From assembly GCA_001805445.1 (NCBI GenBank), contig MHGF01000003.1, positions 248,429-312,428 of the forward strand: 64,000 nucleotides of DNA. The letters run 5' to 3'. The stretch is from Omnitrophica WOR_2 bacterium GWF2_43_52 (GTDB taxonomy: Bacteria; Omnitrophota; Gorgyraeia; Gygaellales; UBA12090). The notes beneath the pieces were generated by a model. It was not told the DNA's origin and did not search any database. It worked only from the letters and a program-made list of their open reading frames with translations. The translations under genes and the position numbers were made by a program. This document shows positions 1 through 64,000 of the stretch, one piece after another (position 1 is the stretch's first letter; the number at the start of each line of letters is the position of its first letter).

Positions 1-110
1 TTGCGAATATCCTGAAACAATATTGTGGTGTTATTTGCAAAGGAACAGAAATTTTTGAACGTAAATGAATGAATCATTTTATCCCTCCTGAAATTACTAT
101 TTTGACATTA

Positions 111-152
111 TTTGACAATAAAATAATACCATTTTAACGCATTATTGTCAAA
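111..152. repeat. perfect 11-bp inverted repeat TTTGACAATAA / TTATTGTCAAA with a 20-bp spacer in the AT-rich window edge
   Basis: Arms at 111-121 and 142-152. A partial direct copy TTTGACATTA at 101-110. The region 1-570 is markedly AT-rich and has no convincing ORF. Confidence 0.6.
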
Positions 153-570
153 TCCTTTCTTTATCAAAGGAATAATTCAGCAAAATAGCAATAATAACTA
201 CTTTTCCTGTCAAATTCGCATCGTTACAAGGAAGTTTAGTAAATCGAGTAAAATAATCAATATTTGTCGAATTAGACTAATTTTGCACCTAGATTGATGA
301 TTTTATGCCCCGAAATATCAGTTGTAACTTCTTGTTTCACGATGTACGGGATGTAAAAATATACCTGCCTCCTTATCGGATAAATTGTTAGATTTGTTTT
401 TGTGAATTTTAAAATCGCTAACATTTTTTGCATTTTTTGGTCATAACCGGCTCTCTTTGCTTCTGCGTTCTTCACTTAAAGTTTCCAAACACAATTCTAT
501 TAAATAAGCCTGCTCGTCGGTACACTTATTCTAAGGTTTAATTCAACAAAAACCTTTCGGAATCTTACTT

Positions 571-2199
571 TCAGGGATTAGTGTATTCTTTTATTGTTTT
601 CATCTCCAGTATCCTGTCCACCCGAAAGACCCTGGTTTCCTGGCGCTTAAGGCAGAAGGCCTCAAGGCCGATAAACTGTTTATCCTGATAAGACATATCT
701 CCCACACGCCGCGGCTTAATCTGACGGCGGGTTTTTTCATCGCTTGCCTTAAGATAGGTTATCTCAAGGCAGAGTTTATGGGTTATTGCCTCTTTAATCA
801 TACTTAGCTTATCCTCAAAAGGCATATCCCGTTCGGAAAGGGCATACTGGTGGCCGGTAACAAACCGGACTACGCGCCTGTCCATAAGGATATCGGATTT
901 TCTTAAGGGCCGGATGAGCGATATCCCTTCAAATGACCGGCAGCGGCTTAAGGCCACATAGGTCTGGCCGTGGGCAAAGGCGCCGCGGCCCATATCAATA
1001 ATCACCCGCTCAAAGGTCTTGCCTTGGCTCTTATGAATAGTAATTGCCCAGGCAAGCTTTAAGGGGTATTGGGTAAAGGAACCTACGGTTTCGGCCTCAA
1101 TCATAGAGCTGGTTTCATTAAAGCTAAAATGAAATATCTCCCAGCTAAAGGGTAAGACTTCTTCTATGTTCCCTTCGGCTAACTTGACTAGAATCGAATC
1201 CGCGTTTTTCTCCCGGTTAGATTTTATCTCGGTAATCTTCCCCAGAGAGCCGTTAACCCACCTTCCCGCGGTATCATTGTTAAGCAGCATTACTTGCGCG
1301 CCGACAGATAGGCGCAATTCAGGATCTGTGGGATGGGAATATTCCTTAAAGTCCCCCTCTATCTTCGCGCTATAGCTGTGTATTTTGGTTTTGAGCCTGT
1401 TGAGATGCTCCGCGTTAATCTCGGCGGCAGTTTTATTGGTAGTTCCCAGGCGCACTGTATAGCCGGAATTGCCGCCTGCCGCGACATCCGCGCCTACCCG
1501 CCTGTTTAGCAACGTTAAATCTTCATCAGTGATGGAGTTGTTACGAATGGCGTTAAGAAGGCCGATAAATTTTTTATCTTTCTGACGGTAGATTTTTTCC
1601 AACTCAATAAGCTCCATAGGAAATTCCTGAAATACCGCCGCGTCAAAAAAATACTGGCTTTGGTAGTGGGAGCGAAAGATATCTTGTTCTCTTGAGGTTA
1701 CTACCGGAGGCAGTTGGTAGAGGTCGCCGATAAATATCATCTGGATGCCGCCAAAGGGCCGCCTGGAATCCCCGGCATTGAGCCGCAGGAACTTATCCAC
1801 GCAATCAAGCAGATCCGCCCTGACCATTGATACTTCATCAATGATAATGGCGTCTATTTCTTTAAAAATACACCCCCTCTTACCGCTATGCTTTTTTACT
1901 TTTTGCAGGATAATGTCCGGTTTGAAGCGGAAGAAAGAATGGATAGTCTCCCCCCGGACATTAAGGGCGGCTACACCGGTGGGAGCCAGAACAACTACTT
2001 TCTTATCCGTATGGCCCCGGAAATAATCCAAGAGGGTGGATTTACCGGTGCCGGCTTTTCCGGTAACAAACACGTTCTTAGAGGTATGCTCCATTACCTC
2101 CAGAGCCTTCTTGAACTCCGCGTTTATTTCAATATTTTTAAGCGCCAGGGTTACCCCTTTTTTGTTTTCAAAGGTTGGACTTGATATGTATGCCCGCAA
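571..2199 (-). CDS. PIF1/RecD-like superfamily 1 DNA helicase with C-terminal WYL-like domain
   Basis: Walker A GKAGTGKST near the N-terminus and SF1 helicase motifs (DEVSM, QLPPV) in a PIF1-like arrangement. The C-terminal ~70 aa (KPRRV...FIGLEAFCLKRQETRVFRVDRI) match the WYL-domain pattern (aromatic-L ... R-x-F-R-x-D-R-I). Confidence 0.8.
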   Translation of the reverse strand: MRAYISSPTFENKKGVTLALKNIEINAEFKKALEVMEHTSKNVFVTGKAGTGKSTLLDYFRGHTDKKVVVLAPTGVAALNVRGETIHSFFRFKPDIILQKVKKHSGKRGCIFKEIDAIIIDEVSMVRADLLDCVDKFLRLNAGDSRRPFGGIQMIFIGDLYQLPPVVTSREQDIFRSHYQSQYFFDAAVFQEFPMELIELEKIYRQKDKKFIGLLNAIRNNSITDEDLTLLNRRVGADVAAGGNSGYTVRLGTTNKTAAEINAEHLNRLKTKIHSYSAKIEGDFKEYSHPTDPELRLSVGAQVMLLNNDTAGRWVNGSLGKITEIKSNREKNADSILVKLAEGNIEEVLPFSWEIFHFSFNETSSMIEAETVGSFTQYPLKLAWAITIHKSQGKTFERVIIDMGRGAFAHGQTYVALSRCRSFEGISLIRPLRKSDILMDRRVVRFVTGHQYALSERDMPFEDKLSMIKEAITHKLCLEITYLKASDEKTRRQIKPRRVGDMSYQDKQFIGLEAFCLKRQETRVFRVDRILEMKTIKEYTNP

Positions 2200-3157
2200 A
2201 CCTATCTAAGCCTTGCTCATCCTGGGTCCAGCCGTTATACAGGCCATAAGAATGCATTATATTCATTGCTTCTTGATATTCTTCCAGGGTCAACCGCCGG
2301 GTTAATTCAGGGTAATCCTTAGCTTTGTGGCAGGGAAAATACTGGCTCATCAGGCTGATATGGGTATCTGTCCCTAATTCCCTGGCAATAAAAGCCATAA
2401 TCTCCTCGGTACCGGAAAGTTTATTGGGCAGGACCAGATGCCGGATGAGCAGGCCTTTTTCTATAATTTCATCGGGGCTGAATTTTACAACTCCCACCTG
2501 GTGCCGCATTTCCTTAATCGCGGCCTGATTTATAGCCGGATAGTCTTTGGCCTGGGAAAATCTTGAGGCAGTCTGGCTGTCAAAGTAGCGGGCATCCGGC
2601 ATGTAGATGTCAAAAATACCCTCTAAAAGCCTTAAAGTCTCTACTGAATCATATCCGCTGGAGTTATACACCAAGGGTATTTTTAGGCCTTTTTCCACGG
2701 CTAAGACTACGGCCATTAATATCTGGGGGATGTTATGGGTAGGGGTAACAAAATTGACGTTATGACAGCCTTCTTGCTGTAATTCCAGCATAAAGGAGGC
2801 CAACTCCTCATCCCCTGTCTCCTTGCCTTTATCCAACTGGCTGAATTCATAGTTCTGGCAGTAGACGCACCGTAAATTACAGTTAGTAAAAAAGATTGTC
2901 CCAGAGCCGTTAGTCCCGGATATTCCGGGTTCTTCCCCGTGGTGGCAAAAATAACTGTAAACTTTAGCTTTTTTACCTGTCTTGCAGAAACCCTGCTTAT
3001 TTTCTAAACGGTTCACTTTACAGTTGCGAGGGCAGATATCGCAACGTGAAAGCGCGGAAAAAAGCATTTCTGCCTTTTTTTTCAGGCTGCCGTCTTTATA
3101 CGCGCTTAGGTATCGCGGATACATTGCGTTGCTCATAGTATAATGTTCGTATAGCAT
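2168..3157 (-). CDS. radical SAM enzyme, PFL-activase-like (PflX / AmmeMemoRadiSam-type)
   Basis: N-terminal CDICPRNC...GFC cysteine motif followed by the canonical CNLRCVYCQN (CX3CX2C) radical SAM cluster motif. Length ~329 aa. The true start may be an internal Met, since the ORF overlaps the upstream gene. Confidence 0.7.
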   Translation of the reverse strand: MLYEHYTMSNAMYPRYLSAYKDGSLKKKAEMLFSALSRCDICPRNCKVNRLENKQGFCKTGKKAKVYSYFCHHGEEPGISGTNGSGTIFFTNCNLRCVYCQNYEFSQLDKGKETGDEELASFMLELQQEGCHNVNFVTPTHNIPQILMAVVLAVEKGLKIPLVYNSSGYDSVETLRLLEGIFDIYMPDARYFDSQTASRFSQAKDYPAINQAAIKEMRHQVGVVKFSPDEIIEKGLLIRHLVLPNKLSGTEEIMAFIARELGTDTHISLMSQYFPCHKAKDYPELTRRLTLEEYQEAMNIMHSYGLYNGWTQDEQGLDRFAGIHIKSNL

Positions 3158-3641
3158 TAAAAATACTTATATATTCCTTACTCTGATAATCAGGGTACGT
3201 CCATTGCCAGGGGGTAAAACTATCCTGTTTGAAATAAAGTGTTACCTCAGCGAATATCCCTTTTCCAAGATAAATTCGGTGCGCATTATCCTTGGTGGTT
3301 GCTAATATAAGTTTGCCTAAATTGAGCATCCCGGGATCGATATTAATTAAACGCTTCCCGTTTCTGGAAAACCGTTTTTCCAAGGCATTGGTATGCCGTT
3401 TTATCGCTGGTAATCTATCCTCGGGAATTAATGGCCCGAAACTGATAAAGAGGCGCTGTAGAGGTTTTCCAAATTCAGGATAATAATAATCTGTATAGAT
3501 AAAGTCCAACTCTTGGCTGCAATAATCAATGCCGCCATAACGCTTCTTTAAAGCTGCCAGGGCCCTTTCTTTTATGGCGCTTTCACGATAGATGAGCCCT
3601 ATAACAAGCTTTCCAGGATGGGGTAACTTGAGAAGTCCCAC
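3096..3641 (-). CDS. DUF4416-family protein
   Basis: ~180 aa ORF whose overall sequence pattern I recall as DUF4416 (common in Deltaproteobacteria-like genomes). No catalytic motif recognised. Confidence 0.4.
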   Translation of the reverse strand: MGLLKLPHPGKLVIGLIYRESAIKERALAALKKRYGGIDYCSQELDFIYTDYYYPEFGKPLQRLFISFGPLIPEDRLPAIKRHTNALEKRFSRNGKRLINIDPGMLNLGKLILATTKDNAHRIYLGKGIFAEVTLYFKQDSFTPWQWTYPDYQSKEYISIFNAIRTLYYEQRNVSAIPKRV

Positions 3642-3737
3642 GGGGAATTATTTTTGGTTAAAGGATGGTACGCTTGGCGGATTTTTCATGAATAAAAATG
3701 TATGTGAAGGCTTATTGTGGGAGGGTCTTTTATTCTC

Positions 3738-4136
3738 TTATGCCGCAAGAAACGGCGTTACGGGCTCCTGGAGGTGGCTTTCTATATACTCCCGTATGGC
3801 GTTTGCGTCAGATTCCTTTAAATCATTAAAAAATACTGCTATATCAAATTTACCCTTTGCTTCTTTAGCCTCTTCTACCCTGACGACCACGCCTTTACAG
3901 TGCAATTGCTTAGTAACCGTTTTATCATGTGTGCGTTTAACCGGCAATAAAAGCAAGAGAGTAACCTTAGACATCAATTCAATACTTTTGTCTACCTGAC
4001 AGCAGATTCCTGACAAACTGATATTATGCGTTTGGGCGGCAAGGTCAAACGAATCCGCCTGCACTTTAAGGGGAATCAGCTTCTGGAGGCGAGGATGCTG
4101 CCTTCTTTCGGGATGATTGAGCCTATTCTTGAGCAT
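3738..4136 (-). CDS. PilZ domain protein (c-di-GMP receptor)
   Basis: RRQHPR ... DISLSGI motifs, corresponding to the RxxxR and D/NxSxGG c-di-GMP-binding signatures of PilZ. Confidence 0.7.
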   Translation of the reverse strand: MLKNRLNHPERRQHPRLQKLIPLKVQADSFDLAAQTHNISLSGICCQVDKSIELMSKVTLLLLLPVKRTHDKTVTKQLHCKGVVVRVEEAKEAKGKFDIAVFFNDLKESDANAIREYIESHLQEPVTPFLAA

Positions 4137-4299
4137 CTTTTTCGTTTTTGAGCCTGGTTTTCTCGAGATGGGTTTTATAACAGCGTTTCGTGCAGAAATA
4201 TTTGCTATCGCGATAATAACGCCTTACTTTTTTTACCGGTTTACCACAGCCGCCGCAATTACCAAACCTTTCCTTTTTATTTTTCTTTTCTTCTGCCAT
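4123..4299 (-). CDS. small zinc-ribbon protein (~58 aa), not in the ORF track
   Basis: Manual translation of the minus strand gives MAEEKKNKKERFGNCGGCGKPVKKVRRYYRDSKYFCTKRCYKTHLEKTRLKNEKDAQE, with CxxC ... CxxxC. It fills the gap between two PilZ genes and its stop overlaps the start of the downstream PilZ gene. Confidence 0.35.
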   Translation of the reverse strand: MAEEKKNKKERFGNCGGCGKPVKKVRRYYRDSKYFCTKRCYKTHLEKTRLKNEKDAQE

Positions 4300-4338
4300 A
4301 GTTCCTTTTTCTTTAGGGTTTTTGTTTATGGTGTAGGA

Positions 4339-4686
4339 TTATCGATGAGTAGAGACATATTCGGCAATACTACGCTTGGTATCATAGCTGATGTCTTCAA
4401 AGGTTAGCCCTATCTGATAACGCGATGAATAAGCAACCTGATGGGTCCACTGCACCTTGCCGCTAAGCACTATCAATTTATCCGGTTTAAGATTTACTTT
4501 TACAGACACGCGGGAGAACTTTGGGATGAATTCCTCCATGGTCATCCTGAGGCCATTTTCTGATATGTCCTGGGTCAAACCATTACCGTGTTTACCTTCA
4601 ACAATAGATTCATACTGCGCCGGAAGGCTGCTTTTTACTCTATTGCTTCGTCTTTTTTCAATCCAATCATTCTCATACATAGCCAC
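4339..4686 (-). CDS. PilZ domain protein (c-di-GMP receptor)
   Basis: RRSNRV ... DISENGL PilZ signature motifs, 115 aa. Confidence 0.7.
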   Translation of the reverse strand: MAMYENDWIEKRRSNRVKSSLPAQYESIVEGKHGNGLTQDISENGLRMTMEEFIPKFSRVSVKVNLKPDKLIVLSGKVQWTHQVAYSSRYQIGLTFEDISYDTKRSIAEYVSTHR

Positions 4687-4882
4687 ACTGCCTTGTCTTT
4701 CATTATTTACGAACCTAGATACCTTCTTTAGGGCATCTCTAGCGCCCGTGAGGAGCCGTGGCTATACATCCTCCCTCTCTTGCTCATTACTTGTAGTGAG
4801 CCCTTCAACCTCTTTAAAAATAACATATTTACAGCCCTTTGTCAATACTTTACAAAGATTTTTTTTCTGCTATACTATAGGC

Positions 4883-5695
4883 ATGTATTGCGCATTCTAT
4901 GGCTTCAAAGAAAAGCCTTTCAACGTCACCAGTGACCCCTCCTTCTTTTTCTCAAGTAAAAAACATAGAGAGGCTATTGCCTGCTTATCCTATGGCATTA
5001 AGGAACGGAAAGGCATTATGACGGTTACCGGTGAAATCGGAACAGGAAAAACCACCTTATGCCGCAGCCTTTTAAGGCAATTAGACAAATCGGTCAAAAC
5101 CGCGGTCATTCTCAATCCCTATTTTTCTGACGTGCAATTACTGGAACTCATTGTTCAGGATTTCGGGATTAAGATTACAAAACGCTCGCGGCTGCACATT
5201 GTCAACGAGCTTAACGCCTTCCTCATTCGCGAATCGGCACAAAACAATAACGCGGTGATTATCATTGATGAAGCGCAAAACCTCACGGTGAGGCAATTAG
5301 AGCAAATACGGCTTCTTTCTAATCTTGAAACGGATAAAGAAAAACTTTTGCAAATTATCCTTATAGGCCAACCTGAACTAAGGGAAAAACTCAATCTCCA
5401 TCAATTACGCCAAATAAAACAACGCGTCATGGTAGATTATCATATAGAGCCTCTTGATCAGGATGAACTAACACAGTATATCCGCCACCGCCTTAGTATT
5501 GCCACCCAATCACATAGCGTCAAAAAACTTAGTTTTAATGATACCGCGGTAGCATCAATTTTCGCGTTTTCTCAAGGCGTGCCGCGGCTTATCAATTTAA
5601 TCTGCGAAAGAGCGCTTCTCTTAAGCTTTGTTCAAGAAAAAAACACAATAACCGAAACAATTATTGCCAACTGCATCAACGATATTAAACTTTAA
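4883..5695 (+). CDS. ExeA/GspA-like AAA ATPase (MshM family)
   Basis: Walker A GEIGTGKTT, Walker B IIIDEAQNL, overall ExeA-like layout. Start moved to an internal ATG at 4883, because the upstream part of the ORF overlaps the PilZ gene on the other strand and has no homology. Confidence 0.75.
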   Translation: MYCAFYGFKEKPFNVTSDPSFFFSSKKHREAIACLSYGIKERKGIMTVTGEIGTGKTTLCRSLLRQLDKSVKTAVILNPYFSDVQLLELIVQDFGIKITKRSRLHIVNELNAFLIRESAQNNNAVIIIDEAQNLTVRQLEQIRLLSNLETDKEKLLQIILIGQPELREKLNLHQLRQIKQRVMVDYHIEPLDQDELTQYIRHRLSIATQSHSVKKLSFNDTAVASIFAFSQGVPRLINLICERALLLSFVQEKNTITETIIANCINDIKL

Positions 5696-5708
5696 AGAAA
5701 GGGGCCCG

Positions 5709-6230
5709 ATGAGCATAATTTATGATGCCTTAAAAAAAACACAGAACATTGACCCAAACTCCCCACTAAGCAGGCAAGAGCTTCCGGGACAACAGCAGGC
5801 GGCTCCTTCTGAAAACAAGACTCCTCCTAAAAAACCGGGATGGCTAGCTATGGGGATCGTTATTATCCTTCTTCTTTCGGGCTATCTTTTCATACAGAAA
5901 ACAGGCATTCTTTCTGCCGGCAAGTCAACGCATACTAAGTCAAAGGAGAATTTCTTTCAGGCACTTTTTAAATCCCGCAAGGAAGGAAAAAACACCAAAC
6001 AGACTTTATACCCTCCCGCAACGCCTGCTCCGGAAAGAACCTACCCTAACGATCCTATGCGCCTTGTTCTTGAAGGAATCATGATTTCTAACGATAACAA
6101 TACCGCGCTTATTAACGGGCAGGTCTGTATTGTTGGGGATACTATTGAAGGGGCACTGATCGAGGCAATAAACGAAAAGGAAGTACATCTCTCCTATCAA
6201 GGCCAGAAAATAACGCTAAAGAATAAATAA
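5709..6230 (+). CDS. GspB/ExeB-like membrane protein with a C-terminal T2SS-B-like domain
   Basis: Immediately downstream of the exeA-like gene. Single TM helix (GWLAMGIVIILLLSGYLFI). C-terminal LINGQVCIVGDTIEGALIEAI...V.L resembles the GspB C-terminal domain. RBS aaggggcc before the ATG at 5709. Confidence 0.5.
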   Translation: MSIIYDALKKTQNIDPNSPLSRQELPGQQQAAPSENKTPPKKPGWLAMGIVIILLLSGYLFIQKTGILSAGKSTHTKSKENFFQALFKSRKEGKNTKQTLYPPATPAPERTYPNDPMRLVLEGIMISNDNNTALINGQVCIVGDTIEGALIEAINEKEVHLSYQGQKITLKNK

Positions 6231-7313
6231 TTCCCTTACCGATTGGTAAATAAGCTTTTCCGGGACATTTCGATAGACAAGGGGTTTTCCTATACCCTTG
6301 AGAAGCACAAAGCGGTTGATTTTTCCGATAAACTTTTTATCTAAGCGATATGCCTTAAGAACATCTGTTTCCTTAAGCCCCATAATTTCCTGAGGCAATC
6401 CTATGTGAGCAATAAGGCTATTGATGCGTTGATAGGTTTTCGCGTCCAGAAGCCCGAGGTTTTGGCTGATTCTACAGGCTGAAAGCATGCCCATTGCCAC
6501 AGCTTCGCCATGGGTATATTTGTCATATTTTCCGGCTGCCTCAACGGCATGGCCTATAGTATGGCCGAAGTTTAAGATAGTTCGTATCCCCTTCTCTTCT
6601 CTTTCATCCCTGCAGACAATCCCGGCTTTAATTCTGGCGCATTCAAAAACCAACGATTCTAATGTTTGTTTGTTTTTAGAGAAAACAGCCTGAGAATTTT
6701 TTTCTAAGAAATTCAATAAGCGGGTGTTCTTAATAACAGCATATTTAACCGCTTCGCTAAGCCCCGCGCGCATCTGCCTTTTGTCAAGCGAAGAAAGGAA
6801 ATTTACGTCGCAGAGCACTAAGCGCGGCTGATAAAAGGTCCCCACCAAATTCTTTGCCATAGGCAAATCGATAGCCGTTTTTCCGCCGATGCTTGAATCT
6901 ATCTGGGCAAGTAATGTAGTCGGCACCTGCACAAGAGGCACACCTCGTTTATAGATACTGGCCACAAAGCTTGCCAAATCTCCTACCACCCCGCCCCCAA
7001 ACGCAAGAACGGTTATTTTTCGCTGCCTGGCATATTCGGCTAAAGAATTAATAAGTTTTACCGCGCTCTTAATCGATTTTGCTTTTTCACTATCAATGGT
7101 GGTGAAAAACTTAAGAGTAAATCCCTTATGGCTGAATACTGATTTTAGCGTGTTGGCGTAATACTGTTTAACAAGCGTATTAGTAACAACCGCTATATCG
7201 CGGGGTAATTTTAAGGAAGTAAAATACCTCGGTAAATACTTTATACTGCCGCTGCCGATGACTATAGGATAGCGCCTATAGCGGCCGCTTAAACTGACGC
7301 ATATTTTTCTCAT
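6216..7313 (-). CDS. aroB: 3-dehydroquinate synthase
   Basis: GGGVVGDLASFVAS nucleotide-binding motif and overall AroB similarity, 365 aa. Confidence 0.85.
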   Translation of the reverse strand: MRKICVSLSGRYRRYPIVIGSGSIKYLPRYFTSLKLPRDIAVVTNTLVKQYYANTLKSVFSHKGFTLKFFTTIDSEKAKSIKSAVKLINSLAEYARQRKITVLAFGGGVVGDLASFVASIYKRGVPLVQVPTTLLAQIDSSIGGKTAIDLPMAKNLVGTFYQPRLVLCDVNFLSSLDKRQMRAGLSEAVKYAVIKNTRLLNFLEKNSQAVFSKNKQTLESLVFECARIKAGIVCRDEREEKGIRTILNFGHTIGHAVEAAGKYDKYTHGEAVAMGMLSACRISQNLGLLDAKTYQRINSLIAHIGLPQEIMGLKETDVLKAYRLDKKFIGKINRFVLLKGIGKPLVYRNVPEKLIYQSVRELFIL

Positions 7314-7314
7314 C

Positions 7315-7926
7315 TTATATCCCCACCCGGAATATGGCTAGAATCATCGTTACTATAGGCCATAAAATACGGTCTACTATCCTTAAATAAAGCAGGATAA
7401 ATAAAATCACAAACCCGTAACGCTCAAATTTCATGTATTCTTTCGCCAGAGCCGCGGGAAGAAGCCCGAATAATACGCGAGAGCCATCTAAAGGCGGGAT
7501 GGGTATCAGATTAAAAACAGCCAGAACCACATTGTTTATGATTGCCTGTATAATAAGCGCCGAGATAAATAAAGGGAGAACAAAAGGCATCTTGAGGATA
7601 AGGCTTAAGATGAACGCGGCCACAATATTTGCTAATGGCCCAGCCAACCCTACCAAAATGATATCCCGCTTGGGATGCTTTAACCCCCAGTAACTGATGG
7701 GGACTGGTTTTGCCCAGCCAAAAATAACCGGTGACCTGGTAATGATAAGTACCGCGGGAAGTAAAATTGTTCCGAAAGGATCAATATGGGCAAGGGGATT
7801 GAGGGTAAGCCGTCCGGCGTATTTGGCAGTTCTATCTCCTAACCAATATGCCATGAGCCCGTGGGAATATTCGTGCACGACAACCGCGAAAAGGAATATT
7901 ACTGATGATAATAAAATAAATTCCAC
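7315..7926 (-). CDS. M50 family (site-2 protease-like) zinc metalloprotease
   Basis: HEYSHGLMA HExxH motif inside a polytopic membrane protein, and a later LDG motif typical of M50. Confidence 0.7.
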   Translation of the reverse strand: MEFILLSSVIFLFAVVVHEYSHGLMAYWLGDRTAKYAGRLTLNPLAHIDPFGTILLPAVLIITRSPVIFGWAKPVPISYWGLKHPKRDIILVGLAGPLANIVAAFILSLILKMPFVLPLFISALIIQAIINNVVLAVFNLIPIPPLDGSRVLFGLLPAALAKEYMKFERYGFVILFILLYLRIVDRILWPIVTMILAIFRVGI

Positions 7927-7951
7927 GCTGCCCTTTCTTCTAAGAGAAAGC

Positions 7952-8227
7952 TTACGCCTTCTTTGCCTGGGCAGCCCCTTTGGCGGCGGTTTTCGCTGCG
8001 GCAGGGCTTGCTGCCTTTGCTCCAGCTGCTGGTGCCGCGGCCTTTTCTTCGGCCTTTTCTTTCTTTACTTTTATTTTTAGAGACTTTATTTTCGGCAAGC
8101 CGTAAACGGAGCTTTGCTCATTAAAGGTGCCTTTCTGTATGGCGTGCTTGATTCTTTCGATTCTCTTTAAGACTGATCTTTGTTTTCGAGCCTTTAAAGT
8201 TATCTTTAAACTTGGGTGTAATGACAT
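7952..8227 (-). CDS. small basic protein with Lys/Ala-rich histone-H1-like tail
   Basis: 91 aa. The C-terminal 40 aa are almost entirely K/A/P (KAEEKAAAPAAGAKAASPAAAKTAAKGAAQAKKA). Family not recognised. Confidence 0.3.
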   Translation of the reverse strand: MSLHPSLKITLKARKQRSVLKRIERIKHAIQKGTFNEQSSVYGLPKIKSLKIKVKKEKAEEKAAAPAAGAKAASPAAAKTAAKGAAQAKKA

Positions 8228-8228
8228 G

Positions 8229-9044
8229 CTATAATCTCCTTATCATACAATCGGGATATCTGTTTTTTAATTTTTGCTGCATATTTTTCGCTTCCTGGGC
8301 GGCGTTGAATTTCCCAACACAAATCACCGTATAGCTGCCCTTCTGCAGGTCAAATCCGTTATACCCTTTCGTTTTTAAATGCGTTAATTCCTTCGATATG
8401 TTTTTTCTCTGTTGGATACTGGCAACTTGAACGGTATAGGTAGCCGCCTGAGTGCCTTTGGGAACAGGAGCTTTCAGGCTCTTTGGTATATCGGCATCCG
8501 TACGCGCCTGATTACTCTGGCCACTATTCTCTACAGCCACGGCTACGGGTTTTTTTTCACTCTGCTTTAGTCCGATGGCGCCAGGATAAAGAGGCGTGTC
8601 TTGTTGAGCAATGGAGCCCACCAGGGCTAAAGCCCGGGGTTCCTTTTTTTCTTGCCCCTTCGGGGCGGAATCCCGACCGACTCTTTTCTGTCCCGACCGA
8701 AGCGTCGGGGCTCCATCCGCGGCCTGAAGGCCGAGGTTTTGAAGCGTCGGGATAAACGTATCAGCTGTATTTTGAGACGGCACCGGTACTTTTGGCTGCG
8801 CGCTCGTAGTAAGCGGCACAAGGGACGATGCGGCCTTCAAGGCTACCCTTTTTCCCCTTTCCACCCCAAAAGAGTATGATACCAACGAAACAAAGATTAC
8901 CGTAACCAGAGAAAAGATAGCTTTTTGGTATTGGCGCACAAGCGAAGGAGAGCGAAGCCCGTTACGGGAGGAATCCGTTTGAGCCATAGCGATGGATTCA
9001 TTTCCTTGAAACAATTCCAGCTGCTCAGGATTGTGTTTTTCCAT
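8229..9044 (-). CDS. SPOR domain membrane protein (DedD/FtsN-like)
   Basis: N-terminal TM anchor, Pro-rich linker, C-terminal SPOR-like ~75 aa (YTVQVASIQQRKNISKELTHLKTKGYNGFDLQKGSYTVICVGKF). Confidence 0.65.
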   Translation of the reverse strand: MEKHNPEQLELFQGNESIAMAQTDSSRNGLRSPSLVRQYQKAIFSLVTVIFVSLVSYSFGVERGKRVALKAASSLVPLTTSAQPKVPVPSQNTADTFIPTLQNLGLQAADGAPTLRSGQKRVGRDSAPKGQEKKEPRALALVGSIAQQDTPLYPGAIGLKQSEKKPVAVAVENSGQSNQARTDADIPKSLKAPVPKGTQAATYTVQVASIQQRKNISKELTHLKTKGYNGFDLQKGSYTVICVGKFNAAQEAKNMQQKLKNRYPDCMIRRL

Positions 9045-9058
9045 AGTGCCTATTATAA

Positions 9059-10126
9059 CTAAATCTCGCGTTGAGGCAAGTATTTTTTTAAATTCATCTT
9101 TTTTGTTGCCTGGAGAAACGCCTCTACCACACTTGGATCAAACTGGGTCCCTGCTTTGATTTTAATTTCTCTGAGCGCGTCAGGGATATTCATTCTTTCT
9201 TTATACGGCCTTCCGTATACCATAGCTTCAAAGGCATCAGCGACTGCCATGATCCTGGCGCCGATAGGGATTTGCCCTTTTTTTAGCCTTGAAGGATACC
9301 CTGTCCCGTCAAATTTTTCATGATGATAAAGAATAATAGGGATGACAGGCCTAAAGGCTTCCAGGTGCCGCAGGATTTGCACACCCTTAAAAGGATGCCC
9401 TCTGATAATACTCACCTCCTTTTCGGTGAGCTTCGTTGACTTCGTCAAAATTTCCAAAGGAATATCTACTTTTCCCGCATCGTGCAATAAACTCGCGAAT
9501 TTAAGGCTTTGAATTTTTCTCTCGTCGAGGTGCATCTGGTGGCCTATGGCGCAGACTAAACGGCTAAAATAAGGGCTATGGGTAAACGCGTTTGGGACAC
9601 GGGTATCAAAAAGAGTCACCAGGGATTTAATACTGCCAAAGATAATCTTCTGCTGTTCTTCATAGAGCTGCAAATTACGAATACCGATAACCGCCTGCTC
9701 CGCGACCGTCATTAGAATTTCCTGGTCATAGACGTCAAATGGCTTCTCATTCTTATTCCTGCGCAATACAAGGATACCGCATAAATCGTCAGCGATAAGC
9801 GGCACGGCGAGAAGATGGCCGTTGCGTATTACCGACGATTTGTGTATCACCTGCTTCTCTATGCCGCTTGCCTGGCGCAGCCCCTTACAGACTACAGACT
9901 TTGCGTTGGGCCTGGTAGCGCAGCGTAATACGATTTTAGCGTGGGAAGCATCCAAGATCGAGATGGTACAATGCTGGGCTTCCGATATTTGGCATACCAG
10001 GCGCGCCAGCCGGAAAATAAGATTCCTGAGATCATAGGTGGAGTTTATAAGCCGGTATACCGTATGAATCGCGGAGATAATCGACCTATACCTTTTCGTA
10101 AGGGGCAAAAAGTTTTTTGTACTCAT
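9059..10126 (-). CDS. GAF domain + HD-GYP c-di-GMP phosphodiesterase
   Basis: HDAGK ... HHEKFDGTGYP HD-GYP signature in the C-terminal half. The N-terminal half is GAF-like. Confidence 0.8.
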   Translation of the reverse strand: MSTKNFLPLTKRYRSIISAIHTVYRLINSTYDLRNLIFRLARLVCQISEAQHCTISILDASHAKIVLRCATRPNAKSVVCKGLRQASGIEKQVIHKSSVIRNGHLLAVPLIADDLCGILVLRRNKNEKPFDVYDQEILMTVAEQAVIGIRNLQLYEEQQKIIFGSIKSLVTLFDTRVPNAFTHSPYFSRLVCAIGHQMHLDERKIQSLKFASLLHDAGKVDIPLEILTKSTKLTEKEVSIIRGHPFKGVQILRHLEAFRPVIPIILYHHEKFDGTGYPSRLKKGQIPIGARIMAVADAFEAMVYGRPYKERMNIPDALREIKIKAGTQFDPSVVEAFLQATKKMNLKKYLPQREI

Positions 10127-11237
10127 CTAATGCGTACCTGTCAGTCATGGCCGCGATATAATCGCAAACCACCCTTCTGGGGTCTTCTCCCTGTTTAACG
10201 CGCAGCGATGGTTCAGGAGGAAGCTGTTGGGGATTATGCACGTATACTTCAAAAAGTTCCTTGATAAAACGCTTAGCCTTATGCGCCATGCGCACGACGC
10301 GGTAATTCTGGTAGAGATCCCGCATAAGAAAATCCTTTAAGGGAAGGCGCAACGCCTCCATCTCCTGGCTAAAGCCAACGAGCTTATACTTAAGATTACG
10401 GCAGCTCTCTGCCTTCCTTATCTTAGCCGCTTTGATTCTCTTTTGCGTTGCTTCAATTAAATCGGTTACCTGCCTGTCTATAAGCATCCTGATAATCTGA
10501 TACTTCTTAAGCTGCCCGTTAATCTTAGTATATCGTAACGACACCTGTTTATCAACAATATTCCAAAGCTTGATTTTTTTTAGATCTGCCTCGTGAATAA
10601 GCCCTGAGGTTAAGCCATCATCAATATCGTGGTTGCTATAAGCGATTTCATCGGCAATATCTACTACCTGAGTTTCTAAACTCGGCATCTGTCCTGGCTC
10701 TAAACCCTCCAGATGAACACCTTCATCATAAAAAGACGAATGTTTGGCGATTCCCTCTCTTACCTCCCAGCTTAAATTAAGGCCTGGGAATTCGGGGTAA
10801 TGTTCTTCTAAAACATCCACAATCCGTAAGCCCTGAAGGTTATGATTAAACCCTCCGTATTCCGACATAAGCTCATCTAAGGCCTCTTCTCCCGAATGGC
10901 CAAAAGGCGTATGGCCAAGGTCATGGGCAAGCGCCACAGCCTCAACAAGGTCACCATTAAGGCGAAGCCGATAGGCAATAGTCCGGGCAATCTGGGAAAC
11001 CTCCAAGGTATGGGTAAGGCGCGTGCGGTAATAATCGCCCTCGTGATTGACAAAAACCTGGGTTTTGTATTCTAATCTACGAAATGCCGCCGCATGGATA
11101 ATCCTGTCCCGGTCGCGCTGGTAACAACTGCGATACTCGTGCTCTTTTTCCTTATACATTCTGCCTTTACTCAGGCAGCTTTTCATGGCATAAGGAGCCA
11201 ACAGAATATCCTCAAATTTTTTTATGTAATTGCGCAT
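10086..11237 (-). CDS. dgt: dGTP triphosphohydrolase-like protein
   Basis: RTRLTHTLEVSQIAR ... AHDLGHTPFGH HD motifs characteristic of the Dgt family. Confidence 0.8.
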   Translation of the reverse strand: MRNYIKKFEDILLAPYAMKSCLSKGRMYKEKEHEYRSCYQRDRDRIIHAAAFRRLEYKTQVFVNHEGDYYRTRLTHTLEVSQIARTIAYRLRLNGDLVEAVALAHDLGHTPFGHSGEEALDELMSEYGGFNHNLQGLRIVDVLEEHYPEFPGLNLSWEVREGIAKHSSFYDEGVHLEGLEPGQMPSLETQVVDIADEIAYSNHDIDDGLTSGLIHEADLKKIKLWNIVDKQVSLRYTKINGQLKKYQIIRMLIDRQVTDLIEATQKRIKAAKIRKAESCRNLKYKLVGFSQEMEALRLPLKDFLMRDLYQNYRVVRMAHKAKRFIKELFEVYVHNPQQLPPEPSLRVKQGEDPRRVVCDYIAAMTDRYALDEYKKLFAPYEKV

Positions 11238-11688
11238 AGAGTTGCTCCAACGACTGTGAAATCACCTTGGTGCCGCTTACCACCGGCATAAAATTGGTAT
11301 CTTCCTTCCAACGGGGAACGATATGCACATGGATATGAGAAGGAATTCCCGCTCCGGCAACCGCGCCGCTGTTAATCCCAATGTTAAACCCGCCTGGTTT
11401 TAACAGCTCTTTAAGCAGGCCTTGCATTTTATTCAACACCGAAAATAAATCCAGTATTTCATCACTACGCAGTTTTCCTAAATCCTTTATATGCCGGTAA
11501 GGGGCAATCATCAGATGGCCGTTATTATAAGGGAATTTATTAAGCATGCTAAACACGTGGCGGGAACGAAAAAGCAGGAGATTTTTCCGATCATTTCTCT
11601 CTTCCCTAACCCGGCAAAAAAGGCATCCTTTTTGCTTTTTCGCGTTACTGATATACTGCATCCGCCATGGCGCCCAAAGTTTATCCAT
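11212..11688 (-). CDS. HIT family hydrolase
   Basis: Histidine triad HIHVHIVPR. Confidence 0.8.
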   Translation of the reverse strand: MDKLWAPWRMQYISNAKKQKGCLFCRVREERNDRKNLLLFRSRHVFSMLNKFPYNNGHLMIAPYRHIKDLGKLRSDEILDLFSVLNKMQGLLKELLKPGGFNIGINSGAVAGAGIPSHIHVHIVPRWKEDTNFMPVVSGTKVISQSLEQLYAQLHKKI

Positions 11689-11692
11689 CTTT

Positions 11693-12184
11693 TTATACCT
11701 TTATTATCTGCGCGTGTATCCCGCCGTTTATGGTAATCACCCCATAGGAGTTAATTAAGCTAAAAACCTTATCCGTAGGGCTTCCGGGGTTTAAAAATAG
11801 TATGCCGTTCTTGGTTATATTTAAAGCATGGTGCGAATGGCCGAACACGACAACCTGCGGCTTTTCTTTCGTAAATTCTTTTTCCATTAAACTAAAGACC
11901 CCTTGATGGCTTCCCCAACCATGCATTAAACCGATGGTTACGTTATCAATAGTAATCAACTCTCTCGCAGGAAGAAGATTCTTAAGCCTGGGTTCGTCCA
12001 TGTTCCCCTGCACTGCCTTGAGCTTAGGGAATTTCTTCTTTAATTTCATAAAAAAGTCAAAAGAAGTAATATCTCCGGCGTGGAGGGCAAGATCGCAAGA
12101 AGCTAAATCCTCATATACTTTTTTCGGCAAATCATCCGCGCGTTCCGGAATATGGGTGTCGGATAAAACGAGTATCTTCGTCAT
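11693..12184 (-). CDS. metallophosphoesterase (YfcE/MJ0936 family)
   Basis: LSDTH ... GHSH metal-binding motifs, 163 aa. Confidence 0.75.
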   Translation of the reverse strand: MTKILVLSDTHIPERADDLPKKVYEDLASCDLALHAGDITSFDFFMKLKKKFPKLKAVQGNMDEPRLKNLLPARELITIDNVTIGLMHGWGSHQGVFSLMEKEFTKEKPQVVVFGHSHHALNITKNGILFLNPGSPTDKVFSLINSYGVITINGGIHAQIIKV

Positions 12185-12196
12185 AGTTGCCGCCGC

Positions 12197-13810
12197 TTAA
12201 CGCACAATCCTTGGCCTATCATACATATCAAGGAGTGAATTGACACATGCCATATCCCAGGTAGCAATCTTCGCCTCTTTAGCGATGAGGCGGGCATTCG
12301 CGTCTATGTCATCAAAAGCAATAAATATCCTCTTCTGGGATTTGGCGTATTTAAATCTCTTGCAGGCATTGACAAAATCAATGATATCTTCCTCTGAAAC
12401 TCTCTCCTCCTTAAATCCCGCGATCCAAAGGTTCGAAGGAGCCCTCGCGAGGATTCCTTCCTTTAATTTTTTGCCGTTTATTTTCAGCAATTTCACCTCT
12501 TTGAAATGGTTAAGACGGACGCGCTTATGGTGAATTTCAACTGCTTCATTACTAAACCGGCTAAAGAGTTCCATGAGGCGTTCTGAAATAGCTTTGTCTT
12601 GGGCATCGCAAAACTCCAGAAAAAGCCTTTTGACTTCTTTTCTGAATATTTCTGTTTGCTTATCAGAATCTGCCGAGAAATTATGCAACTGATGGGCATA
12701 AACGCTTTGAAGCCAGAAGGAAAAAAACTTATCAATGAGGCAATAGTGATCGCTATTTTTAACCACTAACTCCATAGCGCAAAGCCTCTCCAGCAATACT
12801 GCTGCCTCCTTTTTCGTTTTTCCTGTCGTATGAGCAATATGCGTAATCCGTTTCATTCCAAGGCATAGCTCCAGCAGTATTGTGGTACAGAGCGCGTTGC
12901 CAAGCTGCTTAGTGACGCAATCGATAACACCGCTAAAATGCTTATTAACAATACCCCAGGGATCAAGCAGTATATTTTTTAAGGATGCGGTACAGGTGTC
13001 GATGCTCGGGGCAACCGAAGCGTTTTTCGTATGATAATCGGCAAAGGCTGTAGCTACCGCGTTTAGATAAAAGGGCTTTCCGGCAGTAAGGCTTACAATA
13101 AAATCGATAAGAGCAGTGCTGACGGGGAAATCCTTTAGTTTTTCGCATACAAAGGTATGGGAGGCCTTGGCGTCAAACGGCGCAAGCTCAATTTTCTCAA
13201 AGTTGCCGAATAAGAGCGCGAGTTCAGAAGAAAGGATTTCCTGCGCCCGAAGTTTCTTCGAGCTTAATAAAACATACATCGTGTTTTTCCCAAACATAAT
13301 CCTTTCCCGCCACTCTTTATAGAGGCCTTTAGGCTTAAGGCCGTCAAATTGATGGAATTCGTCAAAGATAATAATACAGCGTTTCCCGCTTTCAAGGAAA
13401 AACAGCTCGGGAAGCTCTAAAAGTTTTGTAAAGACGCTCTCGGCCTTCTTACTCTTCCTTGCGGAAAGTATTTCTTTAGCCGCCGCGATTGTTTTTGGAA
13501 TATACTTCTGCGCGTGTTCCATCAGGAAACCAATATCCTCCTGCAAGGGAATTTGGCTATTCTTTAAGAATGCGAATAGAAACCTCCCGATAAACTGCTC
13601 CGAGAAAAGATTTATCTCCAGAGCTTTGACTTCAAGATACACAGCGACAATAAGATTGTTATGATAGCGTGACAACCAGGAGTGGATAAGCGAGGTCTTT
13701 CCAATCAGTTCTTCGCCGAGTATCGCTACGTTTTGCCGGTAGCCGTGGCTTAAACCGTCGGCACGCTTATCTAACAACTTAAGGACATTATCTCTTGCGC
13801 AAAATTCCAT
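12197..13810 (-). CDS. P-loop ATPase (archaeal-type ATPase / AAA-like), function unknown
   Basis: GEELIGKTSL P-loop and a downstream hhhhDEF Walker B-like motif (IIFDEFH). Start set at the internal MEFCAR Met so that it does not run into the upstream lipoprotein gene. Confidence 0.4.
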   Translation of the reverse strand: MEFCARDNVLKLLDKRADGLSHGYRQNVAILGEELIGKTSLIHSWLSRYHNNLIVAVYLEVKALEINLFSEQFIGRFLFAFLKNSQIPLQEDIGFLMEHAQKYIPKTIAAAKEILSARKSKKAESVFTKLLELPELFFLESGKRCIIIFDEFHQFDGLKPKGLYKEWRERIMFGKNTMYVLLSSKKLRAQEILSSELALLFGNFEKIELAPFDAKASHTFVCEKLKDFPVSTALIDFIVSLTAGKPFYLNAVATAFADYHTKNASVAPSIDTCTASLKNILLDPWGIVNKHFSGVIDCVTKQLGNALCTTILLELCLGMKRITHIAHTTGKTKKEAAVLLERLCAMELVVKNSDHYCLIDKFFSFWLQSVYAHQLHNFSADSDKQTEIFRKEVKRLFLEFCDAQDKAISERLMELFSRFSNEAVEIHHKRVRLNHFKEVKLLKINGKKLKEGILARAPSNLWIAGFKEERVSEEDIIDFVNACKRFKYAKSQKRIFIAFDDIDANARLIAKEAKIATWDMACVNSLLDMYDRPRIVR

Positions 13811-13814
13811 AGTT

Positions 13815-14507
13815 TTAACGTGGTAGATAAAAATAAGGGTTTTGGGGAAGATGGCCTTTGCGTATCTCAAAATGCACCAGGCCACCAGCACTGCGGGCAA
13901 TGGGTGAACCCTGGCTGATGCGTTCCCCAGGACTAACCAGTATATGCGATAATAATGCGTATACGGTCATGAGCCCGCCTTCATGAGAAATAATCACCGT
14001 CTTGCCGTAGCCTTTAAGCTTATCCGTAGTAAAAACAACCATTCCTGAATGAGCAGCGAGCACTGCCGCGTTAGAAAAAGCGCGTATGGTAACACCCTTA
14101 TTAACGACATTGCTGGTTTTATCCCCAAATCCTGAAATTACCTTACCTTTACTTGGCCAGATGAAATCCCTGGTGCTTGTGGCCCGATACGAAACAGCTT
14201 CAGGCTTTTTTCCGCGAGGAATAAAAAGCGTCTGCCCTTGCAGTATTTGTGTCGAGTCGGTAATTCTATTACTGCTAATAATTTCATCAAGGTCTATACC
14301 GTAGATTTTCGAAATCCGCCACAGTGTCTGACCCTTCTCTACTTTATGGTATACCCCGGCGGGCACAGAAGTCATAGCTAAAGGCGCGATACGTGGCACC
14401 TGTTGCTTCTGTATCTGGAGAGGAGGAGAAGTAACCGTTGTCGCGCAGCCGGCCATTATGGAGGGAATGAAGAAAACCAAAAATAAGCTATTAAAATTCT
14501 TTTCCAT
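13815..14507 (-). CDS. LysM + M23 peptidase lipoprotein (NlpD-like)
   Basis: Lipobox MAGC, LysM (YHKVEKGQTLWRISKIYG), and a C-terminal M23 region ending LVHFEIRKG. Confidence 0.8.
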   Translation of the reverse strand: MEKNFNSLFLVFFIPSIMAGCATTVTSPPLQIQKQQVPRIAPLAMTSVPAGVYHKVEKGQTLWRISKIYGIDLDEIISSNRITDSTQILQGQTLFIPRGKKPEAVSYRATSTRDFIWPSKGKVISGFGDKTSNVVNKGVTIRAFSNAAVLAAHSGMVVFTTDKLKGYGKTVIISHEGGLMTVYALLSHILVSPGERISQGSPIARSAGGLVHFEIRKGHLPQNPYFYLPR

Positions 14508-14526
14508 TATCTATAGTGCAATAGTA

Positions 14527-14597
14527 AGCGGGCGATGGGAATTGAACCCACCTATCCAGCTTGGGAAGCTGGTGTTCTACCGATGAACTACGCCCGC
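14527..14597 (-). tRNA. tRNA-Gly (anticodon CCC)
   Basis: Manual fold gives acceptor GCGGGCG/CGCCCGC, D-stem GTTC/GAAC, anticodon stem CCAGC/GCTGG with loop TTCCCAA, T-stem GTGGG/CCCAT with loop TTCAATT. No encoded CCA. Confidence 0.85.
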
Positions 14598-14652
14598 AAT
14601 TTTTACGAGTAGTAAGTATCCTTACTACTATCTACTTTCTACTTTCTACTTC

Positions 14653-15939
14653 CTACTCTATTTTTAGACATTCTTCAATAAGTTTTATTGAGCAATAATC
14701 ACTACACATAGTGCACACATCAACAAGCTGTGGTTTTGAAACCACCCGGTATTCCCTTGCCCTCTCTGGATCTATCGATAAGGCAAATTGATCATCCCAG
14801 TTGCGTTTTTTACGGGCAAGCGACATTTTCCTATCCCAGTCCAAAGCTCCTTTAACGCCTTTGACAATATCCGCGCTATGGGCCGCGATACGCGAAGCAA
14901 TAACCCCCTCCTTGATATCTTCAACCGAAGGATGCCTCAGATGTTCAGCGGGAGTGACCACACACAGGAAATCAGCGCCAAAACTTGCGGCCAATGCCCC
15001 GCCAATCGCGCCAGAGATATGGTCACGCGTTGAAGCAACATCGGTCACCAGAGGCCCTAACACATAAAAAGGCGCGTTATCGCACAAATCTTTTTCTAAC
15101 ATGATATTTTTCTTGATTTGGTCCAGCGGCACATGGCCAGGCCCCTCGATCATAACCTGAACCTTTCTTTCCCGTGATCTACGGGCTAATTTTCCCAAGA
15201 GCCTTAATTCACTTATCTGCGCCTTATCAGTAGCATCCAGGATGGATCCCGGCCTTAGCCCGTCTCCTAAGCTCAAGGTAACATCATAGCGATAGGCGAT
15301 ATCCAAAATTGTATCAAAATTCTCATAGAGCGGATTTTCTTCTTTATGGTGCGCCATCCAACTCGTCAGGATTGCTCCTCCCCGGCTTACAATATCCATA
15401 ACACGCTTATGCTTCTTCACCATGGCAACAGTTGCCAGAGTCACTCCCGAGTGGATCGTTATGAAGTCAACGCCATCCTTAGCCTGCTCCTCAATAACCT
15501 CAAGCATATCCTGGGCGGTCATTTTAAGAAAAGATCCCTTGGCTTTACTTGCTGCCTGGGCTGCTTGATAAATAGGCACCGTGCCTACAGGGACACTCGA
15601 TTGAGCGAGTATTGCTTTTCGGATCGCTGTGATATCACCCGCGATACTTAAATCCATCACAGTATCCGTCCCACATTTGATTGAAGCCGCTAATTTCTTC
15701 AATTCATCGCTGGTATCCGCTTCATCGGCTGAGGTTCCGATATTCGCGTTAATTTTAGTCCGTAACCCCTCACCTATCGCGCAGGGTTTCGATTTTACGT
15801 GCCGGGTATTATCCGTAATAACGATCCTTCCGGAAGCAATCCTGTCTTTCAAAAACTTCAGGCTTACGTTTTCTTCTTTTGCCAGAGCCTTCATTACGCC
15901 AGAAGTTTTATTATTGCACGCTAATTCCAATTGCGTCAT
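14653..15939 (-). CDS. thiC: phosphomethylpyrimidine synthase
   Basis: Full-length ThiC similarity including the C-terminal CTMCSDYCS Fe-S motif. Start placed at Met18 directly after the thiE stop. The ORF track allows an earlier start at 15990. Confidence 0.9.
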   Translation of the reverse strand: MTQLELACNNKTSGVMKALAKEENVSLKFLKDRIASGRIVITDNTRHVKSKPCAIGEGLRTKINANIGTSADEADTSDELKKLAASIKCGTDTVMDLSIAGDITAIRKAILAQSSVPVGTVPIYQAAQAASKAKGSFLKMTAQDMLEVIEEQAKDGVDFITIHSGVTLATVAMVKKHKRVMDIVSRGGAILTSWMAHHKEENPLYENFDTILDIAYRYDVTLSLGDGLRPGSILDATDKAQISELRLLGKLARRSRERKVQVMIEGPGHVPLDQIKKNIMLEKDLCDNAPFYVLGPLVTDVASTRDHISGAIGGALAASFGADFLCVVTPAEHLRHPSVEDIKEGVIASRIAAHSADIVKGVKGALDWDRKMSLARKKRNWDDQFALSIDPERAREYRVVSKPQLVDVCTMCSDYCSIKLIEECLKIE

Positions 15940-16565
15940 AGGTAACACCCCAATTCCTTTAGTGCCTGCACGGTATTCCTTGCCCCGCATAGTGCCCTTA
16001 CCACGGCACTATATCGTGCTCCGGTTTTTCGCACAAGGCTTATAGTATCTTTGTTAATACCGCCTATCGCAACTATTGGTATTTGAATACAACCTTGAAC
16101 TTTCCGTAACAGTTTCAAGCCAACCGCTTTATAATCAGGTTTCGTTGGAGTACTGAAAATCGGCCCGATACTGATATAATCCGCGCCCTCTTCCTCTGCC
16201 GAAATGGCTTGTTTGAGGCTGTGGCAGGACTTCCCGATAATCGCCTCTGATCCTAAAAGCCCGCGCGCCGGCTTGATTGGTATATCATCCTGGCCCAGAT
16301 GAAGGCCGTCAGCTGCTACAAGCTTAGCAATATCCGCGCGGTCATTAATGATAAATAATGCTTCCCTTCCAATGATTTTTCTTAACATCAGGGCATCGCT
16401 ATAAAATCTGCTTATATTTTCTGTTTTATCCCTGAGCTGAATTATTTTTACGCCTCCCTTGATACAGCCGCGCGCAATTGACGTAAGTGTTTTTCTGGCA
16501 CAAACCTCGCGGTCAATTACCGCGTACACACTAGAGCTTGGAATGCGTTTTCTTTTCGATTTCAT
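15936..16565 (-). CDS. thiE: thiamine-phosphate synthase
   Basis: VYAVIDREV ... IIQLRDK ... TIM-barrel ThiE motifs. Start uncertain because the ORF extends to 16634 in a frame overlapping the upstream gene. Confidence 0.8.
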   Translation of the reverse strand: MKSKRKRIPSSSVYAVIDREVCARKTLTSIARGCIKGGVKIIQLRDKTENISRFYSDALMLRKIIGREALFIINDRADIAKLVAADGLHLGQDDIPIKPARGLLGSEAIIGKSCHSLKQAISAEEEGADYISIGPIFSTPTKPDYKAVGLKLLRKVQGCIQIPIVAIGGINKDTISLVRKTGARYSAVVRALCGARNTVQALKELGCYL

Positions 16566-16944
16566 AGAGTCGGTAACGAATATCCTTGAAGAGGCGCGCG
16601 ATTGCCTTGTTGTTAAGCTTGGCGCATTCCTCAAGAACCCTCACGGATTCTTTTGAGCGCTGGATATTGGCATAGAAAATATCTTTATAATCAAGCCTTG
16701 TAAGTTCAGCTCGTGCCGAAGGCTTCCCCACGTCATTTTGGCTATTACGAGAATCTAAGAGAGCATGCTTTTGAATATGCCACTTTTTCATTGTTGCTAC
16801 TATGGTGTGACGGGTATATTTAAACGAAGCTGTCAATAGCCTCGCGGAAAGCACAAACCGCGTAATTTCCTCGCACACGCGTATGCCCTCTAGTACCCGG
16901 TTATAATTCGCGTCAATAATACGTAAAATACCTTTATCCATCAC
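16531..16944 (-). CDS. ThiE-associated N-terminal domain protein (long-form ThiE N-domain-like)
   Basis: ILRIIDANYNRVLEGIRVCEEITRF resembles the N-terminal extension found in long-form thiamine-phosphate synthases. It overlaps the thiE ORF in another frame. Confidence 0.4.
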   Translation of the reverse strand: MMDKGILRIIDANYNRVLEGIRVCEEITRFVLSARLLTASFKYTRHTIVATMKKWHIQKHALLDSRNSQNDVGKPSARAELTRLDYKDIFYANIQRSKESVRVLEECAKLNNKAIARLFKDIRYRLYEIEKKTHSKL

Positions 16945-17425
16945 GCATTTTTTTTATAATACCCGTCGTAGAATACCCTTTGAGGTACGCTATGGTAACG
17001 GCCTTTCCTCCCCGCGCTTTTACAAAATCACTGCCGACGATATCGCTTACTTTCCAATCTCCTCCCTTAATTAAAACATCGGGCTTAATAAGCTTAATCA
17101 GCCGTAGCGGCGTTTCTTCGCTAAAGACGGTTACATAGTCTACACATGTCAGCGCCCCAAGCACCCGCGCGCGGGCAAACTCTGGATTAAGAGGCCGTTG
17201 GCTGCCCTTGATATTTCTTACCGAGGAATCGCTGTTAAGCCCTACCACCAGGATATCCGCTAAGCGCTTTGCCGCTTCAAGATACATAACATGGCCGTAG
17301 TGCAGGATATCAAAACACCCGTTCGTAAATGCTATTTTTTTATTATCTTTTCTAAGCGCCAGAGCGATTGCCTTAATCTGGCGTTGCGTCTTGACCTTAG
17401 ATTCTGATATTTTTGATCGTGCCAT
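16934..17425 (-). CDS. rfaE2: D-beta-D-heptose 1-phosphate adenylyltransferase (RfaE domain II)
   Basis: Cytidylyltransferase motif FTNGCFDILHYGH and RfaE domain II similarity. Confidence 0.8.
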   Translation of the reverse strand: MARSKISESKVKTQRQIKAIALALRKDNKKIAFTNGCFDILHYGHVMYLEAAKRLADILVVGLNSDSSVRNIKGSQRPLNPEFARARVLGALTCVDYVTVFSEETPLRLIKLIKPDVLIKGGDWKVSDIVGSDFVKARGGKAVTIAYLKGYSTTGIIKKMRDG

Positions 17426-17449
17426 CTCTAAAAAAAATACCTTCTCCTT

Positions 17450-18022
17450 CTATTTTAATAACTCAGTCTCAACCATCTCGCAAATAATATGGGCGATAGT
17501 AATATGGGCTTCCTGTATCCGCGCGGTAACACTTGAGGGCATAAGAAGGCAGATATCCGCCGAGCGTGCCAATTCACCGCCTGTGCCTCCGGAGAGGCAG
17601 ATAGTCTTTAACCCCATTTCCTTTGCTTTCTTTATGGCTAACAACACATTCTTAGCTTTTCCACTGGTAGAAATACCTATGGCAATATCCTGCGGTTTTG
17701 CCAAGGCCTCCATTTGCCTCGCAAATACTATTTCATAGCCGTAATCGTTACTTAATGCGGTAAGCACCGAGGTGTTGGTGTTTAAGCACAGTGCCGGAAG
17801 CGCCTGCCGTTCCAGCTGAAACCTGCCGATAAACTCAGCGGCAATATGCTGGGCGTCAGCAGCTGAGCCGCCGTTACCAAAAATGAGCACCTTTCCCCCA
17901 GCTTTAAAAGAAGAAATTATCAATTTGGCGGCCTTAATGATATTCTCAATCTGCGTCTGGAGAATCTGCTCCTTAATATGAATGGCATCATTAATGATAT
18001 CGATAATTTTCTCACGCATCAT
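17450..18022 (-). CDS. gmhA: phosphoheptose isomerase (SIS domain)
   Basis: VLIFGNGGSAADAQH SIS motif, 190 aa. Confidence 0.85.
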   Translation of the reverse strand: MMREKIIDIINDAIHIKEQILQTQIENIIKAAKLIISSFKAGGKVLIFGNGGSAADAQHIAAEFIGRFQLERQALPALCLNTNTSVLTALSNDYGYEIVFARQMEALAKPQDIAIGISTSGKAKNVLLAIKKAKEMGLKTICLSGGTGGELARSADICLLMPSSVTARIQEAHITIAHIICEMVETELLK

Positions 18023-18046
18023 ATCACCTCTTCTTATGATAGGCTA

Positions 18047-19078
18047 TTAGCCAAAGAATACCTTGGCTAACTCATAATACTCCGTATCAACTGTTTTCAA
18101 TTTCCCGGTTGCCGCTTCTAGGGGCACGTCAATAATCGTACCCCCCGAAAGCGCAACCATGCGCCCAAATTTCTTTTGCAACACCAATTCTACGGCCTTA
18201 ACGCCGAAGCGGGTACCTAAAACCCTGTCAAAGGCGCTCGGGCTTCCTCCCCGCTGGATATGTCCCAGGACGGAAACCCTGGTTTCATAACCGGTTTGTT
18301 TTTCAATTTCGCGGGCAAGCAACTCGCCAATACCGCCTAAACGCACATGGCCAAATTCATCGAGTTTCTGTTCCTGAAGCACATGGCTGCTTTTTTTGAA
18401 CTGCGCGCCTTCGGCAACCACGACAATACTAAAGGTTTTTCCCCGGGAATGCCGTTTTTTAATTAAGCCGCAGACCTCATCAATATCAATAGGGATTTCC
18501 GGAATCAGAATAACATCCGCTCCTCCGGCAATACCTGCCTCAAGAGCAATCCAGCCGGCATGCCTGCCCATTACCTCTGCGACAATGATACGATGATGGC
18601 TCTCCGCGGTCGTATGGAGGCGGTCTATACACTCAGTGGCAATATTGATGGCAGTATCAAATCCAAAGGTATAGTCAGTCGCGGAGAGGTCATTATCTAT
18701 TGTTTTGGGAACACCAACCACGTTAATCTTCTCTGCGACTAATTTTGTCGCTACTCCCAAAGTATCTTCACCGCCTACAGCGACCAAGGCGTCAAGGCCT
18801 AAGGATTTATAATGCGTAACGACCTTTTGAACCGCGCCTTCCTTCTTATAGGGATTAGTCCTGCTGGTGCCTAAAATTGTTCCCCCTTTTGGCAGTATGC
18901 CGGAAATAGAATCCAAGGTTAAGGCCATCGTATCTTTTTCAATCAAGCCCTTCCAGCCGTTTTTTATACCAACGACTTCATAGCCTTCATTGATTGCCTT
19001 GCGAACTACCGCCCGAATAACAGCATTCAATCCTGGACAATCGCCACCGCCAGTTAAAATACCTATTTTTGAAGCCAT
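18047..19078 (-). CDS. pfkA: 6-phosphofructokinase (ATP- or PPi-dependent)
   Basis: IGILTGGGDCPGLNAVIR N-terminal PFK signature, 343 aa. Confidence 0.85.
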   Translation of the reverse strand: MASKIGILTGGGDCPGLNAVIRAVVRKAINEGYEVVGIKNGWKGLIEKDTMALTLDSISGILPKGGTILGTSRTNPYKKEGAVQKVVTHYKSLGLDALVAVGGEDTLGVATKLVAEKINVVGVPKTIDNDLSATDYTFGFDTAINIATECIDRLHTTAESHHRIIVAEVMGRHAGWIALEAGIAGGADVILIPEIPIDIDEVCGLIKKRHSRGKTFSIVVVAEGAQFKKSSHVLQEQKLDEFGHVRLGGIGELLAREIEKQTGYETRVSVLGHIQRGGSPSAFDRVLGTRFGVKAVELVLQKKFGRMVALSGGTIIDVPLEAATGKLKTVDTEYYELAKVFFG

Positions 19079-19130
19079 TTTAATATATCTCCTCGTATAA
19101 TTTGTGTAAACACACTCGCTAAATGCGGGG

Positions 19131-19208
19131 ATTAGGATGTAGGGAACAAAATCCCATGCTTTCCCCTAATCTCCCAGTCTCCTAATATCCCAATCCTAAT
19201 TTCCTAAT
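19131..19208. repeat. CCTAAT hexamer array (four direct copies plus one inverted GGGGATTAGG) in the pfk upstream region
   Basis: ATTAGG at 19131. CCTAAT at 19165, 19181, 19195 and 19203, each embedded in a C/T-rich context. Confidence 0.6.
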
Positions 19209-19303
19209 ACCCTACTATCCGCTTTTAACATGTTGCTGCCTCACTTTTATGCGCGATAAATCGCGCCGCTACATTCCTGTCGGCAGGCAGGCAAAGCCTG
19301 AGC

Positions 19304-19918
19304 CTACCGGCCATATCCATAAAATGGAATCGCAGGTTGTTCCTTCTGTTCATTATCAGTTTTTTTTCTATCCTTCTCATCATCACAAACAATCTTTGCT
19401 ACATGGATCTTAACGATAATCGGCTCATCAATTCCCCGGAGCATATCCTGGATTTTACTTTTTACCAGCTCCTGAAGCCGTTCCGTAAGGTCAACGATAT
19501 TGGTCTCACACTTTAAATCAATACGTAGATAAACCGCAATCCCGCCCCGCCTTCTCACCCGCACATCCGGGCGCAGATTTTTAACCTGAGGCACCTGGAT
19601 GGCAAGCCTTTTAATCAGGTCCTCTACGGCAACCAAGGCAATGCTTACCTGGCCGCTTGAGGTATTAAAAGCAATATACTTTTCTCTATGAATTTTACCC
19701 ATCACCGACTGGGTAAAGGTATAGTTAATCAACACAATAAGCAGGCTCACGAGCATTAAGATAGCTCCCGAGTTAGGATAGCCTTGAATCTGAGCCGCTA
19801 TATCGGAAACCATAGCGGGAGTAATCCAATGTACAGCAAAATAAAAAAGTATCCCCGCGAATAAAATATAAAACAACGTATTGAAAATAAGCCCGCATAT
19901 GGTAAAAAAACGCATCAA
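19304..19918 (-). CDS. Asp23-associated membrane anchor protein (AmaP-like)
   Basis: Two N-terminal TM helices followed by an Asp23/DUF322-like domain. It sits directly upstream of an Asp23 gene. Confidence 0.5.
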   Translation of the reverse strand: MMRFFTICGLIFNTLFYILFAGILFYFAVHWITPAMVSDIAAQIQGYPNSGAILMLVSLLIVLINYTFTQSVMGKIHREKYIAFNTSSGQVSIALVAVEDLIKRLAIQVPQVKNLRPDVRVRRRGGIAVYLRIDLKCETNIVDLTERLQELVKSKIQDMLRGIDEPIIVKIHVAKIVCDDEKDRKKTDNEQKEQPAIPFYGYGR

Positions 19919-19940
19919 GAACCCTCCTTGTTTATCATTA

Positions 19941-20291
19941 TCATTTCTCTATTCCCTGGACATTGATACGAATATCGCGGGGAGATTTATCCAGCATTTT
20001 CTCGAGTGAGCGCCTGATATTATCCTGAACGCTTTCTACCACCGAAGCAATAGTGCAGCCATAGGCAACAACCAGCGGCACCTCCAAGCGTATTTCATCA
20101 TTTCTTCCAAACTCCACCTTTATCAACCGGGAAGCCTTCAAGCCAAAGAATTCCAAGAAAGCAATACAGGACGGCTTTCCAATGTGTTTTACCCCTGTTA
20201 TTTCCAAAGCGGCAAAAGCAGCGATAGAAGCAATAACATTTTTGTGAATTTTGACTGAGCCCGCCTCGATTTTATTGGCATGCATGTCCAT
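19941..20291 (-). CDS. Asp23/Gls24 family alkaline shock protein
   Basis: 116 aa, Asp23-family sequence pattern (KIHKNVIASIAAFAALEITGV ...). Confidence 0.7.
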   Translation of the reverse strand: MDMHANKIEAGSVKIHKNVIASIAAFAALEITGVKHIGKPSCIAFLEFFGLKASRLIKVEFGRNDEIRLEVPLVVAYGCTIASVVESVQDNIRRSLEKMLDKSPRDIRINVQGIEK

Positions 20292-20293
20292 GA

Positions 20294-21655
20294 TTATTCC
20301 TCTTTTTTAGGGCTGATTTTGAAATTTTCGTTGATGAAATTTGTCGAAAAATCCCCTTTTATGAAAAACGGATTCTTTAATACTTCCTTATGAAAGGGGA
20401 TGGTCGTTTTAATCGGGCCGATCACAAATTCATCAAGCGCCCTGCTCATAATCCTCAGTGCCTCTTTTCTATCCCTGCCATGAACAATAAGCTTGGCAAT
20501 TAAAGAATCATAATACTGGCTTATGCTATATCCCTGATAGACATGGCTGTCTACCCTTACCCCTGGGCCTCCGGGAATATTCAAAGATTCAATCTTCCCT
20601 GGACAAGGCATAAAATTATTCTCATAATCTTCGGCATTGATACGACATTCTATTGACGAGCCGCTGAGCTTTACATCATCCTGGCGGATTTTAAGCTTTT
20701 CACCAGCGGCAATTTTTATCTGCTCCTTAACAATGTCAATGCCTGTTACCCATTCCGTAACCGGATGCTCTACCTGGATACGGGTATTCATTTCCATAAA
20801 ATAAAAATTATTTTTTTCATCGAGCAAAAACTCTATGGTTCCCGCGCTGATATACTTAACCTCCCTGGCTGCCTTCTCCGCGGCCTCTCCCAGGCGCTTG
20901 CGCAGTTTACTATCGACCGCAGGAGATGGAGATTCTTCGATGAGTTTTTGGTGGCGCCTTTGAATAGAACAATCCCTTTCACCCAGATAAATGATGTGGC
21001 CGTATTTATCCGCGAGGAGTTGAATCTCTATATGGCGCGGCCTTTCGATATATTTTTCTATGTAAACGTTGGAATTACCGAAACTTGCCTCTGCCTCTGC
21101 CTGGGCAGTCATCAAGCCTGACACTAAACTTATATCGTTATGACAAACCCGCATCCCCTTGCCCCCTCCGCCGGCGGCAGCCTTAATAATAATAGGATAG
21201 CTAATACGCTTCGCGATTTTCAGGGCATCGTCTTTATTTTTGACCGCGGTAAGGCTGCCCGGAACGATTGGTATGTTTGCCTTACGCATAGTGTCACGCG
21301 CCTGCATCTTATCACCCATAAGGCGTATATTTTCCGGAGTCGGGCCTATAAAAGTAATACGGCAGGATTCACAAATCTCGGCAAAGTGGGGATTCTCGGC
21401 TAAGAAACCGTAACCGGGATGAATAGCGTCCACATCGGTTATCTCCGCGGCAGAAATAATAGAGGGAATATTAAGGTAACTGTTAACGCTTGCGGCCGGG
21501 CCTATACAGATAGCCTCATCTGCCAGGCGCACGTGAAGCGATTCAAGATCGGCTTGGGAATAGACAGCAACCGTGCGTATCCCGAGCTCTTTACATGCGC
21601 GTATGATACGAACGGCGATTTCACCGCGGTTGGCAATTAATACTTTGGAAAACAA
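20294..21655 (-). CDS. accC: acetyl-CoA carboxylase biotin carboxylase subunit
   Basis: [22 protein letters not shown]-terminus and ATP-grasp motifs, 453 aa. Confidence 0.9.
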
Positions 21656-21707
21656 TAGAGTGAATTAGCCTGCTCGCTGGTAAGCCTTTGCCAACGTATA
21701 AGCTTTC

Positions 21708-22166
21708 TTAGTGAGGTTCTATAAGAAATAAGGGCTGGCCGAATTCTACCGGCTCAGCATTGTCTACAAGAATTTCTAAAATCTTTCCCTTCACTTCTGA
21801 CTTTATCTCATTCATCAGCTTCATTGCCTCAATAATACAAATAACCTGTCCAGGCGTAATTTCCTGATTTACCTCAACAAACGCGGGCGCCTCGGGGCTA
21901 GGGGCACGATAAAACGTTCCAACCATAAGAGACTTGATTTCTAACTTATTTGAAGCAGGTAGTTCTTTGCGTGCCGATTCCTGAGACTGCAACTGATGTT
22001 CAGCTATAGGCTGGCGTTCAATATACACTGGAGCAGGAACGACGTCCTGGCCATGCGAAGAGGCTTTCTTGAGTTTAATGCGCATATCATCTTTTTCAAT
22101 CTCTAATTCCAAGAGATTATTCTCATTCATCAGACTGATCATTTCCTTAATCTCTTTTACATTCAC
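21708..22166 (-). CDS. accB: acetyl-CoA carboxylase biotin carboxyl carrier protein
   Basis: EAMKLMNEI biotinyl-lysine motif. Upstream of accC. Confidence 0.85.
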   Translation of the reverse strand: MNVKEIKEMISLMNENNLLELEIEKDDMRIKLKKASSHGQDVVPAPVYIERQPIAEHQLQSQESARKELPASNKLEIKSLMVGTFYRAPSPEAPAFVEVNQEITPGQVICIIEAMKLMNEIKSEVKGKILEILVDNAEPVEFGQPLFLIEPH

Positions 22167-22326
22167 AAAGGTTCCCTCCTCACTACAATACCGCCGCCTT
22201 ACTGCCGTAGCATCCTTATAATTTCACACATGTCTAAAACTTCAGAACCTCTGTCTTTATTCAAAATTAACGCTGACCACACATACGCTATAAAAGATAA
22301 AAACAGAAAAGAAAACAAAAGAAAGG

Positions 22327-22890
22327 TTAATACGCCCTTTCCACATAAGTTCCGGTACGGGTATCTACTTTAAGTTTATCACCGATATTAATAAATAAAG
22401 GAACGAGTATCGTTGCTCCGGTTTCTACTTTTGCCGGCTTATTTCCGCCTTTTGCGGTATCCCCTTTTATTCCCGGCTCAGTTTCCGTAACTACCAGTTC
22501 AATAAAATTGGGAATTACCACATTAAGGATTTTATCTTTATAAAAATAACCTAACACCTCAAGGTTATCCTTCAAAAACTTAGTCCCATCACCTAAGATA
22601 TCAGCGGAAATGACTAGTTGGTCATAATTTTCTTGGTCCATAAAATGATACATATCCGTCTGTGAATAAAGGTATTGCAATTTTCTCTGCTCCACAAAGG
22701 CCTCTTCCGCGGTATCCTGGCCACGGAAGGTCCTATCCAAGAGATTTCCTGTCCTTAGGTTTTTTAGTTTGGCACGCACAAAAGCAGAACCTTTTGCCGG
22801 CTTGACATGTTCTGTTTCAACAATCTGATAGACTTCTCCATCCAAGAGGATGGTTACCCCTACTTTAAATTGATTTATTGATAGCGCCAC
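22327..22890 (-). CDS. efp: elongation factor P
   Basis: Full-length EF-P similarity (KPGKGSAFVRAKLKN-type loop: KPAKGSAFVRAKLKNLRTG). Confidence 0.9.
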   Translation of the reverse strand: MALSINQFKVGVTILLDGEVYQIVETEHVKPAKGSAFVRAKLKNLRTGNLLDRTFRGQDTAEEAFVEQRKLQYLYSQTDMYHFMDQENYDQLVISADILGDGTKFLKDNLEVLGYFYKDKILNVVIPNFIELVVTETEPGIKGDTAKGGNKPAKVETGATILVPLFINIGDKLKVDTRTGTYVERAY

Positions 22891-23926
22891 TTAATACCTC
22901 AACCCCTTTCTTGGTTACTACTACCATATCCTCTATCCTAATACCAAATTTTCCCGGAAGATATATCCCCGGCTCAATGGTAAATACCATTCCTTCCTGC
23001 GCGAGGGATTTGTTTTTAGAGGATATGCTTGGTTCTTCATGAACTTCAAGGCCAACGCCATGGCCTAAACTATGGCCGAAACATTTTCCATAGCCATGCT
23101 TCGCGATAAAGCTGCGCGAGGCAAAGTCTATTTTACAAAGCTCCGCGCCGGGGCTAACTGCCTCAATCGCCTTATCTTGAGCCTCTCGTATAATCGCGTA
23201 AATCTTACGTTGGACATGTGTTATTTTATCTAAAAAGAATACCCTTGTCAAGTCAGATTTATAGCCGTTTACCTCAACCCCGATGTCGATAAGCACCGAA
23301 TCACAGGAGCGGAATTTCCTTGTGGTAACCCCGGCATGAGGAAAACTGGAATTCGGCCCGCTGGCAGCAATAATGTTAAACGCGCTCATAGAGGCTCCCT
23401 GATAGCGGATAAAACGCTCAAACTCTCCCGCGACCCTTAATTCGCTCTCACCGGGTTTAATATGCCTTTTTAAGAAGGTAAAGGCCAGGCCGGTAATTCG
23501 TATAGCCTCTCTTATAGAGGAAAGTTCCTCAGGGCTTTTAATTTGCCTGAGTGTTTCAATGAGATTAAAGGTATCGAAAAGTTTAATCTTGGGGGGTAAA
23601 TACTCTTTAATTTTTGTATATTCCGCGAAATTCAAATCCTTGGCCTCAAACCCTACACGCTTAACCGCAAGCCTGCGCGCTAAGGAAACTATGTCCTTAA
23701 AAAGGTTTTTGTATTGCACGACCTTCACTGCCTTGATATTCCCGCGTGCTTCCTCAGTATAGCGAAAATCTGTAATCAGGTATGCCCTATGATGGGTAAC
23801 GAAAAGGTAGGAATCCCGAATAGGATAGTTACATAAATAAGCGACATTAGCTTCTTTTGTAACCAAAAAGCCGTCCAGGGAATTCAAGGCTAATTTTGCT
23901 CTGAAACCAGGGATACGGGAAAGCAT
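22865..23926 (-). CDS. Xaa-Pro aminopeptidase (M24 family)
   Basis: Creatinase N-terminal-like domain plus M24 pita-bread motifs (HGLGHGVGLEVHE). Confidence 0.8.
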   Translation of the reverse strand: MLSRIPGFRAKLALNSLDGFLVTKEANVAYLCNYPIRDSYLFVTHHRAYLITDFRYTEEARGNIKAVKVVQYKNLFKDIVSLARRLAVKRVGFEAKDLNFAEYTKIKEYLPPKIKLFDTFNLIETLRQIKSPEELSSIREAIRITGLAFTFLKRHIKPGESELRVAGEFERFIRYQGASMSAFNIIAASGPNSSFPHAGVTTRKFRSCDSVLIDIGVEVNGYKSDLTRVFFLDKITHVQRKIYAIIREAQDKAIEAVSPGAELCKIDFASRSFIAKHGYGKCFGHSLGHGVGLEVHEEPSISSKNKSLAQEGMVFTIEPGIYLPGKFGIRIEDMVVVTKKGVEVLSGAINKSI

Positions 23927-24388
23927 TTACTTCCGCGCGGAATCTAAAAGATTGATAATGGCTAAGAGGCCAAGGGCATAACTCTGTTTACCGAATCCTG
24001 AGATTTGCCCTTTGGCAACAGGCGCGATTAAAGAATTATGGCGGAATTGCTCACGCGCGTAGATATTAGACAAGTGCACTTCAACACACGGCAGGCCGCA
24101 GGCCAGAAGGGCATCGCGGATAGCGACACTAGTATGGGTATAGGCCGCGGGATTGATGAGAATAGCATCAAAGGTATCCTTGCTCTTTCCAATGGTATCA
24201 ACAATTTCTCCTTCATGATTAGACTGAACTATCTCTACCTTCACCTTATGCTCTTTGGCGAGGCTACGTAATTCGTCATTAATCTCAGGCAAAGTAACCC
24301 GTCCATACACCTCGGGCTCACGCTGGCCCAAAAGCCCAAGGTTTGGGCCGTGAATTACGAGAATAGCGTGCTTTTTAGGACGCGCCAT
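23927..24388 (-). CDS. aroQ: 3-dehydroquinate dehydratase, type II
   Basis: [22 protein letters not shown]-terminus and overall AroQ similarity. Confidence 0.9.
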
Positions 24389-24390
24389 CG

Positions 24391-24561
24391 CTAAGCCTGT
24401 TCCGCCTCATCTATAAGCATTATCGGAATACCGTCACGTACAGGGTATTTGCGTTTACATTTTGTACAGGCAATCTTTTCCTGCCCGGAAACCGTTTCTA
24501 AGACCACATCGGCCTTACACGCGGGACAAGCCAAAATATCTAAAAGTTCCTTGTCAATCAT
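24391..24561 (-). CDS. Trm112/YcaR-like small zinc-ribbon protein, not in the ORF track
   Basis: Manual translation: [56 protein letters not shown]. CPxC ... CxxC Trm112 family pattern. ATGA overlap with the upstream stop. Confidence 0.55.
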
Positions 24562-24932
24562 TTCTTGCCTCCCGTTTTCTGCACATAGCTCATTCTCAAT
24601 TCGTACAAAACCCCCTCTATCAGTGCAGCCTCTTCCTGGGTAAGATTACCTTTTGTTTTTTCCTGTAACATCCCCAAGGTATCAACGATAAATTTTGCCT
24701 GCGGCAGGTTTTCCTGGCTCTTGTTGGTTTGCGGCTCAGGAACATCTCCTAAGGCAATCGTTGCCTGCATAGCTAAGGTAGTAACAAAAAACGAGAAGCT
24801 TGCCTCTGGCATGGTAAAATTTTCCTTAGCCTGCGGTTCCTGAGGTTTCGAAGAAGCGCCCTCGTCCTTGCCTTTTTCTTTGACTACCTTATCCTTATAG
24901 CTTTCATCAACCTTTTTCTTCTGCTCTTCCAT
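24558..24932 (-). CDS. DUF1844-like protein
   Basis: 124 aa with a charged N-terminus and FSFFVTTLAMQATIALG core that I recall as DUF1844. Confidence 0.4.
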   Translation of the reverse strand: MEEQKKKVDESYKDKVVKEKGKDEGASSKPQEPQAKENFTMPEASFSFFVTTLAMQATIALGDVPEPQTNKSQENLPQAKFIVDTLGMLQEKTKGNLTQEEAALIEGVLYELRMSYVQKTGGKK

Positions 24933-25125
24933 ATCGATTATCTCACTAGTGCTCCGTTAACTTAATTCTTATGGGTATAGCGAAAGTTAACTCCGCACTT
25001 CCGCTATGGGGGCAGGCCCCCCTTCGGCGCTCTCCGCCTACGGCGGATCGCTGAGCACCCCCCAAGCGTGGGTGACGGTCTCCCCCACACCCCCTTTAGT
25101 GCACCGCCTACATATAAAAATTAAT

Positions 25126-25953
25126 TTAACGGTGCACTATTATCCCCGCGTACCCTACCACACTGGAATTATCCCCGGTAACGTCACCACTGGTTTGGTA
25201 CTTCACCAATTCAGCCTTGGTAGCCCCAAGGGCTTTTGCCGCTACAATCATGACAATCGCGGGCGCATACCCGCACATCGTAATATCTAATTCCCGCACC
25301 TTTTCCCACAATTTGACTTCATCTAATTCTACAATCGCCTGTATGGCCTTCGTATCTTTAACCTTGGCTGTTGCTGCATCCTCATAATGCGTCATATCGG
25401 AACTGGCAATAAGTAAGGTATCTTTTTCCGCACGAAGTTCCTTCAGGGCGGCGGCAATAGAAAGCCCCAGGCGTTGATAATTCTTAAAGTCACTTGAAGC
25501 AATAACTATAGGCACAAAACTAAAATCTTTTTTATAATATTGCAGTAACGGCAGCTCTACTTCAATAGAATGCTCCGACTCATGCGCCGCGAAATCGGTT
25601 TTTAAGAGCGGCGACTTTTCTTTAAGCTTCTTGGCGAGCTTGCTATCTATGGAAACACTCCCCAGAGGCGTCATCCAGGAGCCTTCATTCATAATGCTAA
25701 AAAGGCCGCCCCTGCCGGTATGATTGGGCCCTAGGATAATAAGCGTACCTGGTATCTCAATCTGAGATACCACGCTTTTGGCAACAGCCCCTGAATACAT
25801 ATAGCCTGCGTGAGGAAGCATGCAACCGAAGGCAGTTTTCTTTACCAGGCTCTCTTCCCTTTTGTCAGGAAACGACTCTAACTGCTGACGCAATTCTTCT
25901 TCAGTCGCAGGATAAAACTGCCCCGCTACCGCAGGCTGTCTAATGTTCGCCAT
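25126..25953 (-). CDS. MEMO1-family protein (AmmeMemoRadiSam system protein B-like)
   Basis: N-terminal PAVAGQFYP and overall Memo-like similarity, 275 aa. Confidence 0.8.
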   Translation of the reverse strand: MANIRQPAVAGQFYPATEEELRQQLESFPDKREESLVKKTAFGCMLPHAGYMYSGAVAKSVVSQIEIPGTLIILGPNHTGRGGLFSIMNEGSWMTPLGSVSIDSKLAKKLKEKSPLLKTDFAAHESEHSIEVELPLLQYYKKDFSFVPIVIASSDFKNYQRLGLSIAAALKELRAEKDTLLIASSDMTHYEDAATAKVKDTKAIQAIVELDEVKLWEKVRELDITMCGYAPAIVMIVAAKALGATKAELVKYQTSGDVTGDNSSVVGYAGIIVHR

Positions 25954-26863
25954 ACAAAGTTTCCAGGAAATCTTTTGCCTTTATGATATCTTGGGAAGAG
26001 GCAGGATAATGCGCCTCTAAGGTTTTAATCGTATCTTTTGTAAGGTACGGTGCTAACAGCTTAAAATCAAAATCACCCCGCAAAGGAGCTAAATGATCGT
26101 CGTCTTTTATAATATCATGCAGGTGAACACCAATCAGGGACGCTCCATACTGATCTAAATATTCCTGATGCTTCCTGAATCCTAAATTCTCCCAAAGCTG
26201 GGCATGGCCTGTATCATGCCAGTAAAAAACGGGAGCGCCCTTACAATGTTCCAGTAAGCGCGCGGTTTCTTCGAAAGAAGGAATTTCCCGAAAGTAATAC
26301 CTGTTTTCTATGCCCAGAGCTACTTGTTGCTTTTGGGCGTAGGGCGAGAGTTCATCCAGGCTTTTAAAGACTGCCTCAAGATGGGCGCGCGCCTGTTCTT
26401 CTCTTTCCCGGCGCATGAGCTCTGTGATACTTTTGAGCCGAGGGTCAAAGGCTCCCTCGCTACTGTAAAAAATCGAGATCAATTCCCTGGTGCGGTCGGC
26501 TATTTCCACTCTGCCGCAATGCATTACCACGGCCTTGGCATTGACCTGGCGCGCGGAATCAATACTTGCTTTCGTATACTTGACCGCTAATTCCCGCTCG
26601 CGCTCATCAAGCGATGCTACCGAGTAGCAATCCGGCAAAGCAACTTCTCTTGCCAGGTTCTCAGGGATAGGACAAAAATTATGCAGGGCATTGACTTTAA
26701 TCTTATTTTTCTTAACTAAAGAGGCTATGTCCTCTACCATATCTTTAGTCAAATTAAAGCTTAACTCTACGGCATTAAAGCCTAACCGCTGAACCTCCGC
26801 GATAACCTTTTTACCGTCTGTATAGCGAAAGGCGTTCCATGAAGTCGATAGGCACAACTCCAT
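25940..26863 (-). CDS. sugar phosphate isomerase/epimerase (xylose isomerase-like TIM barrel)
   Basis: MELCLSTSWNAF ... LGFNAVEL N-terminal pattern typical of AP-endonuclease family 2 TIM barrels. Confidence 0.65.
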   Translation of the reverse strand: MELCLSTSWNAFRYTDGKKVIAEVQRLGFNAVELSFNLTKDMVEDIASLVKKNKIKVNALHNFCPIPENLAREVALPDCYSVASLDERERELAVKYTKASIDSARQVNAKAVVMHCGRVEIADRTRELISIFYSSEGAFDPRLKSITELMRREREEQARAHLEAVFKSLDELSPYAQKQQVALGIENRYYFREIPSFEETARLLEHCKGAPVFYWHDTGHAQLWENLGFRKHQEYLDQYGASLIGVHLHDIIKDDDHLAPLRGDFDFKLLAPYLTKDTIKTLEAHYPASSQDIIKAKDFLETLYGEH

Positions 26864-26866
26864 GGC

Positions 26867-27025
26867 TTATAACTTCTTCGATTTTTTCCGCTTTCGTTCA
26901 CTCGGTTTTTCATAGTGCTTACGATCGCGTATTTCTCTTAAAATGCCTTCTTTGTCAATCTTTTTCTTAAATCTCCGTAAAGCAGATTCAAACGACTCAT
27001 CTTTTCTTATTACGACCTCAGACAT
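26867..27025 (-). CDS. rpsU: 30S ribosomal protein S21, not in the ORF track
   Basis: Manual translation MSEVVIRKDESFESALRRFKKKIDKEGILREIRDRKHYEKPSERKRKKSKKL matches the bS21 consensus (VRxNExFExALRRFKR...GIL). GGAGA RBS upstream. Confidence 0.8.
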   Translation of the reverse strand: MSEVVIRKDESFESALRRFKKKIDKEGILREIRDRKHYEKPSERKRKKSKKL

Positions 27026-27096
27026 AGATTATCATCTCCTTTTTTTATAATACTATCATTCCCTGAACATTATGTCAATCACCTTTTCCAAAACGC

Positions 27097-27816
27097 CTAT
27101 TTTTCTTTGAGCTGCGAAAAATGGATACTCACTCTAAAGGTAAGCACCGGAGCCCCCAACTCTTTAGGAAGCCTCGGGAAAGGGGCGGCATCGCGTAAAG
27201 CCTCAAGAGCGATACGCTGCAGCTGCCGGCTGGCAGTGCTTTTGTCATCAATAATGTGGTATTCTGCTAACGAACCATCCGCATTGAGCGCGAATTTGAG
27301 GCTCACCTGCCCGTCTTCGCTAGAATCCGAATACCGCGCGTACAGACAATGCCGATACCGTTCGTGCAAAAAATTACTGTAGGTAAGGTACGCGGGGCTT
27401 TCCGATTCCTTCTCAAACGAGTCCATCTGTATCGGAGAAAGCTTAAGCGTGCCGGTATCACGGAATTCCGAGCTCTGGATACGCGGCTTCTGCGCGTAGT
27501 GCTCGGGGCGAAGCCACGGCTCATCCTGAGCCCTGCTTTCTGAAGCGGACATTTTCCTCTTAGGAAGTTCATTTCTGTCCGATAAAACCAACCGCTGTCC
27601 CGGAGAGGTTAAGTCAGTGCCTTTTAATGAAGCATCAAGAGGTATTCGTGTCTTCTGGCCAAGGCTTACCGCTGGGGGCTTGATATAGGTAACTTTGAGC
27701 TCACGAAAAGCCTTGCGATAAGGCTTCATCGCAGACAGCGATACAAGAAAAAAGAAAACGATATGCAGCCCTACCGACACTCCCCAGGCAAGAGGATACT
27801 GTTTTATATGACTCAT
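27097..27816 (-). CDS. TonB C-terminal domain protein
   Basis: N-terminal TM anchor, Pro/charged linker, C-terminal TonB-like fold segment (SLKFALNADGSLAEYHIIDDKS ... VLTFRVSIHF). Confidence 0.6.
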   Translation of the reverse strand: MSHIKQYPLAWGVSVGLHIVFFFLVSLSAMKPYRKAFRELKVTYIKPPAVSLGQKTRIPLDASLKGTDLTSPGQRLVLSDRNELPKRKMSASESRAQDEPWLRPEHYAQKPRIQSSEFRDTGTLKLSPIQMDSFEKESESPAYLTYSNFLHERYRHCLYARYSDSSEDGQVSLKFALNADGSLAEYHIIDDKSTASRQLQRIALEALRDAAPFPRLPKELGAPVLTFRVSIHFSQLKEK

Positions 27817-27900
27817 TTTGTAATTATAACATCTTTTGGCTAACCTTCAAGAAGATTAAGCCCGAGGTAGTAACGCGTCAGTGAATGGGGAAAATGGGTG

Positions 27901-27921
27901 GCCCCGCCGCAGGCGGGGACA
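27901..27921 (-). terminator. GC-rich hairpin downstream of batE (candidate terminator of the Bat operon)
   Basis: GGCCCCGCC gcag GCGGGGAC stem-loop ~80 nt after the batE stop. On the minus strand it is followed by a modestly U-rich tract (CCAUUUUCCCC). Confidence 0.35.
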
Positions 27922-28000
27922 GTACCAATTTTCTTTGACCCCTGATAATTGACCGGTTGCCCGAGGTATGGCTGAAAAATGGCCTTAGTGAAATCTCGGA

Positions 28001-28789
28001 TTACCTTGCCGCGATAAAAGCAAGCCCTTCCTTATTCACCCAACCTATTTTTGCGTCTACACGCCTGATTTTATGCCATGCGCCGCTTGATTCTAAAACC
28101 TCAACAGTAACACCCTCAGGTAAAATAAAATGGGTGGTCGCGCTTTCAAGAGGCTCAAACTTCGATTCCAATTCCTTCACCATGACAACCGCGGCGCGTT
28201 TTTGATACTCGATTTTCCTTTTAAAAGCAATAGCCCCTAAGAGAAATATCACCACGCAGATAACACTGCCCGCCTTACACAAACGCTTCCTGCCATGGGC
28301 AAATTGATAGAGCATAGCTAAAAGAAAAAACATGGCCTGCATCAGGCTTAAAACTATCACTAAACAATCAAGGTTAAAAGCAGCGAAGGCAGCATCAATG
28401 AGCCGCAGAAACCAATTTTCTTCCGGTTCATCCTGGCCTAACTGCAGTAATGACCGACAATAGCTATAATTTGCCTTCAGGTCGCTATCTCCAGGAATGA
28501 ACAACTCTGCCCTTTTATAATGCAACAGCGCCTTCGCTAATTCTCCTTTTTTAAAATAGTTATTAGCAAGATTATAATAAAGATTCCCGCTTTCATAGCC
28601 TTTCATGAGCATTGCTTCATATAAGGCAATTGCCTGATCATAGTTGTTCTCTTTGTAAGCATGGGAAGCCTCAAGAAAGTCATGTTCAAGAGCTTGCCCC
28701 ATGACAGCACCACAAACGCACAAAACAAAAATTCCTGCCATGCACATAACTCTCCACCAGGCTTCCACACTACAGTTTTTTTTCATCAT
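28001..28789 (-). CDS. batE: BatE-like TPR + SH3b membrane protein
   Basis: TPR repeats, a TM segment, and a C-terminal SH3b-like region (AWHKIRRVDAKIGWV). It is the last gene of the Bat operon. Confidence 0.6.
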   Translation of the reverse strand: MMKKNCSVEAWWRVMCMAGIFVLCVCGAVMGQALEHDFLEASHAYKENNYDQAIALYEAMLMKGYESGNLYYNLANNYFKKGELAKALLHYKRAELFIPGDSDLKANYSYCRSLLQLGQDEPEENWFLRLIDAAFAAFNLDCLVIVLSLMQAMFFLLAMLYQFAHGRKRLCKAGSVICVVIFLLGAIAFKRKIEYQKRAAVVMVKELESKFEPLESATTHFILPEGVTVEVLESSGAWHKIRRVDAKIGWVNKEGLAFIAAR

Positions 28790-30663
28790 GCCGATATTTT
28801 GTGTTTCTGCAAGTACTCTATCACTTCTTCCAATTCTTTAAGTACTGCCTGCATCGTTAGGTTCTCCATTGAACTCGCCGCATAACGGGCTATATCGCAT
28901 TCTTTAAAAATATCCCTCAGTTTATCAAGAATATCCTGGGGAATACTTTGATGGCGAGAAATTTCATCAATCACGCTTATTGTTATACCCTGCGAGGGCA
29001 GGTGAAAATAATCCCCCAGATATTCTTGTAGCGTCTGAAACACTGCATCAAAATATCCTATTTTATCGGTTTTCGCTAATAACTGCTCTGCCTTACGAAT
29101 CCCCTCTCTTGCCTTACGGGGAGCAGAAAGAGCTCGCGCATATCGAATATCAGTCCTTAATTTACGATTCCTCGCTCGCCATACAGAAAATAAAATAAAA
29201 CATAAAAACGGCACAAACTGAGCGGTAAGAAAGAGTTTATTTTTATAAAGGAAACTGCCTTTTTTCATCACTTTACCCATCGATGTCTTGATATAGACAA
29301 TATCCCTGCCTAATTTTTCTACACTACGGCTAGTAGCATTTAACTGTTGAAGAGCTTCAACAACCTTTAATTCTTCCTGTTTATCCAGCTTGGTTACCTT
29401 AAGAGGAAACGGCCCCTTGGTAATGGACTCATACCTTGCGGTTTCGGGGTTAAAGAAATGAAATGTCAATAAAGGCAGTTCCCGAATCTTTTCATCCAAA
29501 GGAATAATAACCTGCGTAAAAGACTTACTCTCTTTTTCCTGCTTTACCTGGGGCTCATATACCTTAAGGTTATCCTGTGCCTTACATTGAGGAACGGTAA
29601 CGGTATTAAGATTCCCATTTCCGCGAATCATCCCTTTGAGGGTTATGGGATCTCCTACCTTCACCTCCTGAGGGCTGGCAGAGACATCAAAATCAAAATT
29701 TCCGACAGCCCCGCTGTAATTTTCAGGCTTACCTTCCTCAGGCAGGTTCGTTACGGTAATCGGGATATCAGCAGATTTTAAGATTATCGGCTGTTTCCGG
29801 TATGAACCAAAGAAGTCATCAATAACCGAAGAATCAAAGAAATCGTCAAAATTCGTAAAGCCGTCTCGTCGTCTCTGTTTTCGTATAATCAGGTTACATT
29901 GTAACTGGGCAGGGCCAAGCCGTGCCTCTTGCGGCTTGAGCCCGAAAAACGCGGCGTTAAGCTCAATCACCTCATACTGGATATCTCCCAAGACTTCCTG
30001 ATATTGCCGTGGCTGCTGGAATTCAGAAACGAAAAAGCCGTCATGCGTTAAGGTAGGGAATTGTATATCTGTTACCCCTACTTCACGCACATACAATTTT
30101 ATGGTAAGCGCCGCAACCTCATTGATATAGAGCTTATTCTTTTTTGGTTGTATCACCAGAAATACCTTGTCGTTTACATCGCTTAGGATATCCTGCTCTG
30201 AAGAGCCGGAGGGCGTATTTTTTTGCACCTGGCCCTGTACCACCTCAAGGATAACAGTACCCGAGGTATAGGTATCGCCATGGTAATCGAACTTCCATGG
30301 CCCTAAGGTATACCTGCCTGCCTTTGCGGGAAAAAGCGAATAAATATGGGTAATAGAACTCGACATCTGGCCGTTTACTATGGATACCCTTGTGGCGGGG
30401 CCTTGATAACGCACTCCAAGGCCATCTATAAGAGGAACATTAAAAACCGGGATATTTTGTGTATCGTTAAAAGTAAGGTTGAGTGTCGTCGTATCGCCAA
30501 GGGATATTCTGGCAGACTCAACCTCAATCTCGAAATTAATATCCTTGGCAAAACCAGTATGGCTGAAGAAGCAGAAAAATAAGTAAAAAAGACAGCCTCC
30601 GGCTATGCTTAGCTTACCAACAGTTCCACGCCTACTTTCACTCTGAAACATTACCCTCACCAA
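28786..30663 (-). CDS. batD: BatD-like oxygen-tolerance protein
   Basis: Signal/TM N-terminus, large beta-rich extracytoplasmic region, internal TM and C-terminal cytoplasmic region, in Bat operon order. Confidence 0.7.
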   Translation of the reverse strand: MVRVMFQSESRRGTVGKLSIAGGCLFYLFFCFFSHTGFAKDINFEIEVESARISLGDTTTLNLTFNDTQNIPVFNVPLIDGLGVRYQGPATRVSIVNGQMSSSITHIYSLFPAKAGRYTLGPWKFDYHGDTYTSGTVILEVVQGQVQKNTPSGSSEQDILSDVNDKVFLVIQPKKNKLYINEVAALTIKLYVREVGVTDIQFPTLTHDGFFVSEFQQPRQYQEVLGDIQYEVIELNAAFFGLKPQEARLGPAQLQCNLIIRKQRRRDGFTNFDDFFDSSVIDDFFGSYRKQPIILKSADIPITVTNLPEEGKPENYSGAVGNFDFDVSASPQEVKVGDPITLKGMIRGNGNLNTVTVPQCKAQDNLKVYEPQVKQEKESKSFTQVIIPLDEKIRELPLLTFHFFNPETARYESITKGPFPLKVTKLDKQEELKVVEALQQLNATSRSVEKLGRDIVYIKTSMGKVMKKGSFLYKNKLFLTAQFVPFLCFILFSVWRARNRKLRTDIRYARALSAPRKAREGIRKAEQLLAKTDKIGYFDAVFQTLQEYLGDYFHLPSQGITISVIDEISRHQSIPQDILDKLRDIFKECDIARYAASSMENLTMQAVLKELEEVIEYLQKHKISA

Positions 30664-31562
30664 TCCTTTTCAGGAGCCCTAAGTTGCCCTTCTCGCATAT
30701 ACTGGAGATGCCCCTGGGCATTTTCTTCCTGCCGGAATCCCTCAAGAAGCATCGCAGCTTCCTCGGAAGACATCTCTTGTGTTTCTTGCGCCTCTGGCGC
30801 AGGCTCGCCTGGATCAGAAGGGGCAGTGTCTTCTTCAAAAGGGGCTCTCTCTTTGCCATCTTTTTCTTTAGCCTCTTCCTGCTTGAGCGCTTGTCTCTTT
30901 TCTGCGCCCTGCCCCTCTTCTTTTTTTTGCCCTTCTGCTTCCTGAGGCTTCCCCTCTTCCTGTTTTTGCTCTTGTGGTTCTTGACCTTGCCGCTCTTCTG
31001 GGCCAGGCTTTTGTTCTGTTGACCCCTGGCCTTCCTGTTTTTGCCCCTGGCCACCCTTTTTGTTTTCTTGTTGCAGCTTATCCAAAAGTGTTTTGAGCTC
31101 TTTTTCCACCACCTCATGGTTGAGCTTGGCTTTTTTATCTTTGCTATTTAATTCTATTGCCTTCTTATAGTAGTCAAGTGCCTGGCGCAATAATCGCACC
31201 GCGGATTGAAGATCGGTGTGAACCTTGCGTTTTCCAAGTTTGTACTTTGCGTTACCGATATTGTAATGCGCCTTTGCCTCCAGGCGCTTATCATCGGATA
31301 AGAGCGCTTTCTCAAATAAACCAATCGCCTTCTCATAATCACCTTTCTTAAACCAGGCAGTGCCGGCATTAAAGTTAATAGCGGCTGAATCAGGATCAGC
31401 AAGAAGGGCTTCATTATACAGGGTTAAGGCTTTATCATGGGCACCCGCCCTCATAAAGGCGTTAGCTTTGGCTACTATGGCCGAGGCGTCTTTGGCAAAA
31501 GCCTCCGGGCAAACAAACAAACACAGTAACAGGAGAAAAAGAAAAAAGGCCTTTCGCTTCAT
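30657..31562 (-). CDS. batC: BatC-like TPR protein with a charged low-complexity tail
   Basis: Signal peptide, TPR repeats, then a ~130 aa E/K/Q/G-rich tail. Confidence 0.65.
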   Translation of the reverse strand: MKRKAFFLFLLLLCLFVCPEAFAKDASAIVAKANAFMRAGAHDKALTLYNEALLADPDSAAINFNAGTAWFKKGDYEKAIGLFEKALLSDDKRLEAKAHYNIGNAKYKLGKRKVHTDLQSAVRLLRQALDYYKKAIELNSKDKKAKLNHEVVEKELKTLLDKLQQENKKGGQGQKQEGQGSTEQKPGPEERQGQEPQEQKQEEGKPQEAEGQKKEEGQGAEKRQALKQEEAKEKDGKERAPFEEDTAPSDPGEPAPEAQETQEMSSEEAAMLLEGFRQEENAQGHLQYMREGQLRAPEKDW

Positions 31563-32560
31563 GTTTTTTTTGTATCGCTTATGAATGGCTCAACCAGGAA
31601 AAACAAAAGCGCAAACGCCAAAGGAATCTGAAATCTTTCTTCATACTGTTTATTCATCGCGCCTTTTATTTCGCGTTTTTCCATTTTTGAGAATTTTTCT
31701 TTATACAAGAGCTCAAGGCCAAATTCTGCGCTTGTCGAACGCACATAACTACCCATTGTCATTAACGCGATTTTCTGTAGCGTAACTTCATCCAAACGTG
31801 ACTTTACCACATTGCCTACCCTATCTTTTAAAAACTCCTTTTGCCCGCTCTCGGTAGTTATGGAAATAAGTTCACCCTCACGGGTACCTATGCCGATACA
31901 GAACACCGTAATCCCTTCTTTTTTGGCCTCTTCGACAACCTTGAGGGGATCGCCTTCGTGGTCCTCCCCGTCGGTAATAATCACCAGGACCTTATGTTTT
32001 TTCTGGCCACCCTCATAACTGCGCAAAGCCTCACGCAAGGCGCTTGATAATGAGGTGCCTCCTTGCGGTATCGTAGTGACATCAAGGCTATCCAGGGAAA
32101 GCAAGAATCCTCCATAGTCATAGGTAAGCGGACATTGCAGAAACGCGCTCCCCGCAAAGGCAATTAAGCCAATCCTGTCCCCGCGGAGATTTTTCGTAAA
32201 ATCTCTCAATGCCAGTTTTGTCCTCTCCAGCCTGTTTGGTTTGATATCTTCAGCAAGCATGCTTTTTGAGGTATCTACGGCTACCACGATATCCAAACCT
32301 TTTCGTTTTAGCTCCTCCCAATGGAATCCCCACTGCGGCCGTAGTAACGCGCAAAAACAAAATAAGATTCCAACCATAAGCACGCCGGCCTTAAGTTTTT
32401 GCTTGGCCACATCCACTGAAACCATTAATTCCGGCAGAAGCCGCGGATCCGCGACCTTTCGTAGTATTCGTCTGCGCCTGATAAAAGACCAACCGTAAAA
32501 ACCAATGAGAATACCAGCGGCCGCGATGCTATAAAGAAAATATGGCTCGGCAAATCTCAT
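31559..32560 (-). CDS. batB: BatB-like von Willebrand factor A domain membrane protein
   Basis: vWA MIDAS motif VVAVDTSKSM. Two N-terminal TM helices. Confidence 0.8.
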   Translation of the reverse strand: MRFAEPYFLYSIAAAGILIGFYGWSFIRRRRILRKVADPRLLPELMVSVDVAKQKLKAGVLMVGILFCFCALLRPQWGFHWEELKRKGLDIVVAVDTSKSMLAEDIKPNRLERTKLALRDFTKNLRGDRIGLIAFAGSAFLQCPLTYDYGGFLLSLDSLDVTTIPQGGTSLSSALREALRSYEGGQKKHKVLVIITDGEDHEGDPLKVVEEAKKEGITVFCIGIGTREGELISITTESGQKEFLKDRVGNVVKSRLDEVTLQKIALMTMGSYVRSTSAEFGLELLYKEKFSKMEKREIKGAMNKQYEERFQIPLAFALLFFLVEPFISDTKKT

Positions 32561-32562
32561 CG

Positions 32563-33558
32563 TTAAGGTATTTTCATCAATACAGTATTCGAAAGAATAA
32601 TTTCAAGGAGTACCAAGGCTAATCCCGGAATCAGGAAATAAGGGAAAAACTCCCTGTATTCCAGATATCCTTTTTCTTCTATAGTTGTTTTCTCTAACCG
32701 GCCTATTTCCTTGTAAATCTCCCTAAGGCTTTCAGTATCGGTAGCACGGAAATATCTGCCGCTGGTTTTCTGGGCTATCTTCTGTAAGGTATCCTCATCA
32801 ATATCCACGCGTATTGGCTGATAAACGGTATTACCAAAAAAATCTTTTGCCGGATAAGGCGCCAAACCTTTGGTACCTGCTCCAATCGTATATATTTTGA
32901 CCTTCAAAGCGCTGGCAGCTTCCGCGGCCGCCAGAGGCGAAATGGTGCCGGTATTATTCCTGCCATCAGTAAGTACAATAAGCACCTTGCTTTTTGCTTT
33001 TACGTTTTTAAGCCGGTTTAAAGAAGATGCTATCCCTGAGCCAAGGGCAGTTCCGTCTTCTATCAAGCCGGCCTTGATTCTCTCTAAATTTTCTAAGAGC
33101 CATCCGTAATCAAGGGTCAAAGGACACACCATATACGCCCTGGCCGCGAACGCGACAATACCAATGCGGTCATGAGTCCTGCCCTTTATAAAATCCTTAA
33201 CTACGGCTTTAATTACCTCAAGCCTGTTTTGCCGGCGGCCGGTGAGCGTAAAATCCTCGGCCAACATGCTCGTTGAGCAGTCAAGGGCAAGGACAATCTC
33301 TATTCCTTCCGACTCTATCTTAGACTCAGCAATCGGTGACTGCGGCCGCGCCAAAGCAAGAATAATCAAACTCACTGATAGAGCGCGTAAAAGAAACAGA
33401 TTGCCTGCTGCCTTAAGCTTAAAAGAAGCTTTTACTCCCTCTACCAGCCGAAGCGTAGAAAACTTAAGCCCTGAGCTTAAAGAGGCTGCTCGGGAATACA
33501 GGATAACAGTAACAGCAAAGGGTATAAACAACAAAAAAAGCGGATTATGAAAAAACAT
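32563..33558 (-). CDS. batA: BatA-like von Willebrand factor A domain membrane protein
   Basis: vWA MIDAS motif VLALDCSTSM. N-terminal and C-terminal TM helices. Confidence 0.8.
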   Translation of the reverse strand: MFFHNPLFLLFIPFAVTVILYSRAASLSSGLKFSTLRLVEGVKASFKLKAAGNLFLLRALSVSLIILALARPQSPIAESKIESEGIEIVLALDCSTSMLAEDFTLTGRRQNRLEVIKAVVKDFIKGRTHDRIGIVAFAARAYMVCPLTLDYGWLLENLERIKAGLIEDGTALGSGIASSLNRLKNVKAKSKVLIVLTDGRNNTGTISPLAAAEAASALKVKIYTIGAGTKGLAPYPAKDFFGNTVYQPIRVDIDEDTLQKIAQKTSGRYFRATDTESLREIYKEIGRLEKTTIEEKGYLEYREFFPYFLIPGLALVLLEIILSNTVLMKIP

Positions 33559-33586
33559 TCTAACGCCTGCTTATGAGCCTTGCCTA

Positions 33587-34552
33587 TTACGAGGCAGCGG
33601 CTCCCTGTAATTCTTCTTTAGTCTGATCAACCAACTTCTTGGCTCTTTCAAACGCCGCAGCAACCTCATCAGAGACAGGCAGATATTTTGCGAACTTGAC
33701 CAAATCACACGAAGTAAGAAACTCACGCAGCAATAGTTTTTGCTCAATGCTTAAGCGCGAGGCAGCTTGAGCACTGGACAAGAACTCTTCGGTAGTCATT
33801 TCCGGAGCCCTCAGGCTAAACCTGTTCTCAAGATAACGGCGGATGATATCTGAAATCTCCACAAAATACTCTTTACTCCTACCTTGCCGGATAAAATCTT
33901 TTTTCTCTAAAGCCTCAAGCTGTTCATAGGCTATTTCATGCGCAGGCCGTGGAAACGCTAAAGGCGCCCCTATCTTTTTCTTCATTAAAACCAGCGTTAT
34001 CCCTAAAAGCCCCGTAAGCACTATGAGCGCTAACCACAGCGCTATCCTGCTCTTTTTTGAAGGTAAAGGTACAGGGTTCTCTATATCCGCGATATCAACC
34101 TCAATACTGCCAGCCTTATCCAAAACACTTCTTACTTCGATTTCCACTTCCTCTGTTTCTTTCTGGCTCCATTCCGTATCAGCCTTGGCTTTATACTTTA
34201 TTATTGCCTTAGGAATTGTTACTTTCCCTGTTACATAGGTATCCAACACATACCATTGCCTGAGGGTTTGTCTGCCAAAAGAGCTTTGTTTTTGAAAACC
34301 AAAATCCTTAATGGCAAAATCCCCTACTATAGCTCCAAAATCAGGAAACTGCACTTCGATATTTTTAAGCGCGCGCACCGTTATTTCATAGCGTATCTTA
34401 TCGCCGATAGTAACTGATTTCTTATCAACCGATACCCTCACCCCTACCGGCTCCCGGCCTTTATCCAATACTTGCGCTAAAACCAAAGCCATAGGCCATA
34501 CAAAAACCAATGTTACTATGGAAAATAACAGTTTAGTGCTTAGTTTTCTCAT
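33587..34552 (-). CDS. membrane protein of the Bat operon (BatD-N-like beta domain + TM + DUF4381-like tail)
   Basis: Signal peptide, a BatD-N-terminus-like segment (VSVDKKSVTIGDKIRYEITV), TM helix and a cytoplasmic helical tail. It occupies the position of the DUF4381 gene in Bat operons. Confidence 0.4.
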   Translation of the reverse strand: MRKLSTKLLFSIVTLVFVWPMALVLAQVLDKGREPVGVRVSVDKKSVTIGDKIRYEITVRALKNIEVQFPDFGAIVGDFAIKDFGFQKQSSFGRQTLRQWYVLDTYVTGKVTIPKAIIKYKAKADTEWSQKETEEVEIEVRSVLDKAGSIEVDIADIENPVPLPSKKSRIALWLALIVLTGLLGITLVLMKKKIGAPLAFPRPAHEIAYEQLEALEKKDFIRQGRSKEYFVEISDIIRRYLENRFSLRAPEMTTEEFLSSAQAASRLSIEQKLLLREFLTSCDLVKFAKYLPVSDEVAAAFERAKKLVDQTKEELQGAAAS

Positions 34553-35738
34553 TCTCTGAATCTATCTGATACAGGATTTTGACGTCTTTACTTTCTAAAA
34601 CCTTGGTAAGCAGGGAGTTTAAAAGCTCTTCTTGCTTCTGCCTACGGTACTCACTCTCGGCTCTTTTCTTAACCTCATCAAAGCTTAAAAGCCTTTCCTG
34701 CCTTTTATCATCAATGGAAAAAACATAGAACGTATCTTTTATTTTTATCGGCTCGCTCATGCTTCGCTTTTCCTGCCGTATGAGGGCGTCAATGGCTCCC
34801 GCGGCATCGGAAATTTCTCCGATAGAGGTTTGGCCCTTTACAATCCAGCCATCTATCCGATAACCGTGGCCCTGACTAAGTGAGTTCATGGCCTCATCCT
34901 TTTTGGCGGGATCGGGAATAACCATATAGCTTACCTTGACTGCCGGGGGTATGGCATACTTGTCCATGTTGGCTTTATAATACATCTCAACATCCTGGGG
35001 GCTGATTTTTAAAGCAGGCGCCATTTCCGCGACAAGCAATTGCTGTAGTACAACTTGTTTTTTAAAGTCTTCTACTGCTTGGCGGACTTTTGTTGATTTA
35101 TCCAAGCCTAATTTTTTTGCCCTATCATGCAAAACTTCCCTGGCAACATACTCTTTGATATAGCGCAATTTCCCCTCAGGGCCGCTGAAGGCTTCTGACA
35201 TCCCTTCAGGAAGGCCGCTGATTTCCTTATCAATTTCTGACATGGTAATTTCTCTTTTTGCGATCTGTGCCACAACGGTATCTGAAGGCGCCTTCTGTTC
35301 CGTAATCGAGGTACGCGAGGATAGCTCATAGTCAGCCTGCTGGCCTAATCCTGCCTTCTCCAGCGCCTCAACAATAAGCTCATTCATCCTGGGGATAAAT
35401 TCCGCCTGCCTGTCCAGAAGTTCTGCCTTGTAAAAAAAGGCTAACGCGTTTTCGTAGAGCGATAGATCCATAAAAATCGTTCCCAACCTATAGCAAAGCC
35501 CGGCCTGGGTTTTAGCGTCCCCGGGATTTTTGTCAATATACTCCTTAAGGCTTAGCGCCGCCTGAGCGGATAATCCTTTGGCAAGGAGAGTGTTGACGTA
35601 TTCTAATTGCAGTTTCTGACTCCAGCTTGAGGAAGCCGCGCCAGAGGCTTTGGCTGTAATCGGAATCTTGAAAAAGTATAAAACCGCTGCCGCTATGATC
35701 ATAAGGCTTCCTAAAAAAACAAAAAATGAATTTTTCAT
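34533..35738 (-). CDS. TPR + SurA-N/PpiC-like chaperone-like membrane protein
   Basis: N-terminal TM, TPR-like segment, then a region resembling the SurA N-terminal chaperone domain (YIKEYVAREVLHDRAKKLGL) and a degenerate parvulin-like C-terminus. Confidence 0.45.
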   Translation of the reverse strand: MKNSFFVFLGSLMIIAAAVLYFFKIPITAKASGAASSSWSQKLQLEYVNTLLAKGLSAQAALSLKEYIDKNPGDAKTQAGLCYRLGTIFMDLSLYENALAFFYKAELLDRQAEFIPRMNELIVEALEKAGLGQQADYELSSRTSITEQKAPSDTVVAQIAKREITMSEIDKEISGLPEGMSEAFSGPEGKLRYIKEYVAREVLHDRAKKLGLDKSTKVRQAVEDFKKQVVLQQLLVAEMAPALKISPQDVEMYYKANMDKYAIPPAVKVSYMVIPDPAKKDEAMNSLSQGHGYRIDGWIVKGQTSIGEISDAAGAIDALIRQEKRSMSEPIKIKDTFYVFSIDDKRQERLLSFDEVKKRAESEYRRQKQEELLNSLLTKVLESKDVKILYQIDSENEKTKH

Positions 35739-36619
35739 TATGTGCGCATTCTCCTTTCTCTCGCCCGGAAAAACGAAAACAGGCTTTTTGAATACGGGAT
35801 ATCCGTGCGGATATCAATCGCGTCAATACCGCAGGACCGAAAAAGCAATTGTCTTTCTCTGGCTATCGCCTGCGCGCGCAAGGCATACGCATGGCAGGCC
35901 GAGGGATCAGAGGTATCCAGGAAATAACCCTCCTTTGTTTCGGAATCATAGAGTTTAAGGAGCCCGGCACGAGGTAACGATATCTCTAAAGGATCGGTAA
36001 TAGTAATGGCAATAAGGTCATGGCGCTTATTAGTAAGGGTAAGCATTTTTTTACAATCACCGGCATAAAAATCAGAAATAATAAAAGCTACGGTCTTACG
36101 GGTAGTTACCCTATTCAAATATTCTAAGGCTAAGGAGATATCCGTCCCCTTACCTTGCGGCCTGCCATAGAGGGCCTCGCGGATAACCCGCAGGACATGG
36201 CGCGTGCCTTTACGCGCGGGCACAAACTTTTCTATTCTATCGCTAAAGTTAATAAGCCCTACTTTATCGTTATTACGGATGGCTGAAAAAGCCAGGACTG
36301 AACATATCTGGGCGGCAACCTGCATCTTGAGGCTCTTGACGGTGCCGAAAAAAGAGGATGCCGACATATCCAAAACAAGCATCACCGTCAATTCCCTTTC
36401 TTCAACGAATTTTTTGATATAGGGTTCTCCTGTGCGGGCAGTAACGTTCCAGTCAATGGAGCGGATTTCATCCCCGGGCTGATACTGGCGCACCTCATCA
36501 AATTCCATACCCTTACCTTTAAAGACACTCTGGTATTGGCCGGCAAAGATATCGCTTACCATGCGGGAGGTTGTAATTTGGATGCGGCGGATGTTCTTTA
36601 ATACTTCCTTGGGAATCAT
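35738..36619 (-). CDS. DUF58 protein (vWA-like, MoxR partner)
   Basis: Characteristic DUF58 N-terminal motif (FKGKGMEFDEVRQYQPGDEIRSIDW) immediately downstream of moxR. Confidence 0.8.
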   Translation of the reverse strand: MIPKEVLKNIRRIQITTSRMVSDIFAGQYQSVFKGKGMEFDEVRQYQPGDEIRSIDWNVTARTGEPYIKKFVEERELTVMLVLDMSASSFFGTVKSLKMQVAAQICSVLAFSAIRNNDKVGLINFSDRIEKFVPARKGTRHVLRVIREALYGRPQGKGTDISLALEYLNRVTTRKTVAFIISDFYAGDCKKMLTLTNKRHDLIAITITDPLEISLPRAGLLKLYDSETKEGYFLDTSDPSACHAYALRAQAIARERQLLFRSCGIDAIDIRTDIPYSKSLFSFFRARERRMRT

Positions 36620-36660
36620 TTTTCAACCTCTGCTAACGAGCTGAAAATTGACAGCCTATA

Positions 36661-37653
36661 CTAAGGAACTTCTATTTCGCTTAAGATTTTGGTAACGATG
36701 TCTTCGGAGGTTTTTTCTTCCGCTTCTGCTTCGTAGCTTACAATAACACGGTGGCGCAAGATATCAAGGGCTATGGATTTGATATCCTGGGGAGTAACAT
36801 AGCCCCTGCCTTGGGTAAAGGCGTATGCCTTTGCCGCTATGGTAAGATAAATGGTGGCACGGGGGCTTGCGCCATATTGAATAAGGTTTACCAGCTCATC
36901 AAGTTTGTATTTTTTAGGTTCACGGGTGGCAAAAATAATATCAAGGATGTATTTCTCCAATTTCTCATCAAGGTATATTTCATCAACGACACCCCGCGCC
37001 CTCATAATATCAACAGGGCTAATCACCGCGGTTACATCATTTTTCTTGCTGGTAAAACTCATTGCCTTAAGGATCTTATGCTCTTCTTCGCGCGTCGGGT
37101 AGTTCATGCGTATCTTGAGCATGAATCTATCCACTTGAGCTTCCGGCAAAGGATACGTTCCTTCCTGCTCAATAGGATTTTGGGTTGCCATAACCAGAAA
37201 GGGCTCATCTAACAAAAAGGTATGTTCACCGATAGTTACCTGCCTTTCCTGCATGGCTTCTAAGAGCGCGCTTTGCACCTTAGCGGGTGCCCGGTTTATT
37301 TCATCCGCCAAAATGATATTGGCAAAAATCGGCCCCTTTCTGGTGGTAAATGTCCCTTCTTTTGGGTTATAAACCAATGTCCCCACCAAATCAGCGGGTA
37401 AAAGGTCAGGGGTAAATTGTATTCTCTGGAATTTCGTGTTGATCGCGCCGGAGAGTGTTTTAATAGAGAGCGTTTTCGCCAGCCCAGGGACTCCCTCAAC
37501 CAAGATATGTCCATTTGCCAAAAGCCCCACAAGCAAGCGATTGATTACATACTCTTGTCCGATAATCACTTTGCGGATTTCCGCGGTAAGCATATTCACA
37601 AAGGCACTTTCTTGAGCAACCTTTTCATTGATAGCGGTAAGCCCGGAGCCCAT
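36661..37653 (-). CDS. moxR: MoxR-family AAA+ ATPase
   Basis: Walker A GVPGLAKT, Walker B ILADEINR, MoxR-type layout, 330 aa. Confidence 0.9.
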   Translation of the reverse strand: MGSGLTAINEKVAQESAFVNMLTAEIRKVIIGQEYVINRLLVGLLANGHILVEGVPGLAKTLSIKTLSGAINTKFQRIQFTPDLLPADLVGTLVYNPKEGTFTTRKGPIFANIILADEINRAPAKVQSALLEAMQERQVTIGEHTFLLDEPFLVMATQNPIEQEGTYPLPEAQVDRFMLKIRMNYPTREEEHKILKAMSFTSKKNDVTAVISPVDIMRARGVVDEIYLDEKLEKYILDIIFATREPKKYKLDELVNLIQYGASPRATIYLTIAAKAYAFTQGRGYVTPQDIKSIALDILRHRVIVSYEAEAEEKTSEDIVTKILSEIEVP

Positions 37654-37696
37654 ATCTGTCTTTCTCCTTTCTCTTGATATATAATCCTTAAAATTA

Positions 37697-39727
37697 TCAG
37701 GGATGTCGCGAGGGGTTTTCCTTCATATTCCAAATTAAGCGCTTATATTCGTCAAGCATGCGATAGGTATTAAAATGCGCGCCAGCGCTCACACAGTCAA
37801 TCATGGCATCAATCCAGGCAGAAGCGTTATCAACCATGCCTTTTTTATTCGTGCGATAATAGAGCGCTACCATTTCTTCCAAGGCTTCATATAAACGATG
37901 CGAATCATCAACCATACGCAGATTATGCTCGCTGCCGGGCTTTGTGTCTTCCCATCTATAACCAAAGATCTTACCTATATTTTTATCTTCCGCCTCAACA
38001 ACCCAACCATCAAGGGTACTCACCTGAAGCACGCCGTTTAAAATTGCCTTCATACCGCTTGTCCCTGACGCCTCAAACGGCGGGAGGGGATTATTCAACC
38101 ACACATCCACGCTTGAGGTCAATAGTTTTGCCAAGGCTATTTCGTAATTCTCAAGCATGATGATTTTCAGGTTATCGGTAACCTTGTTCAACTCGTCTAT
38201 TTTATCCAGCATCATATTAATATAGGTAAATCCCAAATCATCCTGAGGGTGGGATTTACCCGCGAAAAGCACTTGCAGAGGGCCGTATTTCTTGGCAATC
38301 TCTATCAGCCTGTTGACATCCTGCAGGATAAGGCTCGGCCTTTTATAGGCGGCAATACGGCGGGCCCAGCATATCGTAAAAATATTCTTGTTGAGCTTCC
38401 ATTTTTCAAGAAAATGGCACAAGGCTTCCTTATTCTCCTGATGCGCCTGCCAAAGTTTGCCGCGGAATTCAGGATTACTTTTTAATTCCTTTGCCTTTAC
38501 GAGATTATAGGGATTTGCTTTTATATCACCAAAGAATGCTGAAAATTCTTCAAAGAGCCTCATGAAACTTGGCGAAATCCATGTGTGAGTATGGACACCG
38601 TTAGTGACAAATTGTATTCGCTCTTCATATTTCTTGAATTGCGTGTGCATCACTTGCTGATGGCGCTTGGATACCGCGTTAATCGCCGACGCGATATTCA
38701 TTGCTAACAGTGTCAGATTGATCATGCCGTGGCTGTCTTTGCCGTATTTTTCCATAAGCTCGAAATCTTCTTTCTTTACAATTTTACTTATCTCTGAGAT
38801 AGAAAAACGGTCATGGCCCGCCTCAACCGGTGTATGACAGGTATAGGCAAAATGCTTCCTCATTGCCTCACGCTCGTCTCCTGTTACGCCGCGGGCCTTC
38901 TCAAGGAAAGCAAATGCCGCGTGGCCTTCGTTAAGATGATAAATATCAATAGCATACCCTAGCTCGTTTAATGCCAAGACCCCACCCATCCCCAAAATGA
39001 TTCTCTGCATGGCCTTAAGAGACGTGTCATCGCTTCTGTAAAGCTGATCCGTAAGGTGGCGGTTTTTCTCGGTATTGGGTTCAATATTTGAATCCAAAAG
39101 GATAAGAGGAACAGCATAATCATGCTGGTAACTATACACATAATATTTCCAAAGGCGCAGATACACCTCTTCGGATTGCAAGGATATTTTTATTCTGTTT
39201 TTCAAAGGAATAAGCCCCGGATAAGAATTGATATCCCAATGAATCTTTTCCGGCATCTGGCCGTATTTAAACCAAAATTTCTGCCTAAAATAACCGGTAT
39301 TCCAAAGCATGCCAATTGCCGCAACCGGCAGCTTATAATCTGCCATTGTTTTCACGGTATCGCCTGCCAAAACACCCAAGCCGCCGCTATATATCGGAAG
39401 ATCCATCAGGGTATCTATCTTGACCGTAAACAGATAATCCGCGAGCCGGAAATTAGAAAACACCTCCTGCGTCTGATTCATATTTTGAACGCTCACCGGC
39501 CTTATAGACTGAAACTGGTTATACACGCTTGAGGCCAGCCCGTATTCCATTGAAAAATATGCGATAGAACGTTCGTTCCTCGCGCGCAGGCGCCGCTCCG
39601 ATTGTATGATTGGCTCAAGGGGCATACCGAAATATTTCCCTTGAGCGATATCTTTACTATAAACGCCCTCAAAATTTTCTACCGCTACGAGGCTAAGGAA
39701 TTCATCAACTAGCCTTTTATTATCCAT
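37697..39727 (-). CDS. alpha-glucan phosphorylase (GT35 family)
   Basis: EASGTSGMK pyridoxal-phosphate lysine motif of glycogen/maltodextrin phosphorylases, 676 aa. Confidence 0.8.
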   Translation of the reverse strand: MDNKRLVDEFLSLVAVENFEGVYSKDIAQGKYFGMPLEPIIQSERRLRARNERSIAYFSMEYGLASSVYNQFQSIRPVSVQNMNQTQEVFSNFRLADYLFTVKIDTLMDLPIYSGGLGVLAGDTVKTMADYKLPVAAIGMLWNTGYFRQKFWFKYGQMPEKIHWDINSYPGLIPLKNRIKISLQSEEVYLRLWKYYVYSYQHDYAVPLILLDSNIEPNTEKNRHLTDQLYRSDDTSLKAMQRIILGMGGVLALNELGYAIDIYHLNEGHAAFAFLEKARGVTGDEREAMRKHFAYTCHTPVEAGHDRFSISEISKIVKKEDFELMEKYGKDSHGMINLTLLAMNIASAINAVSKRHQQVMHTQFKKYEERIQFVTNGVHTHTWISPSFMRLFEEFSAFFGDIKANPYNLVKAKELKSNPEFRGKLWQAHQENKEALCHFLEKWKLNKNIFTICWARRIAAYKRPSLILQDVNRLIEIAKKYGPLQVLFAGKSHPQDDLGFTYINMMLDKIDELNKVTDNLKIIMLENYEIALAKLLTSSVDVWLNNPLPPFEASGTSGMKAILNGVLQVSTLDGWVVEAEDKNIGKIFGYRWEDTKPGSEHNLRMVDDSHRLYEALEEMVALYYRTNKKGMVDNASAWIDAMIDCVSAGAHFNTYRMLDEYKRLIWNMKENPSRHP

Positions 39728-39820
39728 GTACGACTCCCCTTTTGATGAGTACTTCTCCCATTAAAAATCATCGCCGCAAGAAATGATATTATACCACTTT
39801 TTTTAAAAAAATGAACTTTC

Positions 39821-40843
39821 TTATAGCTTCAAAATCTTACGTATAGCGGAATCGAGCTCTTCCACACTAATGGCTTCCATGCAAGGGGCAGGTTCAAACT
39901 CTTTATTACAAACAATCTCGCCTCTGCCAGGACAACAGGGCAGACACTCAAGCTTTGCTTTGGAAACAATCACATTCTGCCGATGAAAATAGGGATAGAA
40001 ACAATCCGGCGACGTCGCCCCATATAACCCGATAGTTTCAATGCCCATACAACTTGCCACATGCAGAAGGCTCGAATCAGGCGCGATGAAAAGACGGCAA
40101 CGCTTCATTAATGCCATAGCCTGGCGAAGCGAGGTTTTATCAAGTGCCGAGATAATTCCGGGAGAAATCTGTTGCAGCACCGCGCGGCTAAACGGATCGT
40201 CACTACTTTTACCAAAAGCGATCACGCAAGCGCCATAGCGATTCTTGAGGATCGCCGCGAGCGCGTTCCATCGGGCGATGGGCCAGCTCTTTAATGACCA
40301 TGCCGCGATAGGTAAAATTCCGACAAGCAGAACATCTGCCGTAATGCCCTTATGGCGTAAAAAATTATCGGCAAACGCGTTGTCTTCATCGCTTATAGCA
40401 AAAGTAACGGCTGCCTCATGGAGTTTGATACCTTTTGCGCGCAAGAGTTCAAGATACCTGTCTGCGCTATGCTGTTGTGATTTCAGAGAAACACTCCTTG
40501 TGGCTGAAGTAAGACTCCAGGAACAAGGAATTCCTAAAAACAGATGCATCAACGAGCGCTTGAGTACTACTGCCACATCAAAATTTTCTTTACGCAAAAG
40601 GCCAATGAGTTTAAGCTGACGCGCCAAGCCCCGCGCGCCCCTTAGCGCATCAAGTAAAAAAATCTTATCCACACCGCTACAGCTTCGCGCGATATCATAC
40701 GCGCGATGAGAAGTCAAAAAAGAAATCTTTGCCTGCGGGAAATTTTCGCGTAACTGGCCTACGACGATCAGGTCATAGCAGACATCACCAATATTTGAAT
40801 GGCCTATGATGAGGATACGACGGAACATTTTCCCTGTTACCAC
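39821..40843 (-). CDS. GT9 family glycosyltransferase (ADP-heptose:LPS heptosyltransferase-like)
   Basis: N-terminal ILIIGHSNIGDV motif and GT9 layout. Near the ADP-heptose synthesis genes. Confidence 0.75.
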   Translation of the reverse strand: MVTGKMFRRILIIGHSNIGDVCYDLIVVGQLRENFPQAKISFLTSHRAYDIARSCSGVDKIFLLDALRGARGLARQLKLIGLLRKENFDVAVVLKRSLMHLFLGIPCSWSLTSATRSVSLKSQQHSADRYLELLRAKGIKLHEAAVTFAISDEDNAFADNFLRHKGITADVLLVGILPIAAWSLKSWPIARWNALAAILKNRYGACVIAFGKSSDDPFSRAVLQQISPGIISALDKTSLRQAMALMKRCRLFIAPDSSLLHVASCMGIETIGLYGATSPDCFYPYFHRQNVIVSKAKLECLPCCPGRGEIVCNKEFEPAPCMEAISVEELDSAIRKILKL

Positions 40844-41910
40844 TTCGCCATCATTTCAAGAGACTCAAGCGCCAAAGTAATGGCGCACTCAACATCCTGG
40901 ATATTAAAAACCCCGGTTGCCGAATGTATATAGCGGGTAGGAATACTTAAGACTCCTGTAGGGATTCCTTCCCTGTTCATATAAATCATCGCCCCGTCAG
41001 TCATCCCTCCGTCAATAACATCCATTTGATAAGGTATCCTGTTCTTCTTCGCGGTTTCGACAAAAAGGTTCCTTATCCTTTCGTTGACAATCAGGCCTCT
41101 TCCTGAAGCCTCAATGATGGTGATAGCCACACCGCTTCCTAATTTTAAACATGATTCCCGTTCTCTGATCGAAGGAGTATCTCCGGCGATAGTCGTATCG
41201 ATGGCAATGGCAAAATCAGGATTGATTTTATAAGAAGAGGTCCGAGCGCCTTTTAATCCGACTTCTTCCTGCACCGTGGCTACCGCGTAGACCTCCGCAT
41301 CCACAGAGAGTTTCTTCATGATTTCGATTAAAGCAAAACAACCCACGCGGTCATCGATTGCCTTACCGTAATACAGCTTTCCGTTCAACACTCCCGCGTT
41401 AGGCTCAAAGAGCACCGCGTCGCCGATGGAAACCGCTTTTTCCGCTTCTTCCTTATTCTTACAGCCGATATCAATAAACATATCTTCATATTTTAACAGC
41501 TGTTTTCGTTCCTCATCCTTGAGTAAGTGCGGCGGTTTTGTCCCGATAATTCCCAGGATATCTTTCTTTTTAGCCTTGATTACCACCCTCTGGGCAGGTA
41601 AAACCCTATCGTCAATACCTCCAACCTTGATAAAGCTTAAGAAGCCTTCCTTGCTTATATGCTTGACAACAAAGCCGACTTCATCCATATGCGCTGCCAA
41701 CATGATCTTATTTTTTCCCTTACCTTTTCGCGCAATCACATTACCGAAAGTATCAATAGAAACCTCGCGGCAGGTTTTCTTCAGCTCATCATAGAGTATC
41801 TTCGCGATTTCATTTTCATATCCGGGGACACCGGCGGCATTAATTATGGTACGTAACAAATCATTCATATTGTTCCTCCTATGGTAATGCCAGGCATAGA
41901 CAACTCGCAT
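40837..41910 (-). CDS. M42 family aminopeptidase (FrvX/endoglucanase-like)
   Basis: Overall M42 similarity with metal-binding H/D/E positions, 357 aa. Confidence 0.8.
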   Translation of the reverse strand: MRVVYAWHYHRRNNMNDLLRTIINAAGVPGYENEIAKILYDELKKTCREVSIDTFGNVIARKGKGKNKIMLAAHMDEVGFVVKHISKEGFLSFIKVGGIDDRVLPAQRVVIKAKKKDILGIIGTKPPHLLKDEERKQLLKYEDMFIDIGCKNKEEAEKAVSIGDAVLFEPNAGVLNGKLYYGKAIDDRVGCFALIEIMKKLSVDAEVYAVATVQEEVGLKGARTSSYKINPDFAIAIDTTIAGDTPSIRERESCLKLGSGVAITIIEASGRGLIVNERIRNLFVETAKKNRIPYQMDVIDGGMTDGAMIYMNREGIPTGVLSIPTRYIHSATGVFNIQDVECAITLALESLEMMAKW

Positions 41911-41989
41911 ACCCCTTTGTTTATGCCAGGCATTATCTCATCTCCTCAAAAGAGTACTTACAGAGCGTAAGCCTTTGAATTAACCGGCT

Positions 41990-42667
41990 TCACTCTCCTT
42001 TTACCCTACTTACCTTTGACGGTAAAATTACTATTTCTACCCTTCTGTTTTTTTGCCTGTTCTGCGTTGAATCGTTATCCGCTACCAGCCTATATTCACC
42101 GTAGCCGTTAGCCGAAAGGCGCTTAGGAGAAATATTACACTGGGCAATCAAATAATGCAATACCGAAAGCGCGCGCGCCGAGGAAAGCTCCCAATTGGAT
42201 TTCCATCCGGAGTATTTTATCGGCTCATTATCCGTATGCCCCTCAATTGCCACCAGTGAATGTGGCACATTCGTATTCAAGACCTCGGCAACCTTCTGCA
42301 ACGCGCTCTCTCCGTCAGAACGAATGGTATCTTTTCCTGAGTTAAAAAAAACTTCGGATAAAAAAGTAATCACCAGCCCGCGCTCGGTCATTTGTAGTTT
42401 TGCCTTATATTCCCCGATTTCCTTTTTTAAAGATTCCTCAAGCTCTGCCTTGGCCTTTTCCAATTCAGAAAGCTCCCCTTGTTTTTCCTCGGTAACCTGC
42501 TCTAGTTCTGCTTGCTTCTCTCTCCTTAGTTGCTCAAGCCTCTGCCTTAAATTCGCGTTTTCAGCCTCTAAGGCATCGTAACCTTGAACTTTTTGTATCG
42601 TGGTACATCCGGATAGGAAGCATATCCCTCCGGCGCAGGCGATGAGCATAACCCCATATCTTCTCAT
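41990..42667 (-). CDS. OmpA-like lipoprotein with an N-terminal coiled coil
   Basis: Lipobox LSGC. E/K/Q-rich coiled coil. C-terminal OmpA-like peptidoglycan-binding domain (FNSGKD ... IEGHTDN ... NWELSSARA). Confidence 0.7.
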   Translation of the reverse strand: MRRYGVMLIACAGGICFLSGCTTIQKVQGYDALEAENANLRQRLEQLRREKQAELEQVTEEKQGELSELEKAKAELEESLKKEIGEYKAKLQMTERGLVITFLSEVFFNSGKDTIRSDGESALQKVAEVLNTNVPHSLVAIEGHTDNEPIKYSGWKSNWELSSARALSVLHYLIAQCNISPKRLSANGYGEYRLVADNDSTQNRQKNRRVEIVILPSKVSRVKGE

Positions 42668-43602
42668 ATCGTATGTTCCTCCATAGTAAACTCCGTAAAA
42701 TACCTATAGGCCTCAAAGGCAAGCCTGGCGATAAACTCTTTCGCGCGTTTACTCGTCTTATCGGTATGGCTGGTCAAAACACATAGCAGAAAATTACCAC
42801 CGGGGCTAAAGACTATCCCCGCATCATGGCAGACATGACGCTCTAAACCGGTTTTATGGGCAATGACAACCTCTGGCGGCAGGAGAGCGGGAATGCGGTC
42901 CTTAATCTTCTGCTGTTTTAGTAAACTTAAACAGCGTTCAGAGAACTCCGCGTTGATTACTTCTTTACGATACATCTTCTCTAAAAGCAAAGCAACGTCA
43001 CCAGCAGTAGTATAATTTTCCACGCCTTTTCTGCGCAACTTAAACTCCATCATCTTGCGTGCAAGAGAGGTATCCTTAAGGCCAAACTCCTTAAAGCAGG
43101 AATTCATATACTCATAGCCAAGAAGCTCTATGAGCATATTGGTTGCGGTATTATCGCTTTCGGTAATCATCCGCTCAATAAGGTTTTCTATACTCACCCT
43201 TCTTCCTGCGGCCATAGTTTTAAGCGTCCCTGAACCTAAAACTTTATGCCGTTCTTTAAGGATGAGCTCATCCTGCAATTTTATTTTCCCTTGAAACACA
43301 GCATAAAAGCAAGAGGCCATAATAGGTATTTTAGCCAAGCTTGCGGAAGGAAAGGATTTGGTTTTATTCACTGCTATCTGCCAATCCATATCAAGGTCCT
43401 TCAGAATTACGCCGGCCTCGCCTTGAAATCGGCTCACCTCCTGTGATAAGGCACGCTCAAGTGCCTGCCACAGCGCCTTTTTTTTCTCAAGCGCAAGCCT
43501 TTTAATCTTTATTTGCTGATAACGTTGATAAGTGAAATAACCAGCGCTACCAACAAAGACAACAGCCAGTAAAGATACTACAACGATCTTCTTCTTAAGC
43601 AT
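42664..43602 (-). CDS. class A beta-lactamase-like serine hydrolase
   Basis: SxxK motif (SASLAK), SDN-like (SDN at ESDNTA) and a KTG motif (AHKTG), typical of class A beta-lactamase / PBP-like enzymes. N-terminal TM anchor. Confidence 0.6.
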   Translation of the reverse strand: MLKKKIVVVSLLAVVFVGSAGYFTYQRYQQIKIKRLALEKKKALWQALERALSQEVSRFQGEAGVILKDLDMDWQIAVNKTKSFPSASLAKIPIMASCFYAVFQGKIKLQDELILKERHKVLGSGTLKTMAAGRRVSIENLIERMITESDNTATNMLIELLGYEYMNSCFKEFGLKDTSLARKMMEFKLRRKGVENYTTAGDVALLLEKMYRKEVINAEFSERCLSLLKQQKIKDRIPALLPPEVVIAHKTGLERHVCHDAGIVFSPGGNFLLCVLTSHTDKTSKRAKEFIARLAFEAYRYFTEFTMEEHTI

Positions 43603-43912
43603 ACCTGTTCTTTTACCTCTCTACATTAAAGACGTCCATGCTCATTTCTCAACCCTAAGTTAAAAACCTTCGCTAATCATACCATGACCAACGAAGGTTG
43701 TTTTACTTTCTTTTAACCGTAGGCTGATTCGCCCCATTACGAAAACATCTGATATTTCCTTCTTGGCACTCAGGACGGTTACAGGAGTATCGTACTGCTT
43801 AATTTACCAAAAGCTGATGATTTGTCAATGGCTTTCGCAATGTAAAAATTTGTGGTAATATTTTTATTACTTATGCTATAATAATAATTTAAAGCACATA
43901 CTCAAGGCGATT

Positions 43913-44335
43913 ATGTTTACCTATAGAAGAAAAATCAGGGTTCAGGATACGGATGCCGCGGGAGTCATTTTCTTCCCTAATCAATTCTGCTTCTATCAAG
44001 AGGCATTTGAGGCGTTTCTTGAAAGCATAGGCTATGATTTAGCAGCAGTGGTTCGAAAAAGCAACCATCATTTGCCGGTTGTTCATGCCGAAGCTGATTA
44101 TAGGGCTCCCTTACGCTTAGGAGATTCTATTGATATTCAACTTAAGGTTATGCATGTAGGGCACTCTTCCCTTAGCTTTCAGGCTGATATTCTTAAACAA
44201 GGTAAAATCCGCGCCGGATGCGTAAAAGTAGTCCACGTGTCTGTTGACGCCCACACCCGCAAGAAAACCCCCCTTCCCGCAAGCCTGCGTAAAAAAATGG
44301 CGCAACTGCATAAGAAAAATCACATATCCCTATAA
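43913..44335 (+). CDS. hotdog-fold acyl-CoA thioesterase (possible DHNA-CoA thioesterase of the menaquinone pathway)
   Basis: YbgC/4HBT-like N-terminus (RVQDTDAAGVIFFPNQF). Located beside menE/menC/menA. Confidence 0.65.
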   Translation: MFTYRRKIRVQDTDAAGVIFFPNQFCFYQEAFEAFLESIGYDLAAVVRKSNHHLPVVHAEADYRAPLRLGDSIDIQLKVMHVGHSSLSFQADILKQGKIRAGCVKVVHVSVDAHTRKKTPLPASLRKKMAQLHKKNHISL

Positions 44336-44555
44336 TCCCAGAATTTGCATTGAACTGTGTTGCAATAGCAAAATGTATGTCATTGCGATCCGCCGAAGGC
44401 GGAGAAGCAATCTTGATCCTAAGATTACTTCGTCGCTGTCGCTCCTCGTAATGACACGATGAGGCATTACTGTTCTGCCCGCAAAGATAAATAATAACAT
44501 TATGACATAGTCTGATTAGGATTTTGGTAAATCGACACGGTTAGAGCGGAAGGTT

Positions 44556-45974
44556 TCAGAAGGCGCGGCGGTTTGATTTTATGCCGCTCGAGAGTACTTG
44601 ATTCGGCCAGAGATAAAAGGCATCGGGAATCTTAAATTTAGGCAAGTATTTACTTAAGTGTTTTACCAGCGCCACTCGGTTTAGGCGCTTATTCTTTTTT
44701 AGCTTTAGAAACGCGACCGGACGGAATCCGTATTCTTGATGGGGAGCTGCCACAACATAAGCATCTTCAACGAACGCGCACGTGCGCAAGAAATATTCTA
44801 TCTCTTCGGGAAAAATGTTTTCCCCCCCTGAGATAAGCATCGTGTCTTTACGCCCTTTAATAGTAAGAAATTTCCCCTTTTCAAGAATCCCGCTATCCCC
44901 AGTATGAAACCAGCCATCTCTATCGGTAGCCGGCTTCAACACGCCGTTTTTAATATATCCTTGAAAAAGCGTCTTACCGGCTACCAGAATTTCGCCGTCT
45001 TTAGCTATACGCACTTTGCGATATCGCAGCATTTTTGCTTTTAAAGAAGCACTTTTATGATTGAGCGCGCCGGTTGTTGCTACTTGAGAAGCCAGTTCCG
45101 TAAGTCCGTATGATACATACAGAGGAAAATTTTTCCTGCGCGCCTCTGCTATAAGCTGTTCTGGTATAGCGCTTCCTCCTACGAGAAGCGCTTTCAATTT
45201 CTTAAGTACACTGCAACCCCCTTTTGCTGCCACTATTCTCTGTAACTGCGCGGCTACAAAAGAAACATGAGTAATACTATGCTGATTAATGGCTGAGCAA
45301 ACATCCTTATTTTTAGAAATAACCACTGCCGCGCCTTTTAAAAAACAGCGAAACAGAATGCTCAGGCCCGACACATGATACAGCGGCAAAGACAAAAGCC
45401 AGCGATCAAAAGGCTCAACCGGGATATTTTTATTGGAGCCGAGCGCGCTGTAGTAATGATTCGCGAAAGTATGCTGTACTGCTTTAGGCAGGGTAGTGCT
45501 GCCTGAAGTAAAAAGTATTGTTGCCGGCTGAGTAAGCGCGTAGCAGGCATTTTTAGATGAAACGTACGGGGCGTTTTTTGTAACGATGTTTTCTAGAGAA
45601 ACGACAGCAATCGGTAAGCTTTTAAACTTTTTGGCTTCCGCGGTAAGAAGGACTTTCCCTCGAATATTCTTTATGTGCTGACTAAGCGCGTTCAGCGGAA
45701 GCCTTTCGCTTAAATGGCAGCTCACCGCTCCAATACGCCACAAGGCAAACAAAGCAATGACATACTCAGGGCTTGATGGAGCTACAATACAAACCCTTCC
45801 TTTCCCTTTTATGCCGATATCCTGAAGTTTTTTGGCACAGTAATCTATAGCATTGTCAAAGGCTTTATAGTTAAGCGTTTCCCTGCCGAAAATAATAGCG
45901 GGCCGCCCGCCATGTTTAAGAGCATTTATTTTTACCGGACACTGAATCTGCATAAGTACCTTACGGAGGCTCAC
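44556..45974 (-). CDS. menE: o-succinylbenzoate-CoA ligase
   Basis: AMP-binding motifs (LFTSGSTTLPKAV, GYGLTE) and men-cluster context. Confidence 0.75.
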   Translation of the reverse strand: MSLRKVLMQIQCPVKINALKHGGRPAIIFGRETLNYKAFDNAIDYCAKKLQDIGIKGKGRVCIVAPSSPEYVIALFALWRIGAVSCHLSERLPLNALSQHIKNIRGKVLLTAEAKKFKSLPIAVVSLENIVTKNAPYVSSKNACYALTQPATILFTSGSTTLPKAVQHTFANHYYSALGSNKNIPVEPFDRWLLSLPLYHVSGLSILFRCFLKGAAVVISKNKDVCSAINQHSITHVSFVAAQLQRIVAAKGGCSVLKKLKALLVGGSAIPEQLIAEARRKNFPLYVSYGLTELASQVATTGALNHKSASLKAKMLRYRKVRIAKDGEILVAGKTLFQGYIKNGVLKPATDRDGWFHTGDSGILEKGKFLTIKGRKDTMLISGGENIFPEEIEYFLRTCAFVEDAYVVAAPHQEYGFRPVAFLKLKKNKRLNRVALVKHLSKYLPKFKIPDAFYLWPNQVLSSGIKSNRRAF

Positions 45975-46042
45975 CTTACGGAGGCTCCGCCTCCGTAAAC
46001 GCCTTTTGCTCTTCTTCCGGAGGCTCCGCCTTGAGATTGGCT

Positions 46043-47125
46043 TTATACCTGGTTTAAACTTTCAAAACGGATATCACCTTCGCTTAATGGCTTAAGGCGC
46101 GCCGTCATTTTTCCTTCTTGAGCCACACAAGGCTCTTTCAATAAATCTTTCTCAAAATATTTTAAGGTATCAATCCCCGCCCGGCAATTGCCGCCAATCG
46201 CAGCGGTAAGATGAATAAGGGAAAATAGCCCGATGCCGGATTCAAATAAAGAGCTCACTACAATTTGTATGCCGCTTTTCTTAGCCTCATCTGCCATCGC
46301 AAGCGTCTTTCTTATGCCTCCTAGGAGTGTAGGTTTTAATACCCAGGCCTTTACCCCTTCACGTATTTTGACTACCTTGTCTCCTTCTGAAAGAAGAGAT
46401 TCATCTAAGGCGACAGTAATGCCTGTTTTATGAAAAAATTCAGGTATCTTTTCTACCTCTTTAAAAGGCTCTTCTATGTATTCAATCTGCTTTGGTTCAA
46501 TCGCGCTTGCAAAATACAGGGCATCATCATAACTCCACCTTTGATTCACATCCAAATGTATACGCGCACGATTATTCACCAGCGCCAAAACCTCATTGAC
46601 GCGGGTTATATCTTCTTTCACCTTGCCGCCTGCCTTCACTTTTATTGATTGAAATCCCTTCAAAAGCAAATCGTTAACCGCCTCTTTAAGAGGCTCTTCT
46701 TCCTGAAGCAGCCCGTTAACCATAATGGCAGAGCTTGGAGATGTAGCCCAAAGATACGACAGGGGCTTTTGCAGCTTAAGCGCTATCGCGTTATAGACAA
46801 CTGCTTCCACGCCAAAACGAACTTCAGGAATAAGCTGGAATGAATCTATCATCTTAAACAACTCGTTAGACTCATCCGGCAGTTCTTGCAAGGTAAAACT
46901 TTTTTTAAATTCCTTAAGATTTTTGACATATGCTTCTATTTCTCTATCGTCAAATCCTTTAAGAGGAGCAATCTCGCCAAATCCCTGCCACTGGTTATCC
47001 AGCGTCAAAAAAAGTATAATCCCCTCACGTAAGCGTAATTGGTTTCTCCCATGAATTAAAACAGGAGATTTAAAAGGCAGGCTGTAGCGGTAAATCTTTA
47101 AGGAAGTGACTTTCACAGTATCCAA
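46043..47125 (-). CDS. menC: o-succinylbenzoate synthase (enolase superfamily)
   Basis: Mandelate racemase/muconate lactonizing enzyme-like layout with K-x-K and D/E/D metal ligands. Men-cluster context. Confidence 0.75.
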   Translation of the reverse strand: MDTVKVTSLKIYRYSLPFKSPVLIHGRNQLRLREGIILFLTLDNQWQGFGEIAPLKGFDDREIEAYVKNLKEFKKSFTLQELPDESNELFKMIDSFQLIPEVRFGVEAVVYNAIALKLQKPLSYLWATSPSSAIMVNGLLQEEEPLKEAVNDLLLKGFQSIKVKAGGKVKEDITRVNEVLALVNNRARIHLDVNQRWSYDDALYFASAIEPKQIEYIEEPFKEVEKIPEFFHKTGITVALDESLLSEGDKVVKIREGVKAWVLKPTLLGGIRKTLAMADEAKKSGIQIVVSSLFESGIGLFSLIHLTAAIGGNCRAGIDTLKYFEKDLLKEPCVAQEGKMTARLKPLSEGDIRFESLNQV

Positions 47126-47997
47126 CCCAGGGAAAAAAGAAGGCTGTAAATAACCAGGAGTTTTCCGGTAAAACTCAATACCTTGTTAAGCGAAGGGCCG
47201 TCAGTTTTGTTAAGGACAACCTGTATGCTGGGAATAGCAATAAAGGCGATTACAGAAGCCACTATTATTTTGGAATGTTCTTTGGTAAGAAGGTAAAGAT
47301 ATACGGGAATGCTTGAGGCAAAAAGAATTGAGGCTAGGTATTCGCTTTGCGCGAAGCGTTTGCCAAAGCGCACGGCTAAGGTGCGTTTTCCGGTTAACGC
47401 GTCTGTATGCATATCCCGGTAATTATTCACGCAAAGCATTGAAATTGAAAGCGCCCCAACCCCCAACCCTGCCAGGAATGCCGCACTACTCCAAGAAAAC
47501 GACTGCACATAATAAGTCCCGGCCACGGCAACCGGCCCAAAGAAAATAAAAACAAAGAATTCCCCCAGGCCGATATATCCAAGCGGTTTTGGGCCCGCGG
47601 TATACAATATCCCTGAGGCAATGGATAAAATGCCAATAATGATAATAGGCAAGCCGCCTCTAGCTACCAAATAAAGCGATACCACCACCGCCAACCCAAA
47701 GACAAAAATAAAGCCCCTCTTTACTGCTTCGGGGCTTAATAATCCTGACTGAGTTACCCGCGTCGGCCCGATACGCTCTACGGTATCGGCTCCTTTCTTA
47801 AAATCAAAATAGTCATTGGCAAGATTCGTCCCTATCTGAATCAAAAGCGCGCACACAAGGCAAAAGAACGCGCTTAAAAGATGGAATACTCCGTCCCCAT
47901 AGGCCATTGCCGCGCCTATGACAACCGGCGCCACAGCCGCAGGAAGCGTCTTTAGCCGGCAGGCCATCTGCCAGATTTTTATACCATTACTTTTCAC
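47113..47997 (-). CDS. menA: 1,4-dihydroxy-2-naphthoate octaprenyltransferase
   Basis: UbiA-family polytopic membrane protein with NDYFD motif (ANDYFDFKKGAD). Confidence 0.8.
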   Translation of the reverse strand: MKSNGIKIWQMACRLKTLPAAVAPVVIGAAMAYGDGVFHLLSAFFCLVCALLIQIGTNLANDYFDFKKGADTVERIGPTRVTQSGLLSPEAVKRGFIFVFGLAVVVSLYLVARGGLPIIIIGILSIASGILYTAGPKPLGYIGLGEFFVFIFFGPVAVAGTYYVQSFSWSSAAFLAGLGVGALSISMLCVNNYRDMHTDALTGKRTLAVRFGKRFAQSEYLASILFASSIPVYLYLLTKEHSKIIVASVIAFIAIPSIQVVLNKTDGPSLNKVLSFTGKLLVIYSLLFSLGWIL

Positions 47998-48011
47998 GTA
48001 CGATAACCGTA

Positions 48012-48263
48012 TTAGCGATATGCCTCTTTTCTGTGCTTAAGCCTATAGATAAAAACTTCTTTTGCCTTATCGTCTATGCGATAGAGCAGCCTATAGCTGC
48101 CAATCCTCACCCTATACCCATCTTCATTAGTGAGCTTAAGTGCCCCGTATGGCCGGGGATTATTGGCTAAACGCACAATTTCATCTTTTGCTGCATTAAA
48201 AATTTTCCCTTGCAGGCGATCAAGGTCTTTTTGAGCTTGCGGCAAAATCTTTATCCTATACAT
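48012..48263 (-). CDS. RelE/ParE-family type II toxin
   Basis: 83 aa with the RelE/StbE-like pattern (KILPQAQKDL ... YRLLYRIDD ... VFIYRLKHRKE). Confidence 0.8.
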   Translation of the reverse strand: MYRIKILPQAQKDLDRLQGKIFNAAKDEIVRLANNPRPYGALKLTNEDGYRVRIGSYRLLYRIDDKAKEVFIYRLKHRKEAYR

Positions 48264-48491
48264 TTAGCCTGATCTTTTTCTTAAATACTCTTCTAAGCTA
48301 ACGGCTTTTCCTTCTTCCGCGCGTAACTTCTTTAAATCCAACAAATCCTCATTCAACTCTTCACGGGCAATCTGTTCCTCTAAGGCCTTCTCGACAAAGA
48401 AACCCTGCTTTATCCCATGCTCCAGGCAGAATTTCTTTAGCCTGTTGACAAGTTTGGAATCAATCTTTACCGCATACGATACCTTGTTCAT
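48264..48491 (-). CDS. type II antitoxin (RelB/ParD-like) paired with the downstream toxin
   Basis: 75 aa, immediately upstream of the toxin and adjacent to it (stop at 48264, toxin start at 48263). Helical, acidic C-terminus. Confidence 0.6.
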   Translation of the reverse strand: MNKVSYAVKIDSKLVNRLKKFCLEHGIKQGFFVEKALEEQIAREELNEDLLDLKKLRAEEGKAVSLEEYLRKRSG

Positions 48492-48647
48492 TCCTTATCC
48501 ACCTCCAGATAAACTATATCATATAAAGTTTTATATTTCAAGAAAAAGTTTACTAAAGAAAACTTCTATCATTCCATAGAATCTGAATAATCGGCTTTGA
48601 ATAAGCCGATAGCCAATTTTGGGAAGAAATTATTTCTCAGGTTGTTT

Positions 48648-51600
48648 TTAACTTAGCGAATCAATGATGACCAGCGCCTCTTTTAGCTCGGGAGAGCTTT
48701 CTCGGGCGGCTTCTTCTTCCAGCTTCATAATATCCGCCAGGCAGACCAGCAAATCATCCGCCTGCTCATCCAATTCACCCTTCTGCGCGCAGGCGGCAAC
48801 CAGTTCTTTAACCCGACTTCCCGATGGAATAATGCCGGAGGCGGCCATATTCCTTATTTGGGCAAGCTCGGCTACGGTATCCATCCCCTCAAGCGCTGCC
48901 GCGCTTATCCGTGGCAGGTTAAAATCTAAACCCCGAAAACTTCCCATCGGCTGAATAGTCATAGGCAGAGCGCGGAAGTCAATACCGCCGGTTTTATCCG
49001 GAGCATTTTGCATTGAAGAACTAGCTGTTTCATAGGCAAATCCAAACTTTTCGGCAATACCTTGATCGATACTCCCTATTATCGTTGTCCCTAAACCTGT
49101 CCTCTTTAAAATATAAACATCCTCTCCCTTAAGATTTTTATTAGGTTCACTCTTAACCCAGTTAATTATTTCTGCAATTTTTGCGTCTGTCATCGTTTTC
49201 ATTTTCTCATAGACTGCGGCATACGCTTCTTTTAATGCTCGATAACTAGGCTCTTCCATATAATTTTCATCGTCTCTACCAGGCCCGGCAAGAAAATTAC
49301 GCTTTTCTACTAATTCTATCGTTTTCCTCTCTTCTTCTGTAAGTACTAGCCCATATAGGATCATCTGAAGCGTCTTTTTTAACAACTCTTCATTAAAAGG
49401 CCGCATTATCTCATATCTTGTTGTGTCGCCATAGTAATAATCTTCTACTCCACCTATCACAAGCATTCCTTCGCTAAAATTAACGGTAACTTCTGCCTCT
49501 CCGGGAGGAAGGCCTGGATCATAGTCATAGTCGAAAAATACAGAACCAACATCCGTGACAACTCCTGTTGATAAAGCTTCTTTCACCTTGTCCTTATCAA
49601 TATTTGGCTTAAATATGTTATAATTTTCCATTATCTTAGTTAATACCATAATTACAGCAGTATACGCCTCATCTGCCGATTTGGGAATATAAATATCCTT
49701 TTCACTATTCGTGTATTGTGAAAAAGACGAAATAGTTGGTTTATAGATAAATTCGAGTTTCTCAACAATGCCTCGATTAATAGTTCCGATTACCATTATT
49801 CCTGAGCCTGTTTCCTTAAGGATCCGGGCATCTTTTCCTTTAAAATATTTATTAGGCTCACTCTTAATCCAATTAATTATTTCAGTAATTTTAGCGTCTG
49901 CCAAAAGTCCGATTTCATTTTTTATTTTATAATAAGTGTCTCGCAATTTTTGCTCGGCCGCTTCCTCGGCTTCTGACGGCATACTATCGCTGCCATCACC
50001 AGCAAAAAGATTCTCTTCTTCTACAGCGTTAATCAACCATTTCTCATCTTCTGAAAGAGACATGTTATACCAACCTAAATCAAGAAAAATTTTACGAAGC
50101 TGACTTCTTAGCAGATTCTCATTTAAAGGCTTTATTACTTCATATGTTACGCTATCAATATTGTAGTAATATTTCTTGCTATCCAATACAATAACTCCTT
50201 CGCTAAAATTAACAATAACTTTGCTATCCCAAGTATAAAGAGACGTTTCAGAATCATAGTCTAAAAAGACATAACCAACATCCGTGGCAACTCTTGTTGA
50301 TAAAGCTTCACTCACCTTGTCCTTATCTATCACTGGCTTAAAGTTGTTGTATTTTCTCGTTATTTCGGTTAATACCATAATTACAGCAGCATATGCCTCA
50401 TCTGCCGATTTGGGAATATAAATATCCTTTTTACTATTGGAAAATTGAACCGAAGACGAAGCACTAAGGCGCAACTTGTTTATTATCTCCAGCATAGGAT
50501 TTATGTACGGAGTGTTTTTCTTTAAAAGTGCGTTGCCTTTTATTAGAGGTAGCAAGAGATCGCTACTAAATTCTACATCTTCTTTTTTCACTCCATCGCT
50601 GTATATTTCCGTAATACTTACATAATCTTTATTTTCAATATCTGACAATTTAACTGTTTGATAACCCCATACCTCGCCATGGCCCGGTGTTTTTTGCTGG
50701 TCCTCTATCCACTCTTTAAATTCCCGCTCGGTTTTGTTTTGACGTTCAGCATCAATCTCTTCCTTTATTCTTTTTACCTGATTCCATTCTTTCTCACTCA
50801 AGATATATGCGTATAAAGAACGAAATTCATTATTTGGGCCTTTATCATCGTCATTCTGAAACTGCCCTTCTTGGCCGATTAAAACTAATTTATTATCTAA
50901 TTTTTCCTCTATCGCATCCAAGCCCAATTCTTGAAGGATTTCCTCCTCTCCAGCTTCCTCATATGTCATACCGGAAACTACATGACCACCTAATATGGAA
51001 AATTTTTTTGACTCCGCTTTATTATGCACTCGTCTTTGCAGCAATAATTTCCCGTCTGGCGTAAAAACAAAGGCATTGGCAGTCCTATGTCTTAACCCAA
51101 ATATGTGCGTAAAACCAGCTTCGGTAACTCCTACGGCTTTATCATCCTCACCTACTATATCAGTTAACTCACCCTTAAATTTCTTGACAAACTTTGTGTC
51201 CTTAGCTTGTTTGCCTCTATCCTGCCTTATCCCTTCTATCACTTTATCAATAGTGATATATTGCTCTAAATTTACACCATTCGCAGTTAAAGAGCCTTTT
51301 AATTCTTGCAAGTGGTCCCTATAGAAATTCAAAATATCATTAAGCTCTACAGGTGTTACAGTTCCTATATTTTGAGATAACCATTTGGCTTGAGCAACGG
51401 CTTTCTCCAGATGTATCGCCGATGAGCCTATGAACTGCAATCTGACAGCACTTACATGCTGCAATGAAATAGACAACATAGGTTGGCGGCTTCCTCTTCC
51501 TTCTGGTTTACTCTCAAAAATCTTTTCTCCTCGCTTAATTTTAAAAATACCAAATAATGGCTCGTTATTCTGATATGCTGACTTAACCTTCTGAAAGGTA

Positions 51601-53924
51601 AACTCCTCAAGTTTTAAATCCTTTAACATCTGTACTTGTGCAGGTTTTAATTGTGCTGCTATTTTATCGCCTTTCTCGTTTAACTCTGCAAATTCAATCC
51701 ACCATTTTATGTCTTCATTGTTTTTATCTTCAGTCTCAGCAACAAAAGCAAGCATACAGAACATCTTCAGGATAAGATCAAGCTTCTCTTGAGGATTATT
51801 AATGCCTTTAATAATGCTCTCGGTAAAGGCTAAACCATAATCAAGAGCATCTAAATTCTCGCCTAATTGCTTTTTGAATACGGTTGCATCCTTTGAACCA
51901 AGGGCTTTATATAATTCAGATAACTTCCCGGATATTAACTGCACATCTCCATACCCAAGTCTAGAGAGCTTTCGCAATCTATAGAGTAAAAACTCAGCTT
52001 TTCTTTGTTGTAATGTCATAAGATTAGTATCTATGTAATATTCTGCTCTCTCGTTATCCATCATCCCGATCCCGTCACAAAAAGTAATAATGGCTAACGC
52101 CCCAAGCAGTTCATCCTTATTATCTTTTAATTCGTTCGGCAACTTATCTAGAAGCCTTAACAAGCGATGCGGGGTTCTTTCGCCGAAAAACATAGTGCCC
52201 ACCGCTACATGCTGGCCAATAAGCCATTTTACTTTTTCAATGAAAAGTATATCTTTTTGATAATAAACTGGCAGATTATTACCAATCCAAGCAGCCCCTT
52301 TATCTTCATGGCCTACAGTGCCATCATGAGTCCCAATATCATGCAACAAGACAGTTAAAAAGATTAATTCCTTATCTTTAGGATTAGAAAATAGGTTGCT
52401 GAATAATTGAATGTATTTATTTATAGCCACAGGGTCCATTAACCCATTTCTAGCTTTATTAATGCCAGCAACATTATTACTCCTAACCATCTCTATCGTC
52501 TCTATAACTTCAAGGGTGTGCTTAAACATATTACTATTCCATTTTTTAACACCCTCCAGCTTATCAAAATCAGGGAACACCTTTCCTATTGCGCTTATTC
52601 CAGCCTCGGATTTTTCAGCCATGCTCAAAATATCTGCATAAATATTTGTAGATATGCGCAAGGTATTTTGCAAATTTTGAAAATTCTTAATAGAGCTATC
52701 TGATTCTTTATCAGAATCTTCTATCGACGAAGACACTGCAACAGCTGGTTGCAGGCTTATATTCAGCAGATTGGTGGCAACGCCACTTATTTTTATGCCC
52801 GGCAATTTATCAAAAATATCATTGTCAAATATAGCGCCGTTTTCAGTATTAATCGCGCTACTAGCCCAGCTTATCCCGCCGCTTACATAAGCTCTACGCA
52901 CTACCTGGCCCGTAGGGGTGTAAACCTGCTCCTTGAGGTTGTATTCACCCTTAGAGAAGGATTGCTGGTATTGCTTGAAATACTCCGTCTTAGACCAGGG
53001 TTCTTGGGAAGTTAAATTGGTGAGATTTTGGGTATTGATAAGTGAGGCGTAGGCGCCGGGTTTGCCGCTGAAACGCGATTTAAACCATCTGGAGAGGATA
53101 AGAGAATAATAGACCTGCCTTAAAGAGGCGTATCTCTTGGCCGAGTTCACCTCTCTGGTAAGCTTGGGAATAATCAATTCCTTAATTAGCTGGGTTGAGT
53201 ATTCGTTAAGCTCTTTTAGCCTGAGGTCGGAAAAGCGGTAACCGCTTCCCACACCCCCGCGGTGTGGGTTCAACACCGCGGGGGTGTGCTCGGTTAGATA
53301 GTCTTCTTCCAGCATTACCTTTAGGACAGCCTTATACACATAGGCGCTGTCTTTAGACTCCCGGACGATTATCTCACCTGGCACTATCCAGGGACGGGTG
53401 AGGGTAGGAATACTTATATTCTCACTTCCATAAAGTTCTCCCGCCTTTTTATACAGCTTATCCCAATAGGCCTTGCCTTCAGAAGTTTGGGGAGAAGTAA
53501 AGCTGGCAGTGTCCTTCTTTAATTGCAGGTCTGCCTCAAGCATAATCCTGCCTACATCGGTCTTTTCTAAGTACGAGTCTATAATTTGGTCTTCCGAATC
53601 CGGTCTTAAGTTTACCCAGAACATATCATCCGGCAGGGCTACTCCCACAAGAAAATAGCTCAATAAATCCTTGGCTTCCTCTTTAGCCCTTGTATCTTCA
53701 AGATTAGCCAAATCCCCCCTATCCAAGAGTAGCTTAAAATGATCACTGGCAGTGTCATAGGAAAAATAACGCAGATGCACGGGGCGAAATTTATCCAGTA
53801 ACAAGCTCCCTGCGGCCTTTGATAAGTAATTTGCGACATTCAAATCAACTGCTACCTGGGCAAAGCTTGCTTGCTGAAACAGTAGGCCAATGCTTAAAAC
53901 CAGTGAAAGTATTTTGCGCGACAT
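48648..53924 (-). CDS. giant exported multidomain protein (1758 aa): signal peptide + HD phosphohydrolase domain + NUDIX hydrolase domain + two tandem ~243-aa modules of unknown function
   Basis: N-terminal Sec signal MSRKILSLVLSIGLLFQQASFA-QV. HD motif H...LLHDIGTHDG...H...D (DNA ~52000-52500). NUDIX box GGHVVSGMTYEEAGEEEILQELG preceded by RTANAFVF...GKLLLQRR (DNA ~50700-51080). Tandem duplicated modules each start ...S.KDIYIPKSADEAY(A/T)AVIMVLT. GGAGG RBS 7 nt upstream of the ATG. Confidence 0.7.
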   Translation of the reverse strand: MSRKILSLVLSIGLLFQQASFAQVAVDLNVANYLSKAAGSLLLDKFRPVHLRYFSYDTASDHFKLLLDRGDLANLEDTRAKEEAKDLLSYFLVGVALPDDMFWVNLRPDSEDQIIDSYLEKTDVGRIMLEADLQLKKDTASFTSPQTSEGKAYWDKLYKKAGELYGSENISIPTLTRPWIVPGEIIVRESKDSAYVYKAVLKVMLEEDYLTEHTPAVLNPHRGGVGSGYRFSDLRLKELNEYSTQLIKELIIPKLTREVNSAKRYASLRQVYYSLILSRWFKSRFSGKPGAYASLINTQNLTNLTSQEPWSKTEYFKQYQQSFSKGEYNLKEQVYTPTGQVVRRAYVSGGISWASSAINTENGAIFDNDIFDKLPGIKISGVATNLLNISLQPAVAVSSSIEDSDKESDSSIKNFQNLQNTLRISTNIYADILSMAEKSEAGISAIGKVFPDFDKLEGVKKWNSNMFKHTLEVIETIEMVRSNNVAGINKARNGLMDPVAINKYIQLFSNLFSNPKDKELIFLTVLLHDIGTHDGTVGHEDKGAAWIGNNLPVYYQKDILFIEKVKWLIGQHVAVGTMFFGERTPHRLLRLLDKLPNELKDNKDELLGALAIITFCDGIGMMDNERAEYYIDTNLMTLQQRKAEFLLYRLRKLSRLGYGDVQLISGKLSELYKALGSKDATVFKKQLGENLDALDYGLAFTESIIKGINNPQEKLDLILKMFCMLAFVAETEDKNNEDIKWWIEFAELNEKGDKIAAQLKPAQVQMLKDLKLEEFTFQKVKSAYQNNEPLFGIFKIKRGEKIFESKPEGRGSRQPMLSISLQHVSAVRLQFIGSSAIHLEKAVAQAKWLSQNIGTVTPVELNDILNFYRDHLQELKGSLTANGVNLEQYITIDKVIEGIRQDRGKQAKDTKFVKKFKGELTDIVGEDDKAVGVTEAGFTHIFGLRHRTANAFVFTPDGKLLLQRRVHNKAESKKFSILGGHVVSGMTYEEAGEEEILQELGLDAIEEKLDNKLVLIGQEGQFQNDDDKGPNNEFRSLYAYILSEKEWNQVKRIKEEIDAERQNKTEREFKEWIEDQQKTPGHGEVWGYQTVKLSDIENKDYVSITEIYSDGVKKEDVEFSSDLLLPLIKGNALLKKNTPYINPMLEIINKLRLSASSSVQFSNSKKDIYIPKSADEAYAAVIMVLTEITRKYNNFKPVIDKDKVSEALSTRVATDVGYVFLDYDSETSLYTWDSKVIVNFSEGVIVLDSKKYYYNIDSVTYEVIKPLNENLLRSQLRKIFLDLGWYNMSLSEDEKWLINAVEEENLFAGDGSDSMPSEAEEAAEQKLRDTYYKIKNEIGLLADAKITEIINWIKSEPNKYFKGKDARILKETGSGIMVIGTINRGIVEKLEFIYKPTISSFSQYTNSEKDIYIPKSADEAYTAVIMVLTKIMENYNIFKPNIDKDKVKEALSTGVVTDVGSVFFDYDYDPGLPPGEAEVTVNFSEGMLVIGGVEDYYYGDTTRYEIMRPFNEELLKKTLQMILYGLVLTEEERKTIELVEKRNFLAGPGRDDENYMEEPSYRALKEAYAAVYEKMKTMTDAKIAEIINWVKSEPNKNLKGEDVYILKRTGLGTTIIGSIDQGIAEKFGFAYETASSSMQNAPDKTGGIDFRALPMTIQPMGSFRGLDFNLPRISAAALEGMDTVAELAQIRNMAASGIIPSGSRVKELVAACAQKGELDEQADDLLVCLADIMKLEEEAARESSPELKEALVIIDSLS
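49000..50470 (-). repeat. in-frame tandem duplication (two ~728-bp units plus a partial third start) inside the giant gene
   Basis: A 35-nt identical stretch, gcctcatctgccgatttgggaatataaatatcctt, starts at 49667 and at 50395 (728 bp apart). Flanking protein sequence is ~60% identical over ~243 aa between the two units. Confidence 0.8.
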
Positions 53925-54056
53925 AATTCGCCTCCTTACTATTGTCTGACATTAAACTATAATAGTGTCAGAGATTTCATCTCCCATTTACTTTTTTCAT
54001 TAATAAGCTGTTTATTAAAGTATTAACTAGTTATCACTGAAAAAGCGTCTTTTAAA

Positions 54057-54135
54057 CACGAATTCCCACGAATTACACACTAATCATCACGAATACAACG
54101 ACGAAGTAATTCGTGTGTATTTGTGTCTATTCGTG
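54057..54135. promoter_or_regulatory. helically phased array of five CACGAAT heptamers (three direct, two inverted) upstream of the giant gene
   Basis: CACGAATT at 54057 and 54067, CACGAATA at 54088, inverted AATTCGTG at 54108 and TATTCGTG at 54128. Spacing 10, 21, 20, 20 bp. Lies in an AT-rich 420-bp intergenic region. Confidence 0.5.
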
Positions 54136-54343
54136 CAAAATAAAGGTTTTTCAGCGGTAACTAATTACCTATAAAATAAAAAAACCGGAATGCCGACCCT
54201 ATTATATTTTCGTGGCAATCCGGTATATATAACCGTATTGGGCGTTTCGCACCTCCATGCGAAAACGCTTTCTTATTTTAAATTCTATTTAAAGTTTACC
54301 ATAAAAGTGCATAATGTCAAGTTTTTTATGATTAATCAAACCC

Positions 54344-54574
54344 CTATAAATTATTAAGCATGGATATATATTCCTCTTTGCTTATTCCTAATACACGCAG
54401 ATTATTCAAAATGATAAAAACTGGAATATCCTTAATGGCTGGGATAACTATGGGCCGCTTTAGATTTGCCTTACGGTAGATTCGGTGATCCCCTTTCTGC
54501 CTGACAAATTCACAACCGATATACCTTAAGAACTTATCAAATCTTCTGTAGTCTACAGGATTTAAGCGGGACAC
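54344..54574 (-). CDS. hicA: HicA-like toxin (YcfA family mRNA interferase), probable GTG start
   Basis: FDKFLRYIGCEFVRQKGDHRIYRK ... PIVIPAIKDIPVFIILNNLRVLGI matches the HicA pattern (GFxxxRQKGSHxxxxxP ... G). The 105-aa ORF is too long for HicA. A GTG at 54574 gives 77 aa. Confidence 0.55.
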   Translation of the reverse strand: MSRLNPVDYRRFDKFLRYIGCEFVRQKGDHRIYRKANLKRPIVIPAIKDIPVFIILNNLRVLGISKEEYISMLNNL

Positions 54575-54864
54575 GGCAGTCGTACTTCTTCCTGGGTTTG
54601 CCCTATATATACGGGCGGTAACCACATTTTCTGCGGATGGCCTACTTTCTTCCAACCACACTCAAGAAGAACATCCTCAATGGTTCCCATCTTGTCGGTT
54701 TCTTCAAGAAAAAGCTGAAGCGCATCCTCAAACCTTCCTTTAGCCTGTTCCTGAGTATCTCCACAAGTGGAAAGGTCCAATGCAGGACTATAAGCAATAA
54801 ACTTTTCACCTTCTCTATAAAACACTACATTTAAGCTGACCTTCTGGAATTTTAACTTTGCCAT
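54562..54864 (-). CDS. hicB: HicB-like antitoxin (UPF0150 N-terminal domain only)
   Basis: KFQKVSLNVVFYREGEKFIAYSPALDLSTCGDTQEQAKGRFEDALQLFLEE matches the HicB N-domain. It overlaps the downstream hicA-like start. Confidence 0.55.
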   Translation of the reverse strand: MAKLKFQKVSLNVVFYREGEKFIAYSPALDLSTCGDTQEQAKGRFEDALQLFLEETDKMGTIEDVLLECGWKKVGHPQKMWLPPVYIGQTQEEVRLPCPA

Positions 54865-54925
54865 CTTTTCTCCCTTCATAAATAAGGATACCATATTCGC
54901 ATTAAAAAATCAATATTTTGGAATA

Positions 54926-55753
54926 TCATGGCCGTTTGGGGAAGCGGGAGAAGTCGGGTTTTCTTTTTGCTACAAAGGCGTTGCGGCCTTCCTGGCCTTC
55001 TTCGGTCATATAAAAAAGCATAGTGGCATTGCCGGCTAATTCCTGCAGGCCTGCCTGGCCGTCGCAGTCCGCGTTTAAGGCTGATTTAAGGCAGCGAATA
55101 GCGATTGGTGAATTCGCCAGGATTTCCCGGCACCACTTAATGGTTTCTTTTTCCAAATCCTTTAAGGCTACAACCTTATTCACTAACCCCATGGTGAGGG
55201 CTTCCTTAGCGTTATACTGGCGGCATAAAAACCAGATTTCCCGCGCCTTCTTCTGGCCCACCACCCGCGCCAAATAAGAGGCGCCATAGCCGCCGTCAAA
55301 TGAGCCTACCTTTGGCCCGGTTTGGCCGAAGATAGCGTTGTCCGCGGCAATAGTAATGTCCGCCATAAGGGCTAAAATATTCCCCCCGCCAATCGCATAA
55401 CCTGCAACCATGGCAATTATCGGTTTTGGGCAAGTCCTCATCTGGCGCTGGAAATCAAGCACATTCAACCGCTCAACGCCTTTTCCATCCTTATAGCCGG
55501 CATCTCCTCGTATCTTCTGATCACCGCCTGAACAAAAGGCGCGGCTGCCTTTACCGGTGAGAATTATTACCCCGATTTTCTCATCATTACGCGCATCGTC
55601 TAATGCTTTGGACATCTCAATCACGGTAAGAGGGCGAAAGGCATTATGCACCTGGGGGCGATTTATGGTTATTTTGGCGATTTCCTCTGACTTTGCATAT
55701 TCTATATCGGTAAACTGAAGCATTTTTGTCCATTTAGCTCTTTGCTTCTTCAT
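54926..55753 (-). CDS. menB: 1,4-dihydroxy-2-naphthoyl-CoA synthase
   Basis: Crotonase-fold MenB similarity (FCSGGDQK ... GYAIGGG), 275 aa. Confidence 0.9.
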
Positions 55754-55788
55754 TTTCTAAGTCTCCTAATTAATGCCAGGCATTGTTC

Positions 55789-57552
55789 CTACCTTTTAAG
55801 ACAAATTCGGATCGTATTTTGTAGAGAACATATCGCCTTGTAATTTTCCTCGCGATTAGCTTCTATTTCAATAATGGTTGCTCCATTCTTCCCTAAGGCC
55901 TGGCGGTAAGCATCAGTGAATTCCTTTACTACCTTTACCTTGACATAGCCTATCTGAAACATCTTTGCTGCCATCTCAAAACTAAAGGTATGTGCCGCGG
56001 CAAAATATTTCTCAAAGACATTCGGGAATCCGGAAATCGGTAAAAATGAGAAAATCCCGCCTCCGCGGTCATTGATTACGATAATGACAAACGGAGTTTT
56101 CAATTCCTTTAGAAGCGCCAGAGAATTAAGATCGTGGAGAAACGCCAAATCCCCAAGAAGCGCCACTACCGGTTTAGCTAAGCCGTCAGCAAACCCTATT
56201 GCCGAAGCAAGGTTACCGTCAATACCGCTTGCCCCCCGGTTAGCTCCCACACAGCACAAATTCTTATTCACCCCGGCAAACATGTCCATAATCCGAATAG
56301 GCATACTATTAGCCAAAAAGAGCCCTGTTTCCTGAAAGGGTATCTGGCTTATAGCCTGCGCCAAGGCATCAGGAGTAAGCGCTGTTGTTTCTTTCACCCG
56401 CGCGAAAAGGCGTTGAGAAACGCGTTCTGATGCCTTTTGTAACCGCGCGGTAAAATCATTTCTCTTGCGCTGTTTCAAAAACTGCTTGATAGCCCCGCAA
56501 AAATAGGAAACTGAACATTCAACTCGCGTTGTCAGGCAATGTAAAGGGTCATTACGCAAGGGATGATTGAGCACGGTAATATAAGGAAGAGGAGTAATCT
56601 TTTTAATAAACTCATACCAGCGGCTTGAGGTTAATCGTCCTCCCAGATGCAGAACGCCATCAGGTCTATAGCGAGTTACTAAGGCAGGCTCAAGCAGGAG
56701 CTGGTCAAAATAATGAATGATTGAGGCATCTTTACTCTTCAGGCGTAATCCAGAAGTTATGTCAGCAAAAACCGGCCATTGCAGGGTGCGCGCAAGGGCC
56801 AGGACACTCTTTTCCTCTCCACTCTTTAATTTCCCCACGGCGATAATTCCCCGTTTCATCGCGCTAAGCTCTTGAGCGACATTCTTAAGCTCCTTTAATG
56901 ACAACCTTTTCTCATAAGGCTTATAACGCGTAAAGGGGAGGGAATTTTTTAGCCAATGGCTAAGGGACTTTACGTTCCCGGGAGTGAATCCTTTTTCCTT
57001 TATCGGGGTAAGAGGCTCGCGGAACATACAATTAATATGCACAGGGCCGGGATAATTGGCGCGCGCCCGATATACCGCTTGATCAATCGTAGTTAACACC
57101 GCCTCCAAAGGCATCTCTTTTGATGGGCAAGGCATATCAAAGAAAAAACGCGCGTAATCGCCAAAAATCTTCACCTGGTCAATGGTTTGGTTGGCGCCGG
57201 TATTACGCAGTTCAGGGGGGCGGTCAGCCGTCAGGATAATCAAGGGAAGCTTTTTCTTAGATGCCTCAATAATCGCCGGGTAAAAATTGGCAACCGCTGT
57301 GCCTGAGGTCGCGATAAGACAGGCAGTTTTGCCGCTTGAGGCAACATAACCTAAGGCATAATAGGCTAAGCCCCGCTCATCAAAATGGATACAGCTTTTG
57401 GCGCGCTTATTCTCGGCAACCGCGACTACCAGCGGCCCTGAACGCGAACCGGGAGCAATACAAAAATACTCAACCCCGCAGCGCGTTAGCTCCTCAATAA
57501 TAAGCCTTCCCCAGAGATGGTTTATATTTTTTGCTTTAGAAAAACTAACCAT
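55789..57552 (-). CDS. menD: 2-succinyl-5-enolpyruvyl-6-hydroxy-3-cyclohexene-1-carboxylate synthase
   Basis: TPP-enzyme layout (GSRSGPL ... GDLAFLHDLN). Start placed at Met37 (MVSFSK) to avoid overlapping menF. Confidence 0.8.
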   Translation of the reverse strand: MVSFSKAKNINHLWGRLIIEELTRCGVEYFCIAPGSRSGPLVVAVAENKRAKSCIHFDERGLAYYALGYVASSGKTACLIATSGTAVANFYPAIIEASKKKLPLIILTADRPPELRNTGANQTIDQVKIFGDYARFFFDMPCPSKEMPLEAVLTTIDQAVYRARANYPGPVHINCMFREPLTPIKEKGFTPGNVKSLSHWLKNSLPFTRYKPYEKRLSLKELKNVAQELSAMKRGIIAVGKLKSGEEKSVLALARTLQWPVFADITSGLRLKSKDASIIHYFDQLLLEPALVTRYRPDGVLHLGGRLTSSRWYEFIKKITPLPYITVLNHPLRNDPLHCLTTRVECSVSYFCGAIKQFLKQRKRNDFTARLQKASERVSQRLFARVKETTALTPDALAQAISQIPFQETGLFLANSMPIRIMDMFAGVNKNLCCVGANRGASGIDGNLASAIGFADGLAKPVVALLGDLAFLHDLNSLALLKELKTPFVIIVINDRGGGIFSFLPISGFPNVFEKYFAAAHTFSFEMAAKMFQIGYVKVKVVKEFTDAYRQALGKNGATIIEIEANREENYKAICSLQNTIRICLKR

Positions 57553-57562
57553 ATATTTTCCC

Positions 57563-58954
57563 TTACGATGAAAGGATTCGGAGGAAAATGCGCTTTTTCT
57601 CTTCAATTTCCTGCCATTCCTCATCCGCGGTTGAGCCTTCCACAATACCGGCACCGGCAAATAAATTCACTGTATTTGCCCGCATCAACGCGCAGCGCAG
57701 GGCAACCGTAAAATCAACACTGGTAGTACCGATATATCCGAAAGCTCCCGCGTACCATCCCCGGTCAAAAGGCTCTACATTGATCAGTGCCTGGAGTACT
57801 TGCTCTGTCGGAGTTCCTCCTACCGCGGGTGTTGGATGAAGCAGAGAGAGAATCTGGGCATCGTCTGTTTCATCTTTCAGGATTCCTTTAAAACGGGTAA
57901 TTAAATGCTGGCCGCTTGAAGCCTTAACTACTGTTGGGGCGTCATCGCTGCTAAAGGAAACGCATAATTTTTGAAAAGCATTTTTAATTGCCTCTGCTAC
58001 AATTTTATGTTCCAAGGCGTCTTTATCAGAAGAAAGCAGTTTTTTCTCAAATGCGGCATCTTCTTCTCCCGAGGCTCCCCGAGGCATTGTCCCTGCAAGG
58101 GCCTCGCTTTCAATCGCGCGGCCGTGACGCGTAAATAAGCGTTCCGGAGATGCTCCAAAAAAGGCATTCCCTGCTTGAGGCTGAAAGTAATAATGAAAGG
58201 AACGGGGCGTTTCTCGCACAAGCTTTCTGAATACAACCAGCGGCTCACTATCAGCAGTAAGCTCTATACATGTTTTGCGCGCTAATACAATCTTCTGATA
58301 CGCCATTTTACCAGATGGCTGAACATGCTCACTGAATAATTGCCGCCACAGGGCCTTATCAGGGAGCATGCGCACGCCCCGTATCGCGGGAATAACCTCA
58401 TTGCCTGATGGTTTTTGCGCAAACGAAAGATTATCAAGCGCGCTCAGATATTCCTCGATTAATGCGCGCGTAACATTCGCAGCTACAATATTACAGGCAA
58501 AAACCGTCTTTTCGTTTTTTGTTATGATTTCAAACTGGGGCAGTAAAAAATAATACGCGCCAAACTCTTTCCATTCTTTTTCCTGTTTTCTTGCGCCACT
58601 ATTCACCCGAGGAGGATAAAAACCTATTCCTCCATAGTAATGCGGCTCATTCCCTGCCAAAGAGAGCTTTTCATGAATAGCTTCGAAAAGTGTATTGTAG
58701 CCAGAGATTGCCTGGCTTCGGATACTATCCGCGGCGCCAAGGCCTGCCATTTCAAAGGTGTTATCCCTGTTAGACCAATATACTTTATACTGGCTTCCTT
58801 GAGCCATAAGCCAGTCAAGGCAGTTAATCCCAGGACAAGGCACTTCAAGGCGAATAATTCCATGAGTATGGATAGGCTGGCCTTCCGAAAGAAGGCTGCG
58901 AATATTGCGCGCTATGCGATCCTTAAAAACCTGGAACAAAATATCGGAAGAATC
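57563..58954 (-). CDS. menF: isochorismate synthase
   Basis: Chorismate-binding C-terminal motifs (PTPAVGG ... GWYAGAFGY ... RCA). Start placed at an internal Met (MDSSDIL) downstream of the STAS gene stop. Confidence 0.7.
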   Translation of the reverse strand, partial: DSSDILFQVFKDRIARNIRSLLSEGQPIHTHGIIRLEVPCPGINCLDWLMAQGSQYKVYWSNRDNTFEMAGLGAADSIRSQAISGYNTLFEAIHEKLSLAGNEPHYYGGIGFYPPRVNSGARKQEKEWKEFGAYYFLLPQFEIITKNEKTVFACNIVAANVTRALIEEYLSALDNLSFAQKPSGNEVIPAIRGVRMLPDKALWRQLFSEHVQPSGKMAYQKIVLARKTCIELTADSEPLVVFRKLVRETPRSFHYYFQPQAGNAFFGASPERLFTRHGRAIESEALAGTMPRGASGEEDAAFEKKLLSSDKDALEHKIVAEAIKNAFQKLCVSFSSDDAPTVVKASSGQHLITRFKGILKDETDDAQILSLLHPTPAVGGTPTEQVLQALINVEPFDRGWYAGAFGYIGTTSVDFTVALRCALMRANTVNLFAGAGIVEGSTADEEWQEIEEKKRIFLRILSS

Positions 58955-59003
58955 CATAGTATCATTTGTATGCTTGAAACATAGAGCATCAGGAAAACTG
59001 AAC

Positions 59004-59414
59004 TTATATTTTTTTATTTTTACCGGCTTCCCGATAACGCTTCTCTTCCTTAACCTGGTTCTGAATGATTCCAAAGTAACGGTCAGCATCTTCTCTGTTT
59101 TCAAATATCTGCACATCAGGCAGGGCGTTAACAATTTTAAACACCTTATCAATATGTTCGGGGACACTCGACATCATCATAACCACGCCTTGAGCTTTAG
59201 CCGCTTTACGGATTTCCAGGATCGCGCTAATTCCCATACTGCTTATATAATCCAAGCGCTCAAGGTCAAGCACTATGGCTTTTAACGTCGTACTTAACTG
59301 CGCCTGCGCCTTTTTTCTGAATTCCTCGTACGTCTGAGTATCCAATGAACCGCTCAAAGATATAATCACCACATTCTCTTCTTCCTTCTTTGCTATACTT
59401 ATTTTCAATCCCAT
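59004..59414 (-). CDS. STAS domain anti-sigma factor antagonist (SpoIIAA/RsbV-like)
   Basis: 136 aa STAS fold pattern with the conserved phospho-serine context (DLERLDYISSMGISAI). Confidence 0.8.
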   Translation of the reverse strand: MGLKISIAKKEEENVVIISLSGSLDTQTYEEFRKKAQAQLSTTLKAIVLDLERLDYISSMGISAILEIRKAAKAQGVVMMMSSVPEHIDKVFKIVNALPDVQIFENREDADRYFGIIQNQVKEEKRYREAGKNKKI

Positions 59415-59428
59415 CTTACCCTCCTTTG

Positions 59429-61324
59429 TTATTGACGTGTTATTCCGGGAAATTCAAGCATCAGCGCGGTTACATCATCATGTTGCAACGATTGCTTTTC
59501 AAACGCAGTATGAGACGCTTGTAATTGAGAGAAAATCGTATTTATCTTCTCCTTTCTGTATTTCATAAAAGCCTCTTTGAGGCGGGCAACCCCGAATTCC
59601 TTACCTTTGGAATCCCTTGCCTCTGTCCAGCCATCGGTATACATAAACAATTTATCTCCCAATCCAAAGGGATGCCTGTAAACAGTATAGGCTACATTCT
59701 CCATCAAACCCAGAGGCGGGCCTGAAGCCTCAAGTAACTCATTGATAGTGTCTTTTGCGCTGTCAAAATAAAAAAGCGGCATATGTCCCGCGCACGAGCC
59801 TTCCCAAAAGCCTTCCGCGGCATGTACCACAAGGTACTGCCCCGTCACAAAACGCCCCTTTAAAATAGGATACAAATGATTATTCAAAAGCCTCAAGGCC
59901 TCGCTAGGGTCATACACACCCCTGCCTACCTGGCGCAACAGAGAAATTGCCTGAGCCATAAGCAGCGCCGCGGAAACCCCTTTCCCGCTGACATCAGCAA
60001 TAAAAAAACCAAAGGTATTCTCATCAAGTAAAATAATATCGTAAAAGTCACCGCCTATAAATTTCGCGGGTTTTAAAAAAGTACGGACTTGTATATCAGC
60101 CAAGGTATGCACTTCAGGAGGAAGAAAGCTTTGCTGAATGGATGCGGCTATCTCTAATTCCTTTTCCAGTAACCGCCTTTTTTGGATTTCATCAAAAAAC
60201 TTCATGAGCAAAATAACCGTATAAATAAGCGTAATCCCGGTAAGCGGGAAAAAGAGATCAAGAAAAATACCGCGAAAAGCAAATAAAAACCATGCCCCAA
60301 AGGAATATACCGCTGTCAAGCTAAGCGAATAGAAAAATGCCGCGCGGGGCATAAACTTTAAACAAATGAGTGATGACAGAAGAAAAATTCCAAGCGCAAG
60401 CACCCCCCGGACAAAAGGATGCGCCCTCCTAATAAAAGCTCCGCGTAAAATGCTATCGCAGACGCTGGCTTGAGCGCCAACCATAGGATAAATATTGTCA
60501 AGAGGAGTAGGCTTTAGGTCTACCGTGCCTGTCGCGGTCAAACCCACAAAACAAATTTTATCCTTCAACACACTTAAATCAACAGAGGGTTCATTTCCGT
60601 TTTTTTTAGCCGCATGCGCCTTCAACACCTCCAGATACGAAAAATGCTGAAAGGTGCTTGTCCAGGGGCCGGGATAATTTATCCATAACGCTCCCTCTGA
60701 ATCGAGCGCCTGATGTGCTAATGCTTCTTCCTGCTCCAGGGAATACCCTAACCGTTTAGCTGCCGCTAAAAACCCTAAATAAGGCCAAGATTTATCCTTG
60801 TAGCGTACCCACAGAGGCAGGCGCCTGACTTTTCCATCAGTATCAACAATTATATTAATGTGCCCTACTCCCGCGGCTGCGGCCTTGAATGGCTCAGCCA
60901 CAGCCCCTACGATATCTTGAGCCATAACCTGCCTGGAGCTATTACGCTTTACCTCTTCAAGCTCAAACGCGCAAGGAAGATAGACGTTTGCAGATTGCCT
61001 CATCGCCTCTTTCAAATCATTATCATACTGGCTTTGCTCGCTTAAAAGGATATCAAAAATAATCATGCGGCATCCGCTTTCTGTCAAGGCCTTAATAAGA
61101 GACTCATGAAAATTCCTGGGTATAGGCCACTGGCCTAACGACTTCAGGGTATCATCCGCAATCTCAATGATAACTATTTCCCGGCTTTCCTTCTGCGCAG
61201 GCCTTGTTTTCATTAACATGTCATAGGCAAACATTTCCTGCGGCCTGAATAAATCCCAAACGATAACTGCTAAAATCAAAAAAAACGCAATGACTATATA
61301 CCATGCTACGAATGCGCGCTTCAT
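59429..61324 (-). CDS. CHASE2 sensor domain + PP2C (SpoIIE/RsbU-like) serine phosphatase
   Basis: N-terminal TM plus extracytoplasmic CHASE2-like region and three further TM helices. C-terminal PPM motifs (GGDFYD ... ADVSGKG ... DGWTEA). Confidence 0.8.
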   Translation of the reverse strand: MKRAFVAWYIVIAFFLILAVIVWDLFRPQEMFAYDMLMKTRPAQKESREIVIIEIADDTLKSLGQWPIPRNFHESLIKALTESGCRMIIFDILLSEQSQYDNDLKEAMRQSANVYLPCAFELEEVKRNSSRQVMAQDIVGAVAEPFKAAAAGVGHINIIVDTDGKVRRLPLWVRYKDKSWPYLGFLAAAKRLGYSLEQEEALAHQALDSEGALWINYPGPWTSTFQHFSYLEVLKAHAAKKNGNEPSVDLSVLKDKICFVGLTATGTVDLKPTPLDNIYPMVGAQASVCDSILRGAFIRRAHPFVRGVLALGIFLLSSLICLKFMPRAAFFYSLSLTAVYSFGAWFLFAFRGIFLDLFFPLTGITLIYTVILLMKFFDEIQKRRLLEKELEIAASIQQSFLPPEVHTLADIQVRTFLKPAKFIGGDFYDIILLDENTFGFFIADVSGKGVSAALLMAQAISLLRQVGRGVYDPSEALRLLNNHLYPILKGRFVTGQYLVVHAAEGFWEGSCAGHMPLFYFDSAKDTINELLEASGPPLGLMENVAYTVYRHPFGLGDKLFMYTDGWTEARDSKGKEFGVARLKEAFMKYRKEKINTIFSQLQASHTAFEKQSLQHDDVTALMLEFPGITRQ

Positions 61325-61773
61325 GATTCCTGAGAGAAAAACTTTATCATCTTTACGCCGCTGCCCTTATCATAAAACTCAACCCGGTCCATTAATTTTT
61401 GAATAAGAAAAATACCCCTGCCGGAAGGCACATCGCGCAAATCACGGCGTGTTGGATCAGGAATATTTTCAACATCAAAGCCGTTTCCTTCATCATGTAT
61501 ATCGAGAATTACCCTTTCAGAATTGGCATCAATAGAAACATTCACCAAACGCTGAGGTTCCAGTTTATTGCCATGGCGCATGGCATTTGTTAAAGATTCT
61601 TCTAAAGCCAGCTTAACCTGCAAAGCTTTCTCTTCCAAACCCGTAAGTGCTGCTATTTTCAAGGAAATGCCTTCCACAAAAGGAATAACCTTATTCAAAT
61701 CTGTCGCCAGCTTTTCACTCAGCAAAAAAGAATCAGCCATAAGATTTAGGAAGCTTTCCCGGCTTTGTTGCAT
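61321..61773 (-). CDS. RsbW/SpoIIAB-like anti-sigma factor serine kinase (HATPase_c)
   Basis: LEESLTNAMRHGN N-box and a G-box (DEGNGFD) of GHKL ATPases, 150 aa. Translationally coupled to the phosphatase gene. Confidence 0.75.
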   Translation of the reverse strand: MQQSRESFLNLMADSFLLSEKLATDLNKVIPFVEGISLKIAALTGLEEKALQVKLALEESLTNAMRHGNKLEPQRLVNVSIDANSERVILDIHDEGNGFDVENIPDPTRRDLRDVPSGRGIFLIQKLMDRVEFYDKGSGVKMIKFFSQES

Positions 61774-62009
61774 GCATTTTTTGTAATGCTTTTTTCACCA
61801 ATGAGTTCTGATAGATTTTTGCATATTGATTCAATAATACGAATGCAAACTGATTTTAGCGGATGCAGACAGATTATTTTTGTCCGCGACATCCGTAACC
61901 ATCCGTCTGAATCAGTGTATCTAAAAACACAGGTTCATTTAAAACCATATTTTATCTTCAACTCAAAAATTGCAACAAACTTAAGAAACTATCAGATTTA
62001 GCTCTTGCG

Positions 62010-63287
62010 CTAACGAGGCCTTCCCCCTCTTGGAGCGCCTCCCCTACTGCCTCCCTTGCCGCCTGACTGAGCGGAGCCTTTGCCCGAAGGAGTTTTCCCT
62101 TGAGTATTCGAAGACGTACCTTGTCCCTGCATACCGGCTCCTTGCCGCGACGATGGAGGCTGTCCTTTTGATGCAGGGACATTGTCTCTCCTTGCCTTGG
62201 GCTCGGCATTATTCGTCTCATGCCCCTGATTTTGCTCGCGCATTCTTTCACCTTTCGGCATCCTATTCTTTCCTTCAGGGAAACGATCCCTACCCTGGCT
62301 TTCCCTATGCCCTCCGGCTTCACCGCTTACCAAAGGCCTCTCTAACCCTGAAGAGCTCCTTTGGTTTTGTGATTCCTTTTTCTGCTCAAACGAAGGCCTC
62401 TGTCCCTCTAAACTCATCAGAGGCTTACGCCCTCCTTCAGAGTCGTTATCGCGCGCAGAATTAGTTTGAGAATCCAGGCTTGACTTTCTTTCCTGCATAC
62501 GAGTATCTTCATTCGAACCGGGCCCTTCCGGTTTATTTCCCTCGGATCTACCTTGAGAAGAAGATTGCCTTTGTTTCTGGACCTGATCCAGGAAATTCTT
62601 TCGGTCAAACGCAGGGCGTTCCTGGCGCTTTTGTATCGCCTCACCGCCATGCTTATGCACCTCCTGTTTAAGCGCCTGATATTCCTGCCTGCGGGCCTGC
62701 GCGATAGGGCGAAATTGCGAGGGTTTTTCAAACTTATGCACGGTAGTCATTTGGCCGGGGGCCATCACAGTGCGCTCTTTAGAAACCGTACCATCTGATT
62801 CAAAATGGCGCACATACGGCTGGCTGTCAATAGCCTCAACATCTGTTCCCTCTTCGGTTACCTTAGTTACCCAGTCTGTGCCCCTCGCTCCGGAAACCGC
62901 AGTAGGAGTGCGTATCTCAAAGGCACTGCCACTGGGTAAATTACTTATTGTTGAAAAAACCTCTCCCGTAGTCATTTCGAGCTTCTCATCAACGCTAAGG
63001 CTGAGGCTCACTTCGGTATCCTCCTCTAAACGAACCAGGTTAGAATTGTCATCGTTAAACGATAATTCCGCGGAAGAAGAATCGCCGGTTTTAATCGTAT
63101 CACCGGCTTCAAGCATAACCCCTTCCTGAACACCCGTAAAATCATCAGCTTCTTTAAAAAGAACCTCCACGGTGCCAGAATAATGGGTTACTTCAGCCTG
63201 TTGGGCCTGCTGGGCATAGGCTTTCGATAGGAACACAACGAGACACAGAAAAACAAGCATAACTGTAGACGTTATATACTTCTTCAT
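62010..63287 (-). CDS. FecR-like domain exported protein with a long RG/Q/S-rich disordered tail
   Basis: Signal peptide, a FecR-like beta domain in the first ~190 aa, then ~230 aa of low-complexity sequence ending GGKGGSRGGAPRGGRPR. Confidence 0.5.
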   Translation of the reverse strand: MKKYITSTVMLVFLCLVVFLSKAYAQQAQQAEVTHYSGTVEVLFKEADDFTGVQEGVMLEAGDTIKTGDSSSAELSFNDDNSNLVRLEEDTEVSLSLSVDEKLEMTTGEVFSTISNLPSGSAFEIRTPTAVSGARGTDWVTKVTEEGTDVEAIDSQPYVRHFESDGTVSKERTVMAPGQMTTVHKFEKPSQFRPIAQARRQEYQALKQEVHKHGGEAIQKRQERPAFDRKNFLDQVQKQRQSSSQGRSEGNKPEGPGSNEDTRMQERKSSLDSQTNSARDNDSEGGRKPLMSLEGQRPSFEQKKESQNQRSSSGLERPLVSGEAGGHRESQGRDRFPEGKNRMPKGERMREQNQGHETNNAEPKARRDNVPASKGQPPSSRQGAGMQGQGTSSNTQGKTPSGKGSAQSGGKGGSRGGAPRGGRPR

Positions 63288-63568
63288 AGTATACTCCCTT
63301 TCGGTTTTTCTTGCTCGTTCTAAAATCGCAGATTTTCCCCGGGCCCTGCTTCAATTTAAAAAAAGAAAACGCGCAGAAAGAAATACCCTTAAAAGAGTAT
63401 ACTAATATAGAAGCGTGGATTTTGCAATAGCAAAATTCGGGTTTACGCTGAGGAAAGCTCTGCTTTTATTTTGACTGGTTTAAGAAAAATCTACCTGCGC
63501 TCGTATAGTATAACCTCTTAAACCATTCAATGGCCGTTTGGCGGGTATAAACACTATCTCTTGGAAGA

Positions 63569-64000
63569 TTATACCGAAGGGGTAGCTCTGGCAGTATTAG
63601 ACTGTGGGCCGGTTCCCGTGGCATTAACTGCCTCCACACGGAAACGATACTCAACACCGTTTTGTAAACCGGTAATCGTTGCTCCGCAAACCGCGTTATC
63701 CGTAAAAACCTTGTCAAACAGGCCGCTTGCCGTAGTGCCGTAACGGATACGGTACTGTGTAAGAGGAGTTACGCTGTAAGGCGCCGACCACTGCAAGCTA
63801 ACTAAACCATTGCCTTTGGTTGCCCTAAGGTCAGGGATATATCCGGGCAGCTTCGCGTAACGGCTGACGCTTTGAATTAAAGAGAAATTAGGCGTATGGC
63901 TTCCTGCGGTATCATAACTTTTTAGTTTTTCTTCCAAGATGTCATAACTATCGTTATTAAAATCTGCAAGCTCATGGCTATAGCGTGAGTGGTTATATAA
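63569..64000 (-). CDS. fibronectin type III domain protein (C-terminal part; start lies beyond the window end)
   Basis: LTQYRIRYGTTASG ... YRFRVEAVNATGTGPQS Fn3 pattern. The reading frame stays open to position 64000. Confidence 0.5.
   Translation of the reverse strand, partial: LYNHSRYSHELADFNNDSYDILEEKLKSYDTAGSHTPNFSLIQSVSRYAKLPGYIPDLRATKGNGLVSLQWSAPYSVTPLTQYRIRYGTTASGLFDKVFTDNAVCGATITGLQNGVEYRFRVEAVNATGTGPQSNTARATPSV

Follow-up and report, generated by a model that had tools for sequence, protein, structure and literature searches.

A segment of about 6.9 kb (positions 47998-54925 of the window, the whole 64,000-nucleotide stretch of DNA analysed) separates menF-menD-menB from menA-menC-menE in an Omnitrophota genome, and represents a lineage-specific insertion into the short spacer between menB and menA. 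The insert is made up of a HicB-like/HicA pair, a single large gene and a RelB/ParE pair, each a unit of its own. The product of the large gene is a giant protein that belongs to a very large, apparently unnamed, Omnitrophota-specific modular family with conserved ends and swappable cargo. In the reading that we favour, with a probability of roughly 0.55, this protein is an exported modular carrier of enzymes, and the toxin-antitoxin (TA) pairs that share the insert are unrelated to it.

A segment inserted into the men operon

The genes on the two sides of the segment (menF, menD and menB on one, menA, menC and menE on the other) match NCBIfam equivalogs, all above their cut-offs, which agrees with the view of an initial annotation that a menaquinone cluster has been split. 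As that annotation had supposed, menA adjoins menB without the insert in related genomes. The three closest relatives (L001-L003, whose menA is 77-82% identical) lack the segment and have menB directly beside menA, and the two genes are directly adjacent, with a spacer of ~10-100 bp, in most of 80 related men loci. This identifies the segment as a genuine insertion. All five of its open reading frames (ORFs) lie on the minus strand, and its features are as follows.

48012..48263, minus strand: ParE/RelE-family type II toxin, 83 aa (Pfam ParE_toxin, 3.4e-13)
48264..48491, minus strand: RelB-like ribbon-helix-helix antitoxin, 75 aa (NCBIfam antitoxin_RelB_like, 6.5e-5, below the curated cut-off)
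48648..53924, minus strand: gene for the 1758-aa N/C-bracketed Omnitrophota protein, a probable enzyme carrier (ORF and family membership)
54181..54200, minus strand: terminator-like hairpin after HicA, at the point where one assembly switches to another upstream sequence
54344..54574, minus strand: HicA-family toxin, 76 aa (Pfam HicA_toxin, 4.1e-9; PHROG toxin, 1.1e-6)
54562..54894, minus strand: HicB-like putative antitoxin, 110 aa (PHROG HicB-like alone, 0.0024)

The segment had been described as AT-richer by eye than its surroundings, and both measures of composition confirm this: GC content is 0.34-0.39 over positions 49000-52500 versus ~0.45 in the flanks, and the GC3 of the cargo part of the large gene is 0.31-0.34 versus a background of 0.477 ± 0.027 (28 ORFs, minimum 0.425). 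However, AT-rich cargo between ends of normal GC content is a pattern of the whole family, and low cargo GC3 was therefore rejected as a sign of recent foreign origin.

A protein family with constant ends and variable cargo

The giant protein begins with a predicted signal peptide, continues directly into a conserved N-module and closes with a conserved C-module.

53856..53924, minus strand: signal peptide, residues 1-23, MSRKILSLVLSIGLLFQQASFA with predicted cleavage before Q (inspection)
52845..53855, minus strand: conserved N-module, residues ~24-360, ~335 aa (family alignment)
53250..53288, no strand assigned: perfect 16-nt GC-rich palindrome in the variable loop of the N-module, residues ~212-225 (DNA repeat search)
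48651..49037, minus strand: conserved C-module at the extreme C-terminus, residues 1630-1758, ~125 aa, GGIDFRALP... and then a modelled helical bundle

Signal peptides for signal peptidase I (SPase I) have a positive n-region, an h-region of 7-15 residues and small residues at positions -3 and -1. By inspection, the giant protein carries a classic Sec-type version, with a positive n-region (MSRK), an h-region of ~12-13 residues (ILSLVLSIGLLF) and a c-region (QQASFA, followed by Q) that places small residues at -3 and -1. In hydropathy analysis, this is the sole strongly hydrophobic segment of the 1758 residues and no further transmembrane (TM) helix is present; the signal peptide proposed in the initial annotation is thus supported by both approaches. 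The N-module that follows carries the motifs FWVNLRPD, RPWIVP, GEYN and SGG in this order. Neither Pfam nor NCBIfam contains a match to it, and its fold matches in the PDB lack significance and are at chance level. Its variable loop is modelled with low confidence, and other family members carry unrelated inserts at the same site. In the structure model, the C-module is a soluble four-helix bundle. Pfam matches indicative of autotransporter, T9SS or sortase-type sorting (beta-barrel, beta-sandwich CTD, LPXTG/PEP-CTERM) are absent from the giant protein.

An exhaustive search located the family in 7,467 protein clusters, in which the N-module always begins at residue ~24-30 and cytoplasmic-type enzymes regularly stand behind the same signal peptide and N-module. 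The giant protein had been taken for an unrecognised exported combination of HD and NUDIX domains; as one member of so large a family, it is not a unique case. At least 855 matches share with the giant protein just residues 1-~360 and ~1630-1758. Its N-module is 55-72% identical to that of 119 matches, 112 of which also possess the GGIDFR C-module, and the source names among the matches listed are all Omnitrophota or Omnitrophica. The N-terminus ...LLFQQxxFAQ is found in 188-192 of 198 complete members, 192 of the 198 have a signal-peptide-like start, and just 17 exhibit a further strongly hydrophobic segment.

The cargo of the relatives includes PGK, enolase, TIM, GAPDH, PGM, PPDK, nucleotide kinases and HEAT/TPR repeats. 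Natural members that carry no cargo also exist (P0172, 537 aa; P0161, 609 aa), and the N- and C-modules therefore form the core of the family. Cargo modules are shuffled among members: the HD part of the giant protein resembles P0007 and P0008, and its NUDIX part resembles P0002 (59-68%).

Cargo domains of the giant protein

The following cargo domains lie between the two end modules.

52005..52589, minus strand: HD phosphohydrolase-like domain, residues ~446-640 (conserved metal-binding residues, Pfam matches of homologues)
50793..51092, minus strand: NUDIX-fold domain, IDI/YfcD-like, residues 945-1044 (Pfam NUDIX, 1.1e-6)
49758..50492, minus strand: copy 1 of a ~245-aa module, residues 1145-1389 (self-match)
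49038..49757, minus strand: copy 2 of the same module, residues 1390-1629 (self-match, DNA repeat families D1 and D2)

The H...HD...H...D metal-binding pattern of HD phosphohydrolases (PF01966) is retained, and the residues involved (H468, H528-D529, H571 and D617) are invariant with those of P0007, P0008 and P0121 (alignment A5). The HD domain named in the initial annotation is supported by these residues and by its homologues, all three of which match Pfam HD above threshold (best 3.2e-8), whereas the giant protein itself reaches 14.8 bits against a cut-off of 22. Matches of this region to HD proteins in the PDB are weak. It also departs from known HD phosphohydrolases in having no specific subfamily, as its matches to the GlnD-type, Ppx/GppA domain III and Cas10 HD groups are all weak.

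The NUDIX fold is assigned above the Pfam gathering score (PF00293, 29.1 versus 21.1 bits), and the HRT-N and GGH motifs align with those of IDI and YfcD. The region also matches the NCBIfam models for IPP isomerase (2.9e-4, 20.5 bits where the cut-off is 127) and YfcD (5e-4), with scores that fall far short of the cut-off in both cases, and DR0079 in the PDB (0.0026). Type 1 IDI is defined by catalytic Cys67 and Glu116 (E. coli numbering) together with the NCBIfam equivalog score; identity as a type 1 isopentenyl-diphosphate isomerase was rejected on the basis of this low score and because glycine occupies the position of Cys67. The canonical Nudix box is GX5EX7REUXEEXGU with catalytic glutamates. 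In the box found here, GGHVVSGMTYEEAGEEEILQELGL, M replaces the E of Gx5E, EE replaces RE and QE replaces EE, so nucleotide-degrading activity is not assured. Three related NUDIX cargo domains likewise have a non-canonical box. Of the NUDIX hydrolase domain originally proposed, the fold is therefore retained and the canonical box is not, and, with the HD score below its gathering threshold, neither catalytic activity is assured.

The two duplicated modules, originally estimated at ~243 aa, are borne out as a duplication of ~245 aa (residues 1145-1401 versus 1390-1638, 49.8% identity, E = 8e-64). A single copy resides just before the C-module in P0003, P0004, P0005, P0006 and P0009 and in mid-protein in P0010, and the module is single-copy in family members with guanylate kinase cargo. 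It has no sequence relative in the PDB.

Proposed function and related exported systems

The giant protein would be exported across the inner membrane, with its predicted signal peptide cleaved after SFA, and all members would rely on the N- and C-modules for one shared task, which might be retention, assembly or docking at the envelope or cell surface. A docking or assembly role is conjecture, because the end modules have no fold match. Once outside the cytoplasm, the cargo might target small phosphorylated molecules, nucleotides among them, through an HD phosphohydrolase whose metal-binding motif is intact and a NUDIX-fold domain whose role may be to bind its ligand and not to hydrolyse it, alongside the two ~245-aa modules. 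Such extracytoplasmic cargo would be in keeping with proposals that members of the phylum depend on hosts or live as predators.

A constant terminal module on diverse exported enzymes is also a feature of cellulosomes, whose enzymes combine a signal peptide, a catalytic module and a dockerin. By analogy, the constant end modules suggest that a set of enzymes is docked or assembled extracellularly. However, the carrier has two constant modules, one at each end, and its cargo is central-metabolic or nucleotide-related rather than CAZymes; a Pfam search of the giant protein detected neither dockerin nor cohesin domains.

The most likely function is that of an exported enzyme carrier related to 'Archaeovorin'-type multi-enzyme proteins. 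Two reports describe giant Omnitrophota proteins whose enzyme repertoire, with an IDI-like fold among its members, matches that of the family and lies in regions predicted to be extracellular (10.1101/2023.11.21.568195; 10.64898/2026.06.07.730766). The Archaeovorin-type or 'multi-enzyme metabolic cluster' giants resemble the present family in their Omnitrophota origin, signal peptide and predicted extracytoplasmic location, and in components also known as family cargo (PGM/PMM, TIM, GPI, FBP aldolase/phosphatase, PPDK, HEAT, TPR, NUDIX, HD and the IDI-like fold). They differ in having at least 10,000-30,000 aa, usually many TM helices, C39/S8 peptidase or SecA-like parts, and a neighbouring T2SS/T4P-like locus, whereas the examined loci of the carrier family have no such neighbours. 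The giant protein studied here is soluble, with 1,758 aa and HD and NUDIX cargo rather than glycolytic enzymes. Assignment as an Archaeovorin-type giant proper (at least 30,000 aa, multiple TM helices) was rejected on the basis of this length and the lack of a TM helix beyond the signal peptide. The passages searched in both reports make no mention of the N-module or the GGIDFR C-module.

A bolder proposal, which we advance tentatively and consider rather doubtful, is that the N- and C-modules constitute a dedicated Omnitrophota system that exports and assembles swappable cytoplasmic-type enzymes in an enlarged periplasm or surface coat. If this were true, these bacteria would possess an external metabolic layer (glycolysis, nucleotide kinases, HD and NUDIX domains) that processes host or prey metabolites, with new cargo entering through the exchange of cassettes between the conserved ends. 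The gene described here would then be a member with a role in nucleotide handling that reached the men operon together with two TA pairs.

It counts against the carrier that glycolytic and nucleotide enzymes depend on phosphorylated substrates and cofactors, which makes their export biochemically strange, and that West-Roberts et al. caution that the localisation they predict may be wrong (10.1101/2023.11.21.568195). The N-terminal helix might instead remain uncleaved, or be unrelated to Sec, and the N- and C-modules might assemble cytoplasmic enzymes into a metabolon inside the cell. We consider this unlikely, although the cargo is overwhelmingly of cytoplasmic type and uses ATP, NAD and sugar phosphates, the N-terminal sequence is more conserved than is usual for a simple signal peptide, and the model of the cargo-less P0172 (pTM 0.70, short strand at GGIDF) hints that the two end modules may pack together. 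Moreover, lower glycolysis is reported to be universal in 176 complete Omnitrophota genomes (10.64898/2026.06.07.730766), and might reside partly in such fusions. Against an intracellular metabolon, the n-, h- and c-regions described above have the proportions of a signal peptide, the positive-inside rule would leave most of the protein on the outer side even without cleavage, and the giant protein has no further hydrophobic segment. DeepTMHMM also calls signal peptides on related giants (10.64898/2026.06.07.730766).

About equally improbable is delivery of the cargo into or onto an attacked cell by an N-module that serves as a membrane-interacting or translocation device. Omnitrophota have been proposed to be predators or epibionts (PMC10066038, PMC12583861), which would suit such an effector, as would variable cargo behind a constant delivery-type module, an arrangement comparable to polymorphic toxins. 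However, the fold matches are at chance level, the cargo is metabolic rather than toxic, neither an immunity gene nor a dedicated secretion neighbour is present, and cargo-less members exist.

Toxin-antitoxin pairs and the defence island reading

Both TA pairs resemble type II systems of the RelBE/ParDE and HicAB types, in that each small toxin falls within the matching Pfam family and has an adjacent or overlapping partner gene. The ParE/RelE toxin at one end of the insert, which also matches NCBIfam RelE_StbE slightly under its cut-off (1.9e-5), is confirmed along with its antitoxin; the antitoxin matches are weak (Pfam RHH_3 and RepB in addition to the RelB-like model), and its gene lies directly upstream and abuts the toxin start. 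At the other end, the HicA toxin is secure and its HicB-like partner is marginal, with no Pfam or NCBIfam match; a HicB antitoxin combines an RNase H-like fold with a DNA-binding domain. The HicB-like gene overlaps the start of HicA by 13 nt. HicA is 76 aa in the NCBI record, whereas the mechanical ORF extends to 54661. The pair differs from HicAB in that the HicB-like gene is upstream of HicA and its profile match is marginal. We infer that both pairs are selfish elements that sit beside the large gene at a variable site and do not act as its functional partners.

HD and NUDIX domains occur in some defence systems. Together with the TA pairs on both sides, the lower GC content of the insert and an Omnitrophota locus (L012) where small TA-like genes lie beside distant family members, this favours the initial reading of a defence or accessory island, in which the HD and NUDIX protein is an anti-phage or signal-degrading effector linked to the TA pairs. 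We find this very unlikely. PADLOC returned no meaningful match for any of the five insert proteins, and the TA genes are the only known defence-type genes in the segment. No integrase, transposase, tRNA target or terminal or flanking repeat was found for the segment or nearby. The expectation that homologues would have conserved TA neighbours also fails: the 79 other family loci contain no homologues of the insert TA genes and no recurrent TA, defence or secretion neighbour, and the family genes are scattered among housekeeping genes instead. The signal peptide, the mostly glycolytic cargo of the family and the family-wide low GC3 of that cargo likewise argue against defence.

An assembly chimera or a functionless, pseudogenised mosaic is hardly credible, even though composition is strongly mosaic and the sequence upstream of the giant gene differs in one assembly (the L083 contig agrees with the window no further than ~54176, and FtsH lies upstream there), since the ORF is uninterrupted over 5,277 nt, both end modules are intact, the mosaic composition is family-wide, and 13 contigs of various provenance (NCBI, ENA and JGI) encode the identical 1758-aa protein.

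A five-gene insertion within a menaquinone operon

The men genes that flank the segment under study could each be named by an NCBIfam equivalog model above its curated cut-off, and every gene of the insert region lies on the minus strand. The interval between menB and menA holds five genes, in which one open reading frame (ORF) for a protein of 1758 amino acids (the giant protein) is bracketed by two small gene pairs of toxin-antitoxin (TA) type. The initial annotation had placed TA pairs at both ends, and the profile searches agree, with clear Pfam matches for the two toxins and weaker profile support for their putative partners.

Genes of the men cluster and of its insert (window coordinates, strand, assignment)
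57563-59167, minus: menF, NCBIfam equivalog above cut-off
55789-57660, minus: menD, NCBIfam equivalog above cut-off
54926-55753, minus: menB, NCBIfam equivalog above cut-off
54562-54894, minus: HicB-like ORF, 110 aa, its sole support being PHROG HicB-like, 0.0024
54344-54574, minus: HicA, Pfam HicA_toxin, 4.1e-9
48648-53924, minus: ORF of the giant protein, 1758 aa
48264-48491, minus: RelB-like ribbon-helix-helix ORF, NCBIfam 6.5e-5, below cut-off
48012-48263, minus: ParE/RelE toxin, Pfam ParE_toxin, 3.4e-13
47113-47997, minus: menA, NCBIfam equivalog above cut-off
46043-47125, minus: menC, NCBIfam equivalog above cut-off
44556-45974, minus: menE, NCBIfam equivalog above cut-off

The mechanically called menD ORF, with a TTG start, shares ~100 nt with the end of menF, so the true menD start is probably located more downstream. 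The men cluster of the window showed no menH. Just after menE, the opposite strand encodes a YbgC-type thioesterase (43913-44335), a candidate for the pathway's DHNA-CoA thioesterase. Menaquinone genes have been recorded in some Velamenicoccia (Seymour et al., PMC10066038).

A scan for MenA across 185,579 species genomes yielded 80 loci for comparison. The three closest relatives are Omnitrophota metagenome-assembled genomes (MAGs) with MenA proteins 77-82% identical to that of the window, and all three retain the gene order menF-menD-menB-menA-menC-menE with a gap of about 20-35 bp between menB and menA. The same adjacency is found in most other loci of the 80. Synteny thus upholds the proposal that the cluster has been split, and the menB-menA segment of the window is a true insertion. 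Junction alignment places its start directly after the menB stop codon and its end 14 nt before the menA start, and reveals no target-site duplication. Searches for flanking or terminal direct or inverted repeats around the insert, and for an integrase, a nearby tRNA or an Rfam element at it, were likewise negative.

A protein identical over all 1758 aa is annotated on 13 contigs of varied origin (NCBI, ENA and JGI; e.g. GCA_003499645.1). On one of these, a JGI contig of 349 kb (Ga0208373_1000026, locus L083), the identical giant gene is accompanied by RelB/ParE and menA-menC-menE, and upstream of window position ~54176 (L083:2737) an FtsH gene replaces HicBA and menB. This change of context coincides with a terminator-like hairpin that follows HicA (54181-54200, minus strand). 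It suggests either a real structural variant, in which the large gene and the HicBA unit can be separated, or a chimeric L083 assembly.

A protein family with constant ends and variable cargo

A homologue search with the giant protein returned at least 855 proteins, and the source names among the matches listed are all Omnitrophota or Omnitrophica. The homologues align only to its first ~20-25%, at 55-72% identity. When coverage was mapped for 119 of them, two constant blocks emerged: residues 1 to ~360 are matched in all 119 and residues ~1630-1758 in 112, the latter always at the extreme C-terminus, with nearly no coverage between the blocks. We refer to residues ~24-360 as the N-module, to residues 1630-1758, which begin with GGIDFR, as the C-module, and to the stretch between them as cargo. 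An exhaustive HMMER search with the N-module alone against 1.84 billion cluster representatives matched 7,467 clusters at E <= 1e-3 and 5,684 at E <= 1e-30, always from residue ~24-30 onwards, and protein lengths among the best 150 of the 7,467 matching clusters range from 410 to 6,439 aa. The giant protein, whose domain combination was initially not recognised as any described system, is therefore a member of a very large family. It is the only member within the 64-kb window. A word-indexed search with the C-module alone returned four fragments only. A comparison for recombination handles gave no support for them: between organisms, the DNA of the N- and C-modules is only ~68% identical among members, and exact matches extend to 24-29 nt at most.

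Ahead of the N-module, the family N-terminus is strikingly conserved, as (K/R)KI(L/I)SLVLSFGLLFQQxxFAQ-(V/I)AAELN. Among 198 members with complete N-termini, signal-peptide-like n- and h-regions are present in 192 and a FAQ-type c-region in 188, and only 17 have another strongly hydrophobic 19-mer. The giant protein itself has no strongly hydrophobic segment besides its predicted signal peptide. The family architecture is thus signal peptide, N-module, variable cargo and C-module, and cargo-less members also occur: in protein P0172 (537 aa) a disordered linker of ~65 aa joins the signal peptide and N-module to the C-module, and P0161 (609 aa) is built similarly.

Neither constant module has a match in Pfam, NCBIfam, PHROGs or the PDB sequences. 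AlphaFold was run on the N-module alone and, with 46 sequences in a paired alignment, on the cargo-less P0172. The models agree on an N-module of mixed alpha/beta structure, predicted with confidence (core pLDDT 85-95, pTM 0.70), and show the linker as disordered, the invariant GGIDF motif as a short strand and the C-module as four helices (pLDDT ~90). A Foldseek search of the N-module model against the PDB gave a best E of 0.49, so that its predicted fold goes unrecognised by all of these tests, and the fold matches of the C-module are generic or designed helical bundles only. Within the giant ORF, a perfect 16-nt GC-rich palindrome with a 7-nt loop (53250-53288; CACACCCCCGCGGTGT / ACACCGCGGGGGTGTG) is read in frame and falls at residues ~212-225 of the N-module, in a variable loop that is modelled with low confidence. 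In other members this loop and one more hold odd inserts unrelated to it, for example MDEGRGTKDEGRGMKDEGRSTTPS and LRGASQSRITKQSQNQIASLPAVARND, which resemble small palindromic repeat elements translated in frame.

Cargo domains

The Pfam domains found downstream of the N-module across the family include phosphoglycerate kinase (PGK), enolase, triose-phosphate isomerase, GAPDH and phosphoglucomutase. Further cargo comprises cupin-type GPI, FBP aldolase/phosphatase, PEP synthase/PPDK, transaldolase/transketolase, adenylate and guanylate kinases, NUDIX, HD, DnaJ, TPR, HEAT and other domains.

Cargo of the giant protein (residues, assignment)
~446-640: HD domain, Pfam HD below threshold, conserved residues
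945-1044: NUDIX fold, Pfam 1.1e-6, above threshold
1145-1389: ~245-aa module, copy 1, self-match
1390-1629: ~245-aa module, copy 2, self-match

Of the two enzyme domains noted initially, NUDIX passes the Pfam threshold, whereas the HD match, at 14.8 bits, falls short of its threshold of 22. The HD motif is nevertheless kept: H468, H528-D529, H571 and D617 are invariant in an alignment with family proteins P0007, P0008 and P0121, and Pfam HD matches all four aligned sequences, the homologues at up to 3.2e-8. The NUDIX domain is closest to the IDI/YfcD/DR0079 branch. Because its Nudix box (GGHVVSGMTYEEAGEEEILQELGL) is degenerate (first Glu to M, RE to EE, EE to QE) and the catalytic Cys of IDI is replaced by Gly, hydrolase or isomerase activity is uncertain; the NUDIX cargos of three other members are all equally non-canonical.

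The duplicated modules reported initially are confirmed, as two copies of ~245 aa that are 49.8% identical (E 8e-64). A single copy stands directly before the C-module in P0003, P0004, P0005, P0006 and P0009 and mid-protein in P0010, and the module has no PDB relative. Each piece of the cargo is closest to different family members, the HD part to P0007 and P0008 and residues 809-1158 to P0002 (59%), which shows that domains have been shuffled within the family. A homologue search with the cargo only returned the giant protein itself and nothing else.

Base composition

The segment is AT-richer than its surroundings, as had been noted by eye, with a GC content of 0.34-0.39 over 49000-52500 versus about 0.45 in the flanks. 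Within the giant gene, third-position GC (GC3) is 0.506 in the N-module and 0.508 in the C-module and falls to 0.31-0.34 in the cargo, compared with 0.477 ± 0.027 (minimum 0.425) for 28 background ORFs. Most of the AT-rich island is therefore cargo within a single gene, together with AT-rich spacers. The same mosaic recurs in 52 complete metagenome family genes (loci L085-L163), whose mean GC3 is 0.484 in the N-module, 0.372 in the cargo and 0.476 in the C-module. Low GC is consequently a signature of the family rather than evidence for recent foreign origin, and we rejected that inference. The mosaic may result from stronger constraint or gene conversion among paralogues at the ends, or from a relaxed, AT-drifting cargo.

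Genomic neighbourhoods and the toxin-antitoxin pairs

Other men clusters carry different inserts. Unrelated segments lie between menB and menA in two other Omnitrophota (3.4 kb, L010:4965-8335; 2.8 kb, L032:5558-8372), and an unrelated 6-kb insert between menD and menB (L005:3111-9151) consists of three paralogous ~645-aa genes whose N-termini are, by eye, hydrophobic and signal-peptide-like. Distant relatives of the N-module (33-35% identity) lie in or beside the men clusters of other Omnitrophota MAGs (L012:1561-7098, L012:12106-16380 and L009:10723-12564), one of those in L012 between menC and menE. Both L012 relatives adjoin small TA-like genes: by labels given by eye from sequence, one relative is preceded by a DUF1778/GNAT-like pair and the other is followed by a RelE/YafQ-like ORF. 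Since these loci have accepted different inserts and family relatives, the spacers of the men operon are recurrent insertion sites.

Family genes themselves are dispersed. In 79 metagenome loci with flanks of up to 10 kb, their neighbours are housekeeping genes (for example GroEL/ES, GuaA, IMPDH, GlmS, gyrase, PFOR subunits and tRNA synthetases), a few loci contain tandem family genes, and no neighbour family recurs in more than seven. The defence island proposed initially, a main rival that drew on the flanking TA pairs, was rejected, because these 79 loci contain no conserved partner and no homologue of the window's TA genes, and PADLOC returned nothing for any of the five insert proteins. 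For the same reasons, the TA pairs are best regarded as selfish elements that occupy a permissive site together with the large gene but are not its partners. The initial annotation was correct in every structural detail and partly right in interpreting the locus as an exported HD and NUDIX protein in a true insert, but the protein is neither singular nor linked to TA systems or defence.

Proposed function and relation to known giant proteins

Omnitrophota are abundant, uncultured, ultra-small bacteria that are thought to live on other cells. Signal-peptide rules and the lack of other hydrophobic segments predict that the giant protein is exported across the inner membrane and ends up, in soluble form, in the periplasm or at the cell surface. 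More tentatively, the N- and C-modules together might supply the common function of the family, such as retention, assembly or docking, because cargo-less members exist and the ends are far more conserved than the cargo. The cargo may then act on phosphorylated metabolites outside the cytoplasm; for the giant protein, the likely substrates would be nucleotides or compounds related to them, on which the HD domain would act, while the NUDIX-like domain may have a binding role. Such a putative extracytoplasmic cargo would fit a cell living on the material of other cells. Two further main rivals are an intracellular tethered metabolon and an effector delivered to prey.

According to West-Roberts et al. 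(10.1101/2023.11.21.568195), 'Archaeovorins' are Omnitrophota proteins of at least 30,000 aa with HEAT and TPR repeats and glycosyltransferases. They also contain TIM, GPI, FBPase, PGM/PMM, FBP aldolase and PPDK, and a region that resembles IPP isomerase in structure. An extracellular position is predicted for the enzymes, although the authors caution on localisation. A 2026 preprint (10.64898/2026.06.07.730766) describes 'multi-enzyme metabolic cluster' giants of at least 10 kaa with NUDIX and HD content, mostly with signal peptides and/or TM helices. None of the texts searched describes a family defined by this N-module and the GGIDFR C-module. The family represents a so far unnamed, smaller variant (0.5-6 kaa, versus 30-150 kaa for the Omnitrophota giants) of these known signal-peptide-bearing multi-enzyme proteins.

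The interest of these findings rests more in the family exposed than in the locus of the window. Why signal peptides precede glycolytic and nucleotide enzymes in large Omnitrophota proteins is a puzzle, for which the locus points to a compact, tractable form of 1-3 kaa with thousands of members, interchangeable cargo, natural cargo-less members and two sharply bounded constant modules that lack a Pfam or NCBIfam model, one of them also a recognisable fold. Unlike giants of 30-150 kaa, members of 0.5-2 kaa are feasible targets for expression, localisation and structure solving, and the puzzle is therefore directly testable. For annotation, calls of PGK, enolase or NUDIX proteins in metabolic reconstructions of Omnitrophota may represent exported fusion proteins.

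Other genes of the window

A complete operon of the Bat/MoxR aerotolerance type (28786-37653) encodes a MoxR AAA ATPase, a DUF58 protein, a Rotamase_2 PPIase, an ORF without Pfam match, a BatA-like VWA protein, a second VWA protein, a TPR protein and BatD. Next to this operon are a glycogen-phosphorylase-like gene (37697-39727) and, at 39821-40843, a family-9 heptosyltransferase, which would agree with an outer membrane that bears LPS. A peptidoglycan-binding protein of MotB/OmpA-like type (41990-42667) adjoins a class A beta-lactamase-like protein (42664-43602) that scores well below the NCBIfam cut-offs.

Follow-up and report, generated by a model that had tools for sequence, protein, structure and literature searches.

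A probable IS5-type MITE carrying a mirrored array of phased heptamers in the 5' leader of an Omnitrophota giant gene

What is a regularly spaced cluster of CACGAAT heptamers doing in front of a giant gene of Omnitrophica WOR_2 bacterium GWF2_43_52, and does it belong to that gene at all? The question arises from a first-pass annotation of contig MHGF01000003.1 (assembly GCA_001805445.1), which described five such heptamers, three direct and two inverted, at 10/21/20/20-bp spacing, and suggested that a dimeric regulator, perhaps HicB or a RelB-like antitoxin, might bind them cooperatively on one face of the DNA. We have followed up this suggestion in the window, by which we mean the whole stretch of DNA that was analyzed (64 kb; positions 248,429 to 312,428 of the contig, forward strand), and in related sequences from other genomes and metagenomes.

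The giant gene encodes a protein identical to proteins of GCA_003499645.1 and of other assemblies. Its features and those of its leader are the following:

48648..53924, minus strand: giant gene of 1758 aa, with a signal peptide, the family-defining N-terminal domain and a NUDIX domain; an element is probably inserted in its 5' leader
54179..54287, minus strand: structured leader RNA with an intrinsic terminator at its end, conserved upstream of giant-family genes
54293..54320, minus strand: sigma-70-like leader promoter (TTGACA, 16 nt, TG-n-TAAACT), conserved in homologues

The N-terminal ~400 aa of the protein belong to an Omnitrophota family of very large size (at least 855 proteins at E<=1e-5 among the 8,000 candidates scored), within which this domain is 50-70% identical and is fused to partners that include phosphoglycerate kinase, enolase, triose-phosphate isomerase, phosphoglucomutase, PEP synthase, guanylate kinase, MraZ-like proteins and others. 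The gene sits in an insert within a menaquinone operon (window 47113-59167; menF-menD-menB, insert, menA-menC-menE), which it shares with hicBA (54344-54894) on its upstream side and a ParE-type toxin-antitoxin pair (between 47997 and 48648) on its downstream side. hicBA ends at its own intrinsic terminator, upstream of the array.

The cluster itself is real, and had been under-described. The two strands of the window hold nine exact copies of CACGAAT (shuffle mean, 5.5), five of which fall in 54057-54135, and the chance of at least five copies per 79 bp is ~1e-13 by a Poisson estimate, or ~2e-10 when corrected for all windows. Three exact copies lie on the plus strand, starting at 54057, 54067 and 54088, and two on the minus strand, at 54109-54115 and 54129-54135. 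Two further units with one mismatch each, CACTAAT at 54078 (plus) and CACAAAT at 54119-54125 (minus), raise the array to seven heptamers separated by steps of 10, 11, 10, 21, 10 and 10 bp, and since they fill the 20-21-bp gaps of the original description, the true period is 10-11 bp rather than 20-21 bp. The helical phasing reported in the first-pass annotation is consequently genuine and tighter than supposed, whereas its longer period reflected two missed units; likewise, its plus-strand starts were right, whereas its inverted units (54108 and 54128) each took in the base before ATTCGTG. The array occupies the stretch 133-211 bp upstream of the ATG of the giant gene (53924, minus strand), approximately where the annotation had placed it, and is laid out as two converging arms of four direct and then three inverted units:

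54057..54094, plus strand: array arm 1, with CACGAAT at 54057, CACGAAT at 54067, CACTAAT at 54078 and CACGAAT at 54088, head-to-tail, in steps of 10, 11 and 10 bp
54095..54108, no strand: palindrome centre of 14 bp, ACAACGACGAAGTA, holding a degenerate GACGAAG at 54100
54109..54135, minus strand: array arm 2, with inverted units ATTCGTG at 54109, ATTTGTG at 54119 and ATTCGTG at 54129; a fourth unit is present in sister assemblies (11-bp indel)

In those sister assemblies of the same organism (L001-L005, L009, L010), the extra 11-bp unit is a CACAAAT, and the 4+3 layout of the window becomes a symmetric 4+4 array.

The array does not stand alone, and is enclosed in a larger structure with the following parts:

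54030..54161, no strand: whole non-autonomous element, a probable MITE, of 132 bp (143 bp in L001 and L021)
54030..54044, plus strand: terminal inverted repeat proximal to the giant gene, GTTATCACTGAAAAA; also found at the ends of IS5-family elements in L026 and L048
54147..54161, plus strand: terminal inverted repeat distal to the giant gene, TTTTTCAGCGGTAAC
54024..54029, no strand: target-site duplication TAACTA (gene strand TAGTTA), from flanking-hexamer comparison and alignment
54162..54167, no strand: target-site duplication TAATTA, with one mismatch to the other copy; the empty site is TAGTTA in L206 and TATTTA in L203

Inverted repeats of the form TTTTTCAG(Y)G(R)TAACTARTTA are present at exactly two places in the window, on either side of the array, against a chance expectation of 0.02; counted with their flanks (15 bp plus flanks), they are 21 nt long and lie at 54024-54044 and 54147-54167 only. 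The entire 132-bp block is an imperfect palindrome that as RNA folds into a long hairpin (-47.6 kcal/mol, z = -5.9), and no ORF is present in the element, be it the 132-bp form of the window or the 143-bp form found elsewhere. Because the element lies between the leader terminator and the ribosome-binding site, it falls within the 5' UTR of the giant gene. On the gene strand, no sigma-70 promoter was found within or downstream of it at the scan threshold.

How the array arrived can be judged from seven homologous genes of the giant family in other Omnitrophota, whose upstream regions were compared with the window. The search for the motif in front of homologous giant genes, which the annotation had itself proposed as a check, found neither CACGAAT nor a phased array upstream of any of the seven, the outcome that it had named as counting against its proposal. 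In two of these regions (L206 and L203), the sequence can be aligned with that of the window to the left and right of the element, and what is missing in between is precisely the element and a single hexamer (alignment A1), a pattern that marks an insertion. In this alignment, the window reads ...TTTTATAGG TAATTA (element) TAGTTA ATACTTTAATAAAC..., and L206 reads ...TTTTTTAGG TAGTTA AGACTTTAACAAAT..., also read as ...AGG TAGTTA AGACTTTAAC....

The ends of the element can be placed independently. Five independent contigs with an identical giant gene stop 126, 180, 202, 230 and 230 nt upstream of the ATG, distances that equal ~104 nt + k-1 for k = 21-23, 77, 99 and 127, all common assembler k-mers; the contigs thus break as a de Bruijn graph breaks at a repeat, whose boundary ~104 nt upstream is the end of the terminal repeat. 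Moreover, a metagenome scan with the terminal-repeat pattern recovered a second, identical copy of the element with different flanks (L021, from the same sample as L005), one side of which leads into an enolase gene and both sides of which carry TAATTA. The target hexamer at the enolase locus overlaps the -10 box of a TTGACT-N17-TATAAT promoter, so that this copy also lies in a 5' UTR, and in the same orientation as the giant-gene copy. These two, at the giant gene and at enolase, are the only copies seen of the heptamer-bearing subfamily. The contig L003 has a wholly different upstream flank, which begins exactly at the distal terminal repeat and is that of the L021 copy.

The same terminal repeats also enclose unrelated interiors at 38 metagenome loci, and one member of the family, ~101 bp long, has many copies within a single metagenome. 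Flanking hexamers are identical and in direct orientation in 20 of 35 repeat pairs, and include the non-palindromic TAGTTA, TAACTA, TAAATA and TAGATA, from which it follows that the true ends are the 15-bp GTTAYCRCTGAAAAA and that TAnnTA is the target-site duplication; the duplications in the window, TAACTA and TAATTA, differ at one base, which counts against the assignment. Full-length elements of 1.63 kb with the same ends occur in Omnitrophota metagenomes (L026 7149-8783 and L048 2107-3738). The ORF of the L048 element contains DUF772 and DDE_Tnp_1 and matches NF033578 (IS5-family transposase) at 292 bits, above the cut-off of 275, and that of the L026 element contains DUF772 and scores 240 bits, under the same cut-off. 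The autonomous IS5 partner was seen at the level of the same metagenome sample only. Neither the autonomous IS5 elements nor the other MITE subfamilies contain the heptamers, which identifies the array as cargo.

Terminal repeats, a target duplication, small non-coding size, occupation of multiple sites, an empty site and an autonomous partner with the same ends were accordingly all found, and by its sequence the element passes as a MITE on every point that sequence can address. We consider it probable that the 132-bp block is a MITE inserted in the giant-gene leader, and, when this identification is taken on its own, very probable. IS5-type MITEs would then be active in Omnitrophota, where they break assemblies. 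An IS5-family DDE transposase acting in trans would have recognized the terminal repeats of the element and mobilized it, and insertion may favor AT-rich, -10-like TAnnTA hexamers, a preference that would account for the position of both copies immediately in front of genes. The 4+4 CACGAAT palindrome would be carried as cargo, the same architecture being present without terminal repeats in other Omnitrophota spacers. Any effect on the giant gene, whether as a roadblock or as a 5' UTR hairpin, would be a by-product of insertion and not an ancestral control circuit, and the insertion might have been co-opted to regulate the gene.

Two observations on these copies are recorded here in their own right. 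In L003 (JGI 3300025152), the ftsH-side flank of the enolase-locus MITE is joined to the giant gene via the element, which is either an assembly chimaera or a genuine recombination between the two MITE copies. In L021, a ~120-bp unit is repeated in tandem ~2.5 times at 5640-5900, between a divergent upstream gene and the enolase promoter.

What, then, is the cargo? A scan of one genome per species (596 Gb) for three phased copies of ATTCGTG returned at least 117 loci from many phyla. Control heptamers in viral contigs gave 9 and 16 triple matches as against 11 for ATTCGTG, and the background of arrays of any heptamer, ~3 per 1.3 Mb, predicts hundreds of matches per heptamer in 596 Gb; for these two reasons the cross-phylum count was not used as evidence. 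The raw count does not exceed what tandem repeats give as background, and only variable spacers and inverted arms distinguish the arrays. Indeed, almost all control matches are perfect tandem repeats that lack an inverted partner, and among the CACGAAT matches listed the spacers are non-identical in 75 of 96 arrays, an inverted partner arm is present in about half (4+4 being the commonest combination), and one-armed arrays of direct repeats only are common. The step between units among the 117 loci listed is 10 nt in 343 cases, 9 nt in 53 and 11 nt in 49, and the gap between the two arms ranges from 1 to ~100 nt. The degenerate variants CACAAAT, CACTAAT and CACCAAT recur, and, of the arrays listed, 54 lie in spacers between tandem genes, 23 in convergent and 21 in divergent spacers.

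Arrays of CACGAAT with a 10-bp period, several per genome and often in two converging arms of ~4 units (L049-L165), were seen in Sulfuricella and other Proteobacteria, Tepidisphaerales, Anaerolineales, KSB1, Verrucomicrobiota, Bacteroidota and others. Within Omnitrophota the resemblance to the window array is close: ~13 loci from different species share the pattern CACGAAT-n3-CACGAAT-n4-xxCGAAT-n3-CACGAAT and its mirror image (4+4), though not the IS5 ends, and the arrays of this phylum mostly fill the spacers of co-directional housekeeping genes, from stop codon to ribosome-binding site. No IS5-type terminal repeats were found beside the arrays of other genomes. At one orthologous spacer in two species, between ilvB and ilvN (acetolactate synthase large and small subunits), the heptamers are identical at 55 of 56 positions (98%) and the spacers at 9 of 45 (20%), with flanking coding sequence at 68-73%. 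When all ORFs of the 117 listed array loci were clustered in search of a recurrent neighbor (transposase or regulator), generic response-regulator, kinase and ABC families were the only ones to appear. A literature search by heptamer sequence returned noise only, and, to our knowledge, none of the motifs of MraZ, CtsR, Spo0A, DnaA, ParB and LexA matches the heptamer.

Conserved heptamers separated by free 3-4-nt spacers fit sequence-specific protein binding on one face of the DNA, and to this extent the regulator proposed by the first-pass annotation may survive, as the binder of a repeat family, its link to the giant gene being unsupported. There is no complementarity between the spacers of one arm and those of the other, which suggests selection on the heptamer sequence at one-turn spacing and not on hairpin pairing. 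The array may then be a platform on which several subunits of one putative sequence-specific protein line up head-to-tail, one helical turn apart, in two converging arms. This is the reading of the heptamers that we tentatively favor, at somewhat less than an even chance.

The transcribed arms might instead act as RNA, forming a long interrupted hairpin that stabilizes the mRNA, is cleaved by RNase III or blocks the ribosome, and this reading, although unlikely, is a serious rival to the protein platform. It would make sense of the strong fold of the element, of the placement of both MITE copies in 5' UTRs in the same orientation, and of the position of most Omnitrophota arrays between co-directional genes, where they run from stop codon to ribosome-binding site. 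However, the mismatched arm spacers split any such hairpin into 7-bp helices interrupted by internal loops, selection appears to act on heptamer sequence rather than pairing, and a strict 10-nt period suits B-DNA better than an RNA hairpin; the frequency of one-armed arrays, which contain direct repeats only, and the wide range of the central gap (1 to ~100 nt) argue in the same direction.

A second mobile element is a decidedly unlikely alternative: here the heptamers would be subterminal transposase sites, and the 4+4 palindrome a minimal two-ended transposon nested in the IS5-type MITE. Multiple phased binding sites are a feature of the ends of Tn7, Mu and the eukaryotic hAT and CACTA elements, and the arms of the array, of four units each, converge like transposon ends and occur in several copies per genome, at non-orthologous sites and in several phyla. 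Yet no target-site duplication is visible at the arrays that lack terminal repeats, no pair of arrays was found flanking a coding gene, no transposase recurs nearby, and one array has been kept at an orthologous spacer in two species. Very unlikely, in our judgment, is a functionless minisatellite produced by replication slippage within a selfish element. Assemblies do differ by one 11-bp unit, as slippage would have it, and both the viral control counts (9 and 16 against 11) and the any-heptamer background (~3 per 1.3 Mb) are of the size that such repeats would give; but slippage would copy the spacers along with the heptamers, whereas the spacers differ within 75 of the 96 arrays listed, the heptamers far outlast the spacers at the orthologous ilvB-ilvN site (98% against 20%), and the control matches are nearly all perfect tandem repeats with no inverted partner.

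Lastly, a dedicated operator of the giant gene, bound cooperatively by a dimeric regulator that might be HicB or the RelB-like antitoxin, is highly improbable. In its favor, the units do share one helical face at 10-11-bp steps, the heptamers are selectively conserved in related arrays and the array lies between the promoter and leader and the giant-gene start codon. Against it, the array was brought in by transposition, to which the terminal repeats, the target duplication and the empty site all point, and it is missing in front of seven homologues; the identical copy in front of enolase has no toxin-antitoxin genes near it; in other genomes the arrays adjoin unrelated housekeeping genes and occur also in convergent spacers; and hicBA stops at its own terminator, upstream of the array. 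Antitoxins normally bind their own promoters; hicBA sits behind its own terminator, and neither the second copy nor the arrays of other genomes have toxin-antitoxin neighbors, so the suggestion of HicB or a RelB-like antitoxin as the binder is unsupported. Conservation upstream of homologues, restriction to promoters and a cognate regulator nearby were each sought, and none was found. On the sequences compared, the array is not a dedicated operator or ancestral control site of the giant gene. This removes a tempting false lead, as the array is not the control region of the giant gene and, from its genomic context, probably not the operator of an antitoxin.

A better candidate for regulation than the array is what the upstream regions of the giant family have in common, namely a promoter and a terminator-ended leader RNA without an Rfam match. 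This RNA, of ~100-110 nt, is made up of a hairpin with GGAGG in its loop, an invariant AAUGCCACGG and an intrinsic terminator; it might serve as a riboswitch, as an attenuator or as a small RNA. Pairing in the terminator stem, as judged by eye, is kept despite two-sided changes (CCGG/CCGG, CCGC/GCGG, CCAG/CUGG), although an RNAalifold run did not return the full stem, and the distance from terminator to ATG is 72-75 nt in four homologues. A covariance model recovers the leader at seven of eight giant-family loci, and found no copies beyond its training loci in 532 kb. In homologues, the leader RNA was located as follows:

L203, 9845-9951
L206, 491-599
L208, 1843-1926
L209, 1841-1961
L210, 1827-1927
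L211, 1827-1928

Nothing came near an Rfam gathering score in 53900-54400, which covers leader and array, or in 15 array loci. A known structured RNA as the identity of array or leader was accordingly rejected, with no match to a curated covariance model over the same regions.

Two further features of giant-gene upstream regions deserve mention. A 28-nt palindrome, TCTGACATTAAACTATAATAGTGTCAGA, at 53945-53972 closely precedes the ribosome-binding site of the giant gene and has no counterpart in the homologous leaders. In the closest homologue (P0002), the leader promoter is closely preceded by a gene for a 74-aa XRE-type HTH protein (L206 237-461); this gene parallels hicBA in the window, and small toxin-antitoxin or HTH genes may therefore be a repeated feature in front of giant-family genes. 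Neither MITEs nor riboswitches are mentioned in papers on Omnitrophota giant genes.

Several known systems resemble parts of this locus. The Correia or NEMIS elements of Neisseria are short, non-coding, multi-copy MITEs with terminal inverted repeats and a target duplication, which lie next to genes, are co-transcribed with them and form hairpins. The element described here is likewise short, non-coding, gene-adjacent, hairpin-forming and provided with terminal repeats and a target duplication, and it too has a candidate protein-binding cargo. It differs in its IS5-family ends, in a 6-bp TAnnTA duplication where theirs is TA, in a cargo of 4+4 phased heptamers as against their single IHF site, and in the two subfamily copies seen. 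An IHF site has been described in such small mobile sequences (PMC2229807). The BrickBuilt MITE of Porphyromonas gingivalis is always intergenic and near genes, with an interior made of a short tandem repeat of variable copy number (PMC4596501), and the MITE of the window is comparable in all of these respects; unlike the contiguous 23-nt direct repeats of BrickBuilt, which have no spacers (PMC4596501), it has 7-nt cores, free 3-4-nt spacers and converging arms. IS5-type ends, the TAnnTA duplication and mirrored phased heptamers set it apart from Correia and BrickBuilt alike.

There are also the IS5-family insertion sequences (NF033578) themselves: the element shares its 15-bp terminal inverted repeats with the 1.63-kb elements of L026 and L048, from which it differs in having no coding capacity and an unrelated interior. 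The 4+4 palindromes without terminal repeats are reminiscent of REP/BIME sequences and REPINs, in that they fill operon spacers, are palindromic, have many copies in a genome and are plausible binding sites of host proteins, whereas a REP is one GC-rich, imperfect palindrome, which varies from species to species and has no 10-bp periodic core. An assignment to REP/BIME or REPIN was rejected, as the units here are AT-rich 7-mers with a 10-bp period, and no RAYT-type (Y1) transposase was present among the neighboring genes. Finally, OmpR/PhoB-type operators and the 0A boxes of Spo0A (a 7-mer plus a 3-nt spacer) also present a core head-to-tail once per helical turn on one face, with a CGAA-containing heptamer. 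Those sites are promoter-specific, few per genome and served by known regulators, whereas the arrays occur in every intergenic type and are transposon-borne, so the resemblance would be one of mode of action only.

MITEs themselves are known; the combination of IS5-type ends, a 6-bp TAnnTA duplication and a conserved, mirrored array of phased heptamers is new. It is tempting to go further and regard 4+4 phased CACnAAT palindromes as a previously undescribed, Omnitrophota-wide and possibly cross-phylum class of intergenic repeats bound by a host protein, a putative oligomeric binder, one of which was captured by an IS5-type MITE and spread into 5' leaders; as a whole this proposal is speculative and should be taken as unlikely. 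Were it true, the MITE would wire new genes, here the giant gene and enolase, into the sphere of action of the heptamer-binding protein. The compact mirrored sequence of four CACGAAT units at 10-bp steps, with heptamers that appear to be under clear purifying selection in uncultured bacteria, offers a bait for such a DNA-binding protein. A further small palindromic repeat, CCTGCCTGCC(A/G)GCAGGCAGG, was seen in two Omnitrophota genomes, at ~4137-4160 of L096 and ~9750-9790 of L204, and the L096 copy sits inside a heptamer array.
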